Shown here: positions 1 through 64,000 of the stretch, piece after piece
How the letters are laid out: every line of letters begins with the position of its first letter
Position numbering within the stretch: the stretch's first letter is position 1
IMG/VR virus record: IMGVR_UViG_3300020050_007300
Coordinates: 9,930-73,929 of that record
DNA length: 64,000 bases
From: a virus
Lineage: Duplodnaviria > Caudoviricetes
Strand: one strand, 5' to 3'
Made by a program: the position numbers and the translations under genes
The notes under the pieces: generated by a model
The model's database searches: none
Told to the model about the DNA's origin: nothing
Seen by the model: only the letters and a program-made list of their open reading frames with translations

Positions 1-97
1 GCTTCAGGTCGAAGAACCTTTGCAGCAAGACACCCAGCAAGCCTGTCGCTCCGCCTGAGAGTACGCCGCCTAATAGTGTGGTGATAAGGTCTAACAT
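1..97 (-). CDS. N-terminal part of a membrane protein in the lysis cassette (holin- or spanin-like), truncated by the window edge
   Basis: My translation from ATG 97 gives MLDLITTLLGGVLSGGATGLLGVLLQRFFDLK..., a hydrophobic Gly-rich N-terminus two genes downstream of the endolysin. Not in the ORF track. Confidence 0.5.
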   Translation of the reverse strand, partial: MLDLITTLLGGVLSGGATGLLGVLLQRFFDLK

Positions 98-98
98 G

Positions 99-413
99 TT
101 AAACTCCTTCTGGTGAATACTTAAAAGGCAGATCATGTGTCTGCCCGGCCATTGTGTGAGTGCTCTCTGGGAGAAAAGAAATTTTTCCGTCAGCTACCCA
201 GCTGTGACAAATGTAGGCAACGTCCTTAGTGTCGTCTAAGGTGCACGGTTTAAACGTCTGGAAGAATATAGACGGAGACACCGTAGGTTTCTGCGTATCC
301 CCATTCCAATAGAATCCGTTAGGCCCTGCCTGAATCCTGTGCGGCGCTTTGCACGCAGGGCAGTAGAACTTGAGGCCGTTGTGTGGCAGGCCTGACACTA
401 ATTTTTGCAGCAT
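99..413 (-). CDS. DUF6527-like Cys/His metal-binding protein
   Basis: CPACKAPH, WNGDTQKPTVSPSI and CHSWVADGKISF motifs match this family as recalled. Confidence 0.65.
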   Translation of the reverse strand: MLQKLVSGLPHNGLKFYCPACKAPHRIQAGPNGFYWNGDTQKPTVSPSIFFQTFKPCTLDDTKDVAYICHSWVADGKISFLPESTHTMAGQTHDLPFKYSPEGV

Positions 414-414
414 A

Positions 415-987
415 TTAAGTGAGTAGCCCTAGAGCTTTGGCGTAGAGAGCCTGCCTGTGAGCCAGACCGTTGTAACCTCCGTTAATCCTCTTAGTCAGGC
501 CTGCAAAGTCGTGCCTGTCGCAAAAACTGTTCAGACCCTTGCGCTTCCAAAACAGAGCCGCAGACAGCGCAGCGTAGCGTTTGTAAGCCAACTGCTCAGG
601 TTGCGCATGAAAGTCAGGGCAACCTGGGAGAATCTTCCGCATCTCTACAGTCATCAAACGGTAGTTGGCTTCACCTGTGACCTGGATTAAGCCTCGGCCC
701 ATGTAACGTTTGCCACTACCTGGAAGTACGTTACCAAGTGTCTTAGCAAGTGTGCTTGGGGGTTCGTATCTGAGTTGTTGTTTGGTCGGTCCCCATAACT
801 CGACGACGTAGCGAAGTTGCCCTGACTCGTGGCCAACCTGTGCCAGAAAGCAGGCAGCGCGCTGCCTGTTCTCAATCTCTGCAACTTTGAAAGCCTCTTC
901 CATAAATGGAAGCCATAACCCTGCAGCCTGCGGAGTTATGGCGTAGAGGCTGACAAGTGTGGGAATGTCAACTAAAGTACCGTTCAT
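415..987 (-). CDS. Endolysin, glycoside hydrolase family 19
   Basis: FLAQVGHESG, YMGRGLIQVTGEANY, SAALFW and TKRINGGYNGL motifs. Confidence 0.92.
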   Translation of the reverse strand: MNGTLVDIPTLVSLYAITPQAAGLWLPFMEEAFKVAEIENRQRAACFLAQVGHESGQLRYVVELWGPTKQQLRYEPPSTLAKTLGNVLPGSGKRYMGRGLIQVTGEANYRLMTVEMRKILPGCPDFHAQPEQLAYKRYAALSAALFWKRKGLNSFCDRHDFAGLTKRINGGYNGLAHRQALYAKALGLLT

Positions 988-1291
988 AGAGAGCCTTACC
1001 TATCAAGGTCAGCAAGCCTCCTCCGATGACGGTGAGGACCTTCTTTGTCATGTCGTATTTGTAGCCATCAACAATTTCTGCCGTCTTGTTGAGCATCAGG
1101 TGGTGCTTTCTATGACCATCAAGGTCCGGCTTCTGCAGGTCATTGACTACAAAAGCTGTAAGGGCTTCTACCTGCTTGCGCTCAAGCTCCTCCAACCTTG
1201 CCTCTATCTTATTCAGCAAGTTCCACACGTGGAACAGTGATAACCTATTTCCGTCAGGAGTTTGATGGTCGTGTTCATTAACATCCTGCAC
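968..1291 (-). CDS. Putative holin or antiholin-type protein with one C-terminal TM segment
   Basis: Coiled N-terminus plus VLTVIGGGLLTLIG hydrophobic segment; overlaps the endolysin start. Confidence 0.5.
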   Translation of the reverse strand: MQDVNEHDHQTPDGNRLSLFHVWNLLNKIEARLEELERKQVEALTAFVVNDLQKPDLDGHRKHHLMLNKTAEIVDGYKYDMTKKVLTVIGGGLLTLIGKALYERYFS

Positions 1292-1727
1292 GCTTGTACC
1301 CCTCAGCTAGAATATATGGGCGAATCCAAATCCAAAAAGAAACTATAGCTACTGCTAGTTCTCCCCCAATAGCCGCAGGAGGGGGGTAGACTGCAACCAG
1401 CATTCCAAAAACTACATAACACCAAAGCAGCATACTGCAAAAAGCGAAGCAACGGGCAAAGCTGTTATGTAGGTTCCCTGAGATAACTACCCAGGCCTGA
1501 GCAAAACTTGTGAACAGAAATACGAAACCCCAAGCCTCTTCTCCTGCAAGCATCGCCATGTTGCTGTAGACTGGACGAACAAAGACATTCCCAGGCCACA
1601 GTAGCAAAGCACCCCAGAAGAAAGCGGAGAAAGCAAGAACAATCCTTGATGCTATGAGGTCTGTATCCCACAGAGCGTGAGATACAGAGCAAATGACACG
1701 GTGCTGGCACCGGGGATTGGTTGACAT
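1278..1727 (-). CDS. Multi-pass (about 4 TM) membrane protein in the lysis cassette
   Basis: Four hydrophobic stretches; overlaps the next lysis gene. Confidence 0.6.
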   Translation of the reverse strand: MSTNPRCQHRVICSVSHALWDTDLIASRIVLAFSAFFWGALLLWPGNVFVRPVYSNMAMLAGEEAWGFVFLFTSFAQAWVVISGNLHNSFARCFAFCSMLLWCYVVFGMLVAVYPPPAAIGGELAVAIVSFWIWIRPYILAEGYKRAGC

Positions 1728-1753
1728 GTTGGGTTCCTTTAGGCGTGACAGCG

Positions 1754-1783
1754 CCCTGAGTTAACCGATATTCTAACTCAGGG
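1754..1783 (-). promoter_or_regulatory. Putative promoter for the lysis cassette, with the -10 box inside a 10-bp inverted repeat
   Basis: TAGAAT on the minus strand at 1770-1775. CCCTGAGTTA (1754-1763) and TAACTCAGGG (1774-1783) are perfect inverted arms. Confidence 0.45.
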
Positions 1784-1803
1784 TCGATTTTGTAATAAGG
1801 GAG

Positions 1804-2040
1804 TTACTGAAAGGTGCGCGGCAACTGGCGGCGTGCGACCTCTTGCTCATAAGACAACCGGCAGTGGTCGGGTTGCCAAAAGAACAAGGTGTCGATGGCG
1901 CTGGCCGTCCATCCCCAGTACCTCTGCTTTTTCTGCCGCATACGGTGCGCCCTGCTGGACAGAGTTTCATCTGGAGCCCCTGCTAACAGAGAGTTAGCAA
2001 GTTGGTCCAGAGCAATCAGAAAGTTCAAGATGTAAGTCAT
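1804..2040 (-). CDS. Conserved small phage protein
   Basis: LIALDQLANSLLAGAPDETLSSRA resembles a common tail/lysis-adjacent phage family. Confidence 0.7.
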   Translation of the reverse strand: MTYILNFLIALDQLANSLLAGAPDETLSSRAHRMRQKKQRYWGWTASAIDTLFFWQPDHCRLSYEQEVARRQLPRTFQ

Positions 2041-2531
2041 GCTACAGTTACAGTAAAGACTGGGACGGCCAGGAAAGACTTGTCCGGTAGAGTGTAGACA
2101 CGGTAGCCTGCTTTGAAGGCAAGCCTACCGTTGAGTAGGGGCTTACGAATCCACCACAAAGAGCCTTGGCGTTGCATACCAAACTCTGGACCCCAAGGTC
2201 TTTCCGCAGGTTCCCCAAAAGACGCTGCCAACCCGTGCAACCTGTTACGTATGCCTAACCAATACCACACACAGATAAGGCTTCCGAAACGTCTGTACAC
2301 AGACTTAACAGTAGGTTCGTAAAGACCCCCAGGGAGTCTTTCATCAGGGGTCTCTAGCCAGCGTAACCATTTAGGCATGTCACCACGTACTGCAGGGTGG
2401 TTGTTGCTGCGGTCCAGGCTGAAGCCCCCGTCCCACCGAATGAAGGGCAGGGCTAGGAGCACAAACAGCGGAGCTAGCAGTGCTGCAAGTTGCAGAAATA
2501 GCGCAATAGCGATTGGCTTAATGTAGTTCAT
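2037..2531 (-). CDS. Conserved phage membrane protein downstream of the tail fibre
   Basis: N-terminal TM segment and Trp-rich body; 4-nt overlaps with both neighbours. Confidence 0.65.
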   Translation of the reverse strand: MNYIKPIAIALFLQLAALLAPLFVLLALPFIRWDGGFSLDRSNNHPAVRGDMPKWLRWLETPDERLPGGLYEPTVKSVYRRFGSLICVWYWLGIRNRLHGLAASFGEPAERPWGPEFGMQRQGSLWWIRKPLLNGRLAFKAGYRVYTLPDKSFLAVPVFTVTVA

Positions 2532-2905
2532 CGAGTTGCCGCGTCCAGGAAAAGATCGTCAAGTTGTTTGTCAGTCAGGCTCAAAAGTACGCCCATTGCA
2601 GCGACCAAGGAAGAATCCCTACGAACTCTAGGTGCGAACTCCCAGGTTTCTCTAGCTTCTTCGCCCTCAATCCCAGGCATAGCGGCGATGGCAGCTTTGA
2701 CTGCGGCAAGGTGCCCGGCGTGCAGGAGAGCAAGTCTTGCTTGGACCATCTCTACGAAAATTGGGACAGGTTTTGCTTTCGGGGCGAGGTGGTCTGCAAC
2801 CTCTCCTTCGGTCATAGCCAGCCAACCTTGCTGAATGACGGAGTCTTGTGAACCGTCAGACTCTAGGGCGGTCACTAGGCCTGCGGGTGTTAGGTAGTAT
2901 TTCAT
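2528..2905 (-). CDS. Tail fibre assembly chaperone
   Basis: Directly follows the fibre; WEFAPRVRRDSSLV...LSLTDKQLDDLF pattern is typical of fibre chaperones. Confidence 0.65.
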   Translation of the reverse strand: MKYYLTPAGLVTALESDGSQDSVIQQGWLAMTEGEVADHLAPKAKPVPIFVEMVQARLALLHAGHLAAVKAAIAAMPGIEGEEARETWEFAPRVRRDSSLVAAMGVLLSLTDKQLDDLFLDAATR

Positions 2906-2909
2906 GTGT

Positions 2910-4136
2910 TTACCTGAGTTCCAACCATTGGTTTACGTTTTGGGCGTGCATATTAATGTGGTAGTGGCTATTGTTGGGGACAATTGCACATACGGTGTTA
3001 TGGTCATTACCTACAGACCCAGCAGGGTTGCCTGTAGATGCTATACGGACGTTATCTACATACAAGATAGGCCCACCATCCGGCCCCTGGCAAATAACAG
3101 AGACCATAATAGGCCGACCAGTTGTATTCCAGTATGCGGTGTTAATCGACCTACTCCCAGTAACATCCTGCCAGCTCTGCCCAAGTCCTATAGCACCTCC
3201 TGCGCTGTTAGCGTAGCCTGCGCTGTTTGCGTATCCAGCATTAGCCGCGTAAGCCACACTAAAGTTAGAGGGGTTGTAAACGTACTGGTCCTCTGGGTTG
3301 TTACCACCCCACATCCAGGTAGGTTGGCCTCCTTGGCCTGACCAGTTGAACCGCATAGGGGTAGAACTACCCCCAGCTCGGAGAAACGCTGCGTTAGTAG
3401 CTTCGTTGGCAGTTCCCTGCAGGTTGCCCGCAAGTCCCGCACAATGGAACCACCCGTCAGCGTCGAGGCTTGCTAGACCTCCTCCTGCAGCGTTGGCCCA
3501 CAGATGGCACCCACTACCGCCGTTAACCGAGGGTCTGTAGAACATACCCCAGTTAGCGTCGTTGCTGTTAATGTGCCCGCTACCGTTACCACTATAGAAA
3601 TACACAGAATTCTCCAGGCGAATCTCTTTAGCGTAAATGTTCCGCCAGTTGTTGCTCGCCCTTCCTAGGTCGTAGGAGTTAGTCGCCTGTGGGTACAAAG
3701 TCCCTGTGTTGTCGATGACAGTACGGATAACACCCACAGTTCCAAGTGCAATACCCTGGCTCTGGTTGTTTACCAGATACAGGTTGCTGTCTGCGTTCAT
3801 CTCCAGCCGAGCGCCTACAGCTGCGTTGCCAGGACTGCGCAACTGCAGCAAACCGCCTCCACCCCCTACACCGTAAGACGTGAGAGTTGTGCCTGTAATG
3901 GTGTTCTCTGCCAAGATGTTGCCGAACGGTAGCAACCCCCAGGAAGTGCCGTTGTACTCCTCCCAGGCTTTTGACGACCTGTTGTAACGCTTGGCGTAAG
4001 TAGGCACTGCACCAGTAAAACTTGACTGCACACTGTCAAGGCCCACTGCGAGTGCCAGCAGGTTGGCCCGTATACCCTGCGTAAACTGCGTCAGATAGTT
4101 ATCTGTCGTAGCAGGTTTTGTTACATCAAATGCCAT
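2910..4136 (-). CDS. Tail fibre / receptor-binding protein
   Basis: Gly/Asn-rich with YANSAG repeats and a C-terminal GLGQSWQDVTGSRSINTAYWNTTGRPIMV tip domain. Start moved to ATG 4136, immediately after the upstream stop. Confidence 0.8.
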   Translation of the reverse strand: MAFDVTKPATTDNYLTQFTQGIRANLLALAVGLDSVQSSFTGAVPTYAKRYNRSSKAWEEYNGTSWGLLPFGNILAENTITGTTLTSYGVGGGGGLLQLRSPGNAAVGARLEMNADSNLYLVNNQSQGIALGTVGVIRTVIDNTGTLYPQATNSYDLGRASNNWRNIYAKEIRLENSVYFYSGNGSGHINSNDANWGMFYRPSVNGGSGCHLWANAAGGGLASLDADGWFHCAGLAGNLQGTANEATNAAFLRAGGSSTPMRFNWSGQGGQPTWMWGGNNPEDQYVYNPSNFSVAYAANAGYANSAGYANSAGGAIGLGQSWQDVTGSRSINTAYWNTTGRPIMVSVICQGPDGGPILYVDNVRIASTGNPAGSVGNDHNTVCAIVPNNSHYHINMHAQNVNQWLELR

Positions 4137-4137
4137 A

Positions 4138-7100
4138 TTAGAATCCTCGTGCGCTCCATGAAAAATCTCCACCTACGTCTACACCGGAAGTATTGTACAG
4201 CCTTACAGTGAATTGTGTAGGATTCGGCACACCAGCGTAGATGACAACTGGGATTTTTGGTGTACTGCCAAGGGGTTGCACAATAGGTGTGTCGGCGTCT
4301 AAGAATGCGTACTTAAAGTACACCACAGTACCGCCCACAGCAGCGACACCTTCGCCAGAATCGTTGCGGAGCTTGATACTGAGCTTGACGTTGATGCCGG
4401 TAACAGAAGCAAGGTTTGCGCCAGCAGTGCAGGTAAAGTTGAACCGTACTTTCAGATACCTAAATGCAGGCATAACTGCATTGCTAATCCCTGCTGGCAA
4501 GTCAACCCAAGCATCGCCAAGGTTTGTCTTGTAGCTAATGCTGCAGATTGCCGTAACCTCACCGTCAAGGTTTTGTGACATTAGGCTAACTGCTACTGTT
4601 GTAGAAGGTATGACTGCCTCGTAGTCAATTACTTCCTCGTAAGAACCGGTAGCGAGTCCCGGCTCTGGGTACAGGGGGTAACCTGCAGCAGTCTGATCGG
4701 CAGCAGTGCCAAAACCATTGTCAGAGTAGTGAGAAGCCCAGGTCTGGTTTAAGTTTACAGGGCCAATCCAGTTATTTGGACTGTCTTGGTAGAAGTTAAC
4801 CCACGTGCCCGGGAAGTTGGTATTGTAGTCGTCCTGCAGGATGTAGTCTGGAGGTTGGTTAATCAGTGCCTGGATGTTCACCGCAGGGCCGTAGTTGTTA
4901 GCGCTGTCTACTGCGCTAATCCAGTAGACGTAAGTTCCTGCAGTTTGCTCAAAGATTGTCGTAAACGTACTGTTACCGTTAGAGCCTACAGGAAAACCTA
5001 GCGCCCAGGACACACCACGACGAACCTCATAACGGTCGATAGGCAGCTGGTTAGCGTCAATCGTAGGTGCAGTCCAGTAGAGCAGAGCATTGTTGTCAAT
5101 AACTTCAGACCTCGCAGGTGCCACAGAGTCAGGCACGCTAATGCTAACTAGCACTGTGGCAGGTTCCCCAGCGTTACCTGCTGCGTCAATACCTGTGATG
5201 TACCAGTTCTGGCTACCACCGAAGTCAGCCTTGATTCGGAACCCCAGAGCCTTGGTACTGTCTACAAAAGTAGACGTAGCATAGGTTGCTCCCCTGCGAA
5301 TTTCGTAGAGGTCTACAAGGAACTCGCTGTACGGTGTTTGCCACGTAAGAACAAGGTCTGTTCCTACGAGCGTAGAGAAGCCTACCGTAGCCACGGGTCC
5401 GCCAATCTGGATAGTGGCGATTGCTTCTGTAGCACTGTAGTTGCCAGAGGTGTCGATAGCCTTAATACGAACAATCCTGGAGCCCTTGATCTGGAGGTTC
5501 CACAGATAGTTAGAGCTGACAGATTGGCCTATCTTGGTGGAGGTTTCCCATGAGCTACCGTTAGTGCGCAATTCATAAACTGACAGGTCCGCGTCAGGGA
5601 TTGGTGTCCAACTAATACGCACGCCTACAGGCTCAAAGGTGTAGCTTACGTTGCTGACGTTTGAAGGGGGTGCGGTTTTGCCGATTACCTGGGCCTGCAC
5701 CTGAGTATTCCAATCGCTCACACCCGTACTTGTGCGGGCACGGGCACGAATGATGTAGAAAGCGTTGTCAGTTACTTCAGCAGTTACAACTGTTGTGTCA
5801 GAACCAGACACAACTAGCTGCGTCCATTCCGCCGAGCTGGTAGATAGGCGGTACTGCACCTCAATGCGACCCCCCTGCAGAACTGCACCGTCAGCAGACT
5901 GAGGCCACGAGACGCGCATACGACTGACCACTGTACCATCAGACTGCTTGAGCAACTCTGCTGTACCGCTTGCAATGGTTAGAGCTCCCACAGGAGCGAC
6001 CAACCAGGGTTTCGGCAGGTTGGTGTTAATTGCGTAACCTTGCGGAAGGAAGCTGGCGTCTTGAGAAAAAATGGCCGCAGAAGTCTCTTTCAGAGTCAGA
6101 AGAATAGTACCTTCTGTTGTCCAGGTTCTACCCTGCACCGTAAACACCTTGTCAACCCACCCATAACGAGCGAGTGTCAGTGAAACGTTATCGAACAACT
6201 CAAGCTTGTAGGCGCTCAACTTAAACGGAATTTCTACCGTCAGCGGGTCGCGGGCATCTCGCATGAGAATACCGGCTACGTGCAGAGCCTGCGGAGCGTA
6301 ACCAATCGCAGAGAACTGGAAGTCCTGCACAAGTTCTGCCCCGTCACGGGTGATGAGGTCTGCACCTACTAGGGGGGTCAGCGAAACCTGCTTAGAGTCC
6401 TGCCCCTGGTCCCAGATGACTACCTTGGCAGTGTTAAATTGCTGAGCCCTTGCACGATGTACACCTATCTTAATAGGTGTCTGCGTAGCGGAAGTGCCTG
6501 AACGGTTGACAACTGCAAGGTCTGCCTCTGTCAGGTTCATTACAGGGTTGGTGTAAACGCCTGCACGAACGAATAAGCTACCGCCAGCGAAAGCCCAGCT
6601 ACCGGCCATAGCTGTAGCAAGTTCCGTAAAGGCTTCGTCACAGGCACCCCCATAAGGCTGAACCAGGGAGGCCCTGAACATAGGGTGGGTTACATGCGAA
6701 GCAAAACCCACAACCCACTGCGTAGGAATGTCACAGTTATTCGCAGCCGTAGAGATACGCGCGTCTTCTTCGGCAGTTACCGCAGCCTTACCAAAGAAAG
6801 AGCTTGTGTACAGCCACCGCATCATCAGTGCGGGATTTTCTGACCAGCGTGTCTGGCCATCTCGCGGGTCATATAGCTTTGCTCCGCGAACTACTGCAGA
6901 GATGGCTGGCAGGCCTGACGGGAACGAAGTCTCGTTAAAGGTCAACTTAGCTACAAGGTACGCCACACCCTGCACAACATGGTTGTCTCCCCACGCGTCG
7001 GGGAAAGCCGCCCTGAGCATAGGGTCTACAGTCTGACCGGGGGCACCGAGGTGGATGTTGATTTTTACGTTGCTGTGGTACTCGTAAATCTGGTAACTAT

Positions 7101-7617
7101 AGTTGCCCGTGTCTTCGTAACCTTCTTGACTCTCCCCAGAACCACCTCCTCCGAGGCCTCTAAAAATCTTGTTTACGTTAAAGGCCCCTGCGGGAACTGC
7201 AGCAAAGCTAGGGGCTACACCGGAAGCAGTCGACCTAATGCTGTAAGGTTCCGAAGTAACCTCCCCATTGGCGTTCAACGTAACGAGTTCGTCGTTCAGG
7301 TATATAGCTTCTACAGCGTCAATCTCATGGCCTGCCAAAGCAATGGCCATGTACATGTCTTTGTTGTTCTCTCCTGTACTAGCTTTGTAGAACACCGCAC
7401 CAGACTTGCGCACACGACCGAAGACGGCATCTCGCTTAGCCACGGTACTAGTTATATTAACAAGTCTGTCAGTCTGTGCTGCATTAGCCGCCTCCTTGGC
7501 CGCTTTCTTAGCTTTACGCGCACGGTCCATGCTATAGGCTGTGCTTACTATAACTATAGCTATCTGAATAGCAATAACATAGTTAGTTACTATCCAAACT
7601 ACGACGGCTGCTGGCAT
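4138..7617 (-). CDS. Central tail tip / host specificity protein (lambda J-like) with FnIII-like repeats
   Basis: 1159 aa; AISAVVRGAKLYDPR and WSENPALMMR motifs; beta-rich repeats; expected position after the tail tip genes. Confidence 0.85.
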   Translation of the reverse strand: MPAAVVVWIVTNYVIAIQIAIVIVSTAYSMDRARKAKKAAKEAANAAQTDRLVNITSTVAKRDAVFGRVRKSGAVFYKASTGENNKDMYMAIALAGHEIDAVEAIYLNDELVTLNANGEVTSEPYSIRSTASGVAPSFAAVPAGAFNVNKIFRGLGGGGSGESQEGYEDTGNYSYQIYEYHSNVKINIHLGAPGQTVDPMLRAAFPDAWGDNHVVQGVAYLVAKLTFNETSFPSGLPAISAVVRGAKLYDPRDGQTRWSENPALMMRWLYTSSFFGKAAVTAEEDARISTAANNCDIPTQWVVGFASHVTHPMFRASLVQPYGGACDEAFTELATAMAGSWAFAGGSLFVRAGVYTNPVMNLTEADLAVVNRSGTSATQTPIKIGVHRARAQQFNTAKVVIWDQGQDSKQVSLTPLVGADLITRDGAELVQDFQFSAIGYAPQALHVAGILMRDARDPLTVEIPFKLSAYKLELFDNVSLTLARYGWVDKVFTVQGRTWTTEGTILLTLKETSAAIFSQDASFLPQGYAINTNLPKPWLVAPVGALTIASGTAELLKQSDGTVVSRMRVSWPQSADGAVLQGGRIEVQYRLSTSSAEWTQLVVSGSDTTVVTAEVTDNAFYIIRARARTSTGVSDWNTQVQAQVIGKTAPPSNVSNVSYTFEPVGVRISWTPIPDADLSVYELRTNGSSWETSTKIGQSVSSNYLWNLQIKGSRIVRIKAIDTSGNYSATEAIATIQIGGPVATVGFSTLVGTDLVLTWQTPYSEFLVDLYEIRRGATYATSTFVDSTKALGFRIKADFGGSQNWYITGIDAAGNAGEPATVLVSISVPDSVAPARSEVIDNNALLYWTAPTIDANQLPIDRYEVRRGVSWALGFPVGSNGNSTFTTIFEQTAGTYVYWISAVDSANNYGPAVNIQALINQPPDYILQDDYNTNFPGTWVNFYQDSPNNWIGPVNLNQTWASHYSDNGFGTAADQTAAGYPLYPEPGLATGSYEEVIDYEAVIPSTTVAVSLMSQNLDGEVTAICSISYKTNLGDAWVDLPAGISNAVMPAFRYLKVRFNFTCTAGANLASVTGINVKLSIKLRNDSGEGVAAVGGTVVYFKYAFLDADTPIVQPLGSTPKIPVVIYAGVPNPTQFTVRLYNTSGVDVGGDFSWSARGF

Positions 7618-7618
7618 C

Positions 7619-8029
7619 TTAGACTTTCCAAACGTGGGTGGCTTCTGACATACTGACTGTCATTATACCTTCGGCGGCTACGCAAAGAATGTTATCACCG
7701 TTGCAGATGCCCAAAGTGACCTCGCCCAAAGTCAGGAATGCAACAACATCACCCACGGCGGCGAATCCTGGCGATTTTGGAGCGCCTAAAACTTTGACAA
7801 CTGCCTCATGTAGTGTCTGACCATCAGATAAAACCTGAATTGCCCTCAATGCTTCTTTAGCAGTTCGCACTGCACGCAATTCCGGTGGAGCGTAGTCCGT
7901 ACCAGTGATAGCAATTAAGGCATCACACACGAAAGTAGTGCAGTCGTTTGTACCCCATGCAAAAGGTAGGTTCTTACGCGCTTTGTAGAACTCTGCAAAG
8001 TAGGTAGCCCAGTTAGTGCGGCGTGTCAT
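7619..8029 (-). CDS. NlpC/P60-like tail tip protein (lambda K-like)
   Basis: PFAWGTNDCTTF and GDVV motifs; ATG 8029 overlaps the upstream TGA. Confidence 0.75.
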   Translation of the reverse strand: MTRRTNWATYFAEFYKARKNLPFAWGTNDCTTFVCDALIAITGTDYAPPELRAVRTAKEALRAIQVLSDGQTLHEAVVKVLGAPKSPGFAAVGDVVAFLTLGEVTLGICNGDNILCVAAEGIMTVSMSEATHVWKV

Positions 8030-8598
8030 TGGTAGTAGAAAGCCTTGGCAGGCCAAATAATAGGTTTATCAACTTGGTCAACAACGTACTTAAAAGCCCC
8101 GTCGTAAGGGTTAACTCTCGCTTGGTCCTCTACTGTGTATAGCCACGAGTTTCCTGATATTAGGTCTGCCGCCTTAGACTCTGCAGTTACTGAAATTGCA
8201 CATGTTTCCCCGTCCTCGGAAATAGACATAATATCAAGTCTCCCTACCCACTCTAGGGGGGCGTCTAAAATTTGGTAGGTTTCAGAGTTTAGGATTGCTG
8301 TTCGGATAGTGCACACAGTACCCTGCACAAGGTTTGCCTCGTCTAGTGCTAGGGCTACTGAAGCCGCATCCCCAAACAACTCAAACGTCAGACCTTCGAC
8401 CTCCCCCGGCTTGTCGTTGACGGGGCTAACTGTGCCAAGGCCTCTTGCACCTTTGTACGTGACTCCGCCAAAGTCTAAGTCCCAGGTTGAGGTGTTCAGG
8501 GCTACAGGTGTAGTAGAGAAAGCGAAGTAAATAAGTTGCACGATAGCCAACTGGCCGCTATTAAGCGCTGCCAGTGTAGGTGCCGACAGGTTCTTCAT
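8026..8598 (-). CDS. Minor tail protein (tail tip assembly)
   Basis: Gene order TMP, distal tail, this gene, NlpC, J; contains YKGARGLGTVS. Confidence 0.7.
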   Translation of the reverse strand: MKNLSAPTLAALNSGQLAIVQLIYFAFSTTPVALNTSTWDLDFGGVTYKGARGLGTVSPVNDKPGEVEGLTFELFGDAASVALALDEANLVQGTVCTIRTAILNSETYQILDAPLEWVGRLDIMSISEDGETCAISVTAESKAADLISGNSWLYTVEDQARVNPYDGAFKYVVDQVDKPIIWPAKAFYYQ

Positions 8599-9188
8599 AT
8601 GGCTTCTCCAAACGTAAACGAAGAGTCTTCTACAACTGCGCCGCTGTAGTTAACTCCCGAAGTATCCATCAGACGAAAAGGTACCGAGGGTTTGTCCCAT
8701 ATGACAGGTGTACCAGCGGCGCAGGCTTTGCGCAGGCGTTGGGCAAGTGCTACCTCTATCACACCTCCGATTGCTGTAGCATCCTGTCGCACCATCACTA
8801 GCATACCGTTGAAGCCTAGCATATCCCCCTCTAAGAGAGTGCCGTTAGCAGGAGACACACCTGTAATTCGCAGGTACTGCTCACCCTGCAGACGACTAAC
8901 CTCAAGTGTCATACTGCCCCTAGCCGTGCCCGAAGGCGCAGGCCGCACGAAGTGGTGCAGGTTTACAAAGTTTGTCTGCCCACGCAACGCACCTATGAAG
9001 GATTCCAGTTTTGCGCCTGACTGATAAGACATAAGCTGAACGGTGGCAGAGCAAGTCCACCTGTCGTTCAGCATGTCCACCGCCTGCTCGCTTCCTCCAA
9101 AGTTGGAGGAAGCTACCCGCTGGTTAGTCACACTTTTAAATACACAGGTGCTTGGGATAAACACTGCTGGTAGGGCTATGATGCTCAT
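8595..9188 (-). CDS. Distal tail protein
   Basis: Immediately downstream of the tape measure gene; beta-rich, 197 aa. Confidence 0.65.
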   Translation of the reverse strand: MSIIALPAVFIPSTCVFKSVTNQRVASSNFGGSEQAVDMLNDRWTCSATVQLMSYQSGAKLESFIGALRGQTNFVNLHHFVRPAPSGTARGSMTLEVSRLQGEQYLRITGVSPANGTLLEGDMLGFNGMLVMVRQDATAIGGVIEVALAQRLRKACAAGTPVIWDKPSVPFRLMDTSGVNYSGAVVEDSSFTFGEAI

Positions 9189-12100
9189 GATGTGTAAGCT
9201 CCACCATATACTTTAGAGCGCTGAACGATTGCTGCCATACGTTTCTCAGAGTTGGCCACCGCCTCTCGGACAGTGGAGATTGAAGCTACATCACCGACGG
9301 TGAAGTTTTGGGTTACGTTGATTGTTTGGCCTGCCTCCGCAGAATCCTTGGTGTAAGGGTTCGCGTAGGGGTTGCTTGCTGCTGGCACGATACGTTCACC
9401 CTTGTGAATCTTAGCCATCATATCATAGGGGACGTAGTTTGTACCTACGTCAAAGCCTATTGGTGCCCTAAGCCCAATCCCGGAGCTGACACCGCTGCTG
9501 AGTCCGTAACCGCCAGAAGCTGCAACTATGCTGCTGCCGGCACCTAGGCTGCTGCCTGCACCTACACTCGTAGCACCAAGCAAGGAACTGCCGATGCTCA
9601 AGATAGAACCAAAGAGGCTGGAGCTAGCAGACTGAATTGCCATGCGGACTAGACCTTCGATCACCGAGTCTACCAAACTGCGAAAGCTCAGCTTACCCGT
9701 AGTGACGAACTTGACCAAGGCGTCTTCCATGTTTCCGTATGCCGTTGTGAACACTTTTTCAGTCTGAGCAGCAACGTCTTCATTATTGCGCATGTAGGTA
9801 CGCATAGCGTTCGTTGCGGCATCGCCATAAGAACCATTGGCTTTAGCTGCGGCTGCAGCGTCGAAAGCGTTACCTGCAACAACACCCTTGTCGTCTACTC
9901 TTTTACCTGCAATTTTTTCGTAGTCCTGAATTAGCTGTCGCAGTTTAGCCATGCGAGACTCAAGGTCTGTCAGGGTGCCAGAGTTAGCTATCAACTCTCC
10001 CTTACCGAACAACGTGTCGTAAGAATCCTTTGCCTTAGCAAGCTCTGAGGTCAGACTCTGCAGGCCCTTGTCGTAGTCAGCCACAGCCTCTACGCGGGCT
10101 TTGTAGACCGCCACTTCCCTGTCGCCCATGCTTTTAATAGCAATGTTCATGGCGTTAACTGCTGCTAGCTTTTCTTCTGCGTCAGTATCTTTCTGCCAGA
10201 AGTCACGACTGCTAGCGGCAGCAGCGTCTAAGACTTTCTTAGTCTCCGCAACAGACGCCTGATACATCTTCTGCTGGGTCTGAATATCGTCGTCAAGGAT
10301 TGCCTTGTTGGCGTTAGCCGCCGCTTGGGCGAGCATGGCCGCATCGTCTTTAGACGGCTTAGTCTTACCTTCCATCAAAGCCTTAATGTCCGACAAGGTC
10401 TGAATGCTCGCCCTTCTTACTGCTGTAAGGTTCGCGGTGGATGCCGCTTCCTGTGCAGCAACTTCGCTGTAGCGCCTGGAGGTGTCCAGAATAGCTTCAG
10501 CTTTATTTTTGATCCTGTCCTGCTCTTTCTCTAGGTCGGACTTGGGCGTGCTTGCGCCAGACCCTTTAGGGGTTCCACCTGTGAGTGTACCTTGCAAAGC
10601 TTTAATATCTGCGTCTGCCTTTTCTTTGGCTTTACGTATGTCCTCAGCTTCTTCCAAAGCAATCTTTGCATTCGCTTTGCCAAGTGCCATACGTTTGTCT
10701 GTCAGCTCCTGCTCAGATTTGATAATCCTTGCGTTAAGAACTTCGAGCGTCGAAGCCTGCATTTTAGCTTGTATGGTGTTACCTGGGGTTGCTTTAGCAA
10801 CCTTGTCACGATCAGCCTTGGCTATGTCAAGTGCTGCCTGCGAGGCGTTGACGGATTCGCTCAGTGCTGCGAAAGGCGCTGCAGGTTGGCTGCGCAACTT
10901 CCTTAGCAAAGTAAGCTTTTCAATTTCTTTGTCGAACTGCTTCAAAGTAACCGCACCCTTGGAGACAGCTTCCGCAGTAGTCTCTGTAAGCGAAGTCTTA
11001 GCGGCATCCCTGCTTGTGTACCAGGCCGCAGCAAGCATCCCTAAACCCAAGATTAGGCCTGTAACAGGGTTAGCAAGAATCAAAGCTGCCCGTCCAAGCA
11101 GGCCCATAGATGTGGCCGCACCTGCGGCTGCCACACCGGAGGCTGTCAGGGAAGAAGCTGTACCCATGCTTACAGCGCTCATAGTCTGAGCCGCCAGGGT
11201 CGCTCTTTGGAAAGTTGCTGGCAACCCTGCAAGAACTACCGCTAAACCGCCCAACGCCGCCTGGGCCAGAGTGATAGCTTTGTACCCTACCCACAGCTGC
11301 AGGAAGGTAACAGCCACAGGTGTAACTGCGACTACCACGTCAAACAACTTACCTACGGCCGAGACCATCTGGTAGACACCCAGACTGAAAGACTCCGACT
11401 TCACGGCTTTGTCCAGAGTCTCGATGAAACCCTTGAACTTACCGGAGTTGACTTCAAAAACCTTGTCAAACACACTGACTAACGAACCTGACAACAGGTT
11501 CATAGCACCCTTCGTGGTGTCCATCAGACCTTTCTGAGCCTTGAACAAATCCACTTCTGAAGCTTTCTCTATGGTGCCAAGCATCTTTTCCAGGTCTACA
11601 GTGCCTTCACGGATAGCTGCAAATAAAAGCTTAATACCACGGTTGTTCGTCAACCGCTCCATGTACTGCATTTGCTGCTCAGGCTTAAACTGATTCAGGG
11701 CATTTTGAAGTTCTTTGATACCTTCGATGGTGGACTTCTGCGAACCATCTTCCTTAAACATCGTGAACTTCCAGGGCTTCTCCCCTACAGCACGAGTTTT
11801 ATTGATCTGGTCAGCCATGTCGGCCATCGCCTTCTTAGCTGGGCCAAGTGGCGTGGACACATTACGCAGGAAGTTGATGAACGCCGTACCGCCTGCGCTG
11901 TCTTTGATGCCAGACTTAGCCAGAGCCGTCAGCAGAACCAAGGTCTCGCTCAAGGTCTTCTTGAAACCTGTGTTAACTTCGGATGCACTCTTAAGAGAGC
12001 CTGCAAGGTTCTCTACGTTTAAGGCACCTTCCTTAGTTGCAACAAACAGTTGAGCAGCCGTCTTGCCTGCGTCGTCAGACGACCGCCCAAACAGGTTGTT

Positions 12101-13303
12101 AGTCTGCATAACAAGGTCTGTCGAGGTTTTGAGGTCTACCATGCCTACAGTAGCCAGGGCTGCAGACGAGCGGACGACCTGGAGAGAACTTGCTACGTTG
12201 AGGCCCGACTGGCCCACACGCACCATTGCTTCCGCAAGTTCCTTCTGAGAGAACAAGGTTTCCTGGTCTATGTCCCTCAGTGCTTGACGAACTACTGCTC
12301 CCTGCTCCTTGGTTGTTTGGCCAAGAACTTCCATGAATTTGATGTTGTACTCAATCTCTGAGCCTGTATCATAAACCTTACGAGTCACATTACTGATCGC
12401 AGCGCCTGCAATTAGTGGCAGCACTCTGCCGTAAGTCAACCACATAGCGTCAAAACCTGACGCTACACCGCGCAAACCTGCATGTAGGTCAGCACTGTCT
12501 GCGCTCAGGCTCCGCATACTGCTGCCCATGCCCGAAAGCTTCTCACGGGCCGCTGCTGCCTCTGTGGCTAGAAGTCGTGTTGCAGAAGCTGAAGGAGTGA
12601 CAGCAATGGCCTGTACGGGAGTGTTGGCATCGAATATTGAGTCTACCCTGCGCTGTGCAGCAAGCATCCTGCTGCTCTCCTCGTAAGCCGTTAACAGGTC
12701 CGCAGCGTTTTTCTTTACGGCGGCTACTTGCCTTTTACCATTCTCCAACGAAGTAGCCTGGTAAGCTTTACGAATAGCATTTTCAGAAGCAGAAGCGGCT
12801 TCTAGTTTTTGCAGACCTGACTGCAGAGCATCAACTTCCATTTGAAGGTAGCTGTCTCTTGAAGGCCTAGCCGGTAAGTTTGCATCAGGGGTCTGCGCAG
12901 AGGCGAAGAGCTTGTCAGCAAGGTTTTGCGCATCCTTCGCTTTTTGCGTGACAGACCCTACCCCATATAGCTTCGGTGTCTCAATCGCTAGCTCCATACT
13001 CAGCTTCTGAGTCCGCATGTAAGCCTGCATCTCGGTCATCAGGGCTTTGAGGTTACGTGTAACCGCCGTTTGACTGCCAGACGCACCAATCTTGCTAAGC
13101 TCTTTTTCGGCTTTCTCTGCAAGCTCCTTGACTTTAGCAACGCCAACGGTAGACAGTTGTTGGAACTCTTTGGCCAACCCTGTGAGGTTGCCCTTGTCAA
13201 CTTTCTGCACCATCAACAACAACTGGTCGAGCGCGTTCTCCAGGTTCTGAACCTGCTTAACTGTGCCTGCCGTGTTAAAGTCGAAACCTTCTTCTGCTGC
13301 CAT
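9185..13303 (-). CDS. Tape measure protein
   Basis: 1372 aa, Ala/Lys-rich helical composition, central hydrophobic segments, C-terminal FDVGTNYVPYDMMAKIHKGERIV motif. Confidence 0.92.
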   Translation of the reverse strand: MAAEEGFDFNTAGTVKQVQNLENALDQLLLMVQKVDKGNLTGLAKEFQQLSTVGVAKVKELAEKAEKELSKIGASGSQTAVTRNLKALMTEMQAYMRTQKLSMELAIETPKLYGVGSVTQKAKDAQNLADKLFASAQTPDANLPARPSRDSYLQMEVDALQSGLQKLEAASASENAIRKAYQATSLENGKRQVAAVKKNAADLLTAYEESSRMLAAQRRVDSIFDANTPVQAIAVTPSASATRLLATEAAAAREKLSGMGSSMRSLSADSADLHAGLRGVASGFDAMWLTYGRVLPLIAGAAISNVTRKVYDTGSEIEYNIKFMEVLGQTTKEQGAVVRQALRDIDQETLFSQKELAEAMVRVGQSGLNVASSLQVVRSSAALATVGMVDLKTSTDLVMQTNNLFGRSSDDAGKTAAQLFVATKEGALNVENLAGSLKSASEVNTGFKKTLSETLVLLTALAKSGIKDSAGGTAFINFLRNVSTPLGPAKKAMADMADQINKTRAVGEKPWKFTMFKEDGSQKSTIEGIKELQNALNQFKPEQQMQYMERLTNNRGIKLLFAAIREGTVDLEKMLGTIEKASEVDLFKAQKGLMDTTKGAMNLLSGSLVSVFDKVFEVNSGKFKGFIETLDKAVKSESFSLGVYQMVSAVGKLFDVVVAVTPVAVTFLQLWVGYKAITLAQAALGGLAVVLAGLPATFQRATLAAQTMSAVSMGTASSLTASGVAAAGAATSMGLLGRAALILANPVTGLILGLGMLAAAWYTSRDAAKTSLTETTAEAVSKGAVTLKQFDKEIEKLTLLRKLRSQPAAPFAALSESVNASQAALDIAKADRDKVAKATPGNTIQAKMQASTLEVLNARIIKSEQELTDKRMALGKANAKIALEEAEDIRKAKEKADADIKALQGTLTGGTPKGSGASTPKSDLEKEQDRIKNKAEAILDTSRRYSEVAAQEAASTANLTAVRRASIQTLSDIKALMEGKTKPSKDDAAMLAQAAANANKAILDDDIQTQQKMYQASVAETKKVLDAAAASSRDFWQKDTDAEEKLAAVNAMNIAIKSMGDREVAVYKARVEAVADYDKGLQSLTSELAKAKDSYDTLFGKGELIANSGTLTDLESRMAKLRQLIQDYEKIAGKRVDDKGVVAGNAFDAAAAAKANGSYGDAATNAMRTYMRNNEDVAAQTEKVFTTAYGNMEDALVKFVTTGKLSFRSLVDSVIEGLVRMAIQSASSSLFGSILSIGSSLLGATSVGAGSSLGAGSSIVAASGGYGLSSGVSSGIGLRAPIGFDVGTNYVPYDMMAKIHKGERIVPAASNPYANPYTKDSAEAGQTINVTQNFTVGDVASISTVREAVANSEKRMAAIVQRSKVYGGAYTS

Positions 13304-13315
13304 TTGATGCCTTTA

Positions 13316-13337
13316 AAAATCGCGTGCCGCGATTTTA
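13316..13337 (-). promoter_or_regulatory. Putative tape measure promoter, -10 box overlapping a 9-bp inverted repeat
   Basis: TAAAAT on the minus strand at 13332-13337; AAAATCGCG-tgc-CGCGATTTT at 13316-13336. Confidence 0.4.
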
Positions 13338-13353
13338 ATTCCAACCAAAGAAA

Positions 13354-13374
13354 AAGCCCGCATCAAGCGGGCTT
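13354..13374 (-). terminator. Intrinsic terminator after the tail chaperone
   Basis: AAGCCCGC-atcaa-GCGGGCTT followed by a U-rich tract on the minus strand; overlaps the stop codon. Confidence 0.55.
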
Positions 13375-13713
13375 CTCCTGTTGGGCTTCTCGTGACTTGG
13401 CTACTTCTGTTAGCCATGCTGCGTCAATCTTGGCTATTTGCTGCCAGAGGTTTGGAATCTCTAGTCGGCTATACCCGTGGGCAAGTCCCCACATGCAGAC
13501 CTCGCTAAACGGGATAGGCTCTGGGCCACCAAAACTGTGGTGCCTAGACCCTGCAAGGTCTTTCCATATCCTGTAAAAGTGTAGAAGTTCACTGTCCAGT
13601 GCGGGTCTGTTCTTGAGTGCGTCTGGGGTGGTGCCTGTCTCTTCTTCCATTGCTAGAAGAAAGTCTATCTTCCCGCCCCAGCGGTTTTGCCACTCAAAAA
13701 GTTCGCTTAGTTT
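13363..13713 (-). CDS. C-terminal extension of the tail assembly chaperone, reached by -1 frameshift (lambda GT-like)
   Basis: The -1 frame is open from the slippery site (KLSELFEWQNRWGGKIDFLLA) into the 95-aa ORF 13363..13650. Confidence 0.8.
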   Translation of the reverse strand, partial: KLSELFEWQNRWGGKIDFLLAMEEETGTTPDALKNRPALDSELLHFYRIWKDLAGSRHHSFGGPEPIPFSEVCMWGLAHGYSRLEIPNLWQQIAKIDAAWLTEVAKSREAQQEKPA

Positions 13714-14123
13714 TTTTCGTCTTCTTCGTCTTTGACCAACTTGTAGTTCTCAAAGTTGTCAGCGGCAGCTTTCACATCTTCCAAGAACTGCGCATGGCTC
13801 AGCAGGGTCTTGGCATTCTCTTTCGAGTAAGCAAGGTTTTGGTCCTTGTATTTCACTTCGCCTTCCCAGCCCAGCAGGATGGTCTCAGCAAAAACACGAA
13901 CCATCAACTCCTTAGACTTAGCCTTGGCCTCAGGAGTCTTACTATCCAGAACAGCCTTGTTCTGCTTGACCAGCTTGGTAATGAGGCGGGCGAAGTCTTC
14001 GTTGTTGGAACGGGCGATGGAGAACAGCTTCGCGCCCATACGGGGCAGCGTAACTTTTGCGCCTTTTTCTTCGGCTACTTCGTCAGTAGCGTAGGCGGCA
14101 AAGAAGTCAATTGCGTCGGTCAT
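13707..14123 (-). CDS. Tail assembly chaperone (lambda G-like)
   Basis: Lies between tail tube and tape measure; ends GAC GAA AAA AAC TAA. Confidence 0.85.
   Translation of the reverse strand: MTDAIDFFAAYATDEVAEEKGAKVTLPRMGAKLFSIARSNNEDFARLITKLVKQNKAVLDSKTPEAKAKSKELMVRVFAETILLGWEGEVKYKDQNLAYSKENAKTLLSHAQFLEDVKAAADNFENYKLVKDEEDEKN
13710..13716 (-). other. -1 ribosomal slippery heptamer A AAA AAC
   Basis: X XXY YYZ heptamer in frame, directly before the stop codon. Confidence 0.8.
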
Positions 14124-14162
14124 TTGGAATCCTGTTGGTTGTTGAGCCGGTATCGTAACACG

Positions 14163-14196
14163 AAAAAAGGCCTCGGTGTTGCCACCGAGGCCAAAA
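14163..14196 (-). terminator. Intrinsic terminator after the tail tube gene
   Basis: GGCCTCGGTG-ttgc-CACCGAGGCC with a 6-U tract on the minus strand. Confidence 0.8.
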
Positions 14197-14230
14197 CAAC
14201 CAACTCACCTACCAGGAACTAAGTGGACAC

Positions 14231-15442
14231 TTAGACAGCGACGCCAATACGGTCAATGAAGATAGACTTACGCAGAGCGGCGTTTGCGTTACCGCTGTCA
14301 TTCAAACCAGTCATGTCAATTGACACCATCTGGTCTTGGTCTTTTGCAGAGGCATTCGTCTTGAAGGACGAAATGTTGCAAATTGGAATCGTGAAGATGT
14401 AGCCGTTACCAGCGTTGTCGGTAGAGCTGAAGATCAGGCTCGTGTTGACGTTCTGGCGGAACTTGGTGAACAAGTCCTTGTTGGCGAAGTACACTTCGAG
14501 TTGGCCAGTCAAGTTGATCGTGCCGCTACCGATAGCTACTGCGCCCAGAGTGCCGACTGCTTCCTGCGAGCGCAGAGCGTTGTCATAGCTCAGAGACACA
14601 GACTTCACGAAAGTGCCGGTCAATGGTACTCCGTCCATCCACACGGCGTTTGTTGCACCGCCAACCCCTGAGTGAATGTCGTAGTTTGCGGGTGCAATTG
14701 GAGTGCCAGGCAGCAAGGTCGTGTTGCTCTCCAGGCCAGACTTACCCATGAAGTCAAAGCTCAGATCACTCAGTGCCCCAGACGCCACCTTAATGTCCAC
14801 TTTGGAAGGGGTCATGCCGGTGTAGGCAATGAACACACCAATGTCGGTGTTGTTACGTTCGATGGTCCAGCTAGACTGGGTAGTACCATTAGTCAGCCGT
14901 GCCGACTGAATCTGGATGCTCTCGCCTGCGCTCACTGCGCCGGGGGTGTTCGGGTCAAGCGTGATGACCGTAGCGGTTGGGGCAGTCACAGTGCTGACAC
15001 GCAGGATTTTGCCGTTGTTAGCGCCAGCACTAACAATGCGGAACCACTGGCCGGGTTGCAGCAGGGTGAACAGGTTCACACCCGAAGTCGCAGCAGACGC
15101 AGTAATCAGAGTCGCACTGACAGAGGTGGTGGCAGTAGCTGCACCAACGCCGTTCGTGCCAAACTCAGCAAACGTGTTTTGCAGAGTCGATTCCAGGAAG
15201 GGCTCAACAGAGTCGTAAGTCATTTCCATGGTCAGACCGCCAGAAGACTTGGCAGTAACAGGCACCACACTAGACACGGTACGAGTGGCGTTGATTTCCT
15301 TGGAAGACTCCTTGGTGATATCGAATGAAAGGGTCTCGCCGGTTACCCGGAGATTGAGGGGGTTGCCCGTGTTGGGGGTCACGCCAAAGATGGCTTCCTT
15401 GATGGCGCGGACGGCTACAGAACTGGATGAGGCTAATGGCAT
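14231..15442 (-). CDS. Major tail tube protein with an inserted beta-rich domain
   Basis: 403 aa; LRVTGETLSFDIT...EIN N-terminus; flanked by a terminator and the chaperone pair. Confidence 0.85.
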   Translation of the reverse strand: MPLASSSSVAVRAIKEAIFGVTPNTGNPLNLRVTGETLSFDITKESSKEINATRTVSSVVPVTAKSSGGLTMEMTYDSVEPFLESTLQNTFAEFGTNGVGAATATTSVSATLITASAATSGVNLFTLLQPGQWFRIVSAGANNGKILRVSTVTAPTATVITLDPNTPGAVSAGESIQIQSARLTNGTTQSSWTIERNNTDIGVFIAYTGMTPSKVDIKVASGALSDLSFDFMGKSGLESNTTLLPGTPIAPANYDIHSGVGGATNAVWMDGVPLTGTFVKSVSLSYDNALRSQEAVGTLGAVAIGSGTINLTGQLEVYFANKDLFTKFRQNVNTSLIFSSTDNAGNGYIFTIPICNISSFKTNASAKDQDQMVSIDMTGLNDSGNANAALRKSIFIDRIGVAV

Positions 15443-15524
15443 GTGGATGCTCCGTTAAATGTGCTTGAGTTTAAAGGCTGTCAGCTAGACATGTATGACA
15501 CTTTGTGATTCTGCACTTTCCATC

Positions 15525-15944
15525 TTACACTCCGTAGGTTTTGTCATACCAAAAAGGTATGAGCGCAGGGGTGTAGTCCCAACCTAGTTGGGTCTGTGTG
15601 CGAGAAAAAGAACTCATTAGAGTTCTCACACCCCCAAGTGTTTTCTTTTGTAGGTGCGGGTAGAAAAACTCAAGTAGCTCGTTGGCCTGTTTAGTGCCTG
15701 AGCCTTCTTTTGTTGCGGCAGCAATGTGTATCTGCCCAATAAATCTGTGGAGGGGGTCGTCAGATACGTTAACCTGCTCGGCACCCAAAAGGAGTATCCG
15801 CACCTGTAAGAACGGATTTTGCTGTGTACGAGTATCCACAAGGATACGGTTGTCGTACTCAACCACCAAGGGGTAAGAAGTGAATGCAGCAGCTCTGGCT
15901 TCTACGGCCGTGACAATACCTTGGCGAATTAGCTCTAAGCTCAT
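15525..15944 (-). CDS. Tail terminator protein
   Basis: Position just upstream of the tail tube gene; 139 aa. Confidence 0.6.
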   Translation of the reverse strand: MSLELIRQGIVTAVEARAAAFTSYPLVVEYDNRILVDTRTQQNPFLQVRILLLGAEQVNVSDDPLHRFIGQIHIAAATKEGSGTKQANELLEFFYPHLQKKTLGGVRTLMSSFSRTQTQLGWDYTPALIPFWYDKTYGV

Positions 15945-16417
15945 AGCTTTCCTAAATATTTAAACTTTGTGTTAAGGTAGGCTACTACACCTTCTGGTGG
16001 AGAAATCAAATTCTCTGGACGGAAAGTAATCTGTCCGCTAGCAAGCAGAGGTGCTGTAGGCGAGTAGTTGACCAGACGGATTATGCTATTCCATTTAACG
16101 TAAGGCAAAATTACGTCTCTGGAATATCCCAGAGAGTCTGCAATTACCTCTACGTCCCCCGCCTGCTTTCGTTCCCCTACAGGTACAGCTTTCCAGTTGT
16201 AACCTGGGGGCTTAAACTTGTTGTCGTAACTGCCCTCTTGCCGGTTAACCTCAAGTTTCCAGTTGTAGGCGTAGTCTCCTGAAAACTGCGGGCTAACCCT
16301 CACAGCTTCCTTAAGCACAATCATTGCCTGTCGACGCACGTACTCAGTAGCGCTAGCCTTAATCTTAAGCTTAGCGCTTTCTGTCTTGGCTTTCCATGCG
16401 TTGATGTTTTTTATCAT
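15941..16417 (-). CDS. Tail completion / neck protein
   Basis: SPQFSGDYAYNW resembles the HK97 gp10-like PVDTG..R..W motif; ATG 16417 overlaps the upstream stop. Confidence 0.6.
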   Translation of the reverse strand: MIKNINAWKAKTESAKLKIKASATEYVRRQAMIVLKEAVRVSPQFSGDYAYNWKLEVNRQEGSYDNKFKPPGYNWKAVPVGERKQAGDVEVIADSLGYSRDVILPYVKWNSIIRLVNYSPTAPLLASGQITFRPENLISPPEGVVAYLNTKFKYLGKL

Positions 16418-17244
16418 TGCCTGCGGATGTGGTACTTCCAACCATCGAGTTCCGCAACCTTGTTTTGGACTCTCCAACCTGCTCCTGCAATAGCCAAACT
16501 TTGCCCAACCTGCAGCTCTACAGCAAGGACTAGTGACATATCTCCTGCCAGCATCTTTGCGTCAGCTTGTGAGGAATACTCAAAAGCTTTGTACAGGTTG
16601 AAAAATATGCCATCTACGACGGTCGTGCCGCCTGTGTAGCTATCACTGATCGGGTCGTAAACCCCAGAGTTTGCAAGTGTTACGGGTACGAGAGCAACTG
16701 CGTCCAGGGAATCGCAGCTTGCAAGTCCCATGCCGTTAATGTCTCTGTGCGACTCCCTGACCCTGAGAAACTCAGAGCCTATACGGATATAGCTGTTCTT
16801 AGTTGGCATCTCAGCAAGGTTCATGAACACGTTGTAGAACTGGTCGTACTGTGCATCCGTCACGGTGTTGATCGTGTTCTGCAGGAACACCCTGTGCAGG
16901 CACAGGTCCACGCCTGCCGCGCTGTTGCAGACCTGGGCAGGGGTAAGGGCCTGCCCAACGTCCGTGACCCTCTTGAGCCAGTACGTCGTTCGCACTGTTA
17001 CATTTTGGAAGGCGTCAGACGTGCCGTCGCCAACAATCCACTTACCGCCAATAACGGTAAGAACCCTGCGAGGAGGGATAGTAAGGTCAGGGTGCAGGGA
17101 TAGGGTTCTACGTTTAGACGTAGTGCCATCAATAGCAGCTTCGTCAAACGTACCAAACTGACCTCTGAAAAGGTACTGGTTAGAGTACCCATCGTAGAGG
17201 TCTGTGTCGTCAAACCACGTAGCTATGTCAATGAACTCAGGCAT
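16414..17244 (-). CDS. Head closure / head-tail joining protein
   Basis: Gene order only. Confidence 0.5.
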   Translation of the reverse strand: MPEFIDIATWFDDTDLYDGYSNQYLFRGQFGTFDEAAIDGTTSKRRTLSLHPDLTIPPRRVLTVIGGKWIVGDGTSDAFQNVTVRTTYWLKRVTDVGQALTPAQVCNSAAGVDLCLHRVFLQNTINTVTDAQYDQFYNVFMNLAEMPTKNSYIRIGSEFLRVRESHRDINGMGLASCDSLDAVALVPVTLANSGVYDPISDSYTGGTTVVDGIFFNLYKAFEYSSQADAKMLAGDMSLVLAVELQVGQSLAIAGAGWRVQNKVAELDGWKYHIRRQ

Positions 17245-17734
17245 TGGTGACAGGGTCCACAGAAAGGGAAGCGGTTAGCATTGTGGTAAACCGGCTAGCA
17301 GTAGTTACCGCGCCAGCCGAGCCGTCAAGTGTGTTGAACGCGGCTGCAAGTCTCAGCCTTAGCGCCTGCATCATACCATCTACACCGGAGGCTACAGACA
17401 TGTAAGCATCCCGCTGACGTGTAAAAGATGCCCTACCGTCAGTGACCTCCAGCACAGCAAACATAGGCAGAGACACCAGCAGTTGTTTAGCTATGAGGTA
17501 GGGCGCGTACAAGGAGACTAGATCAAAGAACCTAGCCTGCTGCGCTGTGCGGTCACTGGCCGGTAGGGCAGAAACTGTAGTGAATAATGCGGGGATGCCT
17601 TGAGCTATGTCTTCTAAGCCCATAGTAGCAACTGTGTAGTAACCTCTAACACTGAGAGTCGCGTCTGTCAATTCCAGACTATTAACTCCGAGGATTGCCC
17701 GGACTTCTTCAGGAGTCGTGTAAGCTCTTAGCAT
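17237..17734 (-). CDS. Head-tail adaptor
   Basis: YTTPEEVRAILG N-terminus typical of adaptors; helical; gene order. Confidence 0.6.
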   Translation of the reverse strand: MLRAYTTPEEVRAILGVNSLELTDATLSVRGYYTVATMGLEDIAQGIPALFTTVSALPASDRTAQQARFFDLVSLYAPYLIAKQLLVSLPMFAVLEVTDGRASFTRQRDAYMSVASGVDGMMQALRLRLAAAFNTLDGSAGAVTTASRFTTMLTASLSVDPVTNA

Positions 17735-18039
17735 TGAGGTTTAACTCCTGTGATGGTGCCAGAAAGAATAATCTCCCTGGAAGCTGTGATAGCTTTGCAG
17801 CGCAGGACGTAGCAGCTTCCAAGAACTGCGTTCCCTACAGCCTGATTAATGACCTGCCCGTCAATCTGCGGACTGCCAATTTTGAAGTTGGAAGGGTTGG
17901 AGTCTGTGCCGTACATCAAAACAACTTCTGTGGAGGCCGCAAGGATTGTTTCCCCTACCAACTTAGAGGCAAAGTCGAAAGAGATGACGTCTTTCTCCCC
18001 TACGTCCAGGGGCTCCAGTGTTGTGCTAACTCTTGTCAT
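17728..18039 (-). CDS. Fibre-attachment adaptor-like small beta protein
   Basis: PLDVGEKDVISFDF pattern; 103 aa. Confidence 0.5.
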   Translation of the reverse strand: MTRVSTTLEPLDVGEKDVISFDFASKLVGETILAASTEVVLMYGTDSNPSNFKIGSPQIDGQVINQAVGNAVLGSCYVLRCKAITASREIILSGTITGVKPQC

Positions 18040-19211
18040 GACTTTACCACCCGTCTTCCTGTTGTTGATCTGACTACTCTAGGGTAAACACCTCGTAGCA
18101 TAACAGCTACTTCTAGGTTCACTACCCCTGAGACTTTGCCATAAGTTGCAGTGAGCATTGCGATCTTGGTAGCAATGCTTACCGCCGTAGAGGGCTTGCT
18201 GGCACTGTTATATGCCAGTTGTGCTCCTGTTGCCCCCAGTGTAACAGAGGAGTCGGCAGCGCTCGCGGAACTGTAGGCCAGCCTTACAGCAGTCTGCAGT
18301 GAAGTCACTGTGTTATTCTGCGCTGACGCAGTGCTACTCAAACGTACCTGGGTAGTCAGAGCTGCGGTACTATTGTTACTACTGACAGAGTTTACGGCTA
18401 GCCGTACAGAAGTAGCCAAAGAAGCCGTGCTGTTATTAACAGCAAGGGAAACTGTGGCGATTCTTACAGCAGTTGCAAGTGCAGCAGTGCTGCTGTTGAC
18501 TGTGCTAGAGCTGCTAGCAACCCGCACAGCAGTGGTCAAACTCGCTGTGCTGCTGTTAATTGACTGGCTGGCATAAGACAGACTTACAGCGCTGCCGTCT
18601 AACGTCACAGAGTTGGAGTTTGCCGACTGCGAGACATAGGCAAGTCTTACTGCGGTAGTCAGTGCTGTTGTGCTACTGTTAACCGTGGTACTGCTAGAGG
18701 CTACTCTTACTGAAGTGTTTAGTGCTGCAGTGCTGCTATTTGTCGTAGTAGCGCTGGAAGCTACAGCAATTTTCGTCGTGAGGTTTGCTGTAGAAGAGTT
18801 TACTGAGACACTGGTAAAAGAAAGCGCAGAGCCAATTGCCAGAGTAACAGAGTTACTGTTCTGGCTGACGCTATTGCTACTCAGCCGAATGGCCGTAACA
18901 AGTGCTGCCGTGGAGGCATTAACCGTTGTGGAGTTGCTAGCGACTCTAACAGAGGTGGTAAGAACTGCGGTGGAACTATTGACAGTCGCAGAATTACTCG
19001 CCAACCTTACTGCAGTAGCAAGGTTTGCCGTGGAAGAGTTTACGGTGGCGCTGTTGCTTGCTACACGTACAGAAGTGGAGAGGGCGGCTGTAGAGGAATT
19101 TACCGACGCACTGACCCAGGCGAGCGGAGTGGCATCGCTAACGGGTTTGGTTAGCCAGGCATCCCTGCGCAGCCTTACCTGCGGCTGCGGGGGTCGTCGG
19201 TAAATAGCCAC
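18036..19211 (-). CDS. Ser/Thr/Ala/Asn-rich protein built from about 16 tandem 20-aa repeats
   Basis: Repeat unit of the type NSATVNSSTANLATAVRLAS is visible directly in the translation. Confidence 0.8.
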   Translation of the reverse strand: MAIYRRPPQPQVRLRRDAWLTKPVSDATPLAWVSASVNSSTAALSTSVRVASNSATVNSSTANLATAVRLASNSATVNSSTAVLTTSVRVASNSTTVNASTAALVTAIRLSSNSVSQNSNSVTLAIGSALSFTSVSVNSSTANLTTKIAVASSATTTNSSTAALNTSVRVASSSTTVNSSTTALTTAVRLAYVSQSANSNSVTLDGSAVSLSYASQSINSSTASLTTAVRVASSSSTVNSSTAALATAVRIATVSLAVNNSTASLATSVRLAVNSVSSNNSTAALTTQVRLSSTASAQNNTVTSLQTAVRLAYSSASAADSSVTLGATGAQLAYNSASKPSTAVSIATKIAMLTATYGKVSGVVNLEVAVMLRGVYPRVVRSTTGRRVVKS

Positions 19212-19214
19212 GGC

Positions 19215-19700
19215 TTAGATTTCGCGGTAGATGATGCCGAAAGTCCAACCAGTCAGAACTGCGGGAGCTGCAGGAAGGTGCAGACCAAAGCCTGAAGTGG
19301 AGCCTGCGTTCAACACTACACGTTCTTCAGGGGTGGGAATCCAGACCCAGCCAGAAAGGATGTTAAATGCGTCAGGCAGAAGAATGGTCTTAGCGCCAGC
19401 ACCTTCTGCAGAAGCGTTAATGCCGCAGGTTCCTGCTGCACCTGATGTTCCACCTGCCAGAAGTGATGCAGGGTCGTTCTGCTTCAACTTTACAGGCGTA
19501 GCGGCTGTCAGAGTTGGAAACGCCGCAACTTGGGTGTTCAGTTGTACCCTTTGCTGGGCACTGGCCGTACTACCAGACTGGGACACCCAGGCTCGCAAAA
19601 TCTCAATAGAGGCCGTAGCGCCTGGGGTGAGAAAGGCCAAAGTTACTGGCTGGTTTGCCAGGGTGACGTTTGAACCGGAGAGAATGTATTCGCGTGACAT
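19215..19700 (-). CDS. Putative virion accessory protein
   Basis: Beta-rich, 161 aa, tightly coupled within the cluster. Confidence 0.55.
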   Translation of the reverse strand: MSREYILSGSNVTLANQPVTLAFLTPGATASIEILRAWVSQSGSTASAQQRVQLNTQVAAFPTLTAATPVKLKQNDPASLLAGGTSGAAGTCGINASAEGAGAKTILLPDAFNILSGWVWIPTPEERVVLNAGSTSGFGLHLPAAPAVLTGWTFGIIYREI

Positions 19701-19711
19701 TTGAAAGTTCC

Positions 19712-20731
19712 TTATTGTGCAAGTATAGGGCCGATTACTGGCTGCATGTTTCGTAAAAGTGGACTACTACCAGAAACTGAACCTGCGATTTCCCAGGCTC
19801 CTGGAGTCGGTGCAGTGAGGCTTCTTGGTTGAGCCATAATGTCTAAATCGTTTGTATAGGCTTGGACTCTTACACCAGCCCCTGCTAAAACAGAAGTAGC
19901 CGCAGGACGTACATCTAGGGTTAGGCTAGCAGCGTTGGTAAGCTCAGTAACCACTGGCACATTGAGCAGACTGTTCACTCCAGGGGCTGACGCATCAGAG
20001 GAGACGTTATTACTTGACTGTGCAGAGTATGTGATAGCCTTAAAACACTCCCCAAAAGGTCCTAAAACGACTACGTTCTGCATCAAGGGTGAGTTTGGGT
20101 AGTCGTAGTGAACCCCAAAACCTGCGGCAGGTAGGTCAGCAGGTCTAATTAGCGTCATGTTTATCAGGGCACAGTTCCCTGTTGCACTGATAGCCCGTGA
20201 GCCTCCTCCAAGCAATATACTTACGCAGTTAACTGCTGAAGAACTGGCGTTGCCCATAAAGTAACCCTGCCCACCATCGCGCCTACTCTGAAATAGGCAC
20301 TCTGAGAACCTTTGGTTGCTGCCAAACATACCTCCAGGCTTAAAGTAGTTGCTAGGGTAACTTGTGTCGTAAAAAAACTGGACACCCTTAACCTTGAAAA
20401 AGGAGGTATCGAAGGTCAGCTGATTCTTGTAGTTGCCCTGCACACGAAAGCCAACCCCGTTAGCTATGTCATAGCGCAGAGCATTCGTCAGCTTATTTAC
20501 ATTGTCAGTGAATGAGTGCCCAGTGGCGCAGGTCAGGATAGGGTAGCAGGCAGCACTAGATGTAATACCAGACACAGTTAGCGTATCCGTAAACTCCGAA
20601 TCGTTATAGCACTCCCCGTGCCATATCTGATCTACAGCGACAAGGTCTGTGGGGCACGCGGCAACCCAGGCGTTGACTGTGCTGTAGTCCCTGCCTGCAG
20701 TGCCTATGCTGTGAACTATGGTCGTAGTCAT
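19712..20731 (-). CDS. Putative beta-helix or pectin-lyase-like virion protein
   Basis: SIGTAGRDYSTVNAWVAA N-terminus; N/C/S/G-rich repetitive beta segments; fold is an inference. Confidence 0.45.
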   Translation of the reverse strand: MTTTIVHSIGTAGRDYSTVNAWVAACPTDLVAVDQIWHGECYNDSEFTDTLTVSGITSSAACYPILTCATGHSFTDNVNKLTNALRYDIANGVGFRVQGNYKNQLTFDTSFFKVKGVQFFYDTSYPSNYFKPGGMFGSNQRFSECLFQSRRDGGQGYFMGNASSSAVNCVSILLGGGSRAISATGNCALINMTLIRPADLPAAGFGVHYDYPNSPLMQNVVVLGPFGECFKAITYSAQSSNNVSSDASAPGVNSLLNVPVVTELTNAASLTLDVRPAATSVLAGAGVRVQAYTNDLDIMAQPRSLTAPTPGAWEIAGSVSGSSPLLRNMQPVIGPILAQ

Positions 20732-21135
20732 TCAAATATGTTGGGGTCAGCCAACCTCACTTTTTCGACCTTGAGTGCCAAAAGTTTCTCAGGGCTCATA
20801 GAGGCTTTGAACAGAGGGTTGCGCCTTTTAGGGTCTTCCAGGTTTGCGACTACACCCGGAAGACCTTCCAGGTCCAATTTAAACGCCCTCAATCTCAGCA
20901 TTTTGCTGGGGTTGGTAGGGTCTGTGTCTAGCTCAGGTCCCAAAAAAGCGCTGGCCTGCGACACAGTTACGCGTGGGACCTTAATAATGCGGAACAGTGG
21001 GTTGACTAACTCCTGCTTCCCCCAAAGCCAACCGTCTGGCCGTATAGCCACAACGTCGCCACGCTTGTACTGCTTAGCGTCCAGGTACGGGTCATCACTA
21101 ACCTTATCTAAAGCCAGTACAAGAATTTCGCACAT
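20728..21135 (-). CDS. Hypothetical protein
   Basis: Start moved to ATG 21135, overlapping the upstream TAA; YKRGDVVAIRPDGW..G.QE motif. Confidence 0.65.
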   Translation of the reverse strand: MCEILVLALDKVSDDPYLDAKQYKRGDVVAIRPDGWLWGKQELVNPLFRIIKVPRVTVSQASAFLGPELDTDPTNPSKMLRLRAFKLDLEGLPGVVANLEDPKRRNPLFKASMSPEKLLALKVEKVRLADPNIFE

Positions 21136-21470
21136 TACAAGTAGCCTTCCATCCAACCGTCGTAGGGTTGAACAATCTCCCCTTGAGGATTCCTGTGAGC
21201 GTAGATACAATGACCCATGCTGCCATCTTCAAGTGCTGTCAATCGGTGCAGAACCCCTGCTTTAATCAACACCCAGTTGTGGCCGTCTTTCGCCGACTTA
21301 ACCGCCGACTGCTTGACAGAGCCGTCTACATTTAACGACTCAATCTTCAGGGTCCCACGCGCAACATAGGTAGTATGGTCGAAGTTGTGTGCGTGCCCGT
21401 CAATGACCTCCCCTGCTTTCAGGAAGGCCATCTCACGAATGAAAATATTTCCGCTGACGTACTCCATCAC
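21135..21470 (-). CDS. Cupin-fold protein
   Basis: GHAHNFDHTTYVARG and IKAGVLHRLTA cupin metal-binding motifs. Confidence 0.75.
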   Translation of the reverse strand: MMEYVSGNIFIREMAFLKAGEVIDGHAHNFDHTTYVARGTLKIESLNVDGSVKQSAVKSAKDGHNWVLIKAGVLHRLTALEDGSMGHCIYAHRNPQGEIVQPYDGWMEGYL

Positions 21471-21790
21471 TGCACCGCCAGTTGCTTTTCTCGGACAACA
21501 GCCAGCACACCCAGCATCACCATAGCAAGGCTAGTGTCTGCTCCTAGGGCTGACCCGTCCTCCAGGTTCACCAGGGGGATGGGGTCCATTGCGTCATTCT
21601 GCAGGTCTAGGGTGCTGGAAATAGGCTCAAGGTCTTCTAGCTTACGCACCGAACCGTCGGCCATCTTGACAGCCAGACTTTGCTCAATCGCCACACTCGG
21701 TAGTTGGCCGTTGTCTGGGTAGTTGATCGTAATTCGGTGCGCCCGAACATAGGGCACACCAACCTGAGAGGCATCATAGTTGGTGGTCAT
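21467..21790 (-). CDS. Hypothetical fibre-associated protein
   Basis: 107 aa, 4-nt overlap with the next gene. Confidence 0.55.
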   Translation of the reverse strand: MTTNYDASQVGVPYVRAHRITINYPDNGQLPSVAIEQSLAVKMADGSVRKLEDLEPISSTLDLQNDAMDPIPLVNLEDGSALGADTSLAMVMLGVLAVVREKQLAVQ

Positions 21791-21798
21791 AGCAGCTC

Positions 21799-22437
21799 TT
21801 AGTTGTCCAGGGTGTACACAGCGCCAGCAGCGGCGATGGTGGGAGCAGGGTCACCGCTGTTAACGGTTTTTGCGGCAGTCAACGGGCTGACCAGCATCAT
21901 GTTACCGCCAGTAGTCGCATCGTACACTGCCGAAGCCCACACAAACGAAGGGCCTGAAGTGGGGGCAGAACCGAAAGTCACCACACCGTTATTGCTGGTA
22001 GTCGTGGCAGCTGTACCGGTAGAAGCGACGGTTGTGCCTGCACCTTGAGTACCCGCCCAGTTGGCAAGTGTTGCTGCAGTGTTCGCACGGGCGTAGCCAG
22101 AGTAGGCAGCTTCGACGCATGTGCCTGCACGCATGGCGGCTGTTTGCTCTGTCAGAGTTGCCGTACCATCGACGATGGCTTCGTTCATGTTGCCAGGGAA
22201 CAGCGATGCTTGCGCAGCGGCCGACGTACCTGCAGTCGTCACCTTGTAGAGGTGGGTCTTACCATCGTTGGCAGTCAGCGAAAGGGTGTCGTTGAGTGCG
22301 TAGACAGTGGAGTTAGCTCGTGGGCCGCGAGTAGACGTCAGCAGGCCAATGGAGAAAGTAGCGGCGGGGAAGGTGTAAGCCTGGCCACGGAACAACTGGT
22401 CCAGAAGCTTGTTGCCGAAATAGGAAGTGAACTGCAT
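21799..22437 (-). CDS. Fibre-like structural protein with an inserted small carbohydrate-binding-like segment
   Basis: FTSYFGNKLLDQLFRGQAY...YSGYARA...NNGVVTF...YDATTGGNMM framework with a RANSTVYALND...YKVTTAGTS insert. Confidence 0.6.
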   Translation of the reverse strand: MQFTSYFGNKLLDQLFRGQAYTFPAATFSIGLLTSTRGPRANSTVYALNDTLSLTANDGKTHLYKVTTAGTSAAAQASLFPGNMNEAIVDGTATLTEQTAAMRAGTCVEAAYSGYARANTAATLANWAGTQGAGTTVASTGTAATTTSNNGVVTFGSAPTSGPSFVWASAVYDATTGGNMMLVSPLTAAKTVNSGDPAPTIAAAGAVYTLDN

Positions 22438-22449
22438 GTTTGGTCCTTG

Positions 22450-22692
22450 TTACTTGGAGGGTTTTACTGGCGTTTCTGGCGCAGCTTTGGGCAGCACTAG
22501 GGCTGGTTGGGTTTTGGTCCAGTCGGTGACTTCAGCCTCAGTGTCTACCAAGGGTAAAAACACGACATTGCTGGTGGGGTCTACAAGTCTGAAGGGGCAC
22601 TTGTTGTAAATCGCTGGCATAGGGTTTCCGTAAAGGTTGGATTTTACCTCTCTAGGCATTGGAGGCCTAGGGGACTTACTTACTGTTGGCAA
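22450..22692 (-). CDS. Small hypothetical protein
   Basis: 80 aa ORF in operon position after a terminator-like hairpin. Confidence 0.5.
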   Translation of the reverse strand: MPTVSKSPRPPMPREVKSNLYGNPMPAIYNKCPFRLVDPTSNVVFLPLVDTEAEVTDWTKTQPALVLPKAAPETPVKPSK

Positions 22693-22704
22693 TTGCTGAA
22701 GAGG

Positions 22705-22737
22705 ACTAAAAGACCTGTTTTAAGTAGGTCTTTTAGT
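22705..22737. terminator. 12-bp hairpin, possibly a bidirectional terminator
   Basis: ACTAAAAGACCT-gttttaagt-AGGTCTTTTAGT. Confidence 0.55.
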
Positions 22738-22771
22738 GCAGTGGGTCTTACCTCACCGGCAGGGGATGGGA

Positions 22772-22924
22772 TTACTCTGTCGGAACTTCTGTGCCCACAA
22801 GGCGATACTTGCCCTCTTCTGTGCGCTCCCAGCCATACAGCAGCTCGGTTGTGCCCTCGGGGTGCAGCTCGCGGAACATCTGGTTCGACGCTGCTTCTGC
22901 CTCTGCTTGTGTGTCAAAAATCAT
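22772..22924 (-). CDS. 50-aa acidic protein coupled to the upstream fibre (possible chaperone)
   Basis: MIFDTQAEAEAASNQMFRELHPEGTTELLYGWERTEEGKYRLVGTEVPTE; TAATG overlap at 22924; not in the ORF track. Confidence 0.65.
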   Translation of the reverse strand: MIFDTQAEAEAASNQMFRELHPEGTTELLYGWERTEEGKYRLVGTEVPTE

Positions 22925-24117
22925 TACATTACCTCCTGTGCTTGTACTTGAATCATCCAGCGGATTGTGTTTGTGCCAGCGCCTGTTACGTTGATTGCGA
23001 GAGCCCCGTTGGTGGTGTCAGCCGCTGCGGCTACGACCCAAGCGGAGGCACCCGCGTCTGCGAAAGAGCTGACTACAGACGAGTTAACCAGCACTGTTGC
23101 CGCAGCGTTAGCGCCCCGGCGAATAAGCCCCGTGACTTCCCACTCTTTAGTCACCAGCGCTACAGCATCAAATGCCACGACTTGTGCAGTAAATCTAACT
23201 GCGGACAGACTGCGGAGCGCTAGCTGATTTGTAGCTGAGCCGCTAGCTGCATCGGCTGTGGCCCGTGTGAGTGTTGCACCTACTGTGGACTGCCGCAGGC
23301 CTGTGCGTGTACTTTGGTAGCGGCCCAGTGCGTCGGAGTTGTGGCCGAAGGCCACTTGTCCGGCGACTGAGTTGGTATTTGCGTATGCACCACCAACGGT
23401 TATTGTTCTAGTACCTATTGCCTGGTTTGCGTACCCACCTATTGAAGCCGCACCAGCTCCATTTGAATAACAGTTATCTCCCGCAGCCAAGGCCGCTATT
23501 CCGTTAGCAGCGGACAAGACTCCTGCGGTAAATGTGTAATCCCCAGCCGAGAGATTACCGTTGCCAACGGAGTAGGACCATTGCCCTGATGCAGTATTAT
23601 TCCTACCGAATACCGTGCTGTAGTTACCGGATGCTGTGTTATCCGAACCCGCAGCGAAAGATTGCACACCACTGGCTACTCTTGTAGCCTGCGAGCGCTG
23701 TAGCTGCGAATCCACCGCGCAAGTGCCTCGCTTATTCCCGCCGTACACAGTGCCGTCTGGTATAGCCAGCATGAAACTGCCTGTACTGCCTTTCGGGACA
23801 ACAGCAATATCAATATTCGCTGACGCGCCGGAGGCTAGCAGTGCGTCTACTGGGACAGAAGCGTTAGGGGCTGTGGAGACTTCGGATTGTGTGAATGTGC
23901 CAGCCCCTGACACCGGAGTAAACACTGCGGAGCCATTAACACCTTGCAGGGCGCACAGTTGCCCTGTGCCCTTGTTGGTCAAGGTGCTGCCTAGCTTCGG
24001 CCTGTAGCCGTCCGAAGCTATCGCCACGTTTATTTGCGCGATTTCTGCACTGGTGTACTCACCCAGGTATCGTTCATCGCTGTCTAGGTTTTGACGTAAA
24101 AAGTCTAAAGATGCCAC
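22924..24117 (-). CDS. Fibre or spike protein with YadA-head-like (Hep_Hag) repeats
   Basis: ASGVQSFAAGSDNTASGNYSTVFGRNNTASGQWSYSVG 14-residue repeats; first gene after the major capsid terminator. Confidence 0.7.
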   Translation of the reverse strand: MASLDFLRQNLDSDERYLGEYTSAEIAQINVAIASDGYRPKLGSTLTNKGTGQLCALQGVNGSAVFTPVSGAGTFTQSEVSTAPNASVPVDALLASGASANIDIAVVPKGSTGSFMLAIPDGTVYGGNKRGTCAVDSQLQRSQATRVASGVQSFAAGSDNTASGNYSTVFGRNNTASGQWSYSVGNGNLSAGDYTFTAGVLSAANGIAALAAGDNCYSNGAGAASIGGYANQAIGTRTITVGGAYANTNSVAGQVAFGHNSDALGRYQSTRTGLRQSTVGATLTRATADAASGSATNQLALRSLSAVRFTAQVVAFDAVALVTKEWEVTGLIRRGANAAATVLVNSSVVSSFADAGASAWVVAAAADTTNGALAINVTGAGTNTIRWMIQVQAQEVM

Positions 24118-24143
24118 TGGAACTTCTCCTGTTTAAACTAATA

Positions 24144-24173
24144 AAGAAAAGGCCCCAATCGGGGCCTTTTCTT
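24144..24173 (-). terminator. Intrinsic terminator after the major capsid gene
   Basis: AAGAAAAGGCCCC-aatc-GGGGCCTTTTCTT, 13 bp. Confidence 0.85.
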
Positions 24174-24185
24174 AGCTAACTATGT

Positions 24186-25409
24186 TCACGAGATTGTGAG
24201 CACGTCAAAAGCACGCGTATCGGTGTCACCAAAAGTCCGGTAGCAGCTTTCCGAATAGTCGAACCTCATGGCCGTGCTACGACGCAGGGCAAAAGCCTCA
24301 CTGGCGCTGTAGGTTGCACCAACGTTGGTCACACGGGTGATAGCCTTGCGGGAATCAAGCGCCCAGATCGTGTTAGCTGGTACTGGACCACCTTCGGCTG
24401 CGGAGTCAACGATGAAGAACTTCACGTTGTTGCCGAAACCTACGTTCACTTGGTTAGCTGGAATGGCTTGTGGGTCAATCACAGCCAAGCGTGGGTCGTA
24501 AGCCACCGTACCTGGACGACCGGCGCGACCTTCAATCTTCAGGTAGGTGTCAATGTCGCAGACGATGTAGTCGATGTTGCGGAACTTGCGGTTACGCGCC
24601 AGGAACTTCACCCAGGCCTTGTGGGTCAGCACACCACCGGTAGCAGCAGCGTCCAAGGACGTGCTGGTCACGGCAGCAATAGCGCCAACTACGAGGTCGT
24701 TGTCACCCGAGAACAGTGCGCTCAGGTAACCGTAGACGCGTGCGTCCTTTTCCACCTGCATGTAGCGAGCTACGCTCAGGGCCACAACGTCAATGGTCAA
24801 GGCTGCGCGGGCTTTATCGCTGAACTCGATACCCATGCCAAAAGCGGGCAGGGAGCGAATGCGCTCGGCGGTGGACAGGCGCAGCATTGCGCCGGGTTCC
24901 GCAAACTCCGTCACGCGCTGGGCACGGGCTTGTTCAGGACCGCCAACGGTCTGGTACGAGATGACAGGCTGGATGAAGTTTTCGTTGGGGATGGACATTT
25001 CTTGGCCAACCATCTGATCGAACACCACGGTGTCCGTATCACGGTCCTTAGCCAGAATGTCTTCCACCATGTCCACGATAGCAGCAGGGTACAGCGAACG
25101 AGCAGCCACACCGAATGGCGAACCACGGTCAGAAGCGTTGTTCATACCAGCGGCTTGCATACCAGCTTTGCCATCCAGAATGTCATTCACGGTAGCTGCG
25201 CGGATACCGAAGTCATTCGCACCGGGCAAGATCAAGCCCTCCGAAGCGCACAGCTGTTTGAAGGCCGAACCCTTAGAAGTGTCAGCGTTCATGTACTGAC
25301 GGTTGATGTAAGTGGGGACAGACATGCCGGCATCAAAAGAGGCCTTGTGAATGTCAGCGGAAATTTCTACGTGTTGGGCAACGCCGTCACGGTCAAGGAA
25401 GAAAGCCAT
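24186..25409 (-). CDS. Major capsid protein
   Basis: 407 aa, strongly biased codons, follows protease and decoration genes, ends at a strong terminator. Confidence 0.85.
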   Translation of the reverse strand: MAFFLDRDGVAQHVEISADIHKASFDAGMSVPTYINRQYMNADTSKGSAFKQLCASEGLILPGANDFGIRAATVNDILDGKAGMQAAGMNNASDRGSPFGVAARSLYPAAIVDMVEDILAKDRDTDTVVFDQMVGQEMSIPNENFIQPVISYQTVGGPEQARAQRVTEFAEPGAMLRLSTAERIRSLPAFGMGIEFSDKARAALTIDVVALSVARYMQVEKDARVYGYLSALFSGDNDLVVGAIAAVTSTSLDAAATGGVLTHKAWVKFLARNRKFRNIDYIVCDIDTYLKIEGRAGRPGTVAYDPRLAVIDPQAIPANQVNVGFGNNVKFFIVDSAAEGGPVPANTIWALDSRKAITRVTNVGATYSASEAFALRRSTAMRFDYSESCYRTFGDTDTRAFDVLTIS

Positions 25410-25437
25410 TTGTTAAACTCCTGAATTTGGTTATTGA

Positions 25438-25917
25438 TTACAGCTTTTCCAGGCACAGACGAGTGCCGACAGCGCCAGTACCAGCGGTGCCCAGACTCAC
25501 GACGCGCCAAGCGTGACGGACCAGGGTTTGGGACGTGGCCTTGCAGACTTTGGGGTAAGCAGCCAGAGCCGTACCCTTAGCCGTCAGCGTACCCACGACA
25601 ACCAGATCACCCAAAGCGATAACGCCGGTGCCTGGGGTACCTTGCAGGCCGTCAGCAGTGGCGAACATGTAGCCGTTACCTTGGCCGGTAGCAACACCAC
25701 CAACAGTGTAGCCAGCGGAAGTGCCAGACTCGACTTGGGTGATGACGCCTTCGATGGCATCACCAGCAACTGCCAGCACGTACTGGCTTTCACCAGACAG
25801 CTTCACAGCTTTGCCGACTTCCGTGTCGGTGTATTTGTCGGCAGGGCCGGTGCCCAGACGAGCGGCAATCACCTTGCCAATTGGCAGGGTGGGCACGATG
25901 AAATGATTTGCGGCCAT
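25438..25917 (-). CDS. Capsid decoration (cement) protein
   Basis: Gly/Ala/Val-rich 159 aa between protease and capsid; VGKAVKLSGESQYVLAVAGDAIEG. Confidence 0.7.
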   Translation of the reverse strand: MAANHFIVPTLPIGKVIAARLGTGPADKYTDTEVGKAVKLSGESQYVLAVAGDAIEGVITQVESGTSAGYTVGGVATGQGNGYMFATADGLQGTPGTGVIALGDLVVVGTLTAKGTALAAYPKVCKATSQTLVRHAWRVVSLGTAGTGAVGTRLCLEKL

Positions 25918-25929
25918 GTAGATTACTCC

Positions 25930-27348
25930 TTATTTGGCTTTTTGGGTGGATGCGACGGCTGCAAGAAACATAGGATTCACTGCAGCTTTAGCCTTAGTGG
26001 TATCCGTGGTGGTGGCAGCCACACCGCCCACCTTAAACTTGGACTGGAACAAGGCGCTCAGACGGCCGTGCTCTGACAGAACTTCCGCAGGCGACAGAGC
26101 GGCAGCGGTGTCCGCAGACATACCGAAGTGCAGACCCATAGTCTTGACCGAAGCGCGGGCGATTTCAATCGAACCTTGTGCTTGCAGCTTCAGAGCAGCC
26201 AACTCAGTTTTGGAAGTAGAGGCTTCCATACGAGCAGTCAGCAGTTCCGCTTGGGCGGTTGCCAGCATCGACTGCAAAACAGTCAGAGCGTCTGGAGCAG
26301 CGGCGGCAGGGGCGGCGTCTGCCTGGGCAGGCGTTTCAGGCACTACTTCAGCGGCTGGTGCAGCGGCATCGGCTGCAGCGGGCAATTCAATGCCAGCAGC
26401 CATTGCGTCGATCTGTTCTTGGGAAAGGGGTTGAGGCATGTGGGTTCCTTGAGAATTGGCATGATTATCGGCCATAGAAACAAGGTTTGCGTCTGCTCCT
26501 GCTTGAACATAGCCGTTGTTGATAGTTCCTTGGGCTGGTCGGGACTTTTTATCCCCCAGCTTTACAGCAGCAGCGAAGGCATCCTCAAAGCTACCTACCT
26601 CGTCAATAAGGCCAGCTTTCTTTGCGCCTTCCGCCAGAAAGTCCACACCTTGGCCGAAGTTCTTATCTGCGACAGCAGCCGACACGCCCCTGCAATCTGC
26701 AGCGTAGTTCAAGAATATGTCGTACATTTCTTGTGCCCTAGCCTCCAGACCTTGCCGGGCTTTATCCGACAAAGCCTCATACGGAGTAGCAAGCGCCTTC
26801 TCTGTACCTGCACGAATGACCGTCACTTTGATGCCTGCTTTTTCAAGCATCTCGGACTTGTCTGCGTGCACCATGATGATGCCAAGGCTTCCAATTTCTG
26901 CAGTCTCTGCTCCGTAAATCTTGCGGCCTGATACGCCCAACCACAAGCAGGCGCTACCCATAGTAGCGCCTGCATAGGTAACTACAGGTTTAACCTTGTT
27001 CACACGACGAATCAGTTGTGCGGTTTCGTGGCAACCTGCCACAGCACCACCGCCGGAAGCCATGTTCAGGAGGATGGAGGTAACTTCTGGCTTAAGCAAC
27101 GCCGCAGTCAGTGCGTCACGAATGTCGCTGTAACCGCACTGGCCAAAGTACAGGCCCCAACCTGCATTCCCAGGAACGAGAGAACCTTGGATGCTGATGA
27201 TACCCACACTGCCTTGCACTTCCAGCAGTGGTGGCAGACTAGCTGGTTCTTCTCCTGCGTTCATGCGAGCTTCAGCTTTTGCAGAAGCTTCGATGCTTGC
27301 TTCGTAAGAGGATTGGCTACCCAGCCAGAGGGATAATTTATGAGGCAT
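25930..27348 (-). CDS. S49 (SppA-like) prohead protease with C-terminal scaffold domain
   Basis: SGGGAVAG, MGSACLWLG and AEIGSLG motifs, then an Ala/Pro linker and a helical tail. Confidence 0.9.
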   Translation of the reverse strand: MPHKLSLWLGSQSSYEASIEASAKAEARMNAGEEPASLPPLLEVQGSVGIISIQGSLVPGNAGWGLYFGQCGYSDIRDALTAALLKPEVTSILLNMASGGGAVAGCHETAQLIRRVNKVKPVVTYAGATMGSACLWLGVSGRKIYGAETAEIGSLGIIMVHADKSEMLEKAGIKVTVIRAGTEKALATPYEALSDKARQGLEARAQEMYDIFLNYAADCRGVSAAVADKNFGQGVDFLAEGAKKAGLIDEVGSFEDAFAAAVKLGDKKSRPAQGTINNGYVQAGADANLVSMADNHANSQGTHMPQPLSQEQIDAMAAGIELPAAADAAAPAAEVVPETPAQADAAPAAAAPDALTVLQSMLATAQAELLTARMEASTSKTELAALKLQAQGSIEIARASVKTMGLHFGMSADTAAALSPAEVLSEHGRLSALFQSKFKVGGVAATTTDTTKAKAAVNPMFLAAVASTQKAK

Positions 27349-27360
27349 ACCAGATTCTAA

Positions 27361-28824
27361 CTACGTTGCAGCTTTATTGTTCTGGGACTTCACGCCTTTT
27401 GGCTGGTCCGAAGACATTGCACTGTTGTTGGAAGTCGGGTTACCGCCTGTTTGGGCAGTAGAAGACTTAAACATAGTACCACTTAAAGGTGTGAAACCTG
27501 CTGGAGGTAGGTTACCAGTCAACAGTATGCAAGCCTCCTCGTCAAGCATGTAACCAAGGCTCGTAAGCTCCAGGATGCGGGACTGTTGGATGGCCCTGAA
27601 AGCCTCAAGTTCTGCCTCGGGGCGTAAGTCTATCGCTGCGTAGGTGAACTCCACGTAGCAGTCTTGGCCCAGCAAACGCACAGCCACGCTCAGGGCTCGA
27701 CTGTACATCTCATTAAGCTTCACCCGAATACCGTTAGCCTGTTTAATGTACAGCAAGCTCTCTGTGGACGAAGCCATACTGTTGCTGCCGTGCCCCAGGA
27801 TAACAGGCAAGGTCTTTGCGCCAGACGCAAGTTTTCCGTTCAGCACGCCCTGAATCTTTTGGATGATCGCAGAAGGGTCCCCACCTCCGTCAATGTAGCT
27901 GTATTTCACTGTGTCGTAAGTGACATAGCTGTCTTCCGGTGCCGAACCGTTGATAGTCGACTGGATTTCTTCGAGCAGTGTGGTGTAGTAAGCAGCACAC
28001 TTGGCAGGGTCTTGCAACACATCCGGTGGCATCATCTTCTTGACTTTCTCAAAGTCAATAGAAGCAACCGTGCGTGGCAGCACAGCACGCTTGAGCGCCC
28101 TGCGAATGTCGTTGTTAAACTCAATGTCCGCGAGTACCGGCTGAATAGCCGACTCTATGTAACCGCTAGGGTATGAGTCCGTTTGAAACTTGTCAATCGT
28201 AGTGTAGATGACTGTAGGAAGGTCAAGGTCTATCTCTTCCCCTCCGATAAGTTGTACCAGACGGAAAGAATTTTCTTCTTCGTACTGCCTTAAGGTGGTT
28301 ACAGAGACAGGGTTCATGCTGGCAGGCACTCTAGCTTTGTCAAGGGCTACTTCCAGGCAAGCTGCTCCGTCCATAATCAGCTCAAGTGCCAGGGACTCTG
28401 ACAGGGTCTGCAGGCCCATCTGGGTGCCGAACGAACCGTCTGCATTGCCAAGGTACGTCATGCGGCGCAGCAGTTCCTGCGCTAACTGTGTCGCAGGTAC
28501 GTTAATTTTTCCGTCCATATCCCTAGCGACAGTTGTGTACTTCTCAGGAATACCTGTACGAAGTAGGAAGCTTACTGCTGCACTTAGGTCTGGGCTGGAT
28601 TTGACGAGTTCTCGCAGAACTTTTGGGGTAGAGCCTTGGTCCCTTGCCGTTAAACGATTGGTGTTGGCAAGTTGCCGGTCAGTTTTCGCCACCACTGAAG
28701 TCTTGGGGGCTACGTTTGTGCGGTCACCTGGGACAGCTTGTGCGCCTTTAGGCGCTTTTGGCATGGGCATCGGCGGCAGCGTGCTGGCGTGCCACAGGCT
28801 TCTTACTTTGGAAAAGATGTTCAT
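27361..28824 (-). CDS. Portal protein
   Basis: 487 aa between TerL and the protease; helical composition. Confidence 0.8.
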   Translation of the reverse strand: MNIFSKVRSLWHASTLPPMPMPKAPKGAQAVPGDRTNVAPKTSVVAKTDRQLANTNRLTARDQGSTPKVLRELVKSSPDLSAAVSFLLRTGIPEKYTTVARDMDGKINVPATQLAQELLRRMTYLGNADGSFGTQMGLQTLSESLALELIMDGAACLEVALDKARVPASMNPVSVTTLRQYEEENSFRLVQLIGGEEIDLDLPTVIYTTIDKFQTDSYPSGYIESAIQPVLADIEFNNDIRRALKRAVLPRTVASIDFEKVKKMMPPDVLQDPAKCAAYYTTLLEEIQSTINGSAPEDSYVTYDTVKYSYIDGGGDPSAIIQKIQGVLNGKLASGAKTLPVILGHGSNSMASSTESLLYIKQANGIRVKLNEMYSRALSVAVRLLGQDCYVEFTYAAIDLRPEAELEAFRAIQQSRILELTSLGYMLDEEACILLTGNLPPAGFTPLSGTMFKSSTAQTGGNPTSNNSAMSSDQPKGVKSQNNKAAT

Positions 28825-28845
28825 GGTGTTGACCTCTGAGCGCAG

Positions 28846-28870
28846 GAATCCGGCCCTTGGCCGGATTCTA
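28846..28870 (-). promoter_or_regulatory. Putative portal operon promoter, -10 box overlapping a 10-bp inverted repeat
   Basis: TAGAAT on the minus strand at 28865-28870; GAATCCGGCC-ctt-GGCCGGATTC at 28846-28868. Confidence 0.5.
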
Positions 28871-28905
28871 GCTTCTTACACTTAAACCTTTACGGCAGAT
28901 TTGAA

Positions 28906-30576
28906 CTACTGTTGGCGTCTAGGTTTGAGCACGGTTAGCATAGGCAGCGCTCCTACATTTACCCACCCACTCGCTGTACCTGCAAGTTTTGTGGCTATGT
29001 AGAAGTAGTGTAGGGCGTGGTGGTAGTGGTCCTCCCCTTTCGTCTTCTCCCACTTATACTTGAAGCCGTCTTTAGTAAGTACACGTACACGTTTCATATC
29101 TCTCAGATGTGAGACAAACTCTTCGTCATCTGGTTGCTTCTTGATAGCGATGTTCAAAGCTTTAAACTCAGCCATCAAGCCGTCAAACGAAATGTCCCGG
29201 TTAATGTTAACTCGTGTTACGTTCAGCTTTCCTTCTTCCGGCTCAGCCTCTGCCCTTGTCACTGTGTAAGTTTCACCAACCTTTCGGTCTACATAAATTG
29301 CACCGTAAGCATTTGGGTCGTAAGTGGTGATTCGGTTAACAAGGTCTGTGTACGGAAACATATCGTGCACTGACACCGTTACGCGAAACTGTTTGCACAA
29401 CTCCTGCCTACGTTCGATGAACTTTGTGTAGTTAATCCTTTCTCTGTGCACTACCAACACTTTACCGTCTGAGGCTATTCTGCCAATGACAACGTGGCAG
29501 GTTAAGCCCATATCAGCACCTAAGAAGTGAACCGTTGACTCTGTGAAGTCAGCATCAACTAGCGACTTTCTTACGTCTGATTCTAGTAACGACTCTTCTC
29601 CGTCTTCCGCAGTCAAGCCCAGGGCTTGGTTGCAGAACTCTGACCACTTGGCAAATGTCGCGCTAGTACGCACCAGATAAGCAGGTGTAATGATACTCGG
29701 CGCACAGAAGGGACTAACGTAGAGAGCCTTCTCGTCGTAGTTATCGCCTGGGTTCTCAAGCACCCAGTTTCGGTACTTCAGGTCAGTTCTGGGCTCTCTG
29801 CCGCAGCAGGGGCACAGCAATTTAGACGCCTGCCAGTCAAGGTCTTTCAGGACCGTCTTGGTAATCTCTTTCTTTGGTCTGTCCCAACCAGGAATTTTTA
29901 CGTCTTTCTCGTAGCTAGGCAGCCACAGGTGGTTGCACTTGTCGCACTTCCACATCTGGCGATAGCGTTTTGCTGTCTCCGCGAGGAGTGAGACCCCGTA
30001 TTTTTCTACTGTGGGGGTGGAGAAAACCCTGCGCATCTTGGTGGGTTTGTGTTGCAACCGACTGACGTAAGTTGCAATATTGTCCATGTCTGACTTGTCG
30101 TATTCGTCGTGAATCAACAAGTCTGCAGGCACTGACAAGCCGCCTGTCTCCGATATAGTCCCCCGCACATAGGCAAAACTGTTCGCACCGAATTGCTTTA
30201 ACGCTACAGTGTTTATGCTCTTGCTCATCATGCGGCGAATCTCAGCACTGTCCGCTATGATTGGGTCGATACGAGTTCGTGTAAAGTTTTCCGCGTCTGT
30301 GCTGGTAGGGAACGTCCACATCAAGGTGAAGTTCTCTTGGGTGCTGACACAGGCAAGTGCCCACCGTGCGAAGATCTCGGAGAGTCCGGTTTGCGCAGCT
30401 TTTACTACGATCAGGTTCTTTTCTAGGTCGCCAATAATGTCTTTTTGGTACTCATGTCCCTTAAAAGAGAACGGCTTTCCCTCGATTTTGGTGTGCTTAA
30501 CAATCCAATCCGCAAGGTTTCCCAGTGTGTAGGTGTTGTTGACCCCGTCTTTCAGGCGCCGAATGTGGTCATGCAT
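28906..30576 (-). CDS. terL: Terminase large subunit (GpA-like ATPase plus RNase H-like nuclease)
   Basis: KAAQTGLSE Walker A variant, LLIHDEYD Walker B, GADMG and DHYHHA nuclease motifs, central Cys pairs. Confidence 0.9.
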   Translation of the reverse strand: MHDHIRRLKDGVNNTYTLGNLADWIVKHTKIEGKPFSFKGHEYQKDIIGDLEKNLIVVKAAQTGLSEIFARWALACVSTQENFTLMWTFPTSTDAENFTRTRIDPIIADSAEIRRMMSKSINTVALKQFGANSFAYVRGTISETGGLSVPADLLIHDEYDKSDMDNIATYVSRLQHKPTKMRRVFSTPTVEKYGVSLLAETAKRYRQMWKCDKCNHLWLPSYEKDVKIPGWDRPKKEITKTVLKDLDWQASKLLCPCCGREPRTDLKYRNWVLENPGDNYDEKALYVSPFCAPSIITPAYLVRTSATFAKWSEFCNQALGLTAEDGEESLLESDVRKSLVDADFTESTVHFLGADMGLTCHVVIGRIASDGKVLVVHRERINYTKFIERRQELCKQFRVTVSVHDMFPYTDLVNRITTYDPNAYGAIYVDRKVGETYTVTRAEAEPEEGKLNVTRVNINRDISFDGLMAEFKALNIAIKKQPDDEEFVSHLRDMKRVRVLTKDGFKYKWEKTKGEDHYHHALHYFYIATKLAGTASGWVNVGALPMLTVLKPRRQQ

Positions 30577-30931
30577 TGCTTAAGGCCTCTTCATAAGCCG
30601 CAAAGAAGGCCTCACTCAGCTCTGGAAATTTCTTCAAAACTGTGATTAGTGTGCCTTCGTAGAGCTTTAAACGCTCTGCGTCATACAGTTCTGTCTGGTT
30701 TTTAGTGATGCTAGTTAGGATACTGTTGATAGTGTTTAACAGTTGAGCCTTTTGGCTTAGCGGTATTTCTTCGTCGTACTCTGTAGCTTCCCTCAGAATC
30801 AAGGCGTTCTTGTACTGAGCCAGCAACTCTCCGTCAAGGTCTAGCTCTGCCAGTTTTGTGGCGTGAACTCTACTTGGTGGAAGCGTGTTCAGCTTTTCTG
30901 TTGGTTTAGGTTCGTCAAAAGAGTCAAACAT
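30569..30931 (-). CDS. Putative terminase small subunit
   Basis: Helical 120 aa protein overlapping the terL start. Confidence 0.55.
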   Translation of the reverse strand: MFDSFDEPKPTEKLNTLPPSRVHATKLAELDLDGELLAQYKNALILREATEYDEEIPLSQKAQLLNTINSILTSITKNQTELYDAERLKLYEGTLITVLKKFPELSEAFFAAYEEALSNA

Positions 30932-31358
30932 GCTTCTCTTTCCTTGCGTAGTTCATGCTGAGTTTGCGCTGCTCTAGCAGGATTTGCTCGTAACCTTCAA
31001 CAAGTTCTGGGTAGCGCTTCTTTGCTTTAGCAAGGTGCCTCCACATGGTGTGGTAGCTGACACAGCACTTCTTTGCTGCACCATCAATGGACAGTCTGCC
31101 TTCAAGGATTTCTTTGGCCACGCTGAGTTTGAAGTCCTTGCGAGCCTCTATCAGAACACCCTTGTCAACTATCGGCTTCTTGCCTGGGAACGCAAAGCTC
31201 AAGTGTTTTTCGTGTACGTCAAGCACCTTGGCAAGTTCCCTGGTCGTGATGTTTCGGTTGTACAGGTCCAGCTTCTGCTGCTCTGTGATACGGCTTTGCA
31301 GTGCGTTGGGCCGTCTGGGGTTGGCCTTGCGCCAGGAGCTGGGGTATTTGTCTGTCAT
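30924..31358 (-). CDS. HTH DNA-binding protein with two HTH-like units
   Basis: ITTRELAKVLDVHEKHLS and LSIDGAAKKCCVSYHTMWR; start moved to ATG 31358. Confidence 0.7.
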   Translation of the reverse strand: MTDKYPSSWRKANPRRPNALQSRITEQQKLDLYNRNITTRELAKVLDVHEKHLSFAFPGKKPIVDKGVLIEARKDFKLSVAKEILEGRLSIDGAAKKCCVSYHTMWRHLAKAKKRYPELVEGYEQILLEQRKLSMNYARKEKHV

Positions 31359-31364
31359 GCGGGG

Positions 31365-31393
31365 ATTGTACGGGAGATTTTGGGTTATGCTAA
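31365..31393 (-). promoter_or_regulatory. sigma70-like promoter for the HTH-TerS-TerL operon
   Basis: TTAGCA-17 nt-TACAAT, with the ATG 6 nt downstream. Confidence 0.6.
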
Positions 31394-31472
31394 TAGTGAC
31401 TGTTGTGTAGTGGCTGTTGAAAGTCAATTTGTGGTGGAAATTTTGAAAATTTTTCCGGAGGGGTAAGGCGCG

Positions 31473-31913
31473 GTATACACTTCTGTATACAAAAGTAGGT
31501 GTACGTCACTTTGTATACAACACCCACCCCTACCCTCACACTGTATACAATCCCACACTGTATACAATCTCCACATACAAAGCAACACCCCTCACCTCTC
31601 GATTGTATACACCAAACCCGACTCTACCTTCAGTGTATACACCATCCCATACACCATCCCATACACCGTCAGTACACAACACCTGAGACTGTATACACAA
31701 CCCGTGCACAACCCGTACACCATCCCCTATAGTGTATACACCATCCACATACACACCTAGCATACCGTATCTCACATTGTATACACAATCTCCGTACCCC
31801 CATCTCACACTGTATACACACCTAGCATACACAACCTAACATCGTATACATAACCCGTACACAATCACACCCAGTGTATACATAACCCGCATACACCCTC
31901 TCACACTGTATAC
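31473..31913. repeat. Array of 14 GTATAC palindromes in a G-poor tract
   Basis: Copies start at 31473, 31485, 31513, 31543, 31560, 31605, 31635, 31691, 31734, 31779, 31812, 31844, 31876 and 31908; a 31-nt direct repeat lies at 31803 and 31899. Confidence 0.95.
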
Positions 31914-32157
31914 ACACCTAGCATACACATGCCCCTACACTTGACATAACTACTGACCTAGGATATTCGCGTGCATGGGCGCGCACCTTGTTAATTAGGC
32001 ATACCCTAGTCCCTACGCTATTACAAATTGTTACAAACTATCCCGGCTTAACTGCCCTTATACCTATATAATCCACTACATGCACCGGGCAACCGGGGCA
32101 TAACGGGTAAGCCTAGCAACTTACCTAAAAATAAATTCTGGTAAGGTTTAAAAACCA

Positions 32158-32166
32158 TGCTAGAAT
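32158..32166 (+). promoter_or_regulatory. Extended -10 promoter (TGc-TAGAAT) facing the early arm
   Basis: Motif match; bracketed by the inverted repeat TTCTGGTA (32136-43) / TACCAGAA (32170-77). Confidence 0.55.
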
Positions 32167-32169
32167 AGA

Positions 32170-32940
32170 TACCAGAACGAAACGATAGGCGTATAACCCG
32201 ATAAGGGAAAACCCCTAGAAGATAGTTCTAAAACCTAGGTTATAATCTAACCTAAGCGAAACGGCCTGATCGTAGGCTGTAGTGGTAATAAAGGGTGGCA
32301 CGGTCCTAGGGAAACCTATCGGATATAGCCTGCTGCCCCGTAAAGCACAACGCGGAAGTTCTTTAAAAATTGACGTGCATAGTAAAAAACAGTGTCGGTT
32401 AACCGCGACACAATGTAATAAAGGTTTGAAGCAACTCGCAAGAGTCTCGGCGTAGAGTGATCTAAAAAAGCATTGTGACAAAGTAGCAAACGCTATTAAT
32501 AGCCCAAAGCGGGCAACATCCCTAGGGTGTTGGATGCACGTTACATATTAAACTTAGGGGACCACTTACGACACACCGTAGGCCCGTGCCCTATTTCCAC
32601 CCCCATGCTGTAAAGTGTTTTCGTTGCTAAACGAGGCATGAGCGCAACCTGAGTGCGCTACAGTAGCGGGGTGGTATGGATGGTAAAAACCATTGCCACT
32701 AGTGCGCAGAATGACTAGTAACGTAACCCTGCCCGACGTTGAATAACGGGCTTAACTATTCAATAGAGGGTATCCCCATTCAAACTTTGATTCATCCGGC
32801 CTAATCCCCGGTCAAACCGTGCCCCTGCACATATGCTGCATCATAGGGGTTTGCCAAAAACCATTGTTTTAATAACGATGTATCGGCACGCACGATAAAT
32901 AAATACGCTTTAACCGCCTCTCTATGGATAGGCGGTTGCG
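32170..32940 (+). ncRNA. Candidate large structured ncRNA or highly structured early leader
   Basis: No plus-strand ORF of 60 aa or more before 32924; more than 12 hairpins, GNRA tetraloops and nested long-range helices found by eye. Confidence 0.5.
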
Positions 32941-32968
32941 TCGTGTTTATTTCACTTTGGAGAAAAAT

Positions 32969-33154
32969 ATGCAATTCATTCGCTGTCAGATTTTGAGCGC
33001 TGCAATCGCTTTAGTGCCCACTTCCATCTTGGCCTATGCGCTTAACGTACAAAGTGTTACGTTAGACTTGTTCGTTATTTTTAGCGTCACAACCACTATT
33101 GCAACAGCCACTATTGCAACGGCTACTTGCTTTATTTTGACCCGCAAAGTCTAA
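32969..33154 (+). CDS. Small 2-TM membrane protein, paralog 1
   Basis: GGAG Shine-Dalgarno; AAIALVPT motif. Confidence 0.7.
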   Translation: MQFIRCQILSAAIALVPTSILAYALNVQSVTLDLFVIFSVTTTIATATIATATCFILTRKV

Positions 33155-33167
33155 CCATAAGGTAACT

Positions 33168-33332
33168 ATGAAAATTGTCGCTTGCCTGATTGCAGCCGCT
33201 GCAATCGCTTTAGTGCCCACTTACGCTCTTGCCCATGCGGCAGACGTAAGCACTCTAACGTTTGGCTTGTTCGTTACTTACAGTGGCGTAACAATCTTTG
33301 TTGCCACCGCAATCGCAGTGCTTACAGAATGA
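33168..33332 (+). CDS. Small 2-TM membrane protein, paralog 2
   Basis: MKIVACLIAAAAIALVPTYALAHAADVSTLTFGLFVTYSGVTIFVATAIAVLTE; shares a 26-nt identical block with paralog 1; not in the ORF track. Confidence 0.7.
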   Translation: MKIVACLIAAAAIALVPTYALAHAADVSTLTFGLFVTYSGVTIFVATAIAVLTE

Positions 33333-33454
33333 AACAAGCCGAAAAGGCGCTGCAAATTCAGCGCACATTAGGAACCCGTGCCGCTGCGGGTTACTTGCGA
33401 AACCGTGGATGGTGCATTACTTATGCACTGCATCTACTAACAAGGGTGAAATGA
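33329..33454 (+). CDS. Small basic early protein
   Basis: ATGA coupling; GTRAAAGYLRNRGW motif recalled from other phage early regions. Confidence 0.65.
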   Translation: MKQAEKALQIQRTLGTRAAAGYLRNRGWCITYALHLLTRVK

Positions 33455-33675
33455 TGTTCACCTTTGAATGCTGGTTGAACCCTGAACACTGTAACCGCAT
33501 AACGGTTACAGCCCTTAATCTGTTTTTAGCTGAACAGATTGTTATAGGCCGGTTTGCGCCTCTATACCTGCAACATTTACCCGATTAGAGCCTACCAAAT
33601 AGCCCCCTAGGCTATTTAGTGCGTTTTGCACTGATACCGCGCCAATATCTAGGCGCAACTTAAGAGGAATCTACC

Positions 33676-34338
33676 ATGAGCAACATCACCAAGTTCGATG
33701 CATCCTGCACCACCATCGCAGTCGCAACCAAGAAAGGCACCACGGAGCGCACCTTGTTGGGCGTGATTATGTCCACCAGCAAGGCCGCTAAACAAGCTGG
33801 CTCCAAGCATCTGGCCGAAAAGTGGTGGAGCAATGGCCAATTTGCACCGTTGGCACGTGAGTGCGCTAACGTGTTTGGTGCGTTGTTCACTGACTTTGTG
33901 ACACACCCTGCTATTGCTATGGACGTTACCACGGGCCGTATTACCAACCCCCATATGACGAACCGCGCAGCATGGGATAGCGTTATCGCGGGCTTGAATG
34001 CCAAAGACCAAGCCCTGAATAAGAAGGGCTTGCCTGCACCATTCAAGGGTGAAAAGCGTATGTTGTTGGACTCTTTGAACCATGCGGTTTTGGTTTTTGA
34101 GATGAATCAGAAACTGGCTGAAGAAGCGGCGGCAAAGCAGTTTGACGACAAAGTGGCCGCAGTGCAGTTTGACGCGGTAGAGGGTACGTCGGCATCCACC
34201 GACGTATCCGGGGCCGTTGTGGGCGGTTTGGATGCCCTTGCCTTGCCCTTGCTGGAAGGCACGGTGCTGGATGCCGCAATCGCGGAGCAGTTTGCCGCCC
34301 TCGAAGCCGCACCAGCCCTCGAAGAAGCCCCGTTCTAA
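33676..34338 (+). CDS. Hypothetical early protein with an acidic C-terminus
   Basis: GAGGA Shine-Dalgarno; 220 aa; biased codons. Confidence 0.8.
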   Translation: MSNITKFDASCTTIAVATKKGTTERTLLGVIMSTSKAAKQAGSKHLAEKWWSNGQFAPLARECANVFGALFTDFVTHPAIAMDVTTGRITNPHMTNRAAWDSVIAGLNAKDQALNKKGLPAPFKGEKRMLLDSLNHAVLVFEMNQKLAEEAAAKQFDDKVAAVQFDAVEGTSASTDVSGAVVGGLDALALPLLEGTVLDAAIAEQFAALEAAPALEEAPF

Positions 34339-34950
34339 TGCTGCACCCCGCCTTGATTAGCAAGGTTTGTTTGATGGCGGTATCGGCAACGATAGATGCC
34401 ATCAACCCCTACACCCCCATTTACTATGCACGCCACAATCTGCAATGGTTTTGTGATGTGCGCTTAGAGTGGATAAAAATATGACTGCCTCTGGGGAATT
34501 TTCTTACGTGTGTTTCTTCTATACAGTGGAAGGTTTTCGCACCTTTACATATAGAAACCATCGTACAAATGGCAAGGGTACTGTTTTGCCCTTGCATTAT
34601 GGCGGCGGTAATGCGGACTTTAACAAGGTCTTTGTTTGTACTTCCTTGTTGCGAAAGGTTTGAGGTATGCCTTAAATAAACCTAAACCTCTAGTTGTTAG
34701 GCGGGTATTCTACCTTTGGTGTGGCGAGCCATTAACGCATAAGTAAAGCCTTAAACCTCGATCTCTACGGGTGAAATACCGCCGGATAAACGTAACCGGC
34801 ATCAATTGGAGTTTCAAATGAAACCATGCCACCCAGCCGTCGCCGCTGCAATTGCTGAATACCGTCAGGCTTTGTTGATGGTCCGGCAAGGTTTGCTAGG
34901 CAATGCCCAAATTTCCCGTGACAAAGTTCGTTTGCTGCATAGGCTAATCC

Positions 34951-35190
34951 ATGTTCACCATTGACTCTTACGTGAGCGCAGTTATCGCTCACTCTAAAAC
35001 AAAGACTTGGTGGAACTGCACCGTGGAAGTTTCGCACGGCGGAAAAATCCATACCGTAGGCTGCAAAGCTTTCGGTTTGTGGGTTCAAAGAGTCGAATGC
35101 AACGGCATTCGCTCAGACGTTCCTGAATGCAAAACGCAAAGGGCTTTTCGAGAGGCGTTTGTTCGCGAACTTGAAAAGATTTTGCGGTGA
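34951..35190 (+). CDS. Hypothetical protein
   Basis: 79 aa ORF on the early strand. Confidence 0.55.
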   Translation: MFTIDSYVSAVIAHSKTKTWWNCTVEVSHGGKIHTVGCKAFGLWVQRVECNGIRSDVPECKTQRAFREAFVRELEKILR

Positions 35191-35491
35191 TTAACTTTAC
35201 ATATTGTTACAATTTTCAGCTTTTAATGGCCAAATTTGTGCATTTTGTGACATACAAAGGAAAATGACTATCTAAGGACGGTCATTTTGTCCTCAAATAT
35301 TGTGATTTTTGTAAATTTTCGTATTTTTAAGGATGGTTATTTGTGACTGACTATCTAATTCTGACTATTTCTGCCTCTTGTATTTGCGCTGAGATTTGTG
35401 CTCAGGATGAAAATCGACTATTTACCAGCGTTTGTTTCGCTCGCCTTGGAAATACTTACAGCTTGTCAGCCTGTTTCTTCGGAGAAAATTT

Positions 35492-35926
35492 ATGGAAAAT
35501 AGTTTGAGCAGCGCTTACTTATCCATAGCTAAAGCGCTTAAAGATACGTCTGCAAGTCCAAAGACTTGTCAAGCTGTTTACTCTTGTCTTGCAACCTATA
35601 ACAAGTCTTTAAGCCAGCAAGATTTTCTTGCGGCTTGTGGGTTTTCACCAGCAAGGCTGTTTGTAATTGCCTACGTTAACTGGTTAGATTCTGGTGCCGA
35701 AGAAGGCAAGCCTTTTTCTCGCAGGTTTGGATTGTGTGGAAATTCTGACCTGCCGTTGTTTGACCTATTCGACGGCTTGCATCCTTTAGTACCGTTTAAT
35801 TCGGATGAGAATTTAGTACCACTTGAGAAAACCCATCCGGAATACTTGTTTTCTGAGTTTAAAGAAGCAAGAGCCCATTTAAACCCACGGAGAATTGCTT
35901 GGGCAAGGTCTTTTGCGGGCTTTTGA
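35492..35926 (+). CDS. Hypothetical protein
   Basis: GGAG Shine-Dalgarno before ATG 35492. Confidence 0.6.
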   Translation: MENSLSSAYLSIAKALKDTSASPKTCQAVYSCLATYNKSLSQQDFLAACGFSPARLFVIAYVNWLDSGAEEGKPFSRRFGLCGNSDLPLFDLFDGLHPLVPFNSDENLVPLEKTHPEYLFSEFKEARAHLNPRRIAWARSFAGF

Positions 35927-36388
35927 GCCGTTTTTTGCTTTACCGCAGGCTTCGTATTGGCAAGGTTTAAGAAGCGCGCTATCAAGCGTTTTGATGCCTC
36001 GCCTCTGCCTTGTCAGCCTTCTTTGCGGTCTGCTTCCTCAAGGTCTAAGAATTCCCTGGGTCAAGTTCCCAGAAACCTAAACCTAAACCATAAGTAGTAC
36101 AAATAAGTAGTTTAGTCCTCGATTTTGTGGTTTTTAACCCCCCCCCAGGGGGATTTTTGCTTTTTTCGACTTTTTGGAATTTTCATTTTTCATTTTTCAC
36201 TTCTTATGGCACCACACTTGAAAACCTCAACTCCTAAACCTTTTTCAAAAAGAGGTTTAGTTTAGATTTTTCTCCTTTACACGGCTTCCCCACACTTGAC
36301 AAGCCTTTTCGCAACAAACACGGCAACAAGCACTGCAATTCAACCAAAATACAACACCAAAAAGAGACTTGACTATCTACCAACGTAG

Positions 36389-36434
36389 AAACTATTCAAA
36401 TATTTAGTGAAATATCTAAATATTTGAATAGTTT
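36389..36434. repeat. Perfect 19-bp AT-rich inverted repeat
   Basis: AAACTATTCAAATATTTAG-tgaaatat-CTAAATATTTGAATAGTTT. Confidence 0.9.
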
Positions 36435-36804
36435 AGAATATGTCAGCAGCAACCGTCTAAGAAAATTCAAAATTAGCAAAGTAGCCCATTTTCTAGCTAC
36501 TGAAATAGAAATAGATGTTTGATGATTTTTTACCTGTCCAAATCGGGACTTAACAGCGTAGAAAAAATTCTAATATGTCCTCACAAACGACGAAATTTTT
36601 GACCAAACAAGTGGGGTTTTACGCAAAACCCCACAAAAACCCAGAGATAGTGACAAATTGAGCAGACCTGCCAGTGTTAGCCTGTAAACGTAAATTACCG
36701 TGCAAAAACGGAACACCGGAAAAATGCCTCGTTTACTTGAGAAGTTTTGCAAAAGAAACGTTTCGGGTGTAAAATTCCAGCTCCTTAAACTCCGGACTAC
36801 TCCC

Positions 36805-37533
36805 ATGACTTCCACCAGCTACCTTGCGCTACCCTCCAACGAGATAGTCACCGCGCACTTTGAAACTTCACTTGTGCGTGCTTACAGAGACCCTGATACC
36901 ACCCGAGAAAATTCCTTTTGTTTCGTGCTGAGCGACATTTGCGAAATACTGGGGCTGGCGAATCCACGACAAGCCTTGACAACAGTGCAGGAACGTGGAC
37001 GGGTAAAGCTGCTTATTGACACCAGTAAAGGCGTTCGGGAGGTAAACGGGCTGAACATGGGGGGATTCTTTGAACTTGTTACCAAATCCCGCACAGAGAA
37101 AGCTAACAGGTTCAAAGACTTTGTTAACTACACCCTACTGTGGAAAATCGCCGATCAAGGTCACTGGAGCCACAGCCCTAAAGTGCTTCTTAAATTTCGG
37201 AGAAACCACAACAAACTGCTAGACAGCATGGCAAGGGAGCTTAAATCCTCTTACCTTATGTACGAAGAGCAGGTAGAAAACAGACGTGAGGACTACAAAG
37301 GGGTAGACCTGCAACAAGCTGCGGCAGGCCTCGTAACCGACGCATACAGACTTGCAATGCACCTTCAAGAGGAAGAGCGTAACGAATACGTAGAGCTGCT
37401 GGGAGACCTGGCATACTGTGTAATAACTGAGAAACCCCGAGAACTCAACCCTAGTCACTACCCAATACGGCTAATAAAGCCCGACGTTTACGTCATGAAC
37501 CCTAAACTTCAGATAGTAAATGAGCTACGTTAA
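36805..37533 (+). CDS. Bro-N domain (antirepressor-like) protein
   Basis: FVLSDICEILGLANPRQAL and GFFELVTKSRTEKANRFKDFV are typical BRO-N motifs. Confidence 0.85.
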   Translation: MTSTSYLALPSNEIVTAHFETSLVRAYRDPDTTRENSFCFVLSDICEILGLANPRQALTTVQERGRVKLLIDTSKGVREVNGLNMGGFFELVTKSRTEKANRFKDFVNYTLLWKIADQGHWSHSPKVLLKFRRNHNKLLDSMARELKSSYLMYEEQVENRREDYKGVDLQQAAAGLVTDAYRLAMHLQEEERNEYVELLGDLAYCVITEKPRELNPSHYPIRLIKPDVYVMNPKLQIVNELR

Positions 37534-38257
37534 AGTGAGTAAACACACAGGCCGTATATGCGGCACATGGGTTGTCCAAGGACTTGGGGACCGCAGGACG
37601 CTGGGGGGTGGGGCGTACCTACTTGTGGCCTGCCGAAAATGCGGCCACAAGGCTGAGAGGGAGGCGCAGCAGATGCTCAAGCGCCCCCCAAAGTGCCCAA
37701 TCTGCAAGCAAAACGTCGTCGTAGAGGTTGCCAAACCTCCAGCGCTACGACGAATGGTCATCACACTTGGCGAGCGGCCACTGCAAATTGTGGAAAACCT
37801 TGAGTTTGACGATTGGGTGAAGATAACCCTTGTCTCTAGGTTAGCCTACCTCGAAAGGGCAGGCGCCAAAGTCTACCTTGGCAACACAGTAGACGGGCTC
37901 TCTATAGAGCCTATGGTAAATCCCTGGGAGCGGGCCAAGTTAGTCAGAGTCTTTGCTAAAGGTCAAGAAGTTGCACCAGAGATGGCCCTAACACCTCTGC
38001 CACCACCGACAAGCAATGAACCTGACCGCCCTTTCCTGAAAATTAAGGAAGAGGACCAAGGGGTTTTTACTGACGATGGCAAGAGAATGCCTCAGTACAT
38101 TGCACAGTGGGCGGAAACAATCCCAGACCTTGGCGAGATGACCTTTAACTTCCAGTTTGCGGAAACTGGTTACCTTTATGTAACCTGGGACCGCCCGGAA
38201 CCGCGAAGACTTGTCGAGATACCAGACTTCGACATACCCCTCCAACTAGCGGATTAA
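37520..38257 (+). CDS. Zn-ribbon protein whose N-terminus resembles homing-endonuclease DNA-binding domains
   Basis: GRICGTWVV...ACRKCG...CPIC. Confidence 0.6.
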   Translation: MSYVKVSKHTGRICGTWVVQGLGDRRTLGGGAYLLVACRKCGHKAEREAQQMLKRPPKCPICKQNVVVEVAKPPALRRMVITLGERPLQIVENLEFDDWVKITLVSRLAYLERAGAKVYLGNTVDGLSIEPMVNPWERAKLVRVFAKGQEVAPEMALTPLPPPTSNEPDRPFLKIKEEDQGVFTDDGKRMPQYIAQWAETIPDLGEMTFNFQFAETGYLYVTWDRPEPRRLVEIPDFDIPLQLAD

Positions 38258-38259
38258 CT

Positions 38260-38613
38260 ATGCGCCACAAAGAAAACGCCCAAGCCGCACTTGAATTCAT
38301 TCAAGACCTGCCTGAAAAGTACATAGACCTGGAAGATTACACAACCGAGGTCATCGAAGGAGACGGAACAAAGACCGTAGCGCACTGCCTTGGCGGTTGG
38401 CTGCCTCACATAGGCCACTTCAAAGAGCTTGGCGTGGTTGCATCTAGCGGGGGTTATCCGTTACTGCACACCGGCCCAGTCACAAGAGACCTATTTGGCA
38501 GTCACCCAGTGTTTTACTACGGTAAATGGCGGGAGTTTATGGAAGACTTCCCAGAGACTGCCACGGACAAAGAAGAAGTAATTCAACGCTTGTTGTGGGT
38601 TATTAACCAATGA
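38260..38613 (+). CDS. Hypothetical protein
   Basis: AHCLGGW motif; operon coupling. Confidence 0.7.
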   Translation: MRHKENAQAALEFIQDLPEKYIDLEDYTTEVIEGDGTKTVAHCLGGWLPHIGHFKELGVVASSGGYPLLHTGPVTRDLFGSHPVFYYGKWREFMEDFPETATDKEEVIQRLLWVINQ

Positions 38614-38972
38614 AAACTCCATTTTCTGATCTGGTAGGCCATACGCTCACCAGCATCACACACGAAAAAGAACACGCTTTGAGGTTTCGAGGCGAGTCAC
38701 TGGTCTTTCAGTCCAAAACTGCTAAATGGACTCAGAACTTCCACGCGGACGAAAACGACCTTGACATTTACATTGAGTCCATCGTAGGTGACTTCAAAGA
38801 CCTGCTCGAAACACCAATCTTGGTGGCGGAAGAGTGCACAGGTTCCTGCGAAGAAGGGACCTACACCTTCTACAAACTTGCTACGGTGAGGGGTTGGGTG
38901 GATATTCGTTGGGTTGGAGAATCCAACGGTTACTACAGCGAAACGATGGAAACCTACAAGGAGACCAAATGA
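38610..38972 (+). CDS. DUF7448-like protein, copy 1
   Basis: FYKLATVRGWVDIRWVGESNGYYSE. Confidence 0.7.
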   Translation: MKTPFSDLVGHTLTSITHEKEHALRFRGESLVFQSKTAKWTQNFHADENDLDIYIESIVGDFKDLLETPILVAEECTGSCEEGTYTFYKLATVRGWVDIRWVGESNGYYSETMETYKETK

Positions 38973-39337
38973 AGACACTGCAACAAATCTTTGACCAAGC
39001 CTACAACGGCATCCTTGCCCAAGGTGGGCAGTCCAGCGACACAGTAGGGCGCTGCATGTACCGTGGGCCAGGAGGGCGAAAGTGTGCGGTAGGACACTTG
39101 CTACCTGATGCACTGTACCACCGCAGCATGGAAGGCCAGGCAGTTGACTATTCTACAAGGGTACTTGGCTCCGCCCTGCTTCAAGCAGGAATTGACATGG
39201 AGGACAGACCTACGAAAAACCTTGTTATCCGTATGCAAGCCATACATGACGACATTTACGGAGGAAACTTCCTTGAGGAATTCAAGTCCTCGATGCGGGC
39301 TCTTGCAATAGAGAACAACTTGGAGGTTCCCCAATGA
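38969..39337 (+). CDS. Conserved phage hypothetical protein
   Basis: CMYRGPGGRKCAVGHLLPD; ATGA start at 38969. Confidence 0.75.
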   Translation: MKTLQQIFDQAYNGILAQGGQSSDTVGRCMYRGPGGRKCAVGHLLPDALYHRSMEGQAVDYSTRVLGSALLQAGIDMEDRPTKNLVIRMQAIHDDIYGGNFLEEFKSSMRALAIENNLEVPQ

Positions 39338-39912
39338 CACCCTTCAACACTGTCTACCACCGAGACAAAGCTTACAAACGTTACGGCTTGCGGTGGTGCG
39401 ACGCAGAAAAAGACCACCTCAAAGAGCTGTACCTATCTGGTGCGACTATCGACACCATCTGTAACAAGCTAGAACGCGCTCCAGAAGGCGTTACAGCGCG
39501 GCTACTTGCCCAGGGCTTGATAGTTAAAGTGGACGGACTTCACTTCCGTACTGATTCCGAACCTACAAAGGAACACATGAGCATCGAGTTAACCTCTTTT
39601 GGTCGCAGAGACCCCACAACCCTCAGCTCTTCCACGCTAGTGGAAAGCGCCTTCTGCGTAGACCCCCGACCCAACTTCATGCAACATTTCAAAGGACCAT
39701 CCAAAATGGAAAACATCAAGAACATCACACTGATCGACGGCCAAGACGCAGCAAACCTCAAAGACGATGCAATTTTCAAGAAAATTGCAGTGCTTGAAAA
39801 AGAAGTTGCAGTCTGGAAGACCATCGAAAACAAGCCCAAAAAGCTGCAACTTGCTATCGACAAGCTGCAGGAAGACATTAAAGCCCTTGTGGCTTATGTA
39901 GATGCACGGTGA
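39334..39912 (+). CDS. HTH-containing protein with a C-terminal coiled coil
   Basis: WCDAEKDHLKELYLSGATIDTICNKLERAPEGVTARL. Confidence 0.65.
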   Translation: MTPFNTVYHRDKAYKRYGLRWCDAEKDHLKELYLSGATIDTICNKLERAPEGVTARLLAQGLIVKVDGLHFRTDSEPTKEHMSIELTSFGRRDPTTLSSSTLVESAFCVDPRPNFMQHFKGPSKMENIKNITLIDGQDAANLKDDAIFKKIAVLEKEVAVWKTIENKPKKLQLAIDKLQEDIKALVAYVDAR

Positions 39913-40260
39913 TGTGGGACTTCATGGCAGGTTTCATCGCAGGCTCTGTACTGCTTGCAGTGCTGGCCATCTTGGTAGCTAACAGTGAAGGTTAGTATGG
40001 AAGAATACCTAATAGGCTTCGGGACAGGAGTTGCCCTGTCTGTTGGAGCTTTCGTTCTGGTCCTCCTGCTTGATAGCTAAATGGACTTATTCATTTTTGT
40101 CGCACTGCTGCTAAGTTACCACTGGCCCGAACCAGTAACTAAGGTAGCTCTTCCAGCAGTGCGGCGGGCAGCTTGCCCGTCAGGCCGAGAGCGATGTTGG
40201 TGCGGGCTAGTGGGGTACTCGGGTGCCCTACATCCCGCCCAAAAGTTGCTAACAGGTTAA
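39912..40260 (+). CDS. Three tandem tiny membrane ORFs (39912..39995, 39997..40080, 40081..40260)
   Basis: 27, 27 and 59 aa; abutting starts and stops; not in the ORF track. Confidence 0.55.
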
Positions 40261-40346
40261 CAGCCTGTTAGCTTTAAACCCCAAAGAACCTGCTAAGACC
40301 AGGTTCTTTGTTTAAGCGACACCGTTTAAACAAAGAAGGAGAAACC

Positions 40347-40610
40347 ATGATTCACAAACTTGAACTCAAAGTTGGCTGGGCTACCGTACCTAAGAGCTGG
40401 AAACCGCTCAGCGTGCAGCTGCAAGAGGGCTTCCCTATGTTGTGGTACTCCTTTAACGGAGAAGATACGATGACCATCTACATCGAAGAAGGCTGGACAG
40501 GTTGGTCGACACCTAAAGGTATTTATATGGGGACTACAGTGATCGAGGGCCTTGTCTCTCACTGGTACTACCAGGAAGAACTTGTCTTACCGCAGTTGCC
40601 TTTGTTGTAG
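40347..40610 (+). CDS. Hypothetical protein
   Basis: AAGGAG Shine-Dalgarno before ATG 40347. Confidence 0.7.
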   Translation: MIHKLELKVGWATVPKSWKPLSVQLQEGFPMLWYSFNGEDTMTIYIEEGWTGWSTPKGIYMGTTVIEGLVSHWYYQEELVLPQLPLL

Positions 40611-40619
40611 GGGCCTGTT

Positions 40620-41039
40620 ATGTCAACTAACTCACAAATCATCACCAGACTCACAGACGGCTCTTATCGTGGCGTTTATTGCCATTTCGATGGGCATCCT
40701 GCAGGGGTAGGAGCAGAGCTGTTGAAGCACTACAACTCCCAAGAACAAGCAGAACGCGTCACTTCCTTGGGGGCACTAAGTGAGCTAGGCGCTTCTATGG
40801 AGTGCCCGGAAGGGCATTCCTACAGTAAGCCTGTCAAGGGTTACACCGTTGCGTTTCACCGGGACAGAGGGGAAGAATTGCTTTTCGCAGAAGCTGAAAC
40901 TCTGCAAGGTTGTTTAGACGCTCAGCCTTTTGGTGGGGCAGAGTATTTCTATGTCTGGGAAGGCTCGTGGCGCACAATGGCAGAGTCGGACTTGATTGCA
41001 CTGGGCATGGAGTCTGCTATGGGTGAAGGTTACCTATGA
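40620..41039 (+). CDS. Conserved phage protein of the YCHxDG family
   Basis: GVYCHFDGHPAGVGAELLKHY. Confidence 0.75.
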   Translation: MSTNSQIITRLTDGSYRGVYCHFDGHPAGVGAELLKHYNSQEQAERVTSLGALSELGASMECPEGHSYSKPVKGYTVAFHRDRGEELLFAEAETLQGCLDAQPFGGAEYFYVWEGSWRTMAESDLIALGMESAMGEGYL

Positions 41040-41191
41040 CCTCGGAAGACGACGTAATCATCTGGCCCTGCAGCACTTGGTGCTACAGAACAGACTTGCC
41101 TGAGTACAGTCACAAGTCTGACGACTATCAGGTTCTGAAAACAGATTCCAGGGAGTGGCAGGTGTTCCTGGAACTCGTAGGAGAGCACTAA
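41036..41191 (+). CDS. Small conserved phage protein (51 aa)
   Basis: WPCSTWCYRTDLPEYSHKSDDY; ATGA coupling; not in the ORF track. Confidence 0.6.
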   Translation: MTSEDDVIIWPCSTWCYRTDLPEYSHKSDDYQVLKTDSREWQVFLELVGEH

Positions 41192-41192
41192 T

Positions 41193-41516
41193 ATGAAAGC
41201 CTCAGAAGTTTACTTAGCTGCTGCCGAGATTGTAGAAGAGAGCTACTACGGAGCTTGTTACGCTATTTCCGTAGCTCACCGAGGGGTCACACCTTTTCCG
41301 GTGCGATCGGCGATGGCCAAAGCAAACATAAAACACTTTGAAGAAGTGTTTGACCACTCACGAGGAGAGTTCGCCTACTTCATGGGTCCGACACGCTGGC
41401 ACACGGGAGACCCTCTTGAGGCAGAAGTGATAGAAGAAGCTTACCAGCGAAGGGTGTACGCCCTTCTTTTAATGGCAGAAATTGCAAAGGATGAAGAATG
41501 CGACTCCCAGGTCTAA
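41193..41516 (+). CDS. Hypothetical protein, DUF6197-like N-terminus
   Basis: KASEVYLAAAEIVE...GACYAI. Confidence 0.6.
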   Translation: MKASEVYLAAAEIVEESYYGACYAISVAHRGVTPFPVRSAMAKANIKHFEEVFDHSRGEFAYFMGPTRWHTGDPLEAEVIEEAYQRRVYALLLMAEIAKDEECDSQV

Positions 41517-41935
41517 TAATCGACGACTGCCACTACGCTGGCATCGCTACTGATGGCAAGCGCCACTGGCATTTGCTTGTCCCTATGCACCAAGACTTGC
41601 CAAAGATGGTGTGGGGCGAATACGGCCAAGATGTTCCTGATGCACAAAGCCGCTTCGACGGCCTCGCCAACACCTTGGCTATGGCCGAAGCTGGCAGCAA
41701 ACTGGCCCAGCTTATTCGCACAAAGGGTGATTGCTACCTGCCTAGCCAAGCAGAAATCACTCTTTGCGCAGCGACCATACCGCACGCATTTAAAGACGGA
41801 TACCACTGGACCAGCACGCAGCTCTCCCGCCACGACGCGTTTGTGCAGGACTTTGAGAACGGCGGCAGCTATTGGGACCTCAAGGACGACGAGTTCCGTG
41901 CCGTCGCCGTCCGTCGCATCATGATTGGAGAATGA
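41498..41935 (+). CDS. DUF1566 / Lcl-domain protein
   Basis: CYLPSQAEI, YHWTSTQ and AFVQDFENG...FRAVAVRR. Confidence 0.75.
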   Translation: MRLPGLIIDDCHYAGIATDGKRHWHLLVPMHQDLPKMVWGEYGQDVPDAQSRFDGLANTLAMAEAGSKLAQLIRTKGDCYLPSQAEITLCAATIPHAFKDGYHWTSTQLSRHDAFVQDFENGGSYWDLKDDEFRAVAVRRIMIGE

Positions 41936-42321
41936 CTATGGACGAACATACAAAGAGCCTGCTGCAAGCGTTGATTGACGACAAGCAGTTGGAGAGCGTT
42001 GATAACGACGGCAAGTGGAAGACTGTCGTGGACTTCCCCTTCACTGCTCTTTACCTCTTTTGTCACGATAAGTTGCGCGTCAAACAACCCACCATTCGCA
42101 TTGGCGAAGTGGATGTGCCTGAACCCTTGCGGGTAGCACCTGCGAAGGGCACGGAGTATTGGGTCGCCAATACTATAGACGAGAGGTTCTACTCCCCTAT
42201 GTCATGGTCCAACCACGGCATTGACCGCCTGCTGCTCAGCAGGGACCTTGTCCACACGAGCCAAGAAGCTGCCGTTGCTCACGCCAAAGCGCTGATTGCA
42301 GTTAGTGGGGGTACGGTATGA
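41932..42321 (+). CDS. Hypothetical protein, paralog of 42952..43365
   Basis: PEPLRVAPAKGTEYW versus PGPCVEAPEPGKIYW. Confidence 0.65.
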   Translation: MTMDEHTKSLLQALIDDKQLESVDNDGKWKTVVDFPFTALYLFCHDKLRVKQPTIRIGEVDVPEPLRVAPAKGTEYWVANTIDERFYSPMSWSNHGIDRLLLSRDLVHTSQEAAVAHAKALIAVSGGTV

Positions 42322-42638
42322 ACCACGTAACCGTACTTCAAGACGCTAAACAGGTTCTTGTGGGCGCAGGAAACCGATCAATCGGCAGTTACGCTACGGA
42401 TAAGAATGGCTTTAGCGTTGCGGTAAATAGCCCTACGGCTGTGTGCTTTTGCGCTATTGGGGCAGTTCGACGTGTGACCAAGGGGTTAACGTACTCCGTA
42501 GTGACGAACCAAGTGATGCCGATTTTAAGAAACAACATGGGCGGGAATATCGTTAAATTCAACGACAACAGCACTTACGAAGAAGTGCTAGCAGCCTTCG
42601 ACGTAGCGATTAAGGAGGCGCAAGAATGTCTGACGTAG
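42318..42638 (+). CDS. DUF6197-like protein, tandem copy 1
   Basis: AVCFCAIGAV...FND.STYEEVLAAFDVAI. Confidence 0.7.
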   Translation: MNHVTVLQDAKQVLVGAGNRSIGSYATDKNGFSVAVNSPTAVCFCAIGAVRRVTKGLTYSVVTNQVMPILRNNMGGNIVKFNDNSTYEEVLAAFDVAIKEAQECLT

Positions 42639-42955
42639 CAAGTGTTTTGAAAGCAGCTAAAGAGCTGATTTCGGATGAGAGCAGGCACGACAAAGGATTC
42701 CTTGCTAGGGATAAAGAAGGGTTCCTTTGCCACCCTAACAGCAAAGATGCCCACTGCTTTTGCTCTCTGGGAGCGGTGTGCCATGTGGCTGGAAAAACCG
42801 CCAAGACTACTGGGGGCTACGATCACCTCAAAAAAGAGTCGCTTTTGATTTTGCGTAAGCACATGAGTGGGAGTGTTACAGAGTTTAATGACACCAAAAC
42901 CCACGCAGAAGTCCTCGCCGCGTTTGATGCTGCTATCGAAGAGAGTTCAAAATGA
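42626..42955 (+). CDS. DUF6197-like protein, tandem copy 2
   Basis: AHCFCSLGAV...FNDTKTHAEVLAAFDAAI. Confidence 0.7.
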   Translation: MSDVASVLKAAKELISDESRHDKGFLARDKEGFLCHPNSKDAHCFCSLGAVCHVAGKTAKTTGGYDHLKKESLLILRKHMSGSVTEFNDTKTHAEVLAAFDAAIEESSK

Positions 42956-43365
42956 AAGAAGCAACCAAAGTCTTCATGCAAGCACTGCTTGCCGGTGAAA
43001 CGTTGGAGTACCAGGACTGGACAACGGGTATTTGGCTTGCTGCCGAAGAGCCTCTGGCTATCTTGCAGGCCTGGGAAGAAAATGACACTACTCCAATTCG
43101 TGTAGCGCCGAGAACGATCACCATAGGAGGCAAAAAACTGCCAGGGCCATGCGTAGAAGCCCCGGAGCCAGGAAAAATCTACTGGTACATCACACTAAGA
43201 CACCCCCACCAAGCCGAAACTTCCAAGTGGGAGAACCACGTTGTAGACAGAGGCTACCTCCAAAGCGGCAACGTGTTTAAAACACGAGAAGACGCAGAAG
43301 CTGTAGCAGAACACCTTGTTTCCCTCCTTACCCAAAACCACCCCAAAACAGAAAGTACCAAATGA
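42952..43365 (+). CDS. Hypothetical protein, paralog of 41932..42321
   Basis: Shared motifs as noted for the paralog. Confidence 0.65.
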   Translation: MKEATKVFMQALLAGETLEYQDWTTGIWLAAEEPLAILQAWEENDTTPIRVAPRTITIGGKKLPGPCVEAPEPGKIYWYITLRHPHQAETSKWENHVVDRGYLQSGNVFKTREDAEAVAEHLVSLLTQNHPKTESTK

Positions 43366-43775
43366 AAAACGCCCTCCTCGTTCTCGCAGTCACCGCCACC
43401 CTTGCCGCTTGTGGCAAAGACCAACCTGTCAGCTTTGACACCCTGGAAACCAGTCGCAGCACAGCAAAATCCAATGCGGAGTACAACGCTCAGAAGTACC
43501 GTGCAGAGTCTCCGCAGTTTGCAAACTTTGCACTGGAAGTCCAGGGTGATTCCACCCAGTCCCCAACCTGCCCACAAGGTGACGGCTGGGCAAGTGCCAA
43601 GCTGGTAGACAAAGCAAACCCCTTGGTCAAATCGGCACTGAAGTGTTCCACCGTCTCCAGCAGCGTTGGCTGTATGACGGCTGACGATTTCCAGAAAAAG
43701 CCCTACGCTACCGATGATGGCTCTTGCCAGCCGGTTACCAAGGTGCCCTTCCCGCTGCCCAAGGTGGCAAAATGA
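43362..43775 (+). CDS. Lipoprotein
   Basis: Signal peptide with lipobox LAAC; CPQGDGWAS motif; several Cys. Confidence 0.8.
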   Translation: MKNALLVLAVTATLAACGKDQPVSFDTLETSRSTAKSNAEYNAQKYRAESPQFANFALEVQGDSTQSPTCPQGDGWASAKLVDKANPLVKSALKCSTVSSSVGCMTADDFQKKPYATDDGSCQPVTKVPFPLPKVAK

Positions 43776-44068
43776 GCCACGAGCAGGCACGACAAGGCTT
43801 TGAGAAGTGGTACAGCGGAGCATTCTCGGTTTCCGAAAAAGAGCTGCTCAACAACAGAGACGGAAATGACTACCGCAACGACCAACTTGACGCTGCCTGG
43901 GGAGCTTGGCAAGCAGCGCTGAGTGCCAAACACCTGCCGCTTGCCACGAATGCCTGGATTGTCCAACACGAAGACCCTAAAGCCTTTTGCACAGTGGCTG
44001 CGTTTAAGACTGAGGAAGAAGCGTTACAGGTGCTAAGTGCTGTAACACCTGCAACCCTCTTTCACTGA
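43772..44068 (+). CDS. Hypothetical protein
   Basis: ATGA start; FEKWY...AAWGAWQAA motif. Confidence 0.65.
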   Translation: MSHEQARQGFEKWYSGAFSVSEKELLNNRDGNDYRNDQLDAAWGAWQAALSAKHLPLATNAWIVQHEDPKAFCTVAAFKTEEEALQVLSAVTPATLFH

Positions 44069-44135
44069 CAGCAGACGGCTTAGGCCGTTTGTTTACCTTA
44101 GCCTTAGAGGGCTAAGGTAAACAACAGGAGAATAC

Positions 44136-44522
44136 ATGGTATATGCTACGAAAAGCTTTTCTTCCCTGGTTGGAGAGACCCTTACAGGTGTCGAAGGGTT
44201 GTCTTACGGGTCGGATAAAGTTACCTTTACCAGCCTGTCAGGCCGGACTTTTCAGCTGCATCACATACAAGATTGTTGTGAATGCGTAAGCGTTGAAGAT
44301 GTTACAGGGGACAGCAAAGACTTGTTAGGCTCACCAATTCTGGTGGCTGAAGAGGTTTCAGACGCACCCAGACCCGAGGGTCACAAATACGCCCCCGCTG
44401 AGTCAGAGACCTGGACGTTCTACAAACTTGCCACTGTAAAGGGTTGGGTAGACATTCGTTGGTGGGGCGTGTCTAACGGTTACTACAGTGAACGAGTTGA
44501 TTTTGTAGAGGTGTTGCCATGA
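44136..44522 (+). CDS. DUF7448-like protein, copy 2
   Basis: HIQDCCECV...FYKLATVKGWVDIRWWGVSNGYYSE. Confidence 0.75.
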   Translation: MVYATKSFSSLVGETLTGVEGLSYGSDKVTFTSLSGRTFQLHHIQDCCECVSVEDVTGDSKDLLGSPILVAEEVSDAPRPEGHKYAPAESETWTFYKLATVKGWVDIRWWGVSNGYYSERVDFVEVLP

Positions 44523-45625
44523 ACTACCCAGACACGGCTATCTACACATCTCTTTACCAGTTGTCAGGTAACGTCAAGGACATTAACAGAGTTGTCATTA
44601 CTGTGGAGGAGTTGCGTGCCCTGTTAGACAAAGATCGAGCTGAACAAGCTACCAATGCCAACCCTTGCTCCAAGGCCCACGGTGCGGTGGAGCTGGGTTT
44701 TGCCTCAAAACCGGAAGTAACTCCAACAAAGGAAGACCTTAAACAGTTGCACTCGTTTTTCTTTCAGATTATTCACGGAGATCTTCTGGCAGATAACCCG
44801 AAAGACCTGTCAGAGGCGCTCAAGGCAAGTGCAACTGCTCACACATTAATAGCAACCTTCTCTTCGCCAGAGGTAACGCGCTATCGTTGGCTTAGAGGTG
44901 AGGCAGAGCGCGACTATGTTGAGTTTGGCGACGCGTGGCATGAGTCAGCCGAGGATCTGGACGCAGCAATTGACAGAGCTATTGCCGCCGCCCCCACTAC
45001 TTCAAAGGAAGCACTGTGAGCGAAGCCGAATTACTTGCACTTATAGGCGAGTTGGCTCCAGAGAGCCCTATGAATCAAGATGAAATGGGTGGCTGTGTGC
45101 ATTGCAAGGGTGGTCCGCCTGGAGAGCGCTATGGCTATGCCGACCGCTATCTATCGGACCATGGAGAAAATTGCGTTTGGGTGAAAGCCCGTGTTGCATT
45201 GGGCGATCAGCTCCCCGCCGCCCGAATGGACCTAAAGGATTGACATGACTTCAGAACGACTAGAAGCGCACCGGGTGCGGTTTGAGCAGAGATACCGTGA
45301 ACTGAACGGTAAAGGGTTGCAGCTAAATCGCTTTCAGGCAGGGAGCTACAAGGCCCCGCAAGTGGAACTGGCGTGGCAAGCCTACCAATGGGCACTAGCT
45401 GACGCTACCCAGTCACACCAACAGAGTGTGCAGCCGGTAGCAGATTCCGACCTGGAGAAGTTAGCTACTAATTTGGAACTCTATTCCGATTATGAAAAGG
45501 GCCGGAGCCAAGCGGACTTCCTAGACCCGGTTTTGTTTGGACGGGCCGCGATTGCTCTCTACGCAGCCGTGCAGCCAGTAGAGGTGCAGCCTGTGGCATA
45601 TGCGTTGAAGTGGCCGCATGGTTAA
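44519..45625 (+). CDS. Three hypothetical ORFs (44519..45019, 45016..45243, 45245..45625)
   Basis: Coupled starts and stops on the early strand. Confidence 0.6.
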
Positions 45626-45653
45626 ATGGTGCCGGGTTTACACAGGAGCCTTT

Positions 45654-46279
45654 ATGCGATTATTCTTACTGAACGCCATTTTCTTCTCAGTGCTCGACAT
45701 TGTTTACTGGGTGCTCATCTATACCGGCAAAGTCGTCTACAGCCAGAACCTGATAGACCTTGTTAGCTTTGTACTGGTTGCAGCATGGGCGGTTCTTCTC
45801 CTTGTTGAAGAAAGCAGAAAATGACTCACCTAATTTTCACCATAGTAGTGAACAGCGTGTTACTCGTACTGTCTATACTGGCGATGAACTACCATGACTA
45901 CCACTACGCCCCTAAGCCCACCTACTGGCAGAAGATTGCGGGAGGATTGATGGCAAGCCTTGCTCTTTTCATCGCCATACTCGTCGTTTGGGCAGCTTTC
46001 AAAATTCTTTACTCGTAAACCATGTTCCTCAAACACAAAGACACCGGCCTTACAAAAGAGGCTTTCCAAGGGTTTTCTTGGACTACGTTTTTCTTCGGCT
46101 GCTGGCCTGCCCTGTTTCGTGGCGACGTACTCTGGTTCATCACAGGCTTTGTAGTGGTGACAGCAGGTATGCTGTTTACGGAAGGCATCGGCAGTTTTGT
46201 TTACTGCCTGACTATGGGCTTCTGCTACAACGACATTCATATGAACAACCTGCTGGAAAAAGGTTACGAAAAAGTGTAG
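45654..46279 (+). CDS. Three small membrane proteins (45654..45824, 45821..46018, 46022..46279)
   Basis: Two TM segments each; the last has the FSWTTFFFGCWPALFRG motif. Confidence 0.7.
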
Positions 46280-46374
46280 CCAGGACACTTAAGCAAGTCT
46301 CCGGGCTTGCTTAAGCGACTGATAACCGCTTAATTTCGTAGCAACGGCTACATAACCCTTGATAGGAATCCATC

Positions 46375-47022
46375 ATGCACATGTTTATCACTGAAGCCCA
46401 GGGCCGGGAACTTCTGGCCAACCGCAGCAACAGCACAACAGGTAACGGAAAGCGAAAGTACGATCGCACTGGAAAGCAGATCAAAGCGCGGGTTTTCGCT
46501 GCCATTCGTTCTGCTCACGGCATTGCCAAGTCGCAGAAATTCAAGATGTACGTGGAGAACCCGGACAACCCGGACTACCTGAAAATCCGCGACAGACGCA
46601 CAGGAGAGCCACTTGACAACGGCATTGCCGCCCCGGCACCAGCCCCTGTGGTGGTGGTGAAGGCTGCTCCAGCGAAGAAGGCAGCTCCGGCGAAGAAGCC
46701 CGCAGCTAAGGCCGCTCCAGTGAAGAAGGCTGCCCCTGTGAAGAAGGCCCCTGTAGACAAAAAGCCTGTGGCTAAGGTCGCTGCACCTGCCAAAACGCCA
46801 GCAAAAGCGGCCAAACCTGTCAGTAAGGTAACCACCACTGTGTCTAAAACAAAACCTGCGGCTAAGGTAGCGGCTGTTAAGGCAAAGCCGGTCGCAGCCA
46901 AGGCAAAACCTGCGGCAAAGCCAGCACCGGCTAAAAAGGTCGCTGCAAAGCCTGTGGCTAAAAAGGTAGCTGCAAAGCCTGCAGCGAAAGCACCTGCGAA
47001 GAAGGTAACCAAGGCTAAGTAA
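46375..47022 (+). CDS. Histone H1-like protein (about 80-aa globular N-terminus plus Lys/Ala/Pro-rich tail)
   Basis: KKAAP and KPAAK repeats over about 130 aa. Confidence 0.8.
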   Translation: MHMFITEAQGRELLANRSNSTTGNGKRKYDRTGKQIKARVFAAIRSAHGIAKSQKFKMYVENPDNPDYLKIRDRRTGEPLDNGIAAPAPAPVVVVKAAPAKKAAPAKKPAAKAAPVKKAAPVKKAPVDKKPVAKVAAPAKTPAKAAKPVSKVTTTVSKTKPAAKVAAVKAKPVAAKAKPAAKPAPAKKVAAKPVAKKVAAKPAAKAPAKKVTKAK

Positions 47023-47095
47023 GCAAGTTAAGCGGGTAAACTTCTAAGTGCGGTTTCATACCCACTATCCGCTCCACCATAACTAAAGGTGTGAG

Positions 47096-47620
47096 ATGCC
47101 AACAATCCAAGACGAGTTATTGAAGGTGCGCAAAGTTCTGAGCAGCAAACCCCTGCACGAGCAGATTTGGTTGTACCTGCGAGACAATCCAGACAAGACT
47201 GCGGCACAAGTTTTCCCTCTGTACGGGAAATCTACTTATCAAGCCCTGCACCACCTTGAGCTGCGCAAGATGGTCACCTCAAAGCTTGAGGAGCGCTTCA
47301 CCGGTAAGACTGGTCGAAAGCACATAAAAGTCTATCGGGCTATTGGCAAGGTCTACGAGTTGCTGCCGCTGCCTGCCAAGGTTAAGCTAGTGCCGCAACC
47401 GGTCAAGACCCTGCAACCTGCGCCACAACCTGCGGCCAACCCGTACCTAGTCACAAGTCCTCCTCCTCCTGCTCCTCCCCCTCCTCAGAAGAAGGTGGAC
47501 GACCCTGCTACAGCGCCACAGACAGCCCAGCAAGAGATTGATGGCTGGCCCCTGTCCAAAGCCTTTGCTACTTGGCAGTACCTGGACACAAAGTTCAACT
47601 CGAAAGAAAACCATGAATGA
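47096..47620 (+). CDS. Winged-helix-like protein with a Pro-rich linker
   Basis: QIWLYLRDNPDKTAAQV...YQALHHLELRKMV. Confidence 0.6.
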   Translation: MPTIQDELLKVRKVLSSKPLHEQIWLYLRDNPDKTAAQVFPLYGKSTYQALHHLELRKMVTSKLEERFTGKTGRKHIKVYRAIGKVYELLPLPAKVKLVPQPVKTLQPAPQPAANPYLVTSPPPPAPPPPQKKVDDPATAPQTAQQEIDGWPLSKAFATWQYLDTKFNSKENHE

Positions 47621-47813
47621 AGAAGTCAACGCAGCTAAAATGACAGAGGCAGCCGCAAAACTTGCCACTGCAGCAAACCTCATGACTGATACAGACCTCA
47701 AGAAAACTGGCTACTCCCAGGCGTTCCTGATTAATCAGGCATTGAATAACACGGCAAACGCCCAGATTCTTCTGGCACAGGCCCAGGGCATTTTGGAGCG
47801 TTTGCGAACGTAA
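47613..47813 (+). CDS. Small helical protein
   Basis: ATG 47613 overlaps the upstream stop region. Confidence 0.6.
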   Translation: MNEEVNAAKMTEAAAKLATAANLMTDTDLKKTGYSQAFLINQALNNTANAQILLAQAQGILERLRT

Positions 47814-47818
47814 GTTTA

Positions 47819-47893
47819 CTGCCCTTAGTACAGCGGACAGTACACCGGCCTTCTAAGCCGTAAACACAGGTTCGATTCCTGTAGGGCAGACCA
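47819..47893 (+). tRNA. tRNA-Arg(UCU)
   Basis: Acceptor CTGCCCT/AGGGCAG, anticodon loop CTTCTAA, T-arm ACAGG-TTCGATT-CCTGT, encoded CCA. Confidence 0.9.
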
Positions 47894-47898
47894 ATACC

Positions 47899-47973
47899 CT
47901 CAGCATAGTCTAATGGATAAGACAAGCTCCTCCTAAGAGTTAGATACAGGTTCGATTCCTGTTGCTGAGACCA
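47899..47973 (+). tRNA. tRNA-Arg(CCU)
   Basis: Acceptor CTCAGCA/TGCTGAG, anticodon loop CTCCTAA, canonical T-arm, encoded CCA. Confidence 0.9.
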
Positions 47974-47976
47974 AAC

Positions 47977-48074
47977 GTAACTGTCTTTCAAAGGACTAGG
48001 AAAACAGGGCCCGAACGTAATAGTTATAGGGAATCGCCCAGTTAATGCAGGTTCGAGCCCTGCCAGTTACACCA
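47977..48074 (+). tRNA. Atypical tRNA-like gene with a 27-nt anticodon loop
   Basis: Perfect acceptor GTAACTG/CAGTTAC, D stem TTTC/GAAA, T-arm GCAGG-TTCGAGC-CCTGC and CCA, but loop 48010-48036 is 27 nt. Confidence 0.75.
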
Positions 48075-48109
48075 TCGAGCAGCAATGCTTAACTTTAAAG
48101 GATAGAGCC

Positions 48110-50152
48110 ATGTCTCTTAAAGAAGACCTGTCAGAAAAAATTGACACGGAAGAAAAATACAAGACGTTATGTCTCAACCACGGCATATCTTTCCGGCGGA
48201 ACCTGTTCAGTTTTGCGGGGGCGGGCAGTTCTGTGAGTTCTCATTGGTGGGCGGCCCGGGAGAAGGCCAGAACTACTTACGGGGTTTACGAGACAAGCTC
48301 GGTGATTGACCGGCTGAACGATAACGTGTTTATGTTCCTGCACGTATCGCTGCAGGACCGCACTATGGTGGCTTACACCCCAGACGCTCGGGCAGGCGAG
48401 TCCGACCGGCAACTGCAGACCTCTCTGGGCCGATTCTTGGTCAAGTTCTTCCCTGTGCTGTCGGATGAGTACATCCAGGAACTGGTCGCTACGCACCTAG
48501 CAGAAATCTCTACTGAGGTAGAGTACGTCACAGGGGCAGAGAATCTCAAAGCGGCTTACCTCAATGGTGTGCATTCCTGCATGGCCAAAGAGTTCCCTGG
48601 CCTTCCGTGCCACCCAGTAGAGGCCTATGACGTACCGCAACTGTCTCTGGCTGTGCTGCGGGACAAAGCAGGAAAGATAAACGCCCGTGCACTTGTGTTT
48701 GATGGCCCAAAAGGCAAAGTTTACATCCGTGCCTACGGGGACACAAAGCTGGTCAAAAGACTTGAGCGCCAAGGTGTGCAGCAGGGAACTTTGGAAGGCG
48801 TCAAGCTCAAAGTTCTGCCTACAAGCAACGAGAACCAGTTTGTTACCCCCTACTTAGACGGAGGTGCCACAGCACTTGCACGGATTGACAATGAGTTAGT
48901 GGTAGTCTCCTCGACCACAAGGGCTGGGATTTACAGCCTTAACCCTCGCGCCGTTACAACCAGCACTGGGGCGTCGGGCGTTACTACGCTGGAAAATATG
49001 GACTCAACAGGCTTTACCTGCTATGACTACCTGACTGGCGAAGTTATCAACAGGTTGGTAGACTCTACTGTAGTCGTGTTGCACGGAGGGGTGCTCAGGC
49101 GGATAAAGACCTGCAACAGTCCACAGATGAAACTAGCGAAGAGTAACAACGGCGGCTCTTGGGAAGAGGTACTTTGCTTCGATGAGACCTTCTTTGTACC
49201 GGAGTATCCGTACAGCTACAGTTCTCGTTTGTGGGTGGAGAACGAACAGACACGGCAAGCCCTGGGGTTCGTTCGACTGAGTGCATTTCACTACCCTGAG
49301 AGCCAGGAATGGGTACGAAACGGTTACAGGACGTCTGAGTATGTAGCTACTCCAGAAGGTTTTGTGAAATTGGCGGACGCTGTTGAGGTAGTGAGTGCTA
49401 ATGGTTCAGCTGCTTACGCTCACAAAAGTGCCAAGCAAAAAGCCTGGGTACAGCTTCACGCAAACACTCGGGGTGTTAAGGCTTTTGCCTCTGACCCTTC
49501 AAGTGTCGTTCGTACTCGCTCAGGCCGGAAAGTTGTGGTCGCTTACAACGAAGTCTACGAGATGTGGGACAGCACCTACGACTTCCAAAGGAACGCTGTC
49601 TACCTAAACGTGCTGGGGATGACCTTTTACAAGGGTAGAAACGAGCGCGTAGACATGTCCCCAGGTTCGGAGCTGTTCAACCGGGCCATGGACGCGGTAC
49701 TGTCTGGCTACAAGCAACTGGAGAAGGGGGTTGCTAACCTAATAGATGCTTTGGGGGCTGAGGTAGCAATCCCTGTAGACGGTTACCGACGCTACCTGTC
49801 TCACCAAGATCCTGCAATGGTGGTAAAGCATTTTCCTGTTTTTATTACAGCGGTGCTGGATAGGGGGGCTCACGACCCTCGGGTAGCAGCGGTGTTTGAT
49901 TACTACTACAAGAAGAAAGCAGAGATGCAGGCAGAGTCTTACGACAATGCAGGCAATCTGACCACCACCAAAGTGCCTACACCAGAGCAGACTCTGGTAG
50001 AGCTTACCGCAACCATTTCTCAAGATCATGACCAAACAACGGAAACCCCCCATGTCGAAATCTACCGCACCCTCCCAACCCTCACAGTCCTCCCTACAAC
50101 AGCCGCCCCCTCAGTCCCCACCCTCGAAGGAAGCACAACCTATGACTTCTGA
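48110..50152 (+). CDS. Large conserved phage protein of the HSCM-motif family, usually paired with an M28 peptidase
   Basis: HSCMAKE...HPVEAY...INARALVF...YIRAYG...PYLDGG. Confidence 0.7.
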   Translation: MSLKEDLSEKIDTEEKYKTLCLNHGISFRRNLFSFAGAGSSVSSHWWAAREKARTTYGVYETSSVIDRLNDNVFMFLHVSLQDRTMVAYTPDARAGESDRQLQTSLGRFLVKFFPVLSDEYIQELVATHLAEISTEVEYVTGAENLKAAYLNGVHSCMAKEFPGLPCHPVEAYDVPQLSLAVLRDKAGKINARALVFDGPKGKVYIRAYGDTKLVKRLERQGVQQGTLEGVKLKVLPTSNENQFVTPYLDGGATALARIDNELVVVSSTTRAGIYSLNPRAVTTSTGASGVTTLENMDSTGFTCYDYLTGEVINRLVDSTVVVLHGGVLRRIKTCNSPQMKLAKSNNGGSWEEVLCFDETFFVPEYPYSYSSRLWVENEQTRQALGFVRLSAFHYPESQEWVRNGYRTSEYVATPEGFVKLADAVEVVSANGSAAYAHKSAKQKAWVQLHANTRGVKAFASDPSSVVRTRSGRKVVVAYNEVYEMWDSTYDFQRNAVYLNVLGMTFYKGRNERVDMSPGSELFNRAMDAVLSGYKQLEKGVANLIDALGAEVAIPVDGYRRYLSHQDPAMVVKHFPVFITAVLDRGAHDPRVAAVFDYYYKKKAEMQAESYDNAGNLTTTKVPTPEQTLVELTATISQDHDQTTETPHVEIYRTLPTLTVLPTTAAPSVPTLEGSTTYDF

Positions 50153-51227
50153 GACCCTGGAGAAACCTCTGATCGACCCACTGCTGCATCGCATCCTGAG
50201 CACACGACGCTGCCATAAGAGCAAGGGTGACACAGACTTCCGCTTGTGGTTGAACGCCTACATCAAGAGCCTTGGCTACAGCCCGGTGATTGGAGTTGAA
50301 GGTGTTATCACTGTGGTGACTGACGAGACTAGTCGAACACTGTTCAGCTGCCACGTAGACACCTGCCATTCGATGGCAGAAAGTGATGGCACTCCGCAAC
50401 CACTGTCTTTTGACCCTACTATGGGCCATTTGATGCTGCTGAATAAGCAGACTTCAGGTTGCTTAGGTGCGGACGACGGTGCAGGTATCTACATCATGCT
50501 GAAGATGCTGGAGGCTAAGGTTCCCGGTGGCTACATCTTCAACACTGGGGAGGAAAAAGGGGGTATTGGCTCTCGGGCGTTCTTGGCCAAGTCCAAAGAG
50601 TGGCTTGAAAAGTACCACCGTGCTGTGGCTTTTGACCGTGCAGACACCTACGAAGTTATCTGCACTCAAGGGGGCTCACCCTGCGCTTCGGTACCTGCAG
50701 GGGAAGCCCTGTCTGCAGACCTGACGCAGTACATGGAAACTGAGTACACAGTTTCCCATCGGGGTTCGTTTACTGACACTAAGGTTTTCGCCCAGGTTAT
50801 CCCTGAGTGCTTCAACATTGGTGTTGGCTACATGTACCAGCACTCACCACAAGAGTACCAAGATGTTGACCACCTGGAAGCACTTGTTGCTGCGGCTATT
50901 AAGGTCAAGTGGGAGAGCATTCCGACTGTGCGTAAGTGCCCTGTGATGCCACCACAGACAGAACCGAAGTACCCAACGAGCAAGAGCTTCTTCAAGGGCC
51001 AGGACTCTTTGTGGGAGGCTGGGCCGGTCAAGGTTCCTAAAGCCTCACAAAAGGCTCAAACTCCCTCTCTTTCTCTCATGGAAGAGATTGAGGGCTACTC
51101 TTACGACGACTTCCTGGCCCTGGCGGAAGAAGAACCTACGATTACAGCGGACCTGCTGTGCTTGCTTTTTGCGAAAAAGAAAGCCCTGCAGGCGGAAGTT
51201 GACGTACTCACACGGTTCCTGAGCTGA
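50142..51227 (+). CDS. M28-family Zn-dependent peptidase
   Basis: SCHVDT, LGADDGAG, GEEKGGIGS, AVAFDR and HSPQE motifs; AAGGA Shine-Dalgarno before ATG 50142. Confidence 0.85.
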   Translation: MTSETLEKPLIDPLLHRILSTRRCHKSKGDTDFRLWLNAYIKSLGYSPVIGVEGVITVVTDETSRTLFSCHVDTCHSMAESDGTPQPLSFDPTMGHLMLLNKQTSGCLGADDGAGIYIMLKMLEAKVPGGYIFNTGEEKGGIGSRAFLAKSKEWLEKYHRAVAFDRADTYEVICTQGGSPCASVPAGEALSADLTQYMETEYTVSHRGSFTDTKVFAQVIPECFNIGVGYMYQHSPQEYQDVDHLEALVAAAIKVKWESIPTVRKCPVMPPQTEPKYPTSKSFFKGQDSLWEAGPVKVPKASQKAQTPSLSLMEEIEGYSYDDFLALAEEEPTITADLLCLLFAKKKALQAEVDVLTRFLS

Positions 51228-51601
51228 TGGCTACGACCCTCCACCAAGAGGGTTACATAGAGGTCACAGACCTTGGCGTAACCCTCCGCACACTACTTGC
51301 GGTTGCTGCTGACGGATACAAAGTTAGGCAGCGTCGCAAGTGGAGTGTGCGTTACAAGGGCGCTGTGATCGGTTGGCTGCAGATTAAAGACGACCACCTT
51401 AAACTGGTTAAAGGAAAACGCAATGACGTTAATCGAAGTAATCCCACATCTACAAGCAGGCAAGCAGGCGCACTGCCTGGACTGGGGTTGGAGGAAAGAG
51501 GCACGAGTGTACGCACTCAAGGGTTTCCCTGTCCTGCAGATTCGGAACGGAGGCTGGACACACCCGGATGTGTACGAGATGTACACACCGACGATTCCTG
51601 A
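51227..51601 (+). CDS. Hypothetical protein whose C-terminal part overlaps the next gene
   Basis: Coupled to the peptidase stop; 179-nt overlap with the downstream ORF. Confidence 0.45.
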   Translation: MATTLHQEGYIEVTDLGVTLRTLLAVAADGYKVRQRRKWSVRYKGAVIGWLQIKDDHLKLVKGKRNDVNRSNPTSTSRQAGALPGLGLEERGTSVRTQGFPCPADSERRLDTPGCVRDVHTDDS

Positions 51602-51638
51602 ACTTTTGTCTGACAGATGGGAAGTCTGTGCAGTTTAG
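51423..51638 (+). CDS. DUF2829 / Tad2-like protein (candidate anti-Thoeris nucleotide sponge)
   Basis: MTLIEVIPHLQAGKQA..LDW and YTPTIPELLSDRWEV match the recalled family pattern; AAAGGA Shine-Dalgarno. Confidence 0.6.
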   Translation: MTLIEVIPHLQAGKQAHCLDWGWRKEARVYALKGFPVLQIRNGGWTHPDVYEMYTPTIPELLSDRWEVCAV

Positions 51639-51823
51639 AGACTACAAAGGTGAAAGGCCTGTAGTCGTTGTTACCGATTCAGGTGCAAAAGTTGCAGGTT
51701 TTTTCTCCATTAAGGCAGCAATTCCAACAGCGATGGAAGGCAGGTCGCGGCACATACTGGTTATGAAGCACTCCCTGTGGACCATCTATTCCTCATACTA
51801 CAAGGGTAGGAAAGTAAAAACTT

Positions 51824-52159
51824 ATGAAGTTCATCACAAACATGTTCAACCCCAGCATCGAAACACTTGTTCAGCGGGAGCTGGAGCGGAATCAGGTAGC
51901 CCTGCTGCAGGCCTACGGAACCCTTGAGTCCTGGCAAGCCCAGGTGACAATGCTGGAGGCCAAGGTCAAACGACTCGACGCGCAGAAACAAGCTTTTGCG
52001 GCAGCTTCGGGCCTTGTAGGTGAGTTCGATCTGAAGGTCACGATGGAAGAACCTGCAGCACCCAAAGAGGCAAGGCAAGGCTTTCAGCGGGGAGAGAAAG
52101 TAACCCCTGCAAAGGCCTCAACAAAGAAGCCTGTAAAGGCTAACGAGCAACCCACCTGA
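51824..52159 (+). CDS. Coiled-coil hypothetical protein
   Basis: Heptad pattern; 111 aa. Confidence 0.7.
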   Translation: MKFITNMFNPSIETLVQRELERNQVALLQAYGTLESWQAQVTMLEAKVKRLDAQKQAFAAASGLVGEFDLKVTMEEPAAPKEARQGFQRGEKVTPAKASTKKPVKANEQPT

Positions 52160-52272
52160 CTTATGTGGAAAATACGCAACAGATCACCTCCTGAAAAATA
52201 GTTAAAACTTTTCACCATTCTCAGATTTTCTCGTTATACTAACGACTTCAACCAACCAAAAGGAATTTTCAA

Positions 52273-52584
52273 ATGTCTATCGTCATCCAAGCCGCCAAAA
52301 TGCCCGCCCTGGTCCGCATGTCCACCAAGGGTTCCAAGTACGACTTCTCGACCCTGGTTGCAGGTTCCGGTGAAGCTGTCCTGGAAACGGAAGTTGGTGA
52401 TGTGTCGAAGGTGCAAGCCCGTTTGACCAGCGCCCTGTCGGCCTACAAGAAGCGCACCGGTGACAAGGGCCGCTTCACCGTTCGCCCCATCGTCGAAGCT
52501 GGTGTTGTGGTCGCTGTTGGTGTGTGGAAGCTGGCTGACGCCGCTGCTGTCGCCACTGCTGTCGCCACTGCCTCGGCAGAGTGA
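52273..52584 (+). CDS. Small, probably highly expressed nucleic-acid-binding protein
   Basis: AAGGA Shine-Dalgarno, upstream TATACT, biased codons, SKYDF...YKKRTG..FTVR motif. Confidence 0.7.
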   Translation: MSIVIQAAKMPALVRMSTKGSKYDFSTLVAGSGEAVLETEVGDVSKVQARLTSALSAYKKRTGDKGRFTVRPIVEAGVVVAVGVWKLADAAAVATAVATASAE

Positions 52585-52784
52585 AGAACCCAGAGCGGTG
52601 TAATGGCACCGCAGTCCTAAGCAGGTCTTAGGTGCGCCAATCAGCGATAACGTCAATGTGTCAGCGTAGACAGTCCCTTAAGCAAGGGCTGTCACTTTAG
52701 CAATCAGACTCCTTGCCAGGGCATCACCCTCTAGTGTGCAGGTTTAGTTAGATTGCTAAAGTGACAGAATGCAATATTTTGTTT

Positions 52785-52864
52785 CCCGACTTAGCTCAGA
52801 GGGAGAGCGGCACTAGTTGCGCAGCTAGTGTGCGTCGTAGGTTCGATTCCTACAGGAGGGGCCA
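52785..52864 (+). tRNA. Atypical tRNA-like gene with a 12-nt anticodon loop and two acceptor-stem mismatches
   Basis: D stem GCTC/GAGC, anticodon stem GCACT/AGTGT, loop AGTTGCGCAGCT, T-arm GTAGG-TTCGATT-CCTAC, acceptor CCCGACT/AGGAGGG, CCA. Confidence 0.7.
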
Positions 52865-52871
52865 ACCATTT

Positions 52872-52947
52872 GGCAGGGTAGCTCAGCAGGTAGAGCGCCG
52901 GGTTCATAACCCAGAGGTCGGAGGTTCAAAACCTTCCCCTGCAACCA
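52872..52947 (+). tRNA. tRNA-Met(CAU), probably initiator
   Basis: Loop TTCATAA, three consecutive G-C pairs in the anticodon stem, unpaired 1:72, encoded CCA. Confidence 0.85.
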
Positions 52948-53079
52948 CTTTCAACATCCCCGGCCTGCGGTTTAGCTCCGCAGGCACAAACGTCTGTGCT
53001 TACCACTCAGACTACCCAAACGCTAAAGCAAGCTGCTTCATGCTAACGGGGTTAGTTGAAACTTTTCAGAAAGAGTCTT

Positions 53080-54387
53080 ATGAATTGCAAACGATGCAAC
53101 ACCCCAGTTATTCTCGTCCCTTCTGCGGAAGAACGAGCTAAAAAATATGGAGGCCGTGCTGAGGATTACACACGGCTATTCCAATACCACAATGAGTGCC
53201 AACTTGCTTTGCGCAGGGAGCAGACACGAATTTTGATGCAGAAAGGCAGGGTCACAGCATGATCGTAGTACGTGAAAAAGTTGTCAATGCAGCCTACGCT
53301 GCAGCAGGTTTAGCTCTTGCAGGCCAGACAGTGTGCAACCCTTACCCGTGCTGGTCAGGTGCTGCGGTGCTGTGGGACCAAGCCTTCCAGCAGGCTATCT
53401 CCGAGCGAGACATGGTGGCCTAGTATGGGCAGCAAATACTCTAAAAAGCTAGCCAAACCCGTACTGAAGCAAGGCGGGTTCGTCGCTAGGCCTGTCACAC
53501 CTGTGTGCACTAACTGCGCCTACTCTCCAGGGTTTGCCGGTCCCTACAGCAAGTGTCGCTGTGGTGGGACGTTGCAGACTTTCGGAGTGAAGTCTTCTAA
53601 AGCAGGGAAGAAACCATGAGAGGCAATAAACTACTAGTCTTTTGTGTTATTGTGCAGATGTGTACTTTAGTGTACACTTATGTGCAGTTTAAGCAAGACC
53701 TGTCTGACGCCTTCAACAAGGGCTACCAAAAAGGCATCTACAGCGTAGACGCTAAAGAGTTACTTAAGCGTGACGGAGTGAACTCTGTTTGTTATTCCTG
53801 GTGGTTTAAGATGGACCACAAAGACCGAAAATTGGAGAAGCTGTGAGCAAACCTAACGAACTTGTGTATGACCCAACTAAGTCTATGGAGGAAAATATTA
53901 CTGCCTTAAAGGCAGTCGCCAAAGAACTTGGCGACCGATTAATCTCTTTGAACCAAGAGGTTCCTGCCACAGGTGATGAGACTTACTGGTTTCCTGGTAC
54001 AGTTTCTCCGGTGCGTGTAGGTCTTTATCAAAAATTGTGGGAAATAAACGGTGAAAAAGCTCTTTTCTGGGCTTGGTGGGACAACGGTTGGCGTGTCTCT
54101 GACACTTCAAAAGACAGGGCCGTAAGCCGTAGAAATGGTTTTAAGTCCGTAGGCGGAAGCAAATTTGCTTGGCGAGGTTGCAGAACCCCCGGAGGTCCAA
54201 AATGAGCAAAGAGGAACAAGAAGCTCTACAGGCAGTGGTAGAGACTGCAGAGCAGTACCGTAAAAGATTCCAGGAGTACATGATGCTGGTGGAGATGAAT
54301 CTTACAGAGATTACAGCACTCTGGAAAGAATGCCCTACACCCGTAGATGTGCGGCTGAGACTGGAAGAGCTATGCACTTCGCGCTAA
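53080..54387 (+). CDS. Run of six small hypothetical ORFs (starts 53080, 53259, 53425, 53616, 53843, 54202), two with CxxC
   Basis: Coupled starts and stops. Confidence 0.6.
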
Positions 54388-54830
54388 AAAAGACTGCCAG
54401 ACCTACCCTAGCAGGACCAATCACACACGCCGTAGGCAAGAGACTTGACATGTCTCAGCACTCCCACGGCGAAATCATTTTCAGTGATGGCATGAGCGCA
54501 AGTTCTGTTATCGGTGAAGGTGTGAGATTCAAACGTATCATCTACGACCCCACGGCCTGGGACTTCTTTACTTTGCCAGATGAGCTAGAGAAGCCCGTGT
54601 TAAGCTGGTATGTAGACCATTGGGGGGAGCCCTACGACTACCTCTATATGCTACGGTTTGGTTTGCCTCTGCTCAAGGAAATAGCAGGCAAGTGGGGTTG
54701 CATAGAGTCTATGGGCGCTGCCAAGGGTTGGACACAGCCCTACCGTTACGGCCCAGGAGGATACCTTGCAAGGTGTAAGGACCAGTATGGCAGTAGGCAG
54801 GTCTGTTACGACCACGTTTTTAAGGTCTAA
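54372..54830 (+). CDS. Permuted papain-like (YiiX/NlpC-type) protein
   Basis: His motif (HSHGEI) precedes Cys motif (KWGCIE); GEPYDY. Confidence 0.6.
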   Translation: MHFALKKTARPTLAGPITHAVGKRLDMSQHSHGEIIFSDGMSASSVIGEGVRFKRIIYDPTAWDFFTLPDELEKPVLSWYVDHWGEPYDYLYMLRFGLPLLKEIAGKWGCIESMGAAKGWTQPYRYGPGGYLARCKDQYGSRQVCYDHVFKV

Positions 54831-54832
54831 AC

Positions 54833-56146
54833 ATGCCACACTTCTATGCTATTCAGCATGTGGCTTCAGGAGAGCTGATGCCAGCATTAAAGAATGGTAG
54901 AGGTTACACTCACTGGAACCCTGGGTCAGACTTGTGGTACCCTGAATGCAGCACAGGAACCCCTAGGCTGTTTCACACCCTGAAACATGCTAAAGGTTCT
55001 GTAGCTCGATGGGCTGGTTACAGACTAAAAGTGCTGACGTCAGTTGGGATTCTCGGCCCAGGCATCTGGGTAGATTCACCTACTGCCGTCATACGGCACT
55101 CAAGCGAGTTGCGGATAGTCTCCGTACATGTTTCAATTTCAGGAGAGCTGCACCATGCCTAAAAGAACCTCAAAAATTCTGCGGGAAGAACTGCAGACCC
55201 TTAAGAAAGACTTAAAACTTCTAAAGGCTAGGAAGCAGGCGCAAAGCTTCTTGCATGTGGCGGTGTCTGTGAATGACTCCACCCTGTTCAGCTCTGACAT
55301 TGAGTTGTCAGTTACTCGCGAAGCCTTAGGAGAGACCCTCGCCAGCAGGTACCAAGTCGGAGGCAGACCTTGGGAACACAGAGAATTTGTAACCGCCAGC
55401 AAGAGAAGAGCAATACTCGACGACCGGCGGCTAACATCCTTCATTGCAGAAGAGATGGCGGCTATTTTCTTAGGCAAACTATTGGAGCTAGACAGTGAGT
55501 GACCCAAAACACCCTACAAACCCACAGTGGGTTATGTTTGACCCCTTACAGAAAACACCCCCGAAGGGGGAAAACCTTCTAGTACTTACATGCGGAGGGG
55601 TCCTTGTCCCAGGCCCCTGGCACGAAGGAGCCCTTGCATGGTGCTACAAACCCGTAATCCCTAACTCAGTGAAAGAGAGAATGAATGCCAGTCAGCAAAA
55701 GCCGGAAAAAGAAGTTCAGCCCTACGCGGATTTTGCAAAAGCGAGCTATCGCTAAAAGTCGTAAGGCCTCAGTGAACGCACAAGACATTGTGCAATTGAA
55801 GTTAACAAGTAACTCAGCGCTGAAGCTGGTTATTGACGACGAAGCTACTGCGGTGGACTACACCATGTTGCAGGGAGCGTTCACAGTTGCTGTTATGGCT
55901 GACAAGCTTTTTTACCAGAGTCACCAAAGCTTGCTTAACCTCGCGCTAAGTCTAGCCACTGAGGCAGTGGTCTTCCTGGAAGCTAACTTTGGTGGCAGGG
56001 TGACTATGGAAGCCCACGAAAAGGCGACGCTGGCAGAAGCGGTACACATCCACGACTGTCAGCTTGACAACATGACAAACGAGGACCTTAGCAAGGTCTT
56101 AAAGAAGCTTGACTCTGAACTGAAATACAAGGCAAAACATGCTTAA
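54833..56146 (+). CDS. Four hypothetical ORFs (54833..55162, 55155..55502, 55495..55755, 55685..56146)
   Basis: Overlapping, coupled ORFs leading into the ligase. Confidence 0.6.
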
Positions 56147-57032
56147 ACCAATGCGTAGTTGCGCTCCCAGCGGAAAGTACCCCATCAGGTTCCCAAAACT
56201 TATCAGCCGGAAACTAGATGGTATTCGGTGTGCCATTGATGAAGGGAAGGCCATCACCAAGAGTGGTAAGTCTATTCCGAATAAGTCTATCCGTGAATGG
56301 CTGGAAGCTAACGTGCCTGACGGGCTTGACGGCGAGCTACTCGTAGGCAACCCTGCCGACGAAGGTGTCTATGGTCGCACGTTCAGCGCAGTCATGAGTC
56401 ACGCAGGGGAACCAGAGTTCAGCTTTCATGTGTTCGATCTTGCGAATGAGCCGGGCCTTGATGCGACTGAGAGATTGTCTGCTTTAGCTGTCATGGTGAA
56501 TAACCTACACCTAAAGCAGGTGGTGCTGGTTGACCAGTATCTTTGCCACAGCCAAGCCGATGTAGACCGTTCCTACGCGCAGTTTATCGAGGAAGGTTAC
56601 GAGGGAGCAATCCTGAAAGACCCTGCAGGCCCTTACATTGAAGGACGTAGCACCCCTAAGAACCAAATTCAATTGAAACTGAAGCCGGAAAGCGATTGGG
56701 AAGCTCGCATTATCTCGGTCTACGAAGCTGAGACCAACAACAACGAAGCCTACACCAACGAAGTTGGAGAGACCAAGCGTTCGACCCACGCTGAAAATAA
56801 GGTTGGTAACGGCATGTGCGGTGGCTTTATAGCCACAGACCTGACCACAGGCCTGCAGATCAGGGTCGCAGCAGGTCGTTTGACACATGCAGAACGCACA
56901 GAAATCTGGAACAACCAAGCCTCGTATGTAGGTAAGCTAGCCAAGTATCGGTCAATGTCCTATGGGACCATGACAAACGGACAACCTCGCCACGGTCGAT
57001 GGATTGGTTGGCGGGCTGAGGAGGACATGTGA
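56139..57032 (+). CDS. lig: ATP-dependent DNA ligase
   Basis: KLDG motif I, LDGEL, FHVFD, EGAILK, LKLKP and a C-terminal OB fold. Confidence 0.93.
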   Translation: MLKPMRSCAPSGKYPIRFPKLISRKLDGIRCAIDEGKAITKSGKSIPNKSIREWLEANVPDGLDGELLVGNPADEGVYGRTFSAVMSHAGEPEFSFHVFDLANEPGLDATERLSALAVMVNNLHLKQVVLVDQYLCHSQADVDRSYAQFIEEGYEGAILKDPAGPYIEGRSTPKNQIQLKLKPESDWEARIISVYEAETNNNEAYTNEVGETKRSTHAENKVGNGMCGGFIATDLTTGLQIRVAAGRLTHAERTEIWNNQASYVGKLAKYRSMSYGTMTNGQPRHGRWIGWRAEEDM

Positions 57033-57548
57033 TGCCTACAGTTGTGGTTGTGCAAGGTGCGTTGTGGGCACGCTACCAAGGTAGACAGCGTCTGGAGGTT
57101 GCGCAGGCTGACGACGACCTGTTTGCAGACGCTAAAGCAAAAGCAGCAGAACTTGAGTTGTTCAGAAAGGAAGGTTTTAGTGCAGACAGTTCAGGAACTA
57201 ACGAACAAGCTTAGCAATTACTACTGGAGCCCGCAGCACCCGTCTACCTACGTCATTCCCACTTATGGAGGGGCCAAGGGTTTAGGGGCTGTGGCTCACT
57301 TAAATTTTGCTGCGTTTAACCTTACGTGGTCTGTGATGGGTGGCAAAATCTCTACCCAAGCAGATCACGTAGCCGCCATCACTTTTTTCAAGGACGCAAA
57401 CAGGTTTGTGCAAAGTGTGTACCTGCAAGGGGAGCCCATAGAGACATGGTTAACCCTGCTAACCCAGGAGCAGTTTCTGAGTCTGGTTGAGCAAAACCTT
57501 GCTGCTTGCTCCCTACCAGTGCAAGAGGTATTAAAGTTATGCAAATGA
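57029..57548 (+). CDS. Two small hypothetical ORFs (57029..57214, about 57180..57548)
   Basis: Coupled between ligase and helicase. Confidence 0.55.
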
Positions 57549-58954
57549 GCTACACCAGTTACAAAACTTTTGACGAAGCTACAGGTTTTTCAACTAAGGC
57601 GGGGTTCCAACTAACTGCAATGCAGTCTGAGGATGCGGAGACTTTTGCAGGTTGGCGCAGGTCACTCAACACATACGAAGTTGGTGGCGGCAAAACCGTG
57701 GTAGCAACTGTGGTGTCTTTGATGCTAGGCGGAGAAGTCACTATTGTGACTGTCCCGCCCATCCTGATACGACCTTGGGTGCGCTGGCTCAACAAAGTTT
57801 CGGACAATGTGGTCCAGTACCAGGGAAAGCCCACATACAGGCACGGGTTGGACCTGTCAAAAGCAAGGTGGGTGGTGTGCTCTCATGCGATCTTCCGAGA
57901 CGACTTCGGGCGACTTGACGCAGCGCTCAGGAGTAGGCACCCAGAAGTTATCGTAGACGAAGCCCACGCGATTAAAAACCCACAGTCGGTTCTGTTTAAG
58001 AAAGTGCAGAGCATGTCTGCAGGGAGCGATCTGCAGATGCTGACTGGTACACCCACGTCAAAACCTGCCGACGCTTACGCTTACATCAAGCTCAAGTCGC
58101 CCCAGCTCTACCGAAGCGTGGGTCATTTTGAGCGCCTGCACGTTGCTGAGAGGGACCACTTCGGCTCTGTCACGAAGTGGCAAAACCTTGATGTGCTGGC
58201 GGAAAACTTTTCTGTGCAGCGAATCAGCAGGACCAAGGAAGAGATTCACGGGTATAAGAACGAACCTCTCTACCCAGACTGCAGCTACCAGCTCTCTACA
58301 GCTCACAAAAAGCTGTACGAGCGGCTAGTAGAAGAGCAACTGTTACTGTTGGATGATGGCACAAAGATTGATGCGACCACCGCACAAAGGCTGTACCACA
58401 ATGTCCAGCAGATTATCTTGAACTATGACTACTTTTCCGGGGATGACACCAACAAGGCTGCAGGTTATGATTTACTGGACTCCGTCATAGATCAGACTAA
58501 CTGCGTCAAAGTTAGCAGCTCTAAATTGATTGTATGGACGCTGTACAGACGAAGCAGCAGGTCGGTGCTCAAGTATCTGACGGGCCTTGGCATTAAGGCG
58601 GTTGCTGCTTACTCGGAGGCAGACTCCCAGAAGTCCATAGACCTGTTCATGGATGACCCGGCTACGCGAATTCTTGTGGGCCAGTATCAGAGTTGCGGCG
58701 CAGGGCTGAACCCACAAGGCGTTTGCTGGGAGTCCCTGTTCCTTGAGACAGGGACAACTCCTCTGCTGTCTAAGCAGGCGTTAGGGCGGTTAGACAGAGT
58801 AGGGCAGACAAGGCGCCCTACACAAAGGTTCGGGGTGGCAGAAGATACCGTGCAGGTATCTCTGCTGGCAAGACTTTTGAGCAACGACGACTTAGTTACC
58901 ACCGTGGAAAGGACAAAGAAATCTTTGCGGGATATGCTACTTGGCGGGCTGTAG
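57539..58954 (+). CDS. SNF2-like superfamily 2 helicase
   Basis: VGGGKT, IVDEAH, LTGTP, CGAGLN and QALGRLDRVGQ motifs. Confidence 0.9.
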   Translation: MQMSYTSYKTFDEATGFSTKAGFQLTAMQSEDAETFAGWRRSLNTYEVGGGKTVVATVVSLMLGGEVTIVTVPPILIRPWVRWLNKVSDNVVQYQGKPTYRHGLDLSKARWVVCSHAIFRDDFGRLDAALRSRHPEVIVDEAHAIKNPQSVLFKKVQSMSAGSDLQMLTGTPTSKPADAYAYIKLKSPQLYRSVGHFERLHVAERDHFGSVTKWQNLDVLAENFSVQRISRTKEEIHGYKNEPLYPDCSYQLSTAHKKLYERLVEEQLLLLDDGTKIDATTAQRLYHNVQQIILNYDYFSGDDTNKAAGYDLLDSVIDQTNCVKVSSSKLIVWTLYRRSSRSVLKYLTGLGIKAVAAYSEADSQKSIDLFMDDPATRILVGQYQSCGAGLNPQGVCWESLFLETGTTPLLSKQALGRLDRVGQTRRPTQRFGVAEDTVQVSLLARLLSNDDLVTTVERTKKSLRDMLLGGL

Positions 58955-58972
58955 CGGTACAATCCCGGAACG

Positions 58973-59099
58973 CCGTGAAAAGCGTAATCGAATGGCTCAA
59001 AATTTTGTCAGCTCAGGCGGGCCGATTCCGAGCCGTTTTCTAACCGTCAGGTTCGAGCCATTCCGGCAATTTTCACCGGAGTCGGCCCACCTGAGCTGA
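58973..59099 (+). ncRNA. Structured intergenic element with a 23-bp stem and an interlocking second helix set
   Basis: 59008-59030 pairs with 59077-59099; 58990-58998 with 59055-59063; 58975-58981 with 59070-59076. Confidence 0.5.
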
Positions 59100-59109
59100 T
59101 GGAGTTTGT

Positions 59110-59739
59110 ATGGCAAGGGTAAAAGAAGCATTGGTAGGTGCTGTTTTTGGCAGGTTAACTGTGATGCACAGGTTTAGGCGTCCGGCTAGACCCAACGCAA
59201 TGTACGCACTGTGCGCCTGTGAGTGCGGCAAATTAAAAGAAATTGATGTTTGTAGTCTAGGAAAACTGACCAATTCCTGTGGTTGCATTCACAAAGAAGC
59301 TCTTGCGGAGTCGAGAACGACTCAAGGGATGGCAGGGACTCCCACATACAGGTCGTGGAAAGGTATGTGGCAGAGATGCACTAACCCAAAAGAGTCAGGC
59401 TACGCAGCCTATAAAGACAGGGTACCCCCGGAAGAGTGGAAAAGTTTTGAAGTTTTCCTGAGGGATATGGGAGAGTGTCCTACAGGGTTCACTATCGAGA
59501 GAGTTAATAATGCTCTGCCTTACGGGCCTGGCAACTGCATTTGGGCTAGTAGACACACCCAGAACAGAAATAGACGGTCAAACGTTAATATCTCTGTTGA
59601 CGGGCAAAAGATGTGCCTAACAGACGCAGTGACCCTGGCAGGTAAAGACTACCTCACGGTTAGAAACCGTATTAAAAACTTAGGCTGGTCTGTCGAAAAG
59701 GCTTTCGGCTCAGAAAATTACAAGGCATACATAGAATAA
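59110..59739 (+). CDS. HNH-type homing endonuclease-like protein
   Basis: GAVFGRLTV, CACECG, SCGC, TYRSWKGMWQRC, TIERVNN..Y.PGNCIWA...Q.RN; visibly more A-rich than its neighbours. Confidence 0.85.
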   Translation: MARVKEALVGAVFGRLTVMHRFRRPARPNAMYALCACECGKLKEIDVCSLGKLTNSCGCIHKEALAESRTTQGMAGTPTYRSWKGMWQRCTNPKESGYAAYKDRVPPEEWKSFEVFLRDMGECPTGFTIERVNNALPYGPGNCIWASRHTQNRNRRSNVNISVDGQKMCLTDAVTLAGKDYLTVRNRIKNLGWSVEKAFGSENYKAYIE

Positions 59740-62618
59740 TGTTTTTCTACTACCAACTAGCTGGGGGCGAAGAGAAGTGGAGTCCGATTCAGGAGAATCG
59801 AGCACACGAGTTTAAGACTATCCGCCCCACTTTCGTTACGGTGCTTGCGATTGACACATTGCTCGATGACCGCCCAACAAGAGAGGAGATAGAGAGGTGC
59901 AGGTACGTGGGCGATCTGTACTTTGACCTGGACGCCGAAGACATAGAAGACTCTATCTCCGGGGCACAGCAACTACACGCAAGACTTCTGAAGGAAGGTC
60001 TGCAACCTCAAGACATTCAGATTTTTCTGAGTGGCAAAAAAGGTTTGCATCTACTGGTGCCTATGGCCTGCTTCGTAGAAAAGCCGGCACCTCAAGTTCG
60101 GTTGCCTGCTATCTACAAAGAGCTGGCTTTACGTTACGCAGTGGACACACTTGACCACAAAGTGTACACAGCCCGCAAGGGTCGTATGCTGCGCACAGTG
60201 TTTAACGTGAGGGAAAACGGAAACTACAAGGTCCCTATCACAGCAGAAGAGCTAGCAGGCCTTACCGCAGAAAGCTACGCAAGCCTGTGTAAAACGCCCA
60301 GAGACTTTGGCGTCTTACCTCCGATCTTCCGGCCCACGTTCGCACTAGAGTACCTCTCAGCGAAGCAAAAAGCCCTGTCCGTTAAACAAAAAAAGTCGAA
60401 GCCGGTAGACTTAGCCGCCCTCCAGTCTCACGCCCCGACCGTGCAGCAGGTTATGAGGGGAGAAAACCTAGCGGACGTCGGTTTTAACAAGATTGCCATA
60501 CAGCTTGCGCTTTACGCTAGAGAAAGCAACATGAGCGAAGACGCCCTTGTTGCAGCCTGCGCAGGCTTGATTGCCAACCACCAGTCGGATGGTAGCCGGT
60601 ACAACTCAGAGGCAAGGCGCGAGGCAGAGCTTCGACGTATGTTCTTCTACGTTGAGGACAACTTCGCTTACGAGTACGCATTTGAGCCTATCAAAGCCCT
60701 GATCTACCGACCCACACAGACCACTGTTAACGAGGCAGGAGAAGTTGTTGACGTAGCAGCTTTCAATTGCGGCGTCACAGTCACGGATAACTGCTACACA
60801 GTAAGTAGAGGTGATGCTGGTGATATGGCTATCAGCAACTTTATCTTCACGGATATTAAGCAGCTGTTGCTCATAAAAGAGGCTACGATTACTGGCTTAG
60901 TGGCTAACCTAAAGGGACTTGACGGTGTGCTGAAAGCGGTGCCTCTGACTTTTTCAGGTTCCGCCAGTCTGAACGCGGCAGTGATGCCTTACGGAGGGTC
61001 TTTCACAGGGACAGACAACCATGCTAGAGGTCTGTATCAAATTATGCTAAAAGCTGTAAGTGAGTCGAAGTACCTGATTGACTCTGAGGGTATCAACTTA
61101 GTCACATTGGTGAAGCATCCGAACCCGGAGATGCAGAAACCGTTTGTTGTCTGGGCAGACGCCCAAGGTGTCAAGTGCCCCCGGTGGGTGACTGACCAGG
61201 GCATTGCCTTTGAGTTCCAGGGCTTTCCAAGCCCTGAAGGGGTGTTGGAGACGGACCTGACTTGTGCCCCCAGGCTGTCAGAGTTGCTGGAGAAGCCAGA
61301 AAACAAAGCTGAGATGACTATCATGTTGCAGGCTTTGCTTACGTGCCAATCCCCAGAAGTCCTGGGTAAGCTCATTGGGTGGATGGTGGCCTCTTTCTGG
61401 AGGCAGTTGTTGCATCATGCCCACAGCCAGTTCCCCCTGTTGCACGTCTACGGGACGGCAGGCTCAGGCAAGTCTTCGATGACAGAGGCCTTGTTGAGCT
61501 TGTTCTACTACAAGAAACGCCCAGTAGGCGTAACTCCTTCGGGAACCCCCTTTGCTTTCCAGGCACTTGTTGCAGGCAGTGCCAGTATCCCAGTGATGTT
61601 GGACGAATACAAGCCCGGAGCAATGAACAGGGAGATACTGGAGAAGTACAGGGCAATCCTGCGTGATGCCTACAACATGAAAACTGTTGCCCGAGGGGGC
61701 GGTAGCCGCACGAAAGACAGCTACGCAGCCCTGAGTCAGGTAACTTTGAGTGGCCCTATCATCTTTATGGCGGAAGCTGTAGAGACAGAGACTGCCATCA
61801 TGGAGCGGATGGTACTTGTTACCCTCAAGAGGCCTAGCCCACTTGTGTCTGCCAAAGCTTACGCTGTTTATGAGAGATTCCACTCACGTAGGGAGTTGCT
61901 CTCCAGCTTGGGCCTGACTCTGGCCGCGGGAGTGGCTAAGAACGCTACCACAGAGAACGTCAAGGAGGAGTTTGACAAGGTTTATGCTTGGGCTAGAGAC
62001 CGGCATATGCTACGGCCTACCGACGGAGAGTTAGTAGCTTCTGGTGAGATGGACGAGGTAGAGTACACCCGCAGGGCAAGTAACAAGTTGCGGAACGTGT
62101 ACAACAACTCCGTTGCTCTGTTTGGCTTGACAAAGTTCAAGCGGCTGCTCCGCTCTGTCTATGAAGAGGAGTTTGAAGGGTTGTTTGGCGACCTGTTTAG
62201 GAAGTTGGAGCCTGCAATCTTTAACGGACTTGACGTAATGGCCAAGAGTACGGTTCCTGAGTACATCAAGATTCTTACGTGTTTCTCCGATATGACTCGA
62301 CTGCCGGTAACTCATCCTTACCACCTGGAAGACGGGTTTGAGTACAATCTCTCAGACCTGGGGGGCAAGACAGTGTTGGTTCTGGTGCCTCGTGCCTCTT
62401 ACGTTAAGTATTCTCTTTACGTTAAACACCAGGGCCAGTCTCCTCTGTTCCCTAGCGAGGCAGCTTTTGCACAGGCTATGGTGGACGTACCCCAGTTTAT
62501 TCAGAGGTCTTCTGGCACACAGAAGATGGCTGTGGAGACTGTGGTGCTAGACCTGGAAGCCTTGTACAGAGCAGGGGTCCCGAAGTTCCTTGGCAAAATT
62601 CAGAAGTTAGCAATCTGA
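59739..62618 (+). CDS. Primase-helicase (AEP-type primase-polymerase fused to a P-loop helicase)
   Basis: DLYFDLD and SGKKGLH AEP motifs; YGTAGSGKSS Walker A; VMLDEYK Walker B. Confidence 0.85.
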   Translation: MFFYYQLAGGEEKWSPIQENRAHEFKTIRPTFVTVLAIDTLLDDRPTREEIERCRYVGDLYFDLDAEDIEDSISGAQQLHARLLKEGLQPQDIQIFLSGKKGLHLLVPMACFVEKPAPQVRLPAIYKELALRYAVDTLDHKVYTARKGRMLRTVFNVRENGNYKVPITAEELAGLTAESYASLCKTPRDFGVLPPIFRPTFALEYLSAKQKALSVKQKKSKPVDLAALQSHAPTVQQVMRGENLADVGFNKIAIQLALYARESNMSEDALVAACAGLIANHQSDGSRYNSEARREAELRRMFFYVEDNFAYEYAFEPIKALIYRPTQTTVNEAGEVVDVAAFNCGVTVTDNCYTVSRGDAGDMAISNFIFTDIKQLLLIKEATITGLVANLKGLDGVLKAVPLTFSGSASLNAAVMPYGGSFTGTDNHARGLYQIMLKAVSESKYLIDSEGINLVTLVKHPNPEMQKPFVVWADAQGVKCPRWVTDQGIAFEFQGFPSPEGVLETDLTCAPRLSELLEKPENKAEMTIMLQALLTCQSPEVLGKLIGWMVASFWRQLLHHAHSQFPLLHVYGTAGSGKSSMTEALLSLFYYKKRPVGVTPSGTPFAFQALVAGSASIPVMLDEYKPGAMNREILEKYRAILRDAYNMKTVARGGGSRTKDSYAALSQVTLSGPIIFMAEAVETETAIMERMVLVTLKRPSPLVSAKAYAVYERFHSRRELLSSLGLTLAAGVAKNATTENVKEEFDKVYAWARDRHMLRPTDGELVASGEMDEVEYTRRASNKLRNVYNNSVALFGLTKFKRLLRSVYEEEFEGLFGDLFRKLEPAIFNGLDVMAKSTVPEYIKILTCFSDMTRLPVTHPYHLEDGFEYNLSDLGGKTVLVLVPRASYVKYSLYVKHQGQSPLFPSEAAFAQAMVDVPQFIQRSSGTQKMAVETVVLDLEALYRAGVPKFLGKIQKLAI

Positions 62619-62698
62619 GAATTGTGCTAGAATTCAAATCCAACATACTGTTGGTTGACAGGCCGGAAAGAACGGTCGAATTAAATGGAAACTAGAAA

Positions 62699-63394
62699 AT
62701 GTCTTTGCTGAAAAATACCCCCGCTTTTGAAACTGAGTCCGAAGTAGCTGTGGATGCGGCTGTGGCCAGCACCACCACCCCTGCCCAGACCGCCGCTGTG
62801 GCCGTCAAGCCTGTGTTGGCTGTGGCTGCAGCGCCCAAACTGGACATGAAGGTGCTGGACAAACTGGAAGGTGCTCTGGAAGTTGAGTACAACACACTGG
62901 CTCAGATCATCACCACCAACGGCAACTTTGTGGACCGTGAGACCAAGGCAAACCTTGGCGACACCATCCTGTTTGAGCTGTTGTCTTACCAGAAGAGTTT
63001 TGTTATCACCCCCAACGATGACAAGGCCCCGAAGGAAGTCGTTCGCTACTCCAACGACAAAGTGACCTGCAGCGACGGCACGATGGTGGCGGAACACCTG
63101 CAATGGTTGAAAGAGAACGGCTACCCCAAAGCCTCGATCAAAGACCGTGTAGTTGTGGTTGCCGCACTGCAGGTGTGCGCTAAGAACGGTGACACGTACA
63201 ACGGTACGCTGGCACAGTTTGACCTCAGCCCAGCCTCGAAGACGCAGTTTGACCGGTACAAGGCCAATACAGCTTACTCGCTGGGTAAGGGTGCTATCAC
63301 TGCAGAGCAGGCTACGCAGGTCAAAGCGACTGCAGAGCTTGCCCAAAAGGGTACGGATACCTACACAGTGGCCAAGTTCGTAGTGGCTGCCTAA
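62699..63394 (+). CDS. Highly expressed replication-block protein, possibly SSB or annealing protein
   Basis: Biased codons, own TGc-TAGAAT promoter at 62625-62633 and own terminator; function inferred from position. Confidence 0.5.
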   Translation: MSLLKNTPAFETESEVAVDAAVASTTTPAQTAAVAVKPVLAVAAAPKLDMKVLDKLEGALEVEYNTLAQIITTNGNFVDRETKANLGDTILFELLSYQKSFVITPNDDKAPKEVVRYSNDKVTCSDGTMVAEHLQWLKENGYPKASIKDRVVVVAALQVCAKNGDTYNGTLAQFDLSPASKTQFDRYKANTAYSLGKGAITAEQATQVKATAELAQKGTDTYTVAKFVVAA

Positions 63395-63398
63395 ACCA

Positions 63399-63422
63399 AA
63401 AAGGGAACTTCGGTTCCCTTTT
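63399..63422 (+). terminator. Intrinsic terminator
   Basis: AAAAGGGAAC-ttcg-GTTCCCTTTT. Confidence 0.85.
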
Positions 63423-63435
63423 CTACAGGAAAAAT

Positions 63436-64000
63436 ATGGATACGATCAAAGTTACTCCCGAAGTTTCTCCAGAGATTGGTGACGAACCTATCTACATTCT
63501 AGACACCGAAACTGCGTCGTTGTCAGGGGGCATCGTCGAAATCGCATGGTTGAAGATTGACAAGGACTTCAACGTACTGGACGAATACCGAACACTTGTC
63601 AACCCCGGCAGGCCAATTGACCCTGGCGCTCAGGCTATTCACGGAATCAGCATGGACGACGTAGTGGATGCGCCTACCATGGAAGAGGTAGTAGAGCAGA
63701 CAGGCGTAGGCAAGACGCCTATTAACATCTGTTGCCACAACGCACCGTTTGACGCTAGGATGATTGCTCCCTACATGCAAGTAGGCAGGAAGTTGTGCAC
63801 ACTGGAACTTGCGCGGCAGTATGTGAAAGGCACAACAAACCACAAGTTGGCAACACTGCAGGAAGAACTTGCACTATCCGTGCAGGAGAGCCACACAGCA
63901 CTTGGGGATGTGAAGTCCGTTCGGGACTTGTTGCAACATATCCTACCTCTCGCAGAAGTGAACCTAGAGACCCTGTTTGCAAGAGCCATGGTGCCGAAGA
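63436..64000 (+). CDS. DEDDh 3'-5' exonuclease (DnaQ-like), truncated by the window edge
   Basis: My translation contains ILDTET, AIHGI, HNAPFD, LCTLELAR and HTALGDV; AGGA Shine-Dalgarno; not in the ORF track. Confidence 0.9.
   Translation, partial: MDTIKVTPEVSPEIGDEPIYILDTETASLSGGIVEIAWLKIDKDFNVLDEYRTLVNPGRPIDPGAQAIHGISMDDVVDAPTMEEVVEQTGVGKTPINICCHNAPFDARMIAPYMQVGRKLCTLELARQYVKGTTNHKLATLQEELALSVQESHTALGDVKSVRDLLQHILPLAEVNLETLFARAMVPK

Follow-up and report, generated by a model that had tools for sequence, protein, structure and literature searches.

A modular, conserved fold ahead of the early genes of a metagenomic phage: a probable new class of large leader RNA or non-coding RNA in phages, found in very few lineages

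The plus strand of the genome of an uncultivated phage, at about positions 32080 to 32952 of the stretch analysed here (64 kb of a 73.9-kb IMG/VR virus record, hereafter the window), most likely encodes a non-coding RNA that is folded, about 870 bases long and outside the described families. Pairing in this region is conserved between relatives and belongs to the plus strand, the region is built of modules that are in part exchangeable, and it does not code for protein. For the transcript itself we infer a promoter, both RNA ends and a function. Topologically, the RNA is a leader of the early operon, and the region is a real element that probably represents a new class of large leader RNAs or non-coding RNAs of phages, present in very few lineages.

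Large folded phage RNAs are, to our knowledge, among the least understood gene products, and we know of none with a proven function. The present region offers three testable features, namely a fixed place as the putative first transcript before the early genes, a modular anatomy, and a natural swap experiment, the scaffolds staying the same where central cassettes and first genes differ. If read-through of the terminal hairpin is under the leader's control, the immediate-early switch would consist of RNA only and be unusually large; if the RNA acts in trans, it would be a candidate for an RNA-based factor of host takeover or anti-defence. For now, a narrow distribution of three or four metagenomic lineages known from sequence alone limits the value of the region.

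Genomic setting

Structural genes form the leftward arm of the window, which ends in the large terminase, a 120-aa ORF and an HTH protein, and the early genes run rightward from the ATG at 32969 (Table 1). Separating the two arms are 1.6 kb without a credible ORF, including the stretch from 31430 to 32968. The left third of this gap is occupied by a palindrome array of TGTATACA copies that adjoins the HTH gene, the last palindromes being spaced by 32 nt.

The original prediction had described the region as free of ORFs, and this holds under any stop-codon reading. Each plus-strand frame of 32080–32952 contains 20–27 stops, and no long plus-strand frame opened there when TGA, TAG or TAA was taken as a sense codon. 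No ORF was found in common between the window region and its relative phage B, a comparison that included micro-ORFs, and hidden coding in 32080–32952 was rejected because neither stop-codon reassignment nor this comparison gave anything. The tRNA genes nearest to the RNA region, located with cmscan over the whole window, lie 15 kb off (47819–47970 and 52785–52944). ARAGORN identified no tRNA genes in 31400–33200, and tRNA-like parts of the RNA region were rejected on that result.

Table 1. Features of the inter-arm region and its surroundings in window coordinates, followed by the consensus-fold z scores of window/phage B alignments
Feature	Position	Strand	Remarks
Large terminase, lambda gpA-type	28906-30576		PF05876
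HTH protein (small-terminase-like)	30924-31358		in the place expected for a small terminase
Palindrome array, ~14 TGTATACA copies	31480-31930	.	flank, outside the RNA
Candidate -10 hexamer TATAAT	32067-32072	+	conserved in B; without a good -35
Whole candidate structured RNA/leader	32080-32952	+	~870 nt (window phage) or ~1,060 nt (B); both ends putative
Hairpin CCGG-GCAA-CCGG with flanking pairs	32081-32100	+	in B a GUAA loop and one G-U pair
Hairpin UUCUGGUAA / UGCUAGAAU	32135-32166	+	94% of cells paired, three lineages
Helix AGAAC/GUUCU around small hairpins (CCC-GAUAA-GGG and neighbours)	32174-32229	+	
Hairpin UAGGUUA-UAAUC-UAACCUA	32236-32254	+	A-U to G-U in B, pairing on the + strand only
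Hairpin with invariant AUCG loop and covarying stem	32261-32280	+	three lineages
Local hairpin domain	32294-32339	+	outer helix 32294-32301/32332-32339 kept in B
Multibranch domain, 170 nt	32371-32543	+	closing 10-bp helix 32371-32380/32534-32543
Variable cassette	32560-32684	+	B and L046: ~330 mostly unrelated nt; L034: third version
Conserved 3' module	32685-32896	+	94% identical to B
Candidate extended -10 TGTTTTAAT	32866-32874	+	within the 3' module
Long hairpin with 5' A-tract and 3' U-tract (terminator-like)	32897-32952	+	conserved in B
First early ORF: ribosome-binding site GGAG and start codon ATG (32969)	32960-32971	+	
Consensus fold	31941-32075		z -0.9 on +, -0.2 on -
Consensus fold	32076-32170		z -6.7 on +, -0.8 on -
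Consensus fold	32170-32292		z -4.4 on +, -1.3 on -
Consensus fold	32290-32362		z -3.4 on +, +0.5 on -
Consensus fold	32362-32556		z -5.1 on +, -2.5 on -
Consensus fold	32170-32556		z -6.1 on +, -0.7 on -
Consensus fold	32685-32945		z -4.4 on +, -3.4 on -

Relatives of the region

Besides the window phage, only three lineages share the region: a 99% twin, phage B and L034. The twin (L033, IMG sample 3300020045) is identical across the RNA apart from position 32088, its only other differences from the window lying in the palindrome array. Phage B is represented by two contigs. One of them, L002, has a terminase that is 90% identical and aligns to 31907–32560 at 74%; the other, L047, has a perfect overlap of 121 bases with the end of L002, beyond which it aligns to 32685–32966 at 90–94%. 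Considering that both come from the same sample and share this perfect overlap, we take them to be one phage, the assembly of which is broken where near-identity to the window phage begins. L034 is a partial and more distant homologue; its neighbouring HTH protein is 67% identical, and the contig ends about 460 nt into the RNA. In the same place of a fourth lineage (run SRR20217178; terminase 82% identical) there is an ORF-free gap of similar size, 1,563 nt.

Searches in larger collections added no further lineage. Neither 31400–33000 nor the cassette of phage B had a match by blastn (word 11) in 50,697 phage records, and DNA and protein scans of viral contigs returned phage B's own contigs or chance matches only. 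Among 15 terminase loci recovered from viral contigs, L002 alone aligned to the region, and the loci found in viral contigs with the TerS-like protein of L034 were without it. A scan of metagenome contigs gave three matches, all by chance, and 185,579 prokaryote genomes gave a single chance match, in a Saccharimonadales MAG without homology. In terminase relatives at 53–64% identity the motifs were absent, and most of these relatives were without a large gap.

This is a fast-evolving region with a small clade. The comparative evidence consists of two or three informative lineages, too few for statistics of the R-scape type, and recent recombination among phages of one sample, instead of constraint, may be the reason why the 5' and 3' modules are so similar.

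Folding of the single sequence

All helices listed in the original prediction, four of four long-range helices and 12 of 12 hairpins, are complementary, the GCAA and GAAA loops included, and the segments proposed there as alternative partners, GGCACGGT (32297) and ACCGTGCC (32816), are both present as letters. The minimum free energy (MFE) of the plus strand of 32170–32940 is −245 kcal/mol. For this 771-nt segment we obtained z = −4.9 with 20 shuffles or −4.5 with 60 shuffles on the plus strand and −1.3 on the minus strand. The background was set by 12 sense-strand coding windows of 771 nt from the same phage, which have a mean z of −1.8 (sd 1.4), two of them reaching −3.9 and −4.3. The value for 32170–32940 sits in the tail of this coding background and exceeds chance only weakly. 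The segment is more stable than shuffles (z −4.5), which was one of the checks proposed originally; this value is near the phage's own coding background with its minimum of −4.3, and the single-sequence z was dropped as proof of an RNA after that comparison. On a local scale, z scores of 200-nt segments stand out for 32050–32300 only and are unremarkable over much of 32300–32900.

When the window, phage B and L034 were folded separately by MFE, all three gave the same layout, with a multibranch domain of 150–170 nt under a long-range closing helix. The global MFE structure is poorly kept between relatives, 39 of 90 changed pairs being retained on the plus strand versus 27 of 91 on the minus strand. 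A global structure in which the ends pair over 600 nt was rejected because its pairings are not conserved.

Consensus fold of the window and phage B

Consensus energies were calculated with RNAalifold for alignments of the window with phage B and compared, on both strands, with those of 100 column-shuffled versions (Table 1). The plus-strand signal is unbroken from 32076 to 32556. Within 32170–32556 there are 17 compensatory pairs versus 6.0 in the null, and none of the 100 null alignments scored as high. Seven of eight coding controls with similar divergence had z values between −2.2 and +2.6, and none was above the null in compensatory pairs; the eighth control (33436–33826), which contains intergenic hairpins, had z values of −5.7 and −6.0 on its two strands.

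The alignment of 32076–32560 (A6) has 105 consensus pairs; in 19 of them both partners are changed, in 14 only one. Sliding the partner by 1–3 columns left 0–3 changed pairs as a control, versus the 19 and 14 observed. G-U combinations account for 29 of 210 pair cells; such pairs are impossible on the minus strand, where they turn into C-A mismatches. A makes up 51% of the unpaired positions in the window and 45% in B, and such A-richness is usual in folded RNAs. The three-sequence alignment of the multibranch domain has an energy z of −6.0 on the plus strand versus about −1.9 on the minus strand, and it contains 12 compensatory pairs versus 9.7 in shuffled alignments. Because shuffling gives nearly the same number, the pair count was rejected as proof, and it is through energy and strand asymmetry that three sequences lend support to this domain.

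The segment 32560–32684 has no homologue in B for this comparison. The 3' module (32685–32945) shows few changes relative to B, and its minus strand scores almost as high as the plus strand. Covariation, another of the checks attached to the original prediction, is therefore weak for 32685–32945, given the few changes and the scores on both strands; across 32076–32556 compensatory pairing in the aligned sequences goes beyond both shuffles and the opposite strand.

Modules of the fold

In the 5' part, one pair of hairpin 32135–32166 is G-C, A-U or G-U across the three lineages. The adjacent helix 32174–32229 is nearly invariant between the window and B and thus provides no evidence from covariation. 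The hairpin with the AUCG loop has the stem GGCC/GGCU in the window, AACC/GGUU in B and GCGC/GCGC in L034; 96% of its cells are paired and four of its eight pairs are changed on both sides, a result equalled by 6–9 of 500 shuffles. The local hairpin domain 32294–32339 (z −3.4 on the plus strand, +0.5 on the minus strand) has 5 compensatory pairs versus 2.0 in the null, and in place of its inner GAAA hairpin (32307–32318) there is a different hairpin in B.

The long-range helix 32297–32307/32580–32590, which had been proposed to enclose much of the structure, is not conserved in B, where the outer helix of the local hairpin domain is kept. The proposed switch fared no better, as its alternative partner at 32816 is not conserved in B. 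The helix predicted inside that enclosure, 32371–32380/32534–32543, is retained in B and in L034 with compensatory changes, the sequence GUGCAU/AUGCAC becoming AUGUAU/AUACAU in L034, and it closes the multibranch domain. Inside this domain, helix 32409–32415/32471–32477 has three consecutive compensatory pairs in B. The predicted hairpins 32236–32254, 32434–32445 (with the GCAA loop retained) and 32698–32719 are kept through consistent or compensatory changes; the other inner hairpins of the multibranch domain vary by lineage, and most of the small ones are swapped for different hairpins. Outside the 170-nt domain, the window and B have no conserved long-range pairing in common.

A second multibranch domain had been proposed at 32597–32674. 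It sits in the cassette that is replaced in B by about 330 unrelated nt and finds no support as a conserved element; only a stem AGCGCA/UGCGCU is common to the cassettes of the window and B. In L046, a contig from another sample, a B-type cassette is joined to downstream sequence of the window type, indicating that the cassette is exchanged by recombination. The border of the exchange is marked by AAAAACCATTG.

The 3' module contains the hairpins 32698–32719, in which U-A is changed to C-G in B, and 32731–32751. Its 94% identity with B continues as far as the ribosome-binding site, although an unrelated first gene follows in B, and the 3' module with the terminal hairpin is the exact joint at which downstream genes are swapped between relatives. 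The motif AAAAACCAT occurs in three copies, at module borders; apart from these, no repeated protein-binding motif is prominent in the RNA region. Taken from the aligned sequences, the arrangement fits a chain of separately folding modules, and one co-folded ornate unit like GOLLD or ROOL appears unsupported.

Ends of the putative RNA

In the alignments, the folded signal begins near 32080, which is about 90 nt upstream of the start claimed earlier. That start had been placed after an extended −10 promoter, TGCTAGAAT at 32158–32166, which turns out to form the 3' side of a hairpin that three lineages have kept. Because TTCTGGTAA and TGCTAGAAT pair with each other in all three, TGCTAGAAT more likely belongs to the RNA instead of its promoter, and this hairpin arm might still have a promoter role. 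The best candidate promoter is the hexamer TATAAT at 32067–32072, which would place the start near 32079. A consensus promoter scan let no promoter pass, this hexamer included. Promoters of the consensus type are rare in the phage as a whole; in the early arm, sigma-70-type matches are scarcer than in shuffles, and the consensus used may not be that of the host. Counting TGTTTTAAT, the region contains three −10-like motifs (32067, 32158 and 32866).

The putative 3' end is a strong hairpin, 32897–32952, with a folding energy of −24.8 kcal/mol (z −6.0); the counterpart in B has −23.4 kcal/mol (z −4.3). As the first early ORF starts 16 nt after this hairpin, there is no room for a promoter between the two. 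Inside the region, no terminator-like site was found on the plus strand. Terminator-like sites of the early arm are not above chance and were rejected as evidence for antitermination.

Comparison with known RNAs

With cmscan against Rfam 15, the whole window gave only tRNAs at the gathering score. Relaxing the threshold to E values up to 10 over 31400–33200 yielded one chance miRNA match, and nothing relevant was found at E up to 1 on L002, L034 and L047. The Rfam comparison suggested with the original prediction thus matched no family (GOLLD, ROOL, OLE, HEARO, raiA and others). As to the suggestion that the region is a new member or a new class of such RNAs, membership in GOLLD or ROOL finds no Rfam match, and the conserved plus-strand fold outside the Rfam families speaks for a class of its own.

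ROOL and GOLLD are large ornate RNAs of bacteria and phages, studied by cryo-EM (PMC12286853). The region resembles them in its length of several hundred nt, its many helices and its occurrence in phage genomes. It differs from these ornate RNAs in being modular, with a replaceable middle and without a conserved long-range architecture, and in being present in few lineages. GOLLD and ROOL often adjoin tRNA genes, whereas the region is 15 kb from the nearest one.

In kind, the region is closest to large RNAs of lytic phages that have come to light through RNA-seq only. Phage ICP1 produces an abundant transcript of about 800 nt from a 1-kb ORF-less gap (PMC7567579), and phage K has two abundant non-coding RNAs, lnc001 (635 nt) and lnc002 (1,154 nt), one lncRNA having its own early promoter (PMC9241854). 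Like these, the region is a gap of about 1 kb without ORFs in a genome of the virulent type, with a predicted RNA of similar length. For the ICP1 and phage K RNAs expression has been shown and no conserved fold has been published, whereas the region has a comparative fold and is seen only as sequence; unlike them, it directly precedes the first early ORF. The blastn comparison with 50,697 phage records revealed no sequence similarity between the ICP1 or phage K RNAs and the region or the B cassette.

Folded RNAs on the same strand before the first early genes occur in other phages as well. The antitermination RNAs putL and putR of HK022 consist of two stem-loops of about 70 nt, lie just behind an early promoter and let polymerase read through downstream terminators, and the early leaders of T7 and T3 carry RNase III hairpins. 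The region is more than 10 times longer than the HK022 put RNAs and is likened to them by position only; this position, with a folded 5' module followed by the U-tract hairpin 32897–32952, is compatible with an antitermination leader of the put type.

Interpretation and alternatives

We give an even chance to the reading that ~32080–32952 encodes a cis-acting folded leader of the early operon, whose terminal hairpin gates the early genes. Host polymerase would start at or just upstream of 32080 once the DNA enters the cell. It would then transcribe a chain of modules: five to six hairpins in a 5' part that hardly varies, the local hairpin domain, the 170-nt multibranch domain, the exchangeable central cassette and the conserved 3' part that ends in the U-tract hairpin. 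Much of the transcript would stop at, or be trimmed to, hairpin 32897–32952 and accumulate as a discrete RNA, and the early genes would be reached by read-through only. Acting in cis, the folded leader would set how much transcription passes the hairpin, by attenuation or antitermination, and would protect the long untranslated RNA from Rho and RNases.

The main rival to the cis-acting leader, which we consider somewhat unlikely, is an abundant early RNA in its own right, which would act in trans, end at hairpin 32897–32952 and serve as a scaffold, sponge or decoy. It would target a host factor or defence system, with the cassette as the part that contacts a host-specific target and with read-through into the early genes as a by-product. 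The terminator-like 3' hairpin, strong and conserved, agrees with such an RNA, as do the length of about 0.9–1.1 kb with much folding and A-rich linkers and the swapping of the cassette between lineages with conserved flanks. Precedents of about 0.6–1.2 kb from ORF-less gaps of lytic phages are known in ICP1 (PMC7567579) and phage K (PMC9241854). Complementarity to the rest of the phage genome, on the other hand, is not above chance, and antisense targets in it were rejected because only chance-level matches were found. A trans-acting RNA would also have to do without an outstanding repeated protein-binding motif, the three AAAAACCAT copies excepted, and because no clear promoter for the early ORFs follows the hairpin, the RNA must be their leader as well.

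A more far-reaching form of action in trans, drawn from analogy and in our view unlikely, would make the region a new modular class of RNAs of about 0.9–1.1 kb, transcribed from the first-entering DNA as an RNA-only takeover or anti-defence device that works before any phage protein is made. The conserved 5' and 3' scaffolds would present a cassette that is swapped between co-occurring phages for their host targets. The lambda-type terminase, together with the palindrome array by the HTH gene, suggests a packaging site just left of the RNA gene. With a lambda-like direction of packaging, the RNA gene would be located on the DNA end that enters first; its placement there, if packaging proceeds as in lambda, is a chain of analogy.

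It is similarly improbable that, in place of a single large RNA, several short transcripts come from an early control region of the ordinary kind, with several promoters as well as short leader hairpins, processing sites and terminators, its conserved helices being separate small elements. This would account for the modular build with a replaceable middle, the absence of conserved long-range pairing beyond the 170-nt domain, the three −10-like motifs (32067, 32158, 32866), the three AAAAACCAT copies at module borders and the unremarkable local z scores over much of 32300–32900. It is difficult to reconcile with a plus-strand signal that continues from 32076 to 32556, with a multibranch domain that requires at least 170 nt of one transcript, with the location of TGCTAGAAT inside a conserved hairpin, and with the finding of no internal terminator-like site on the plus strand.

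We regard it as very unlikely that the conserved inverted repeats act as DNA, in the form of operators, packaging (cos or pac) sites or single-stranded DNA structures, with the apparent covariation arising from both copies of a protein-binding motif changing together. A motif present in both orientations can mimic compensatory change, the palindrome array and the lambda gpA-type terminase module adjoin the region, and the 3' module folds about equally well on either strand. What speaks against DNA-level sites is the strong strand asymmetry of 32076–32556 (z −6 on the plus strand, about −0.7 on the minus strand), along with the G-U cells that equal C-A mismatches on the other strand, the A-rich unpaired positions, and the many short helices that covary, each with its own sequence, to which one binding motif does not fit.

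The least probable reading, to which we attach hardly any weight, is a replication-origin primer or R-loop transcript like ColE1 RNA II or the T4 oriF/oriG transcripts. A primer RNA of the ColE1 type ends at the origin and has an antisense regulator; in favour of such a primer there is a putative long folded untranslated transcript beside an iteron-like array, but an antisense-RNA promoter and a G-rich/C-rich hybrid-forming pair were not seen, the palindromes adjoin packaging genes and not replication genes, and such a role is unlikely because the AT-rich trough (41–42% G+C) and the minimum of the cumulative GC skew are located at about 35–40 kb, 3–7 kb rightward of the RNA region.

Repeats and a conserved block between the packaging genes and the candidate RNA

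The palindromes of TGTATACA form an array in G-poor DNA, with the final five spaced 32 nt apart. It sits on the immediate upstream side of two genes, one for an HTH protein (small-terminase-like) and one for a terminase of the lambda gpA type. The array may represent a cosB- or pac-like binding array. Comparison with the 99% identical twin contig (L033) showed that the differences between the two phages are confined to the palindrome array, where they comprise SNPs and a 5-nt indel, and to position 32088.

The block that follows contains the G+C-rich CGCGTGCATGGGCGCGCAC together with a TTGACA that is a perfect match; it is kept in phage B, a related phage, and is recognisable in the more distant, partial relative L034, where its counterpart is a perfect inverted repeat, GCGTGCA/TGCACGC. 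An RNA-fold signal is absent from this block (z −0.9), which could be a promoter, an operator or a cohesive-end site. L034 also carries a second repeat array, placed between the palindromes and the RNA, which the source annotation calls as an 88-aa gene; the window contains nothing related to this ORF.

Coordinates of features around the candidate RNA
Feature	Position	Strand	Remark
Palindrome array, ~14 copies of TGTATACA	31480-31930		
Block with perfect TTGACA and CGCGTGCATGGGCGCGCAC	31941-32000		
Exact copies of AAAAACCAT	32150, 32685, 32856	+	
Hairpin GTGTCG/CGACAC, then T6	32392-32411	−	terminator-like
First early ORF	32969-33154		61 aa
Second early ORF	33168-33332		54 aa
A-tract/hairpin/U-tract	33597-33617		within 33436-33826
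Second hairpin	ahead of ORF 33676		within 33436-33826
Second repeat array of L034	L034:700-950	− strand of locus	units such as CCTTGYCGGGTTC and GCCCAGGC

Repeated motif, antisense hairpin and recombinant relatives

The motif AAAAACCAT occurs in just three exact copies in the 64-kb window, all of them within the RNA region, where a further copy differing at a single base lies at 32465, and one exact copy coincides with the recombination border of the cassette, the variable middle of the candidate RNA. On the opposite strand, the terminator-like hairpin might block antisense transcription heading for the packaging genes; phage B retains a hairpin at this place, with a weaker T-run.

The two contigs of phage B, L002 and L047, are IMG contigs from one sample that overlap by 121 perfect bases (1-121 in each), and they are one phage; the assembly break lies at the exact point where that phage reaches 94% identity with the window phage. 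A further contig, L046, is recombinant over positions 1-1290, combining a B-type cassette with early genes and a 3′ module (a conserved part of the RNA) of the window type. The contig is an inverted chimera as well: its positions 1-972 correspond to window 32685-33660 in reverse, and 1258-1909 match 33511-34162 in the forward direction, an arrangement that may be a genuine inversion or may have arisen in assembly.

Early genes and their control

Across 32000-48000, sigma-70-type promoter matches were rarer than in shuffled sequence (5 versus 12.0, sd 3.4). The first two early ORFs encode paralogous small hydrophobic proteins with the motif AAAIALVPT common to both and no Pfam or PHROG family match; the genes at this position in phage B are unrelated to them. 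Downstream, the consensus fold of the window/B alignment over 33436-33826 gave, relative to column-shuffled alignments, z values of about −5.7 on one strand and −6.0 on the other, and the hairpins in this segment are probably intergenic terminators.
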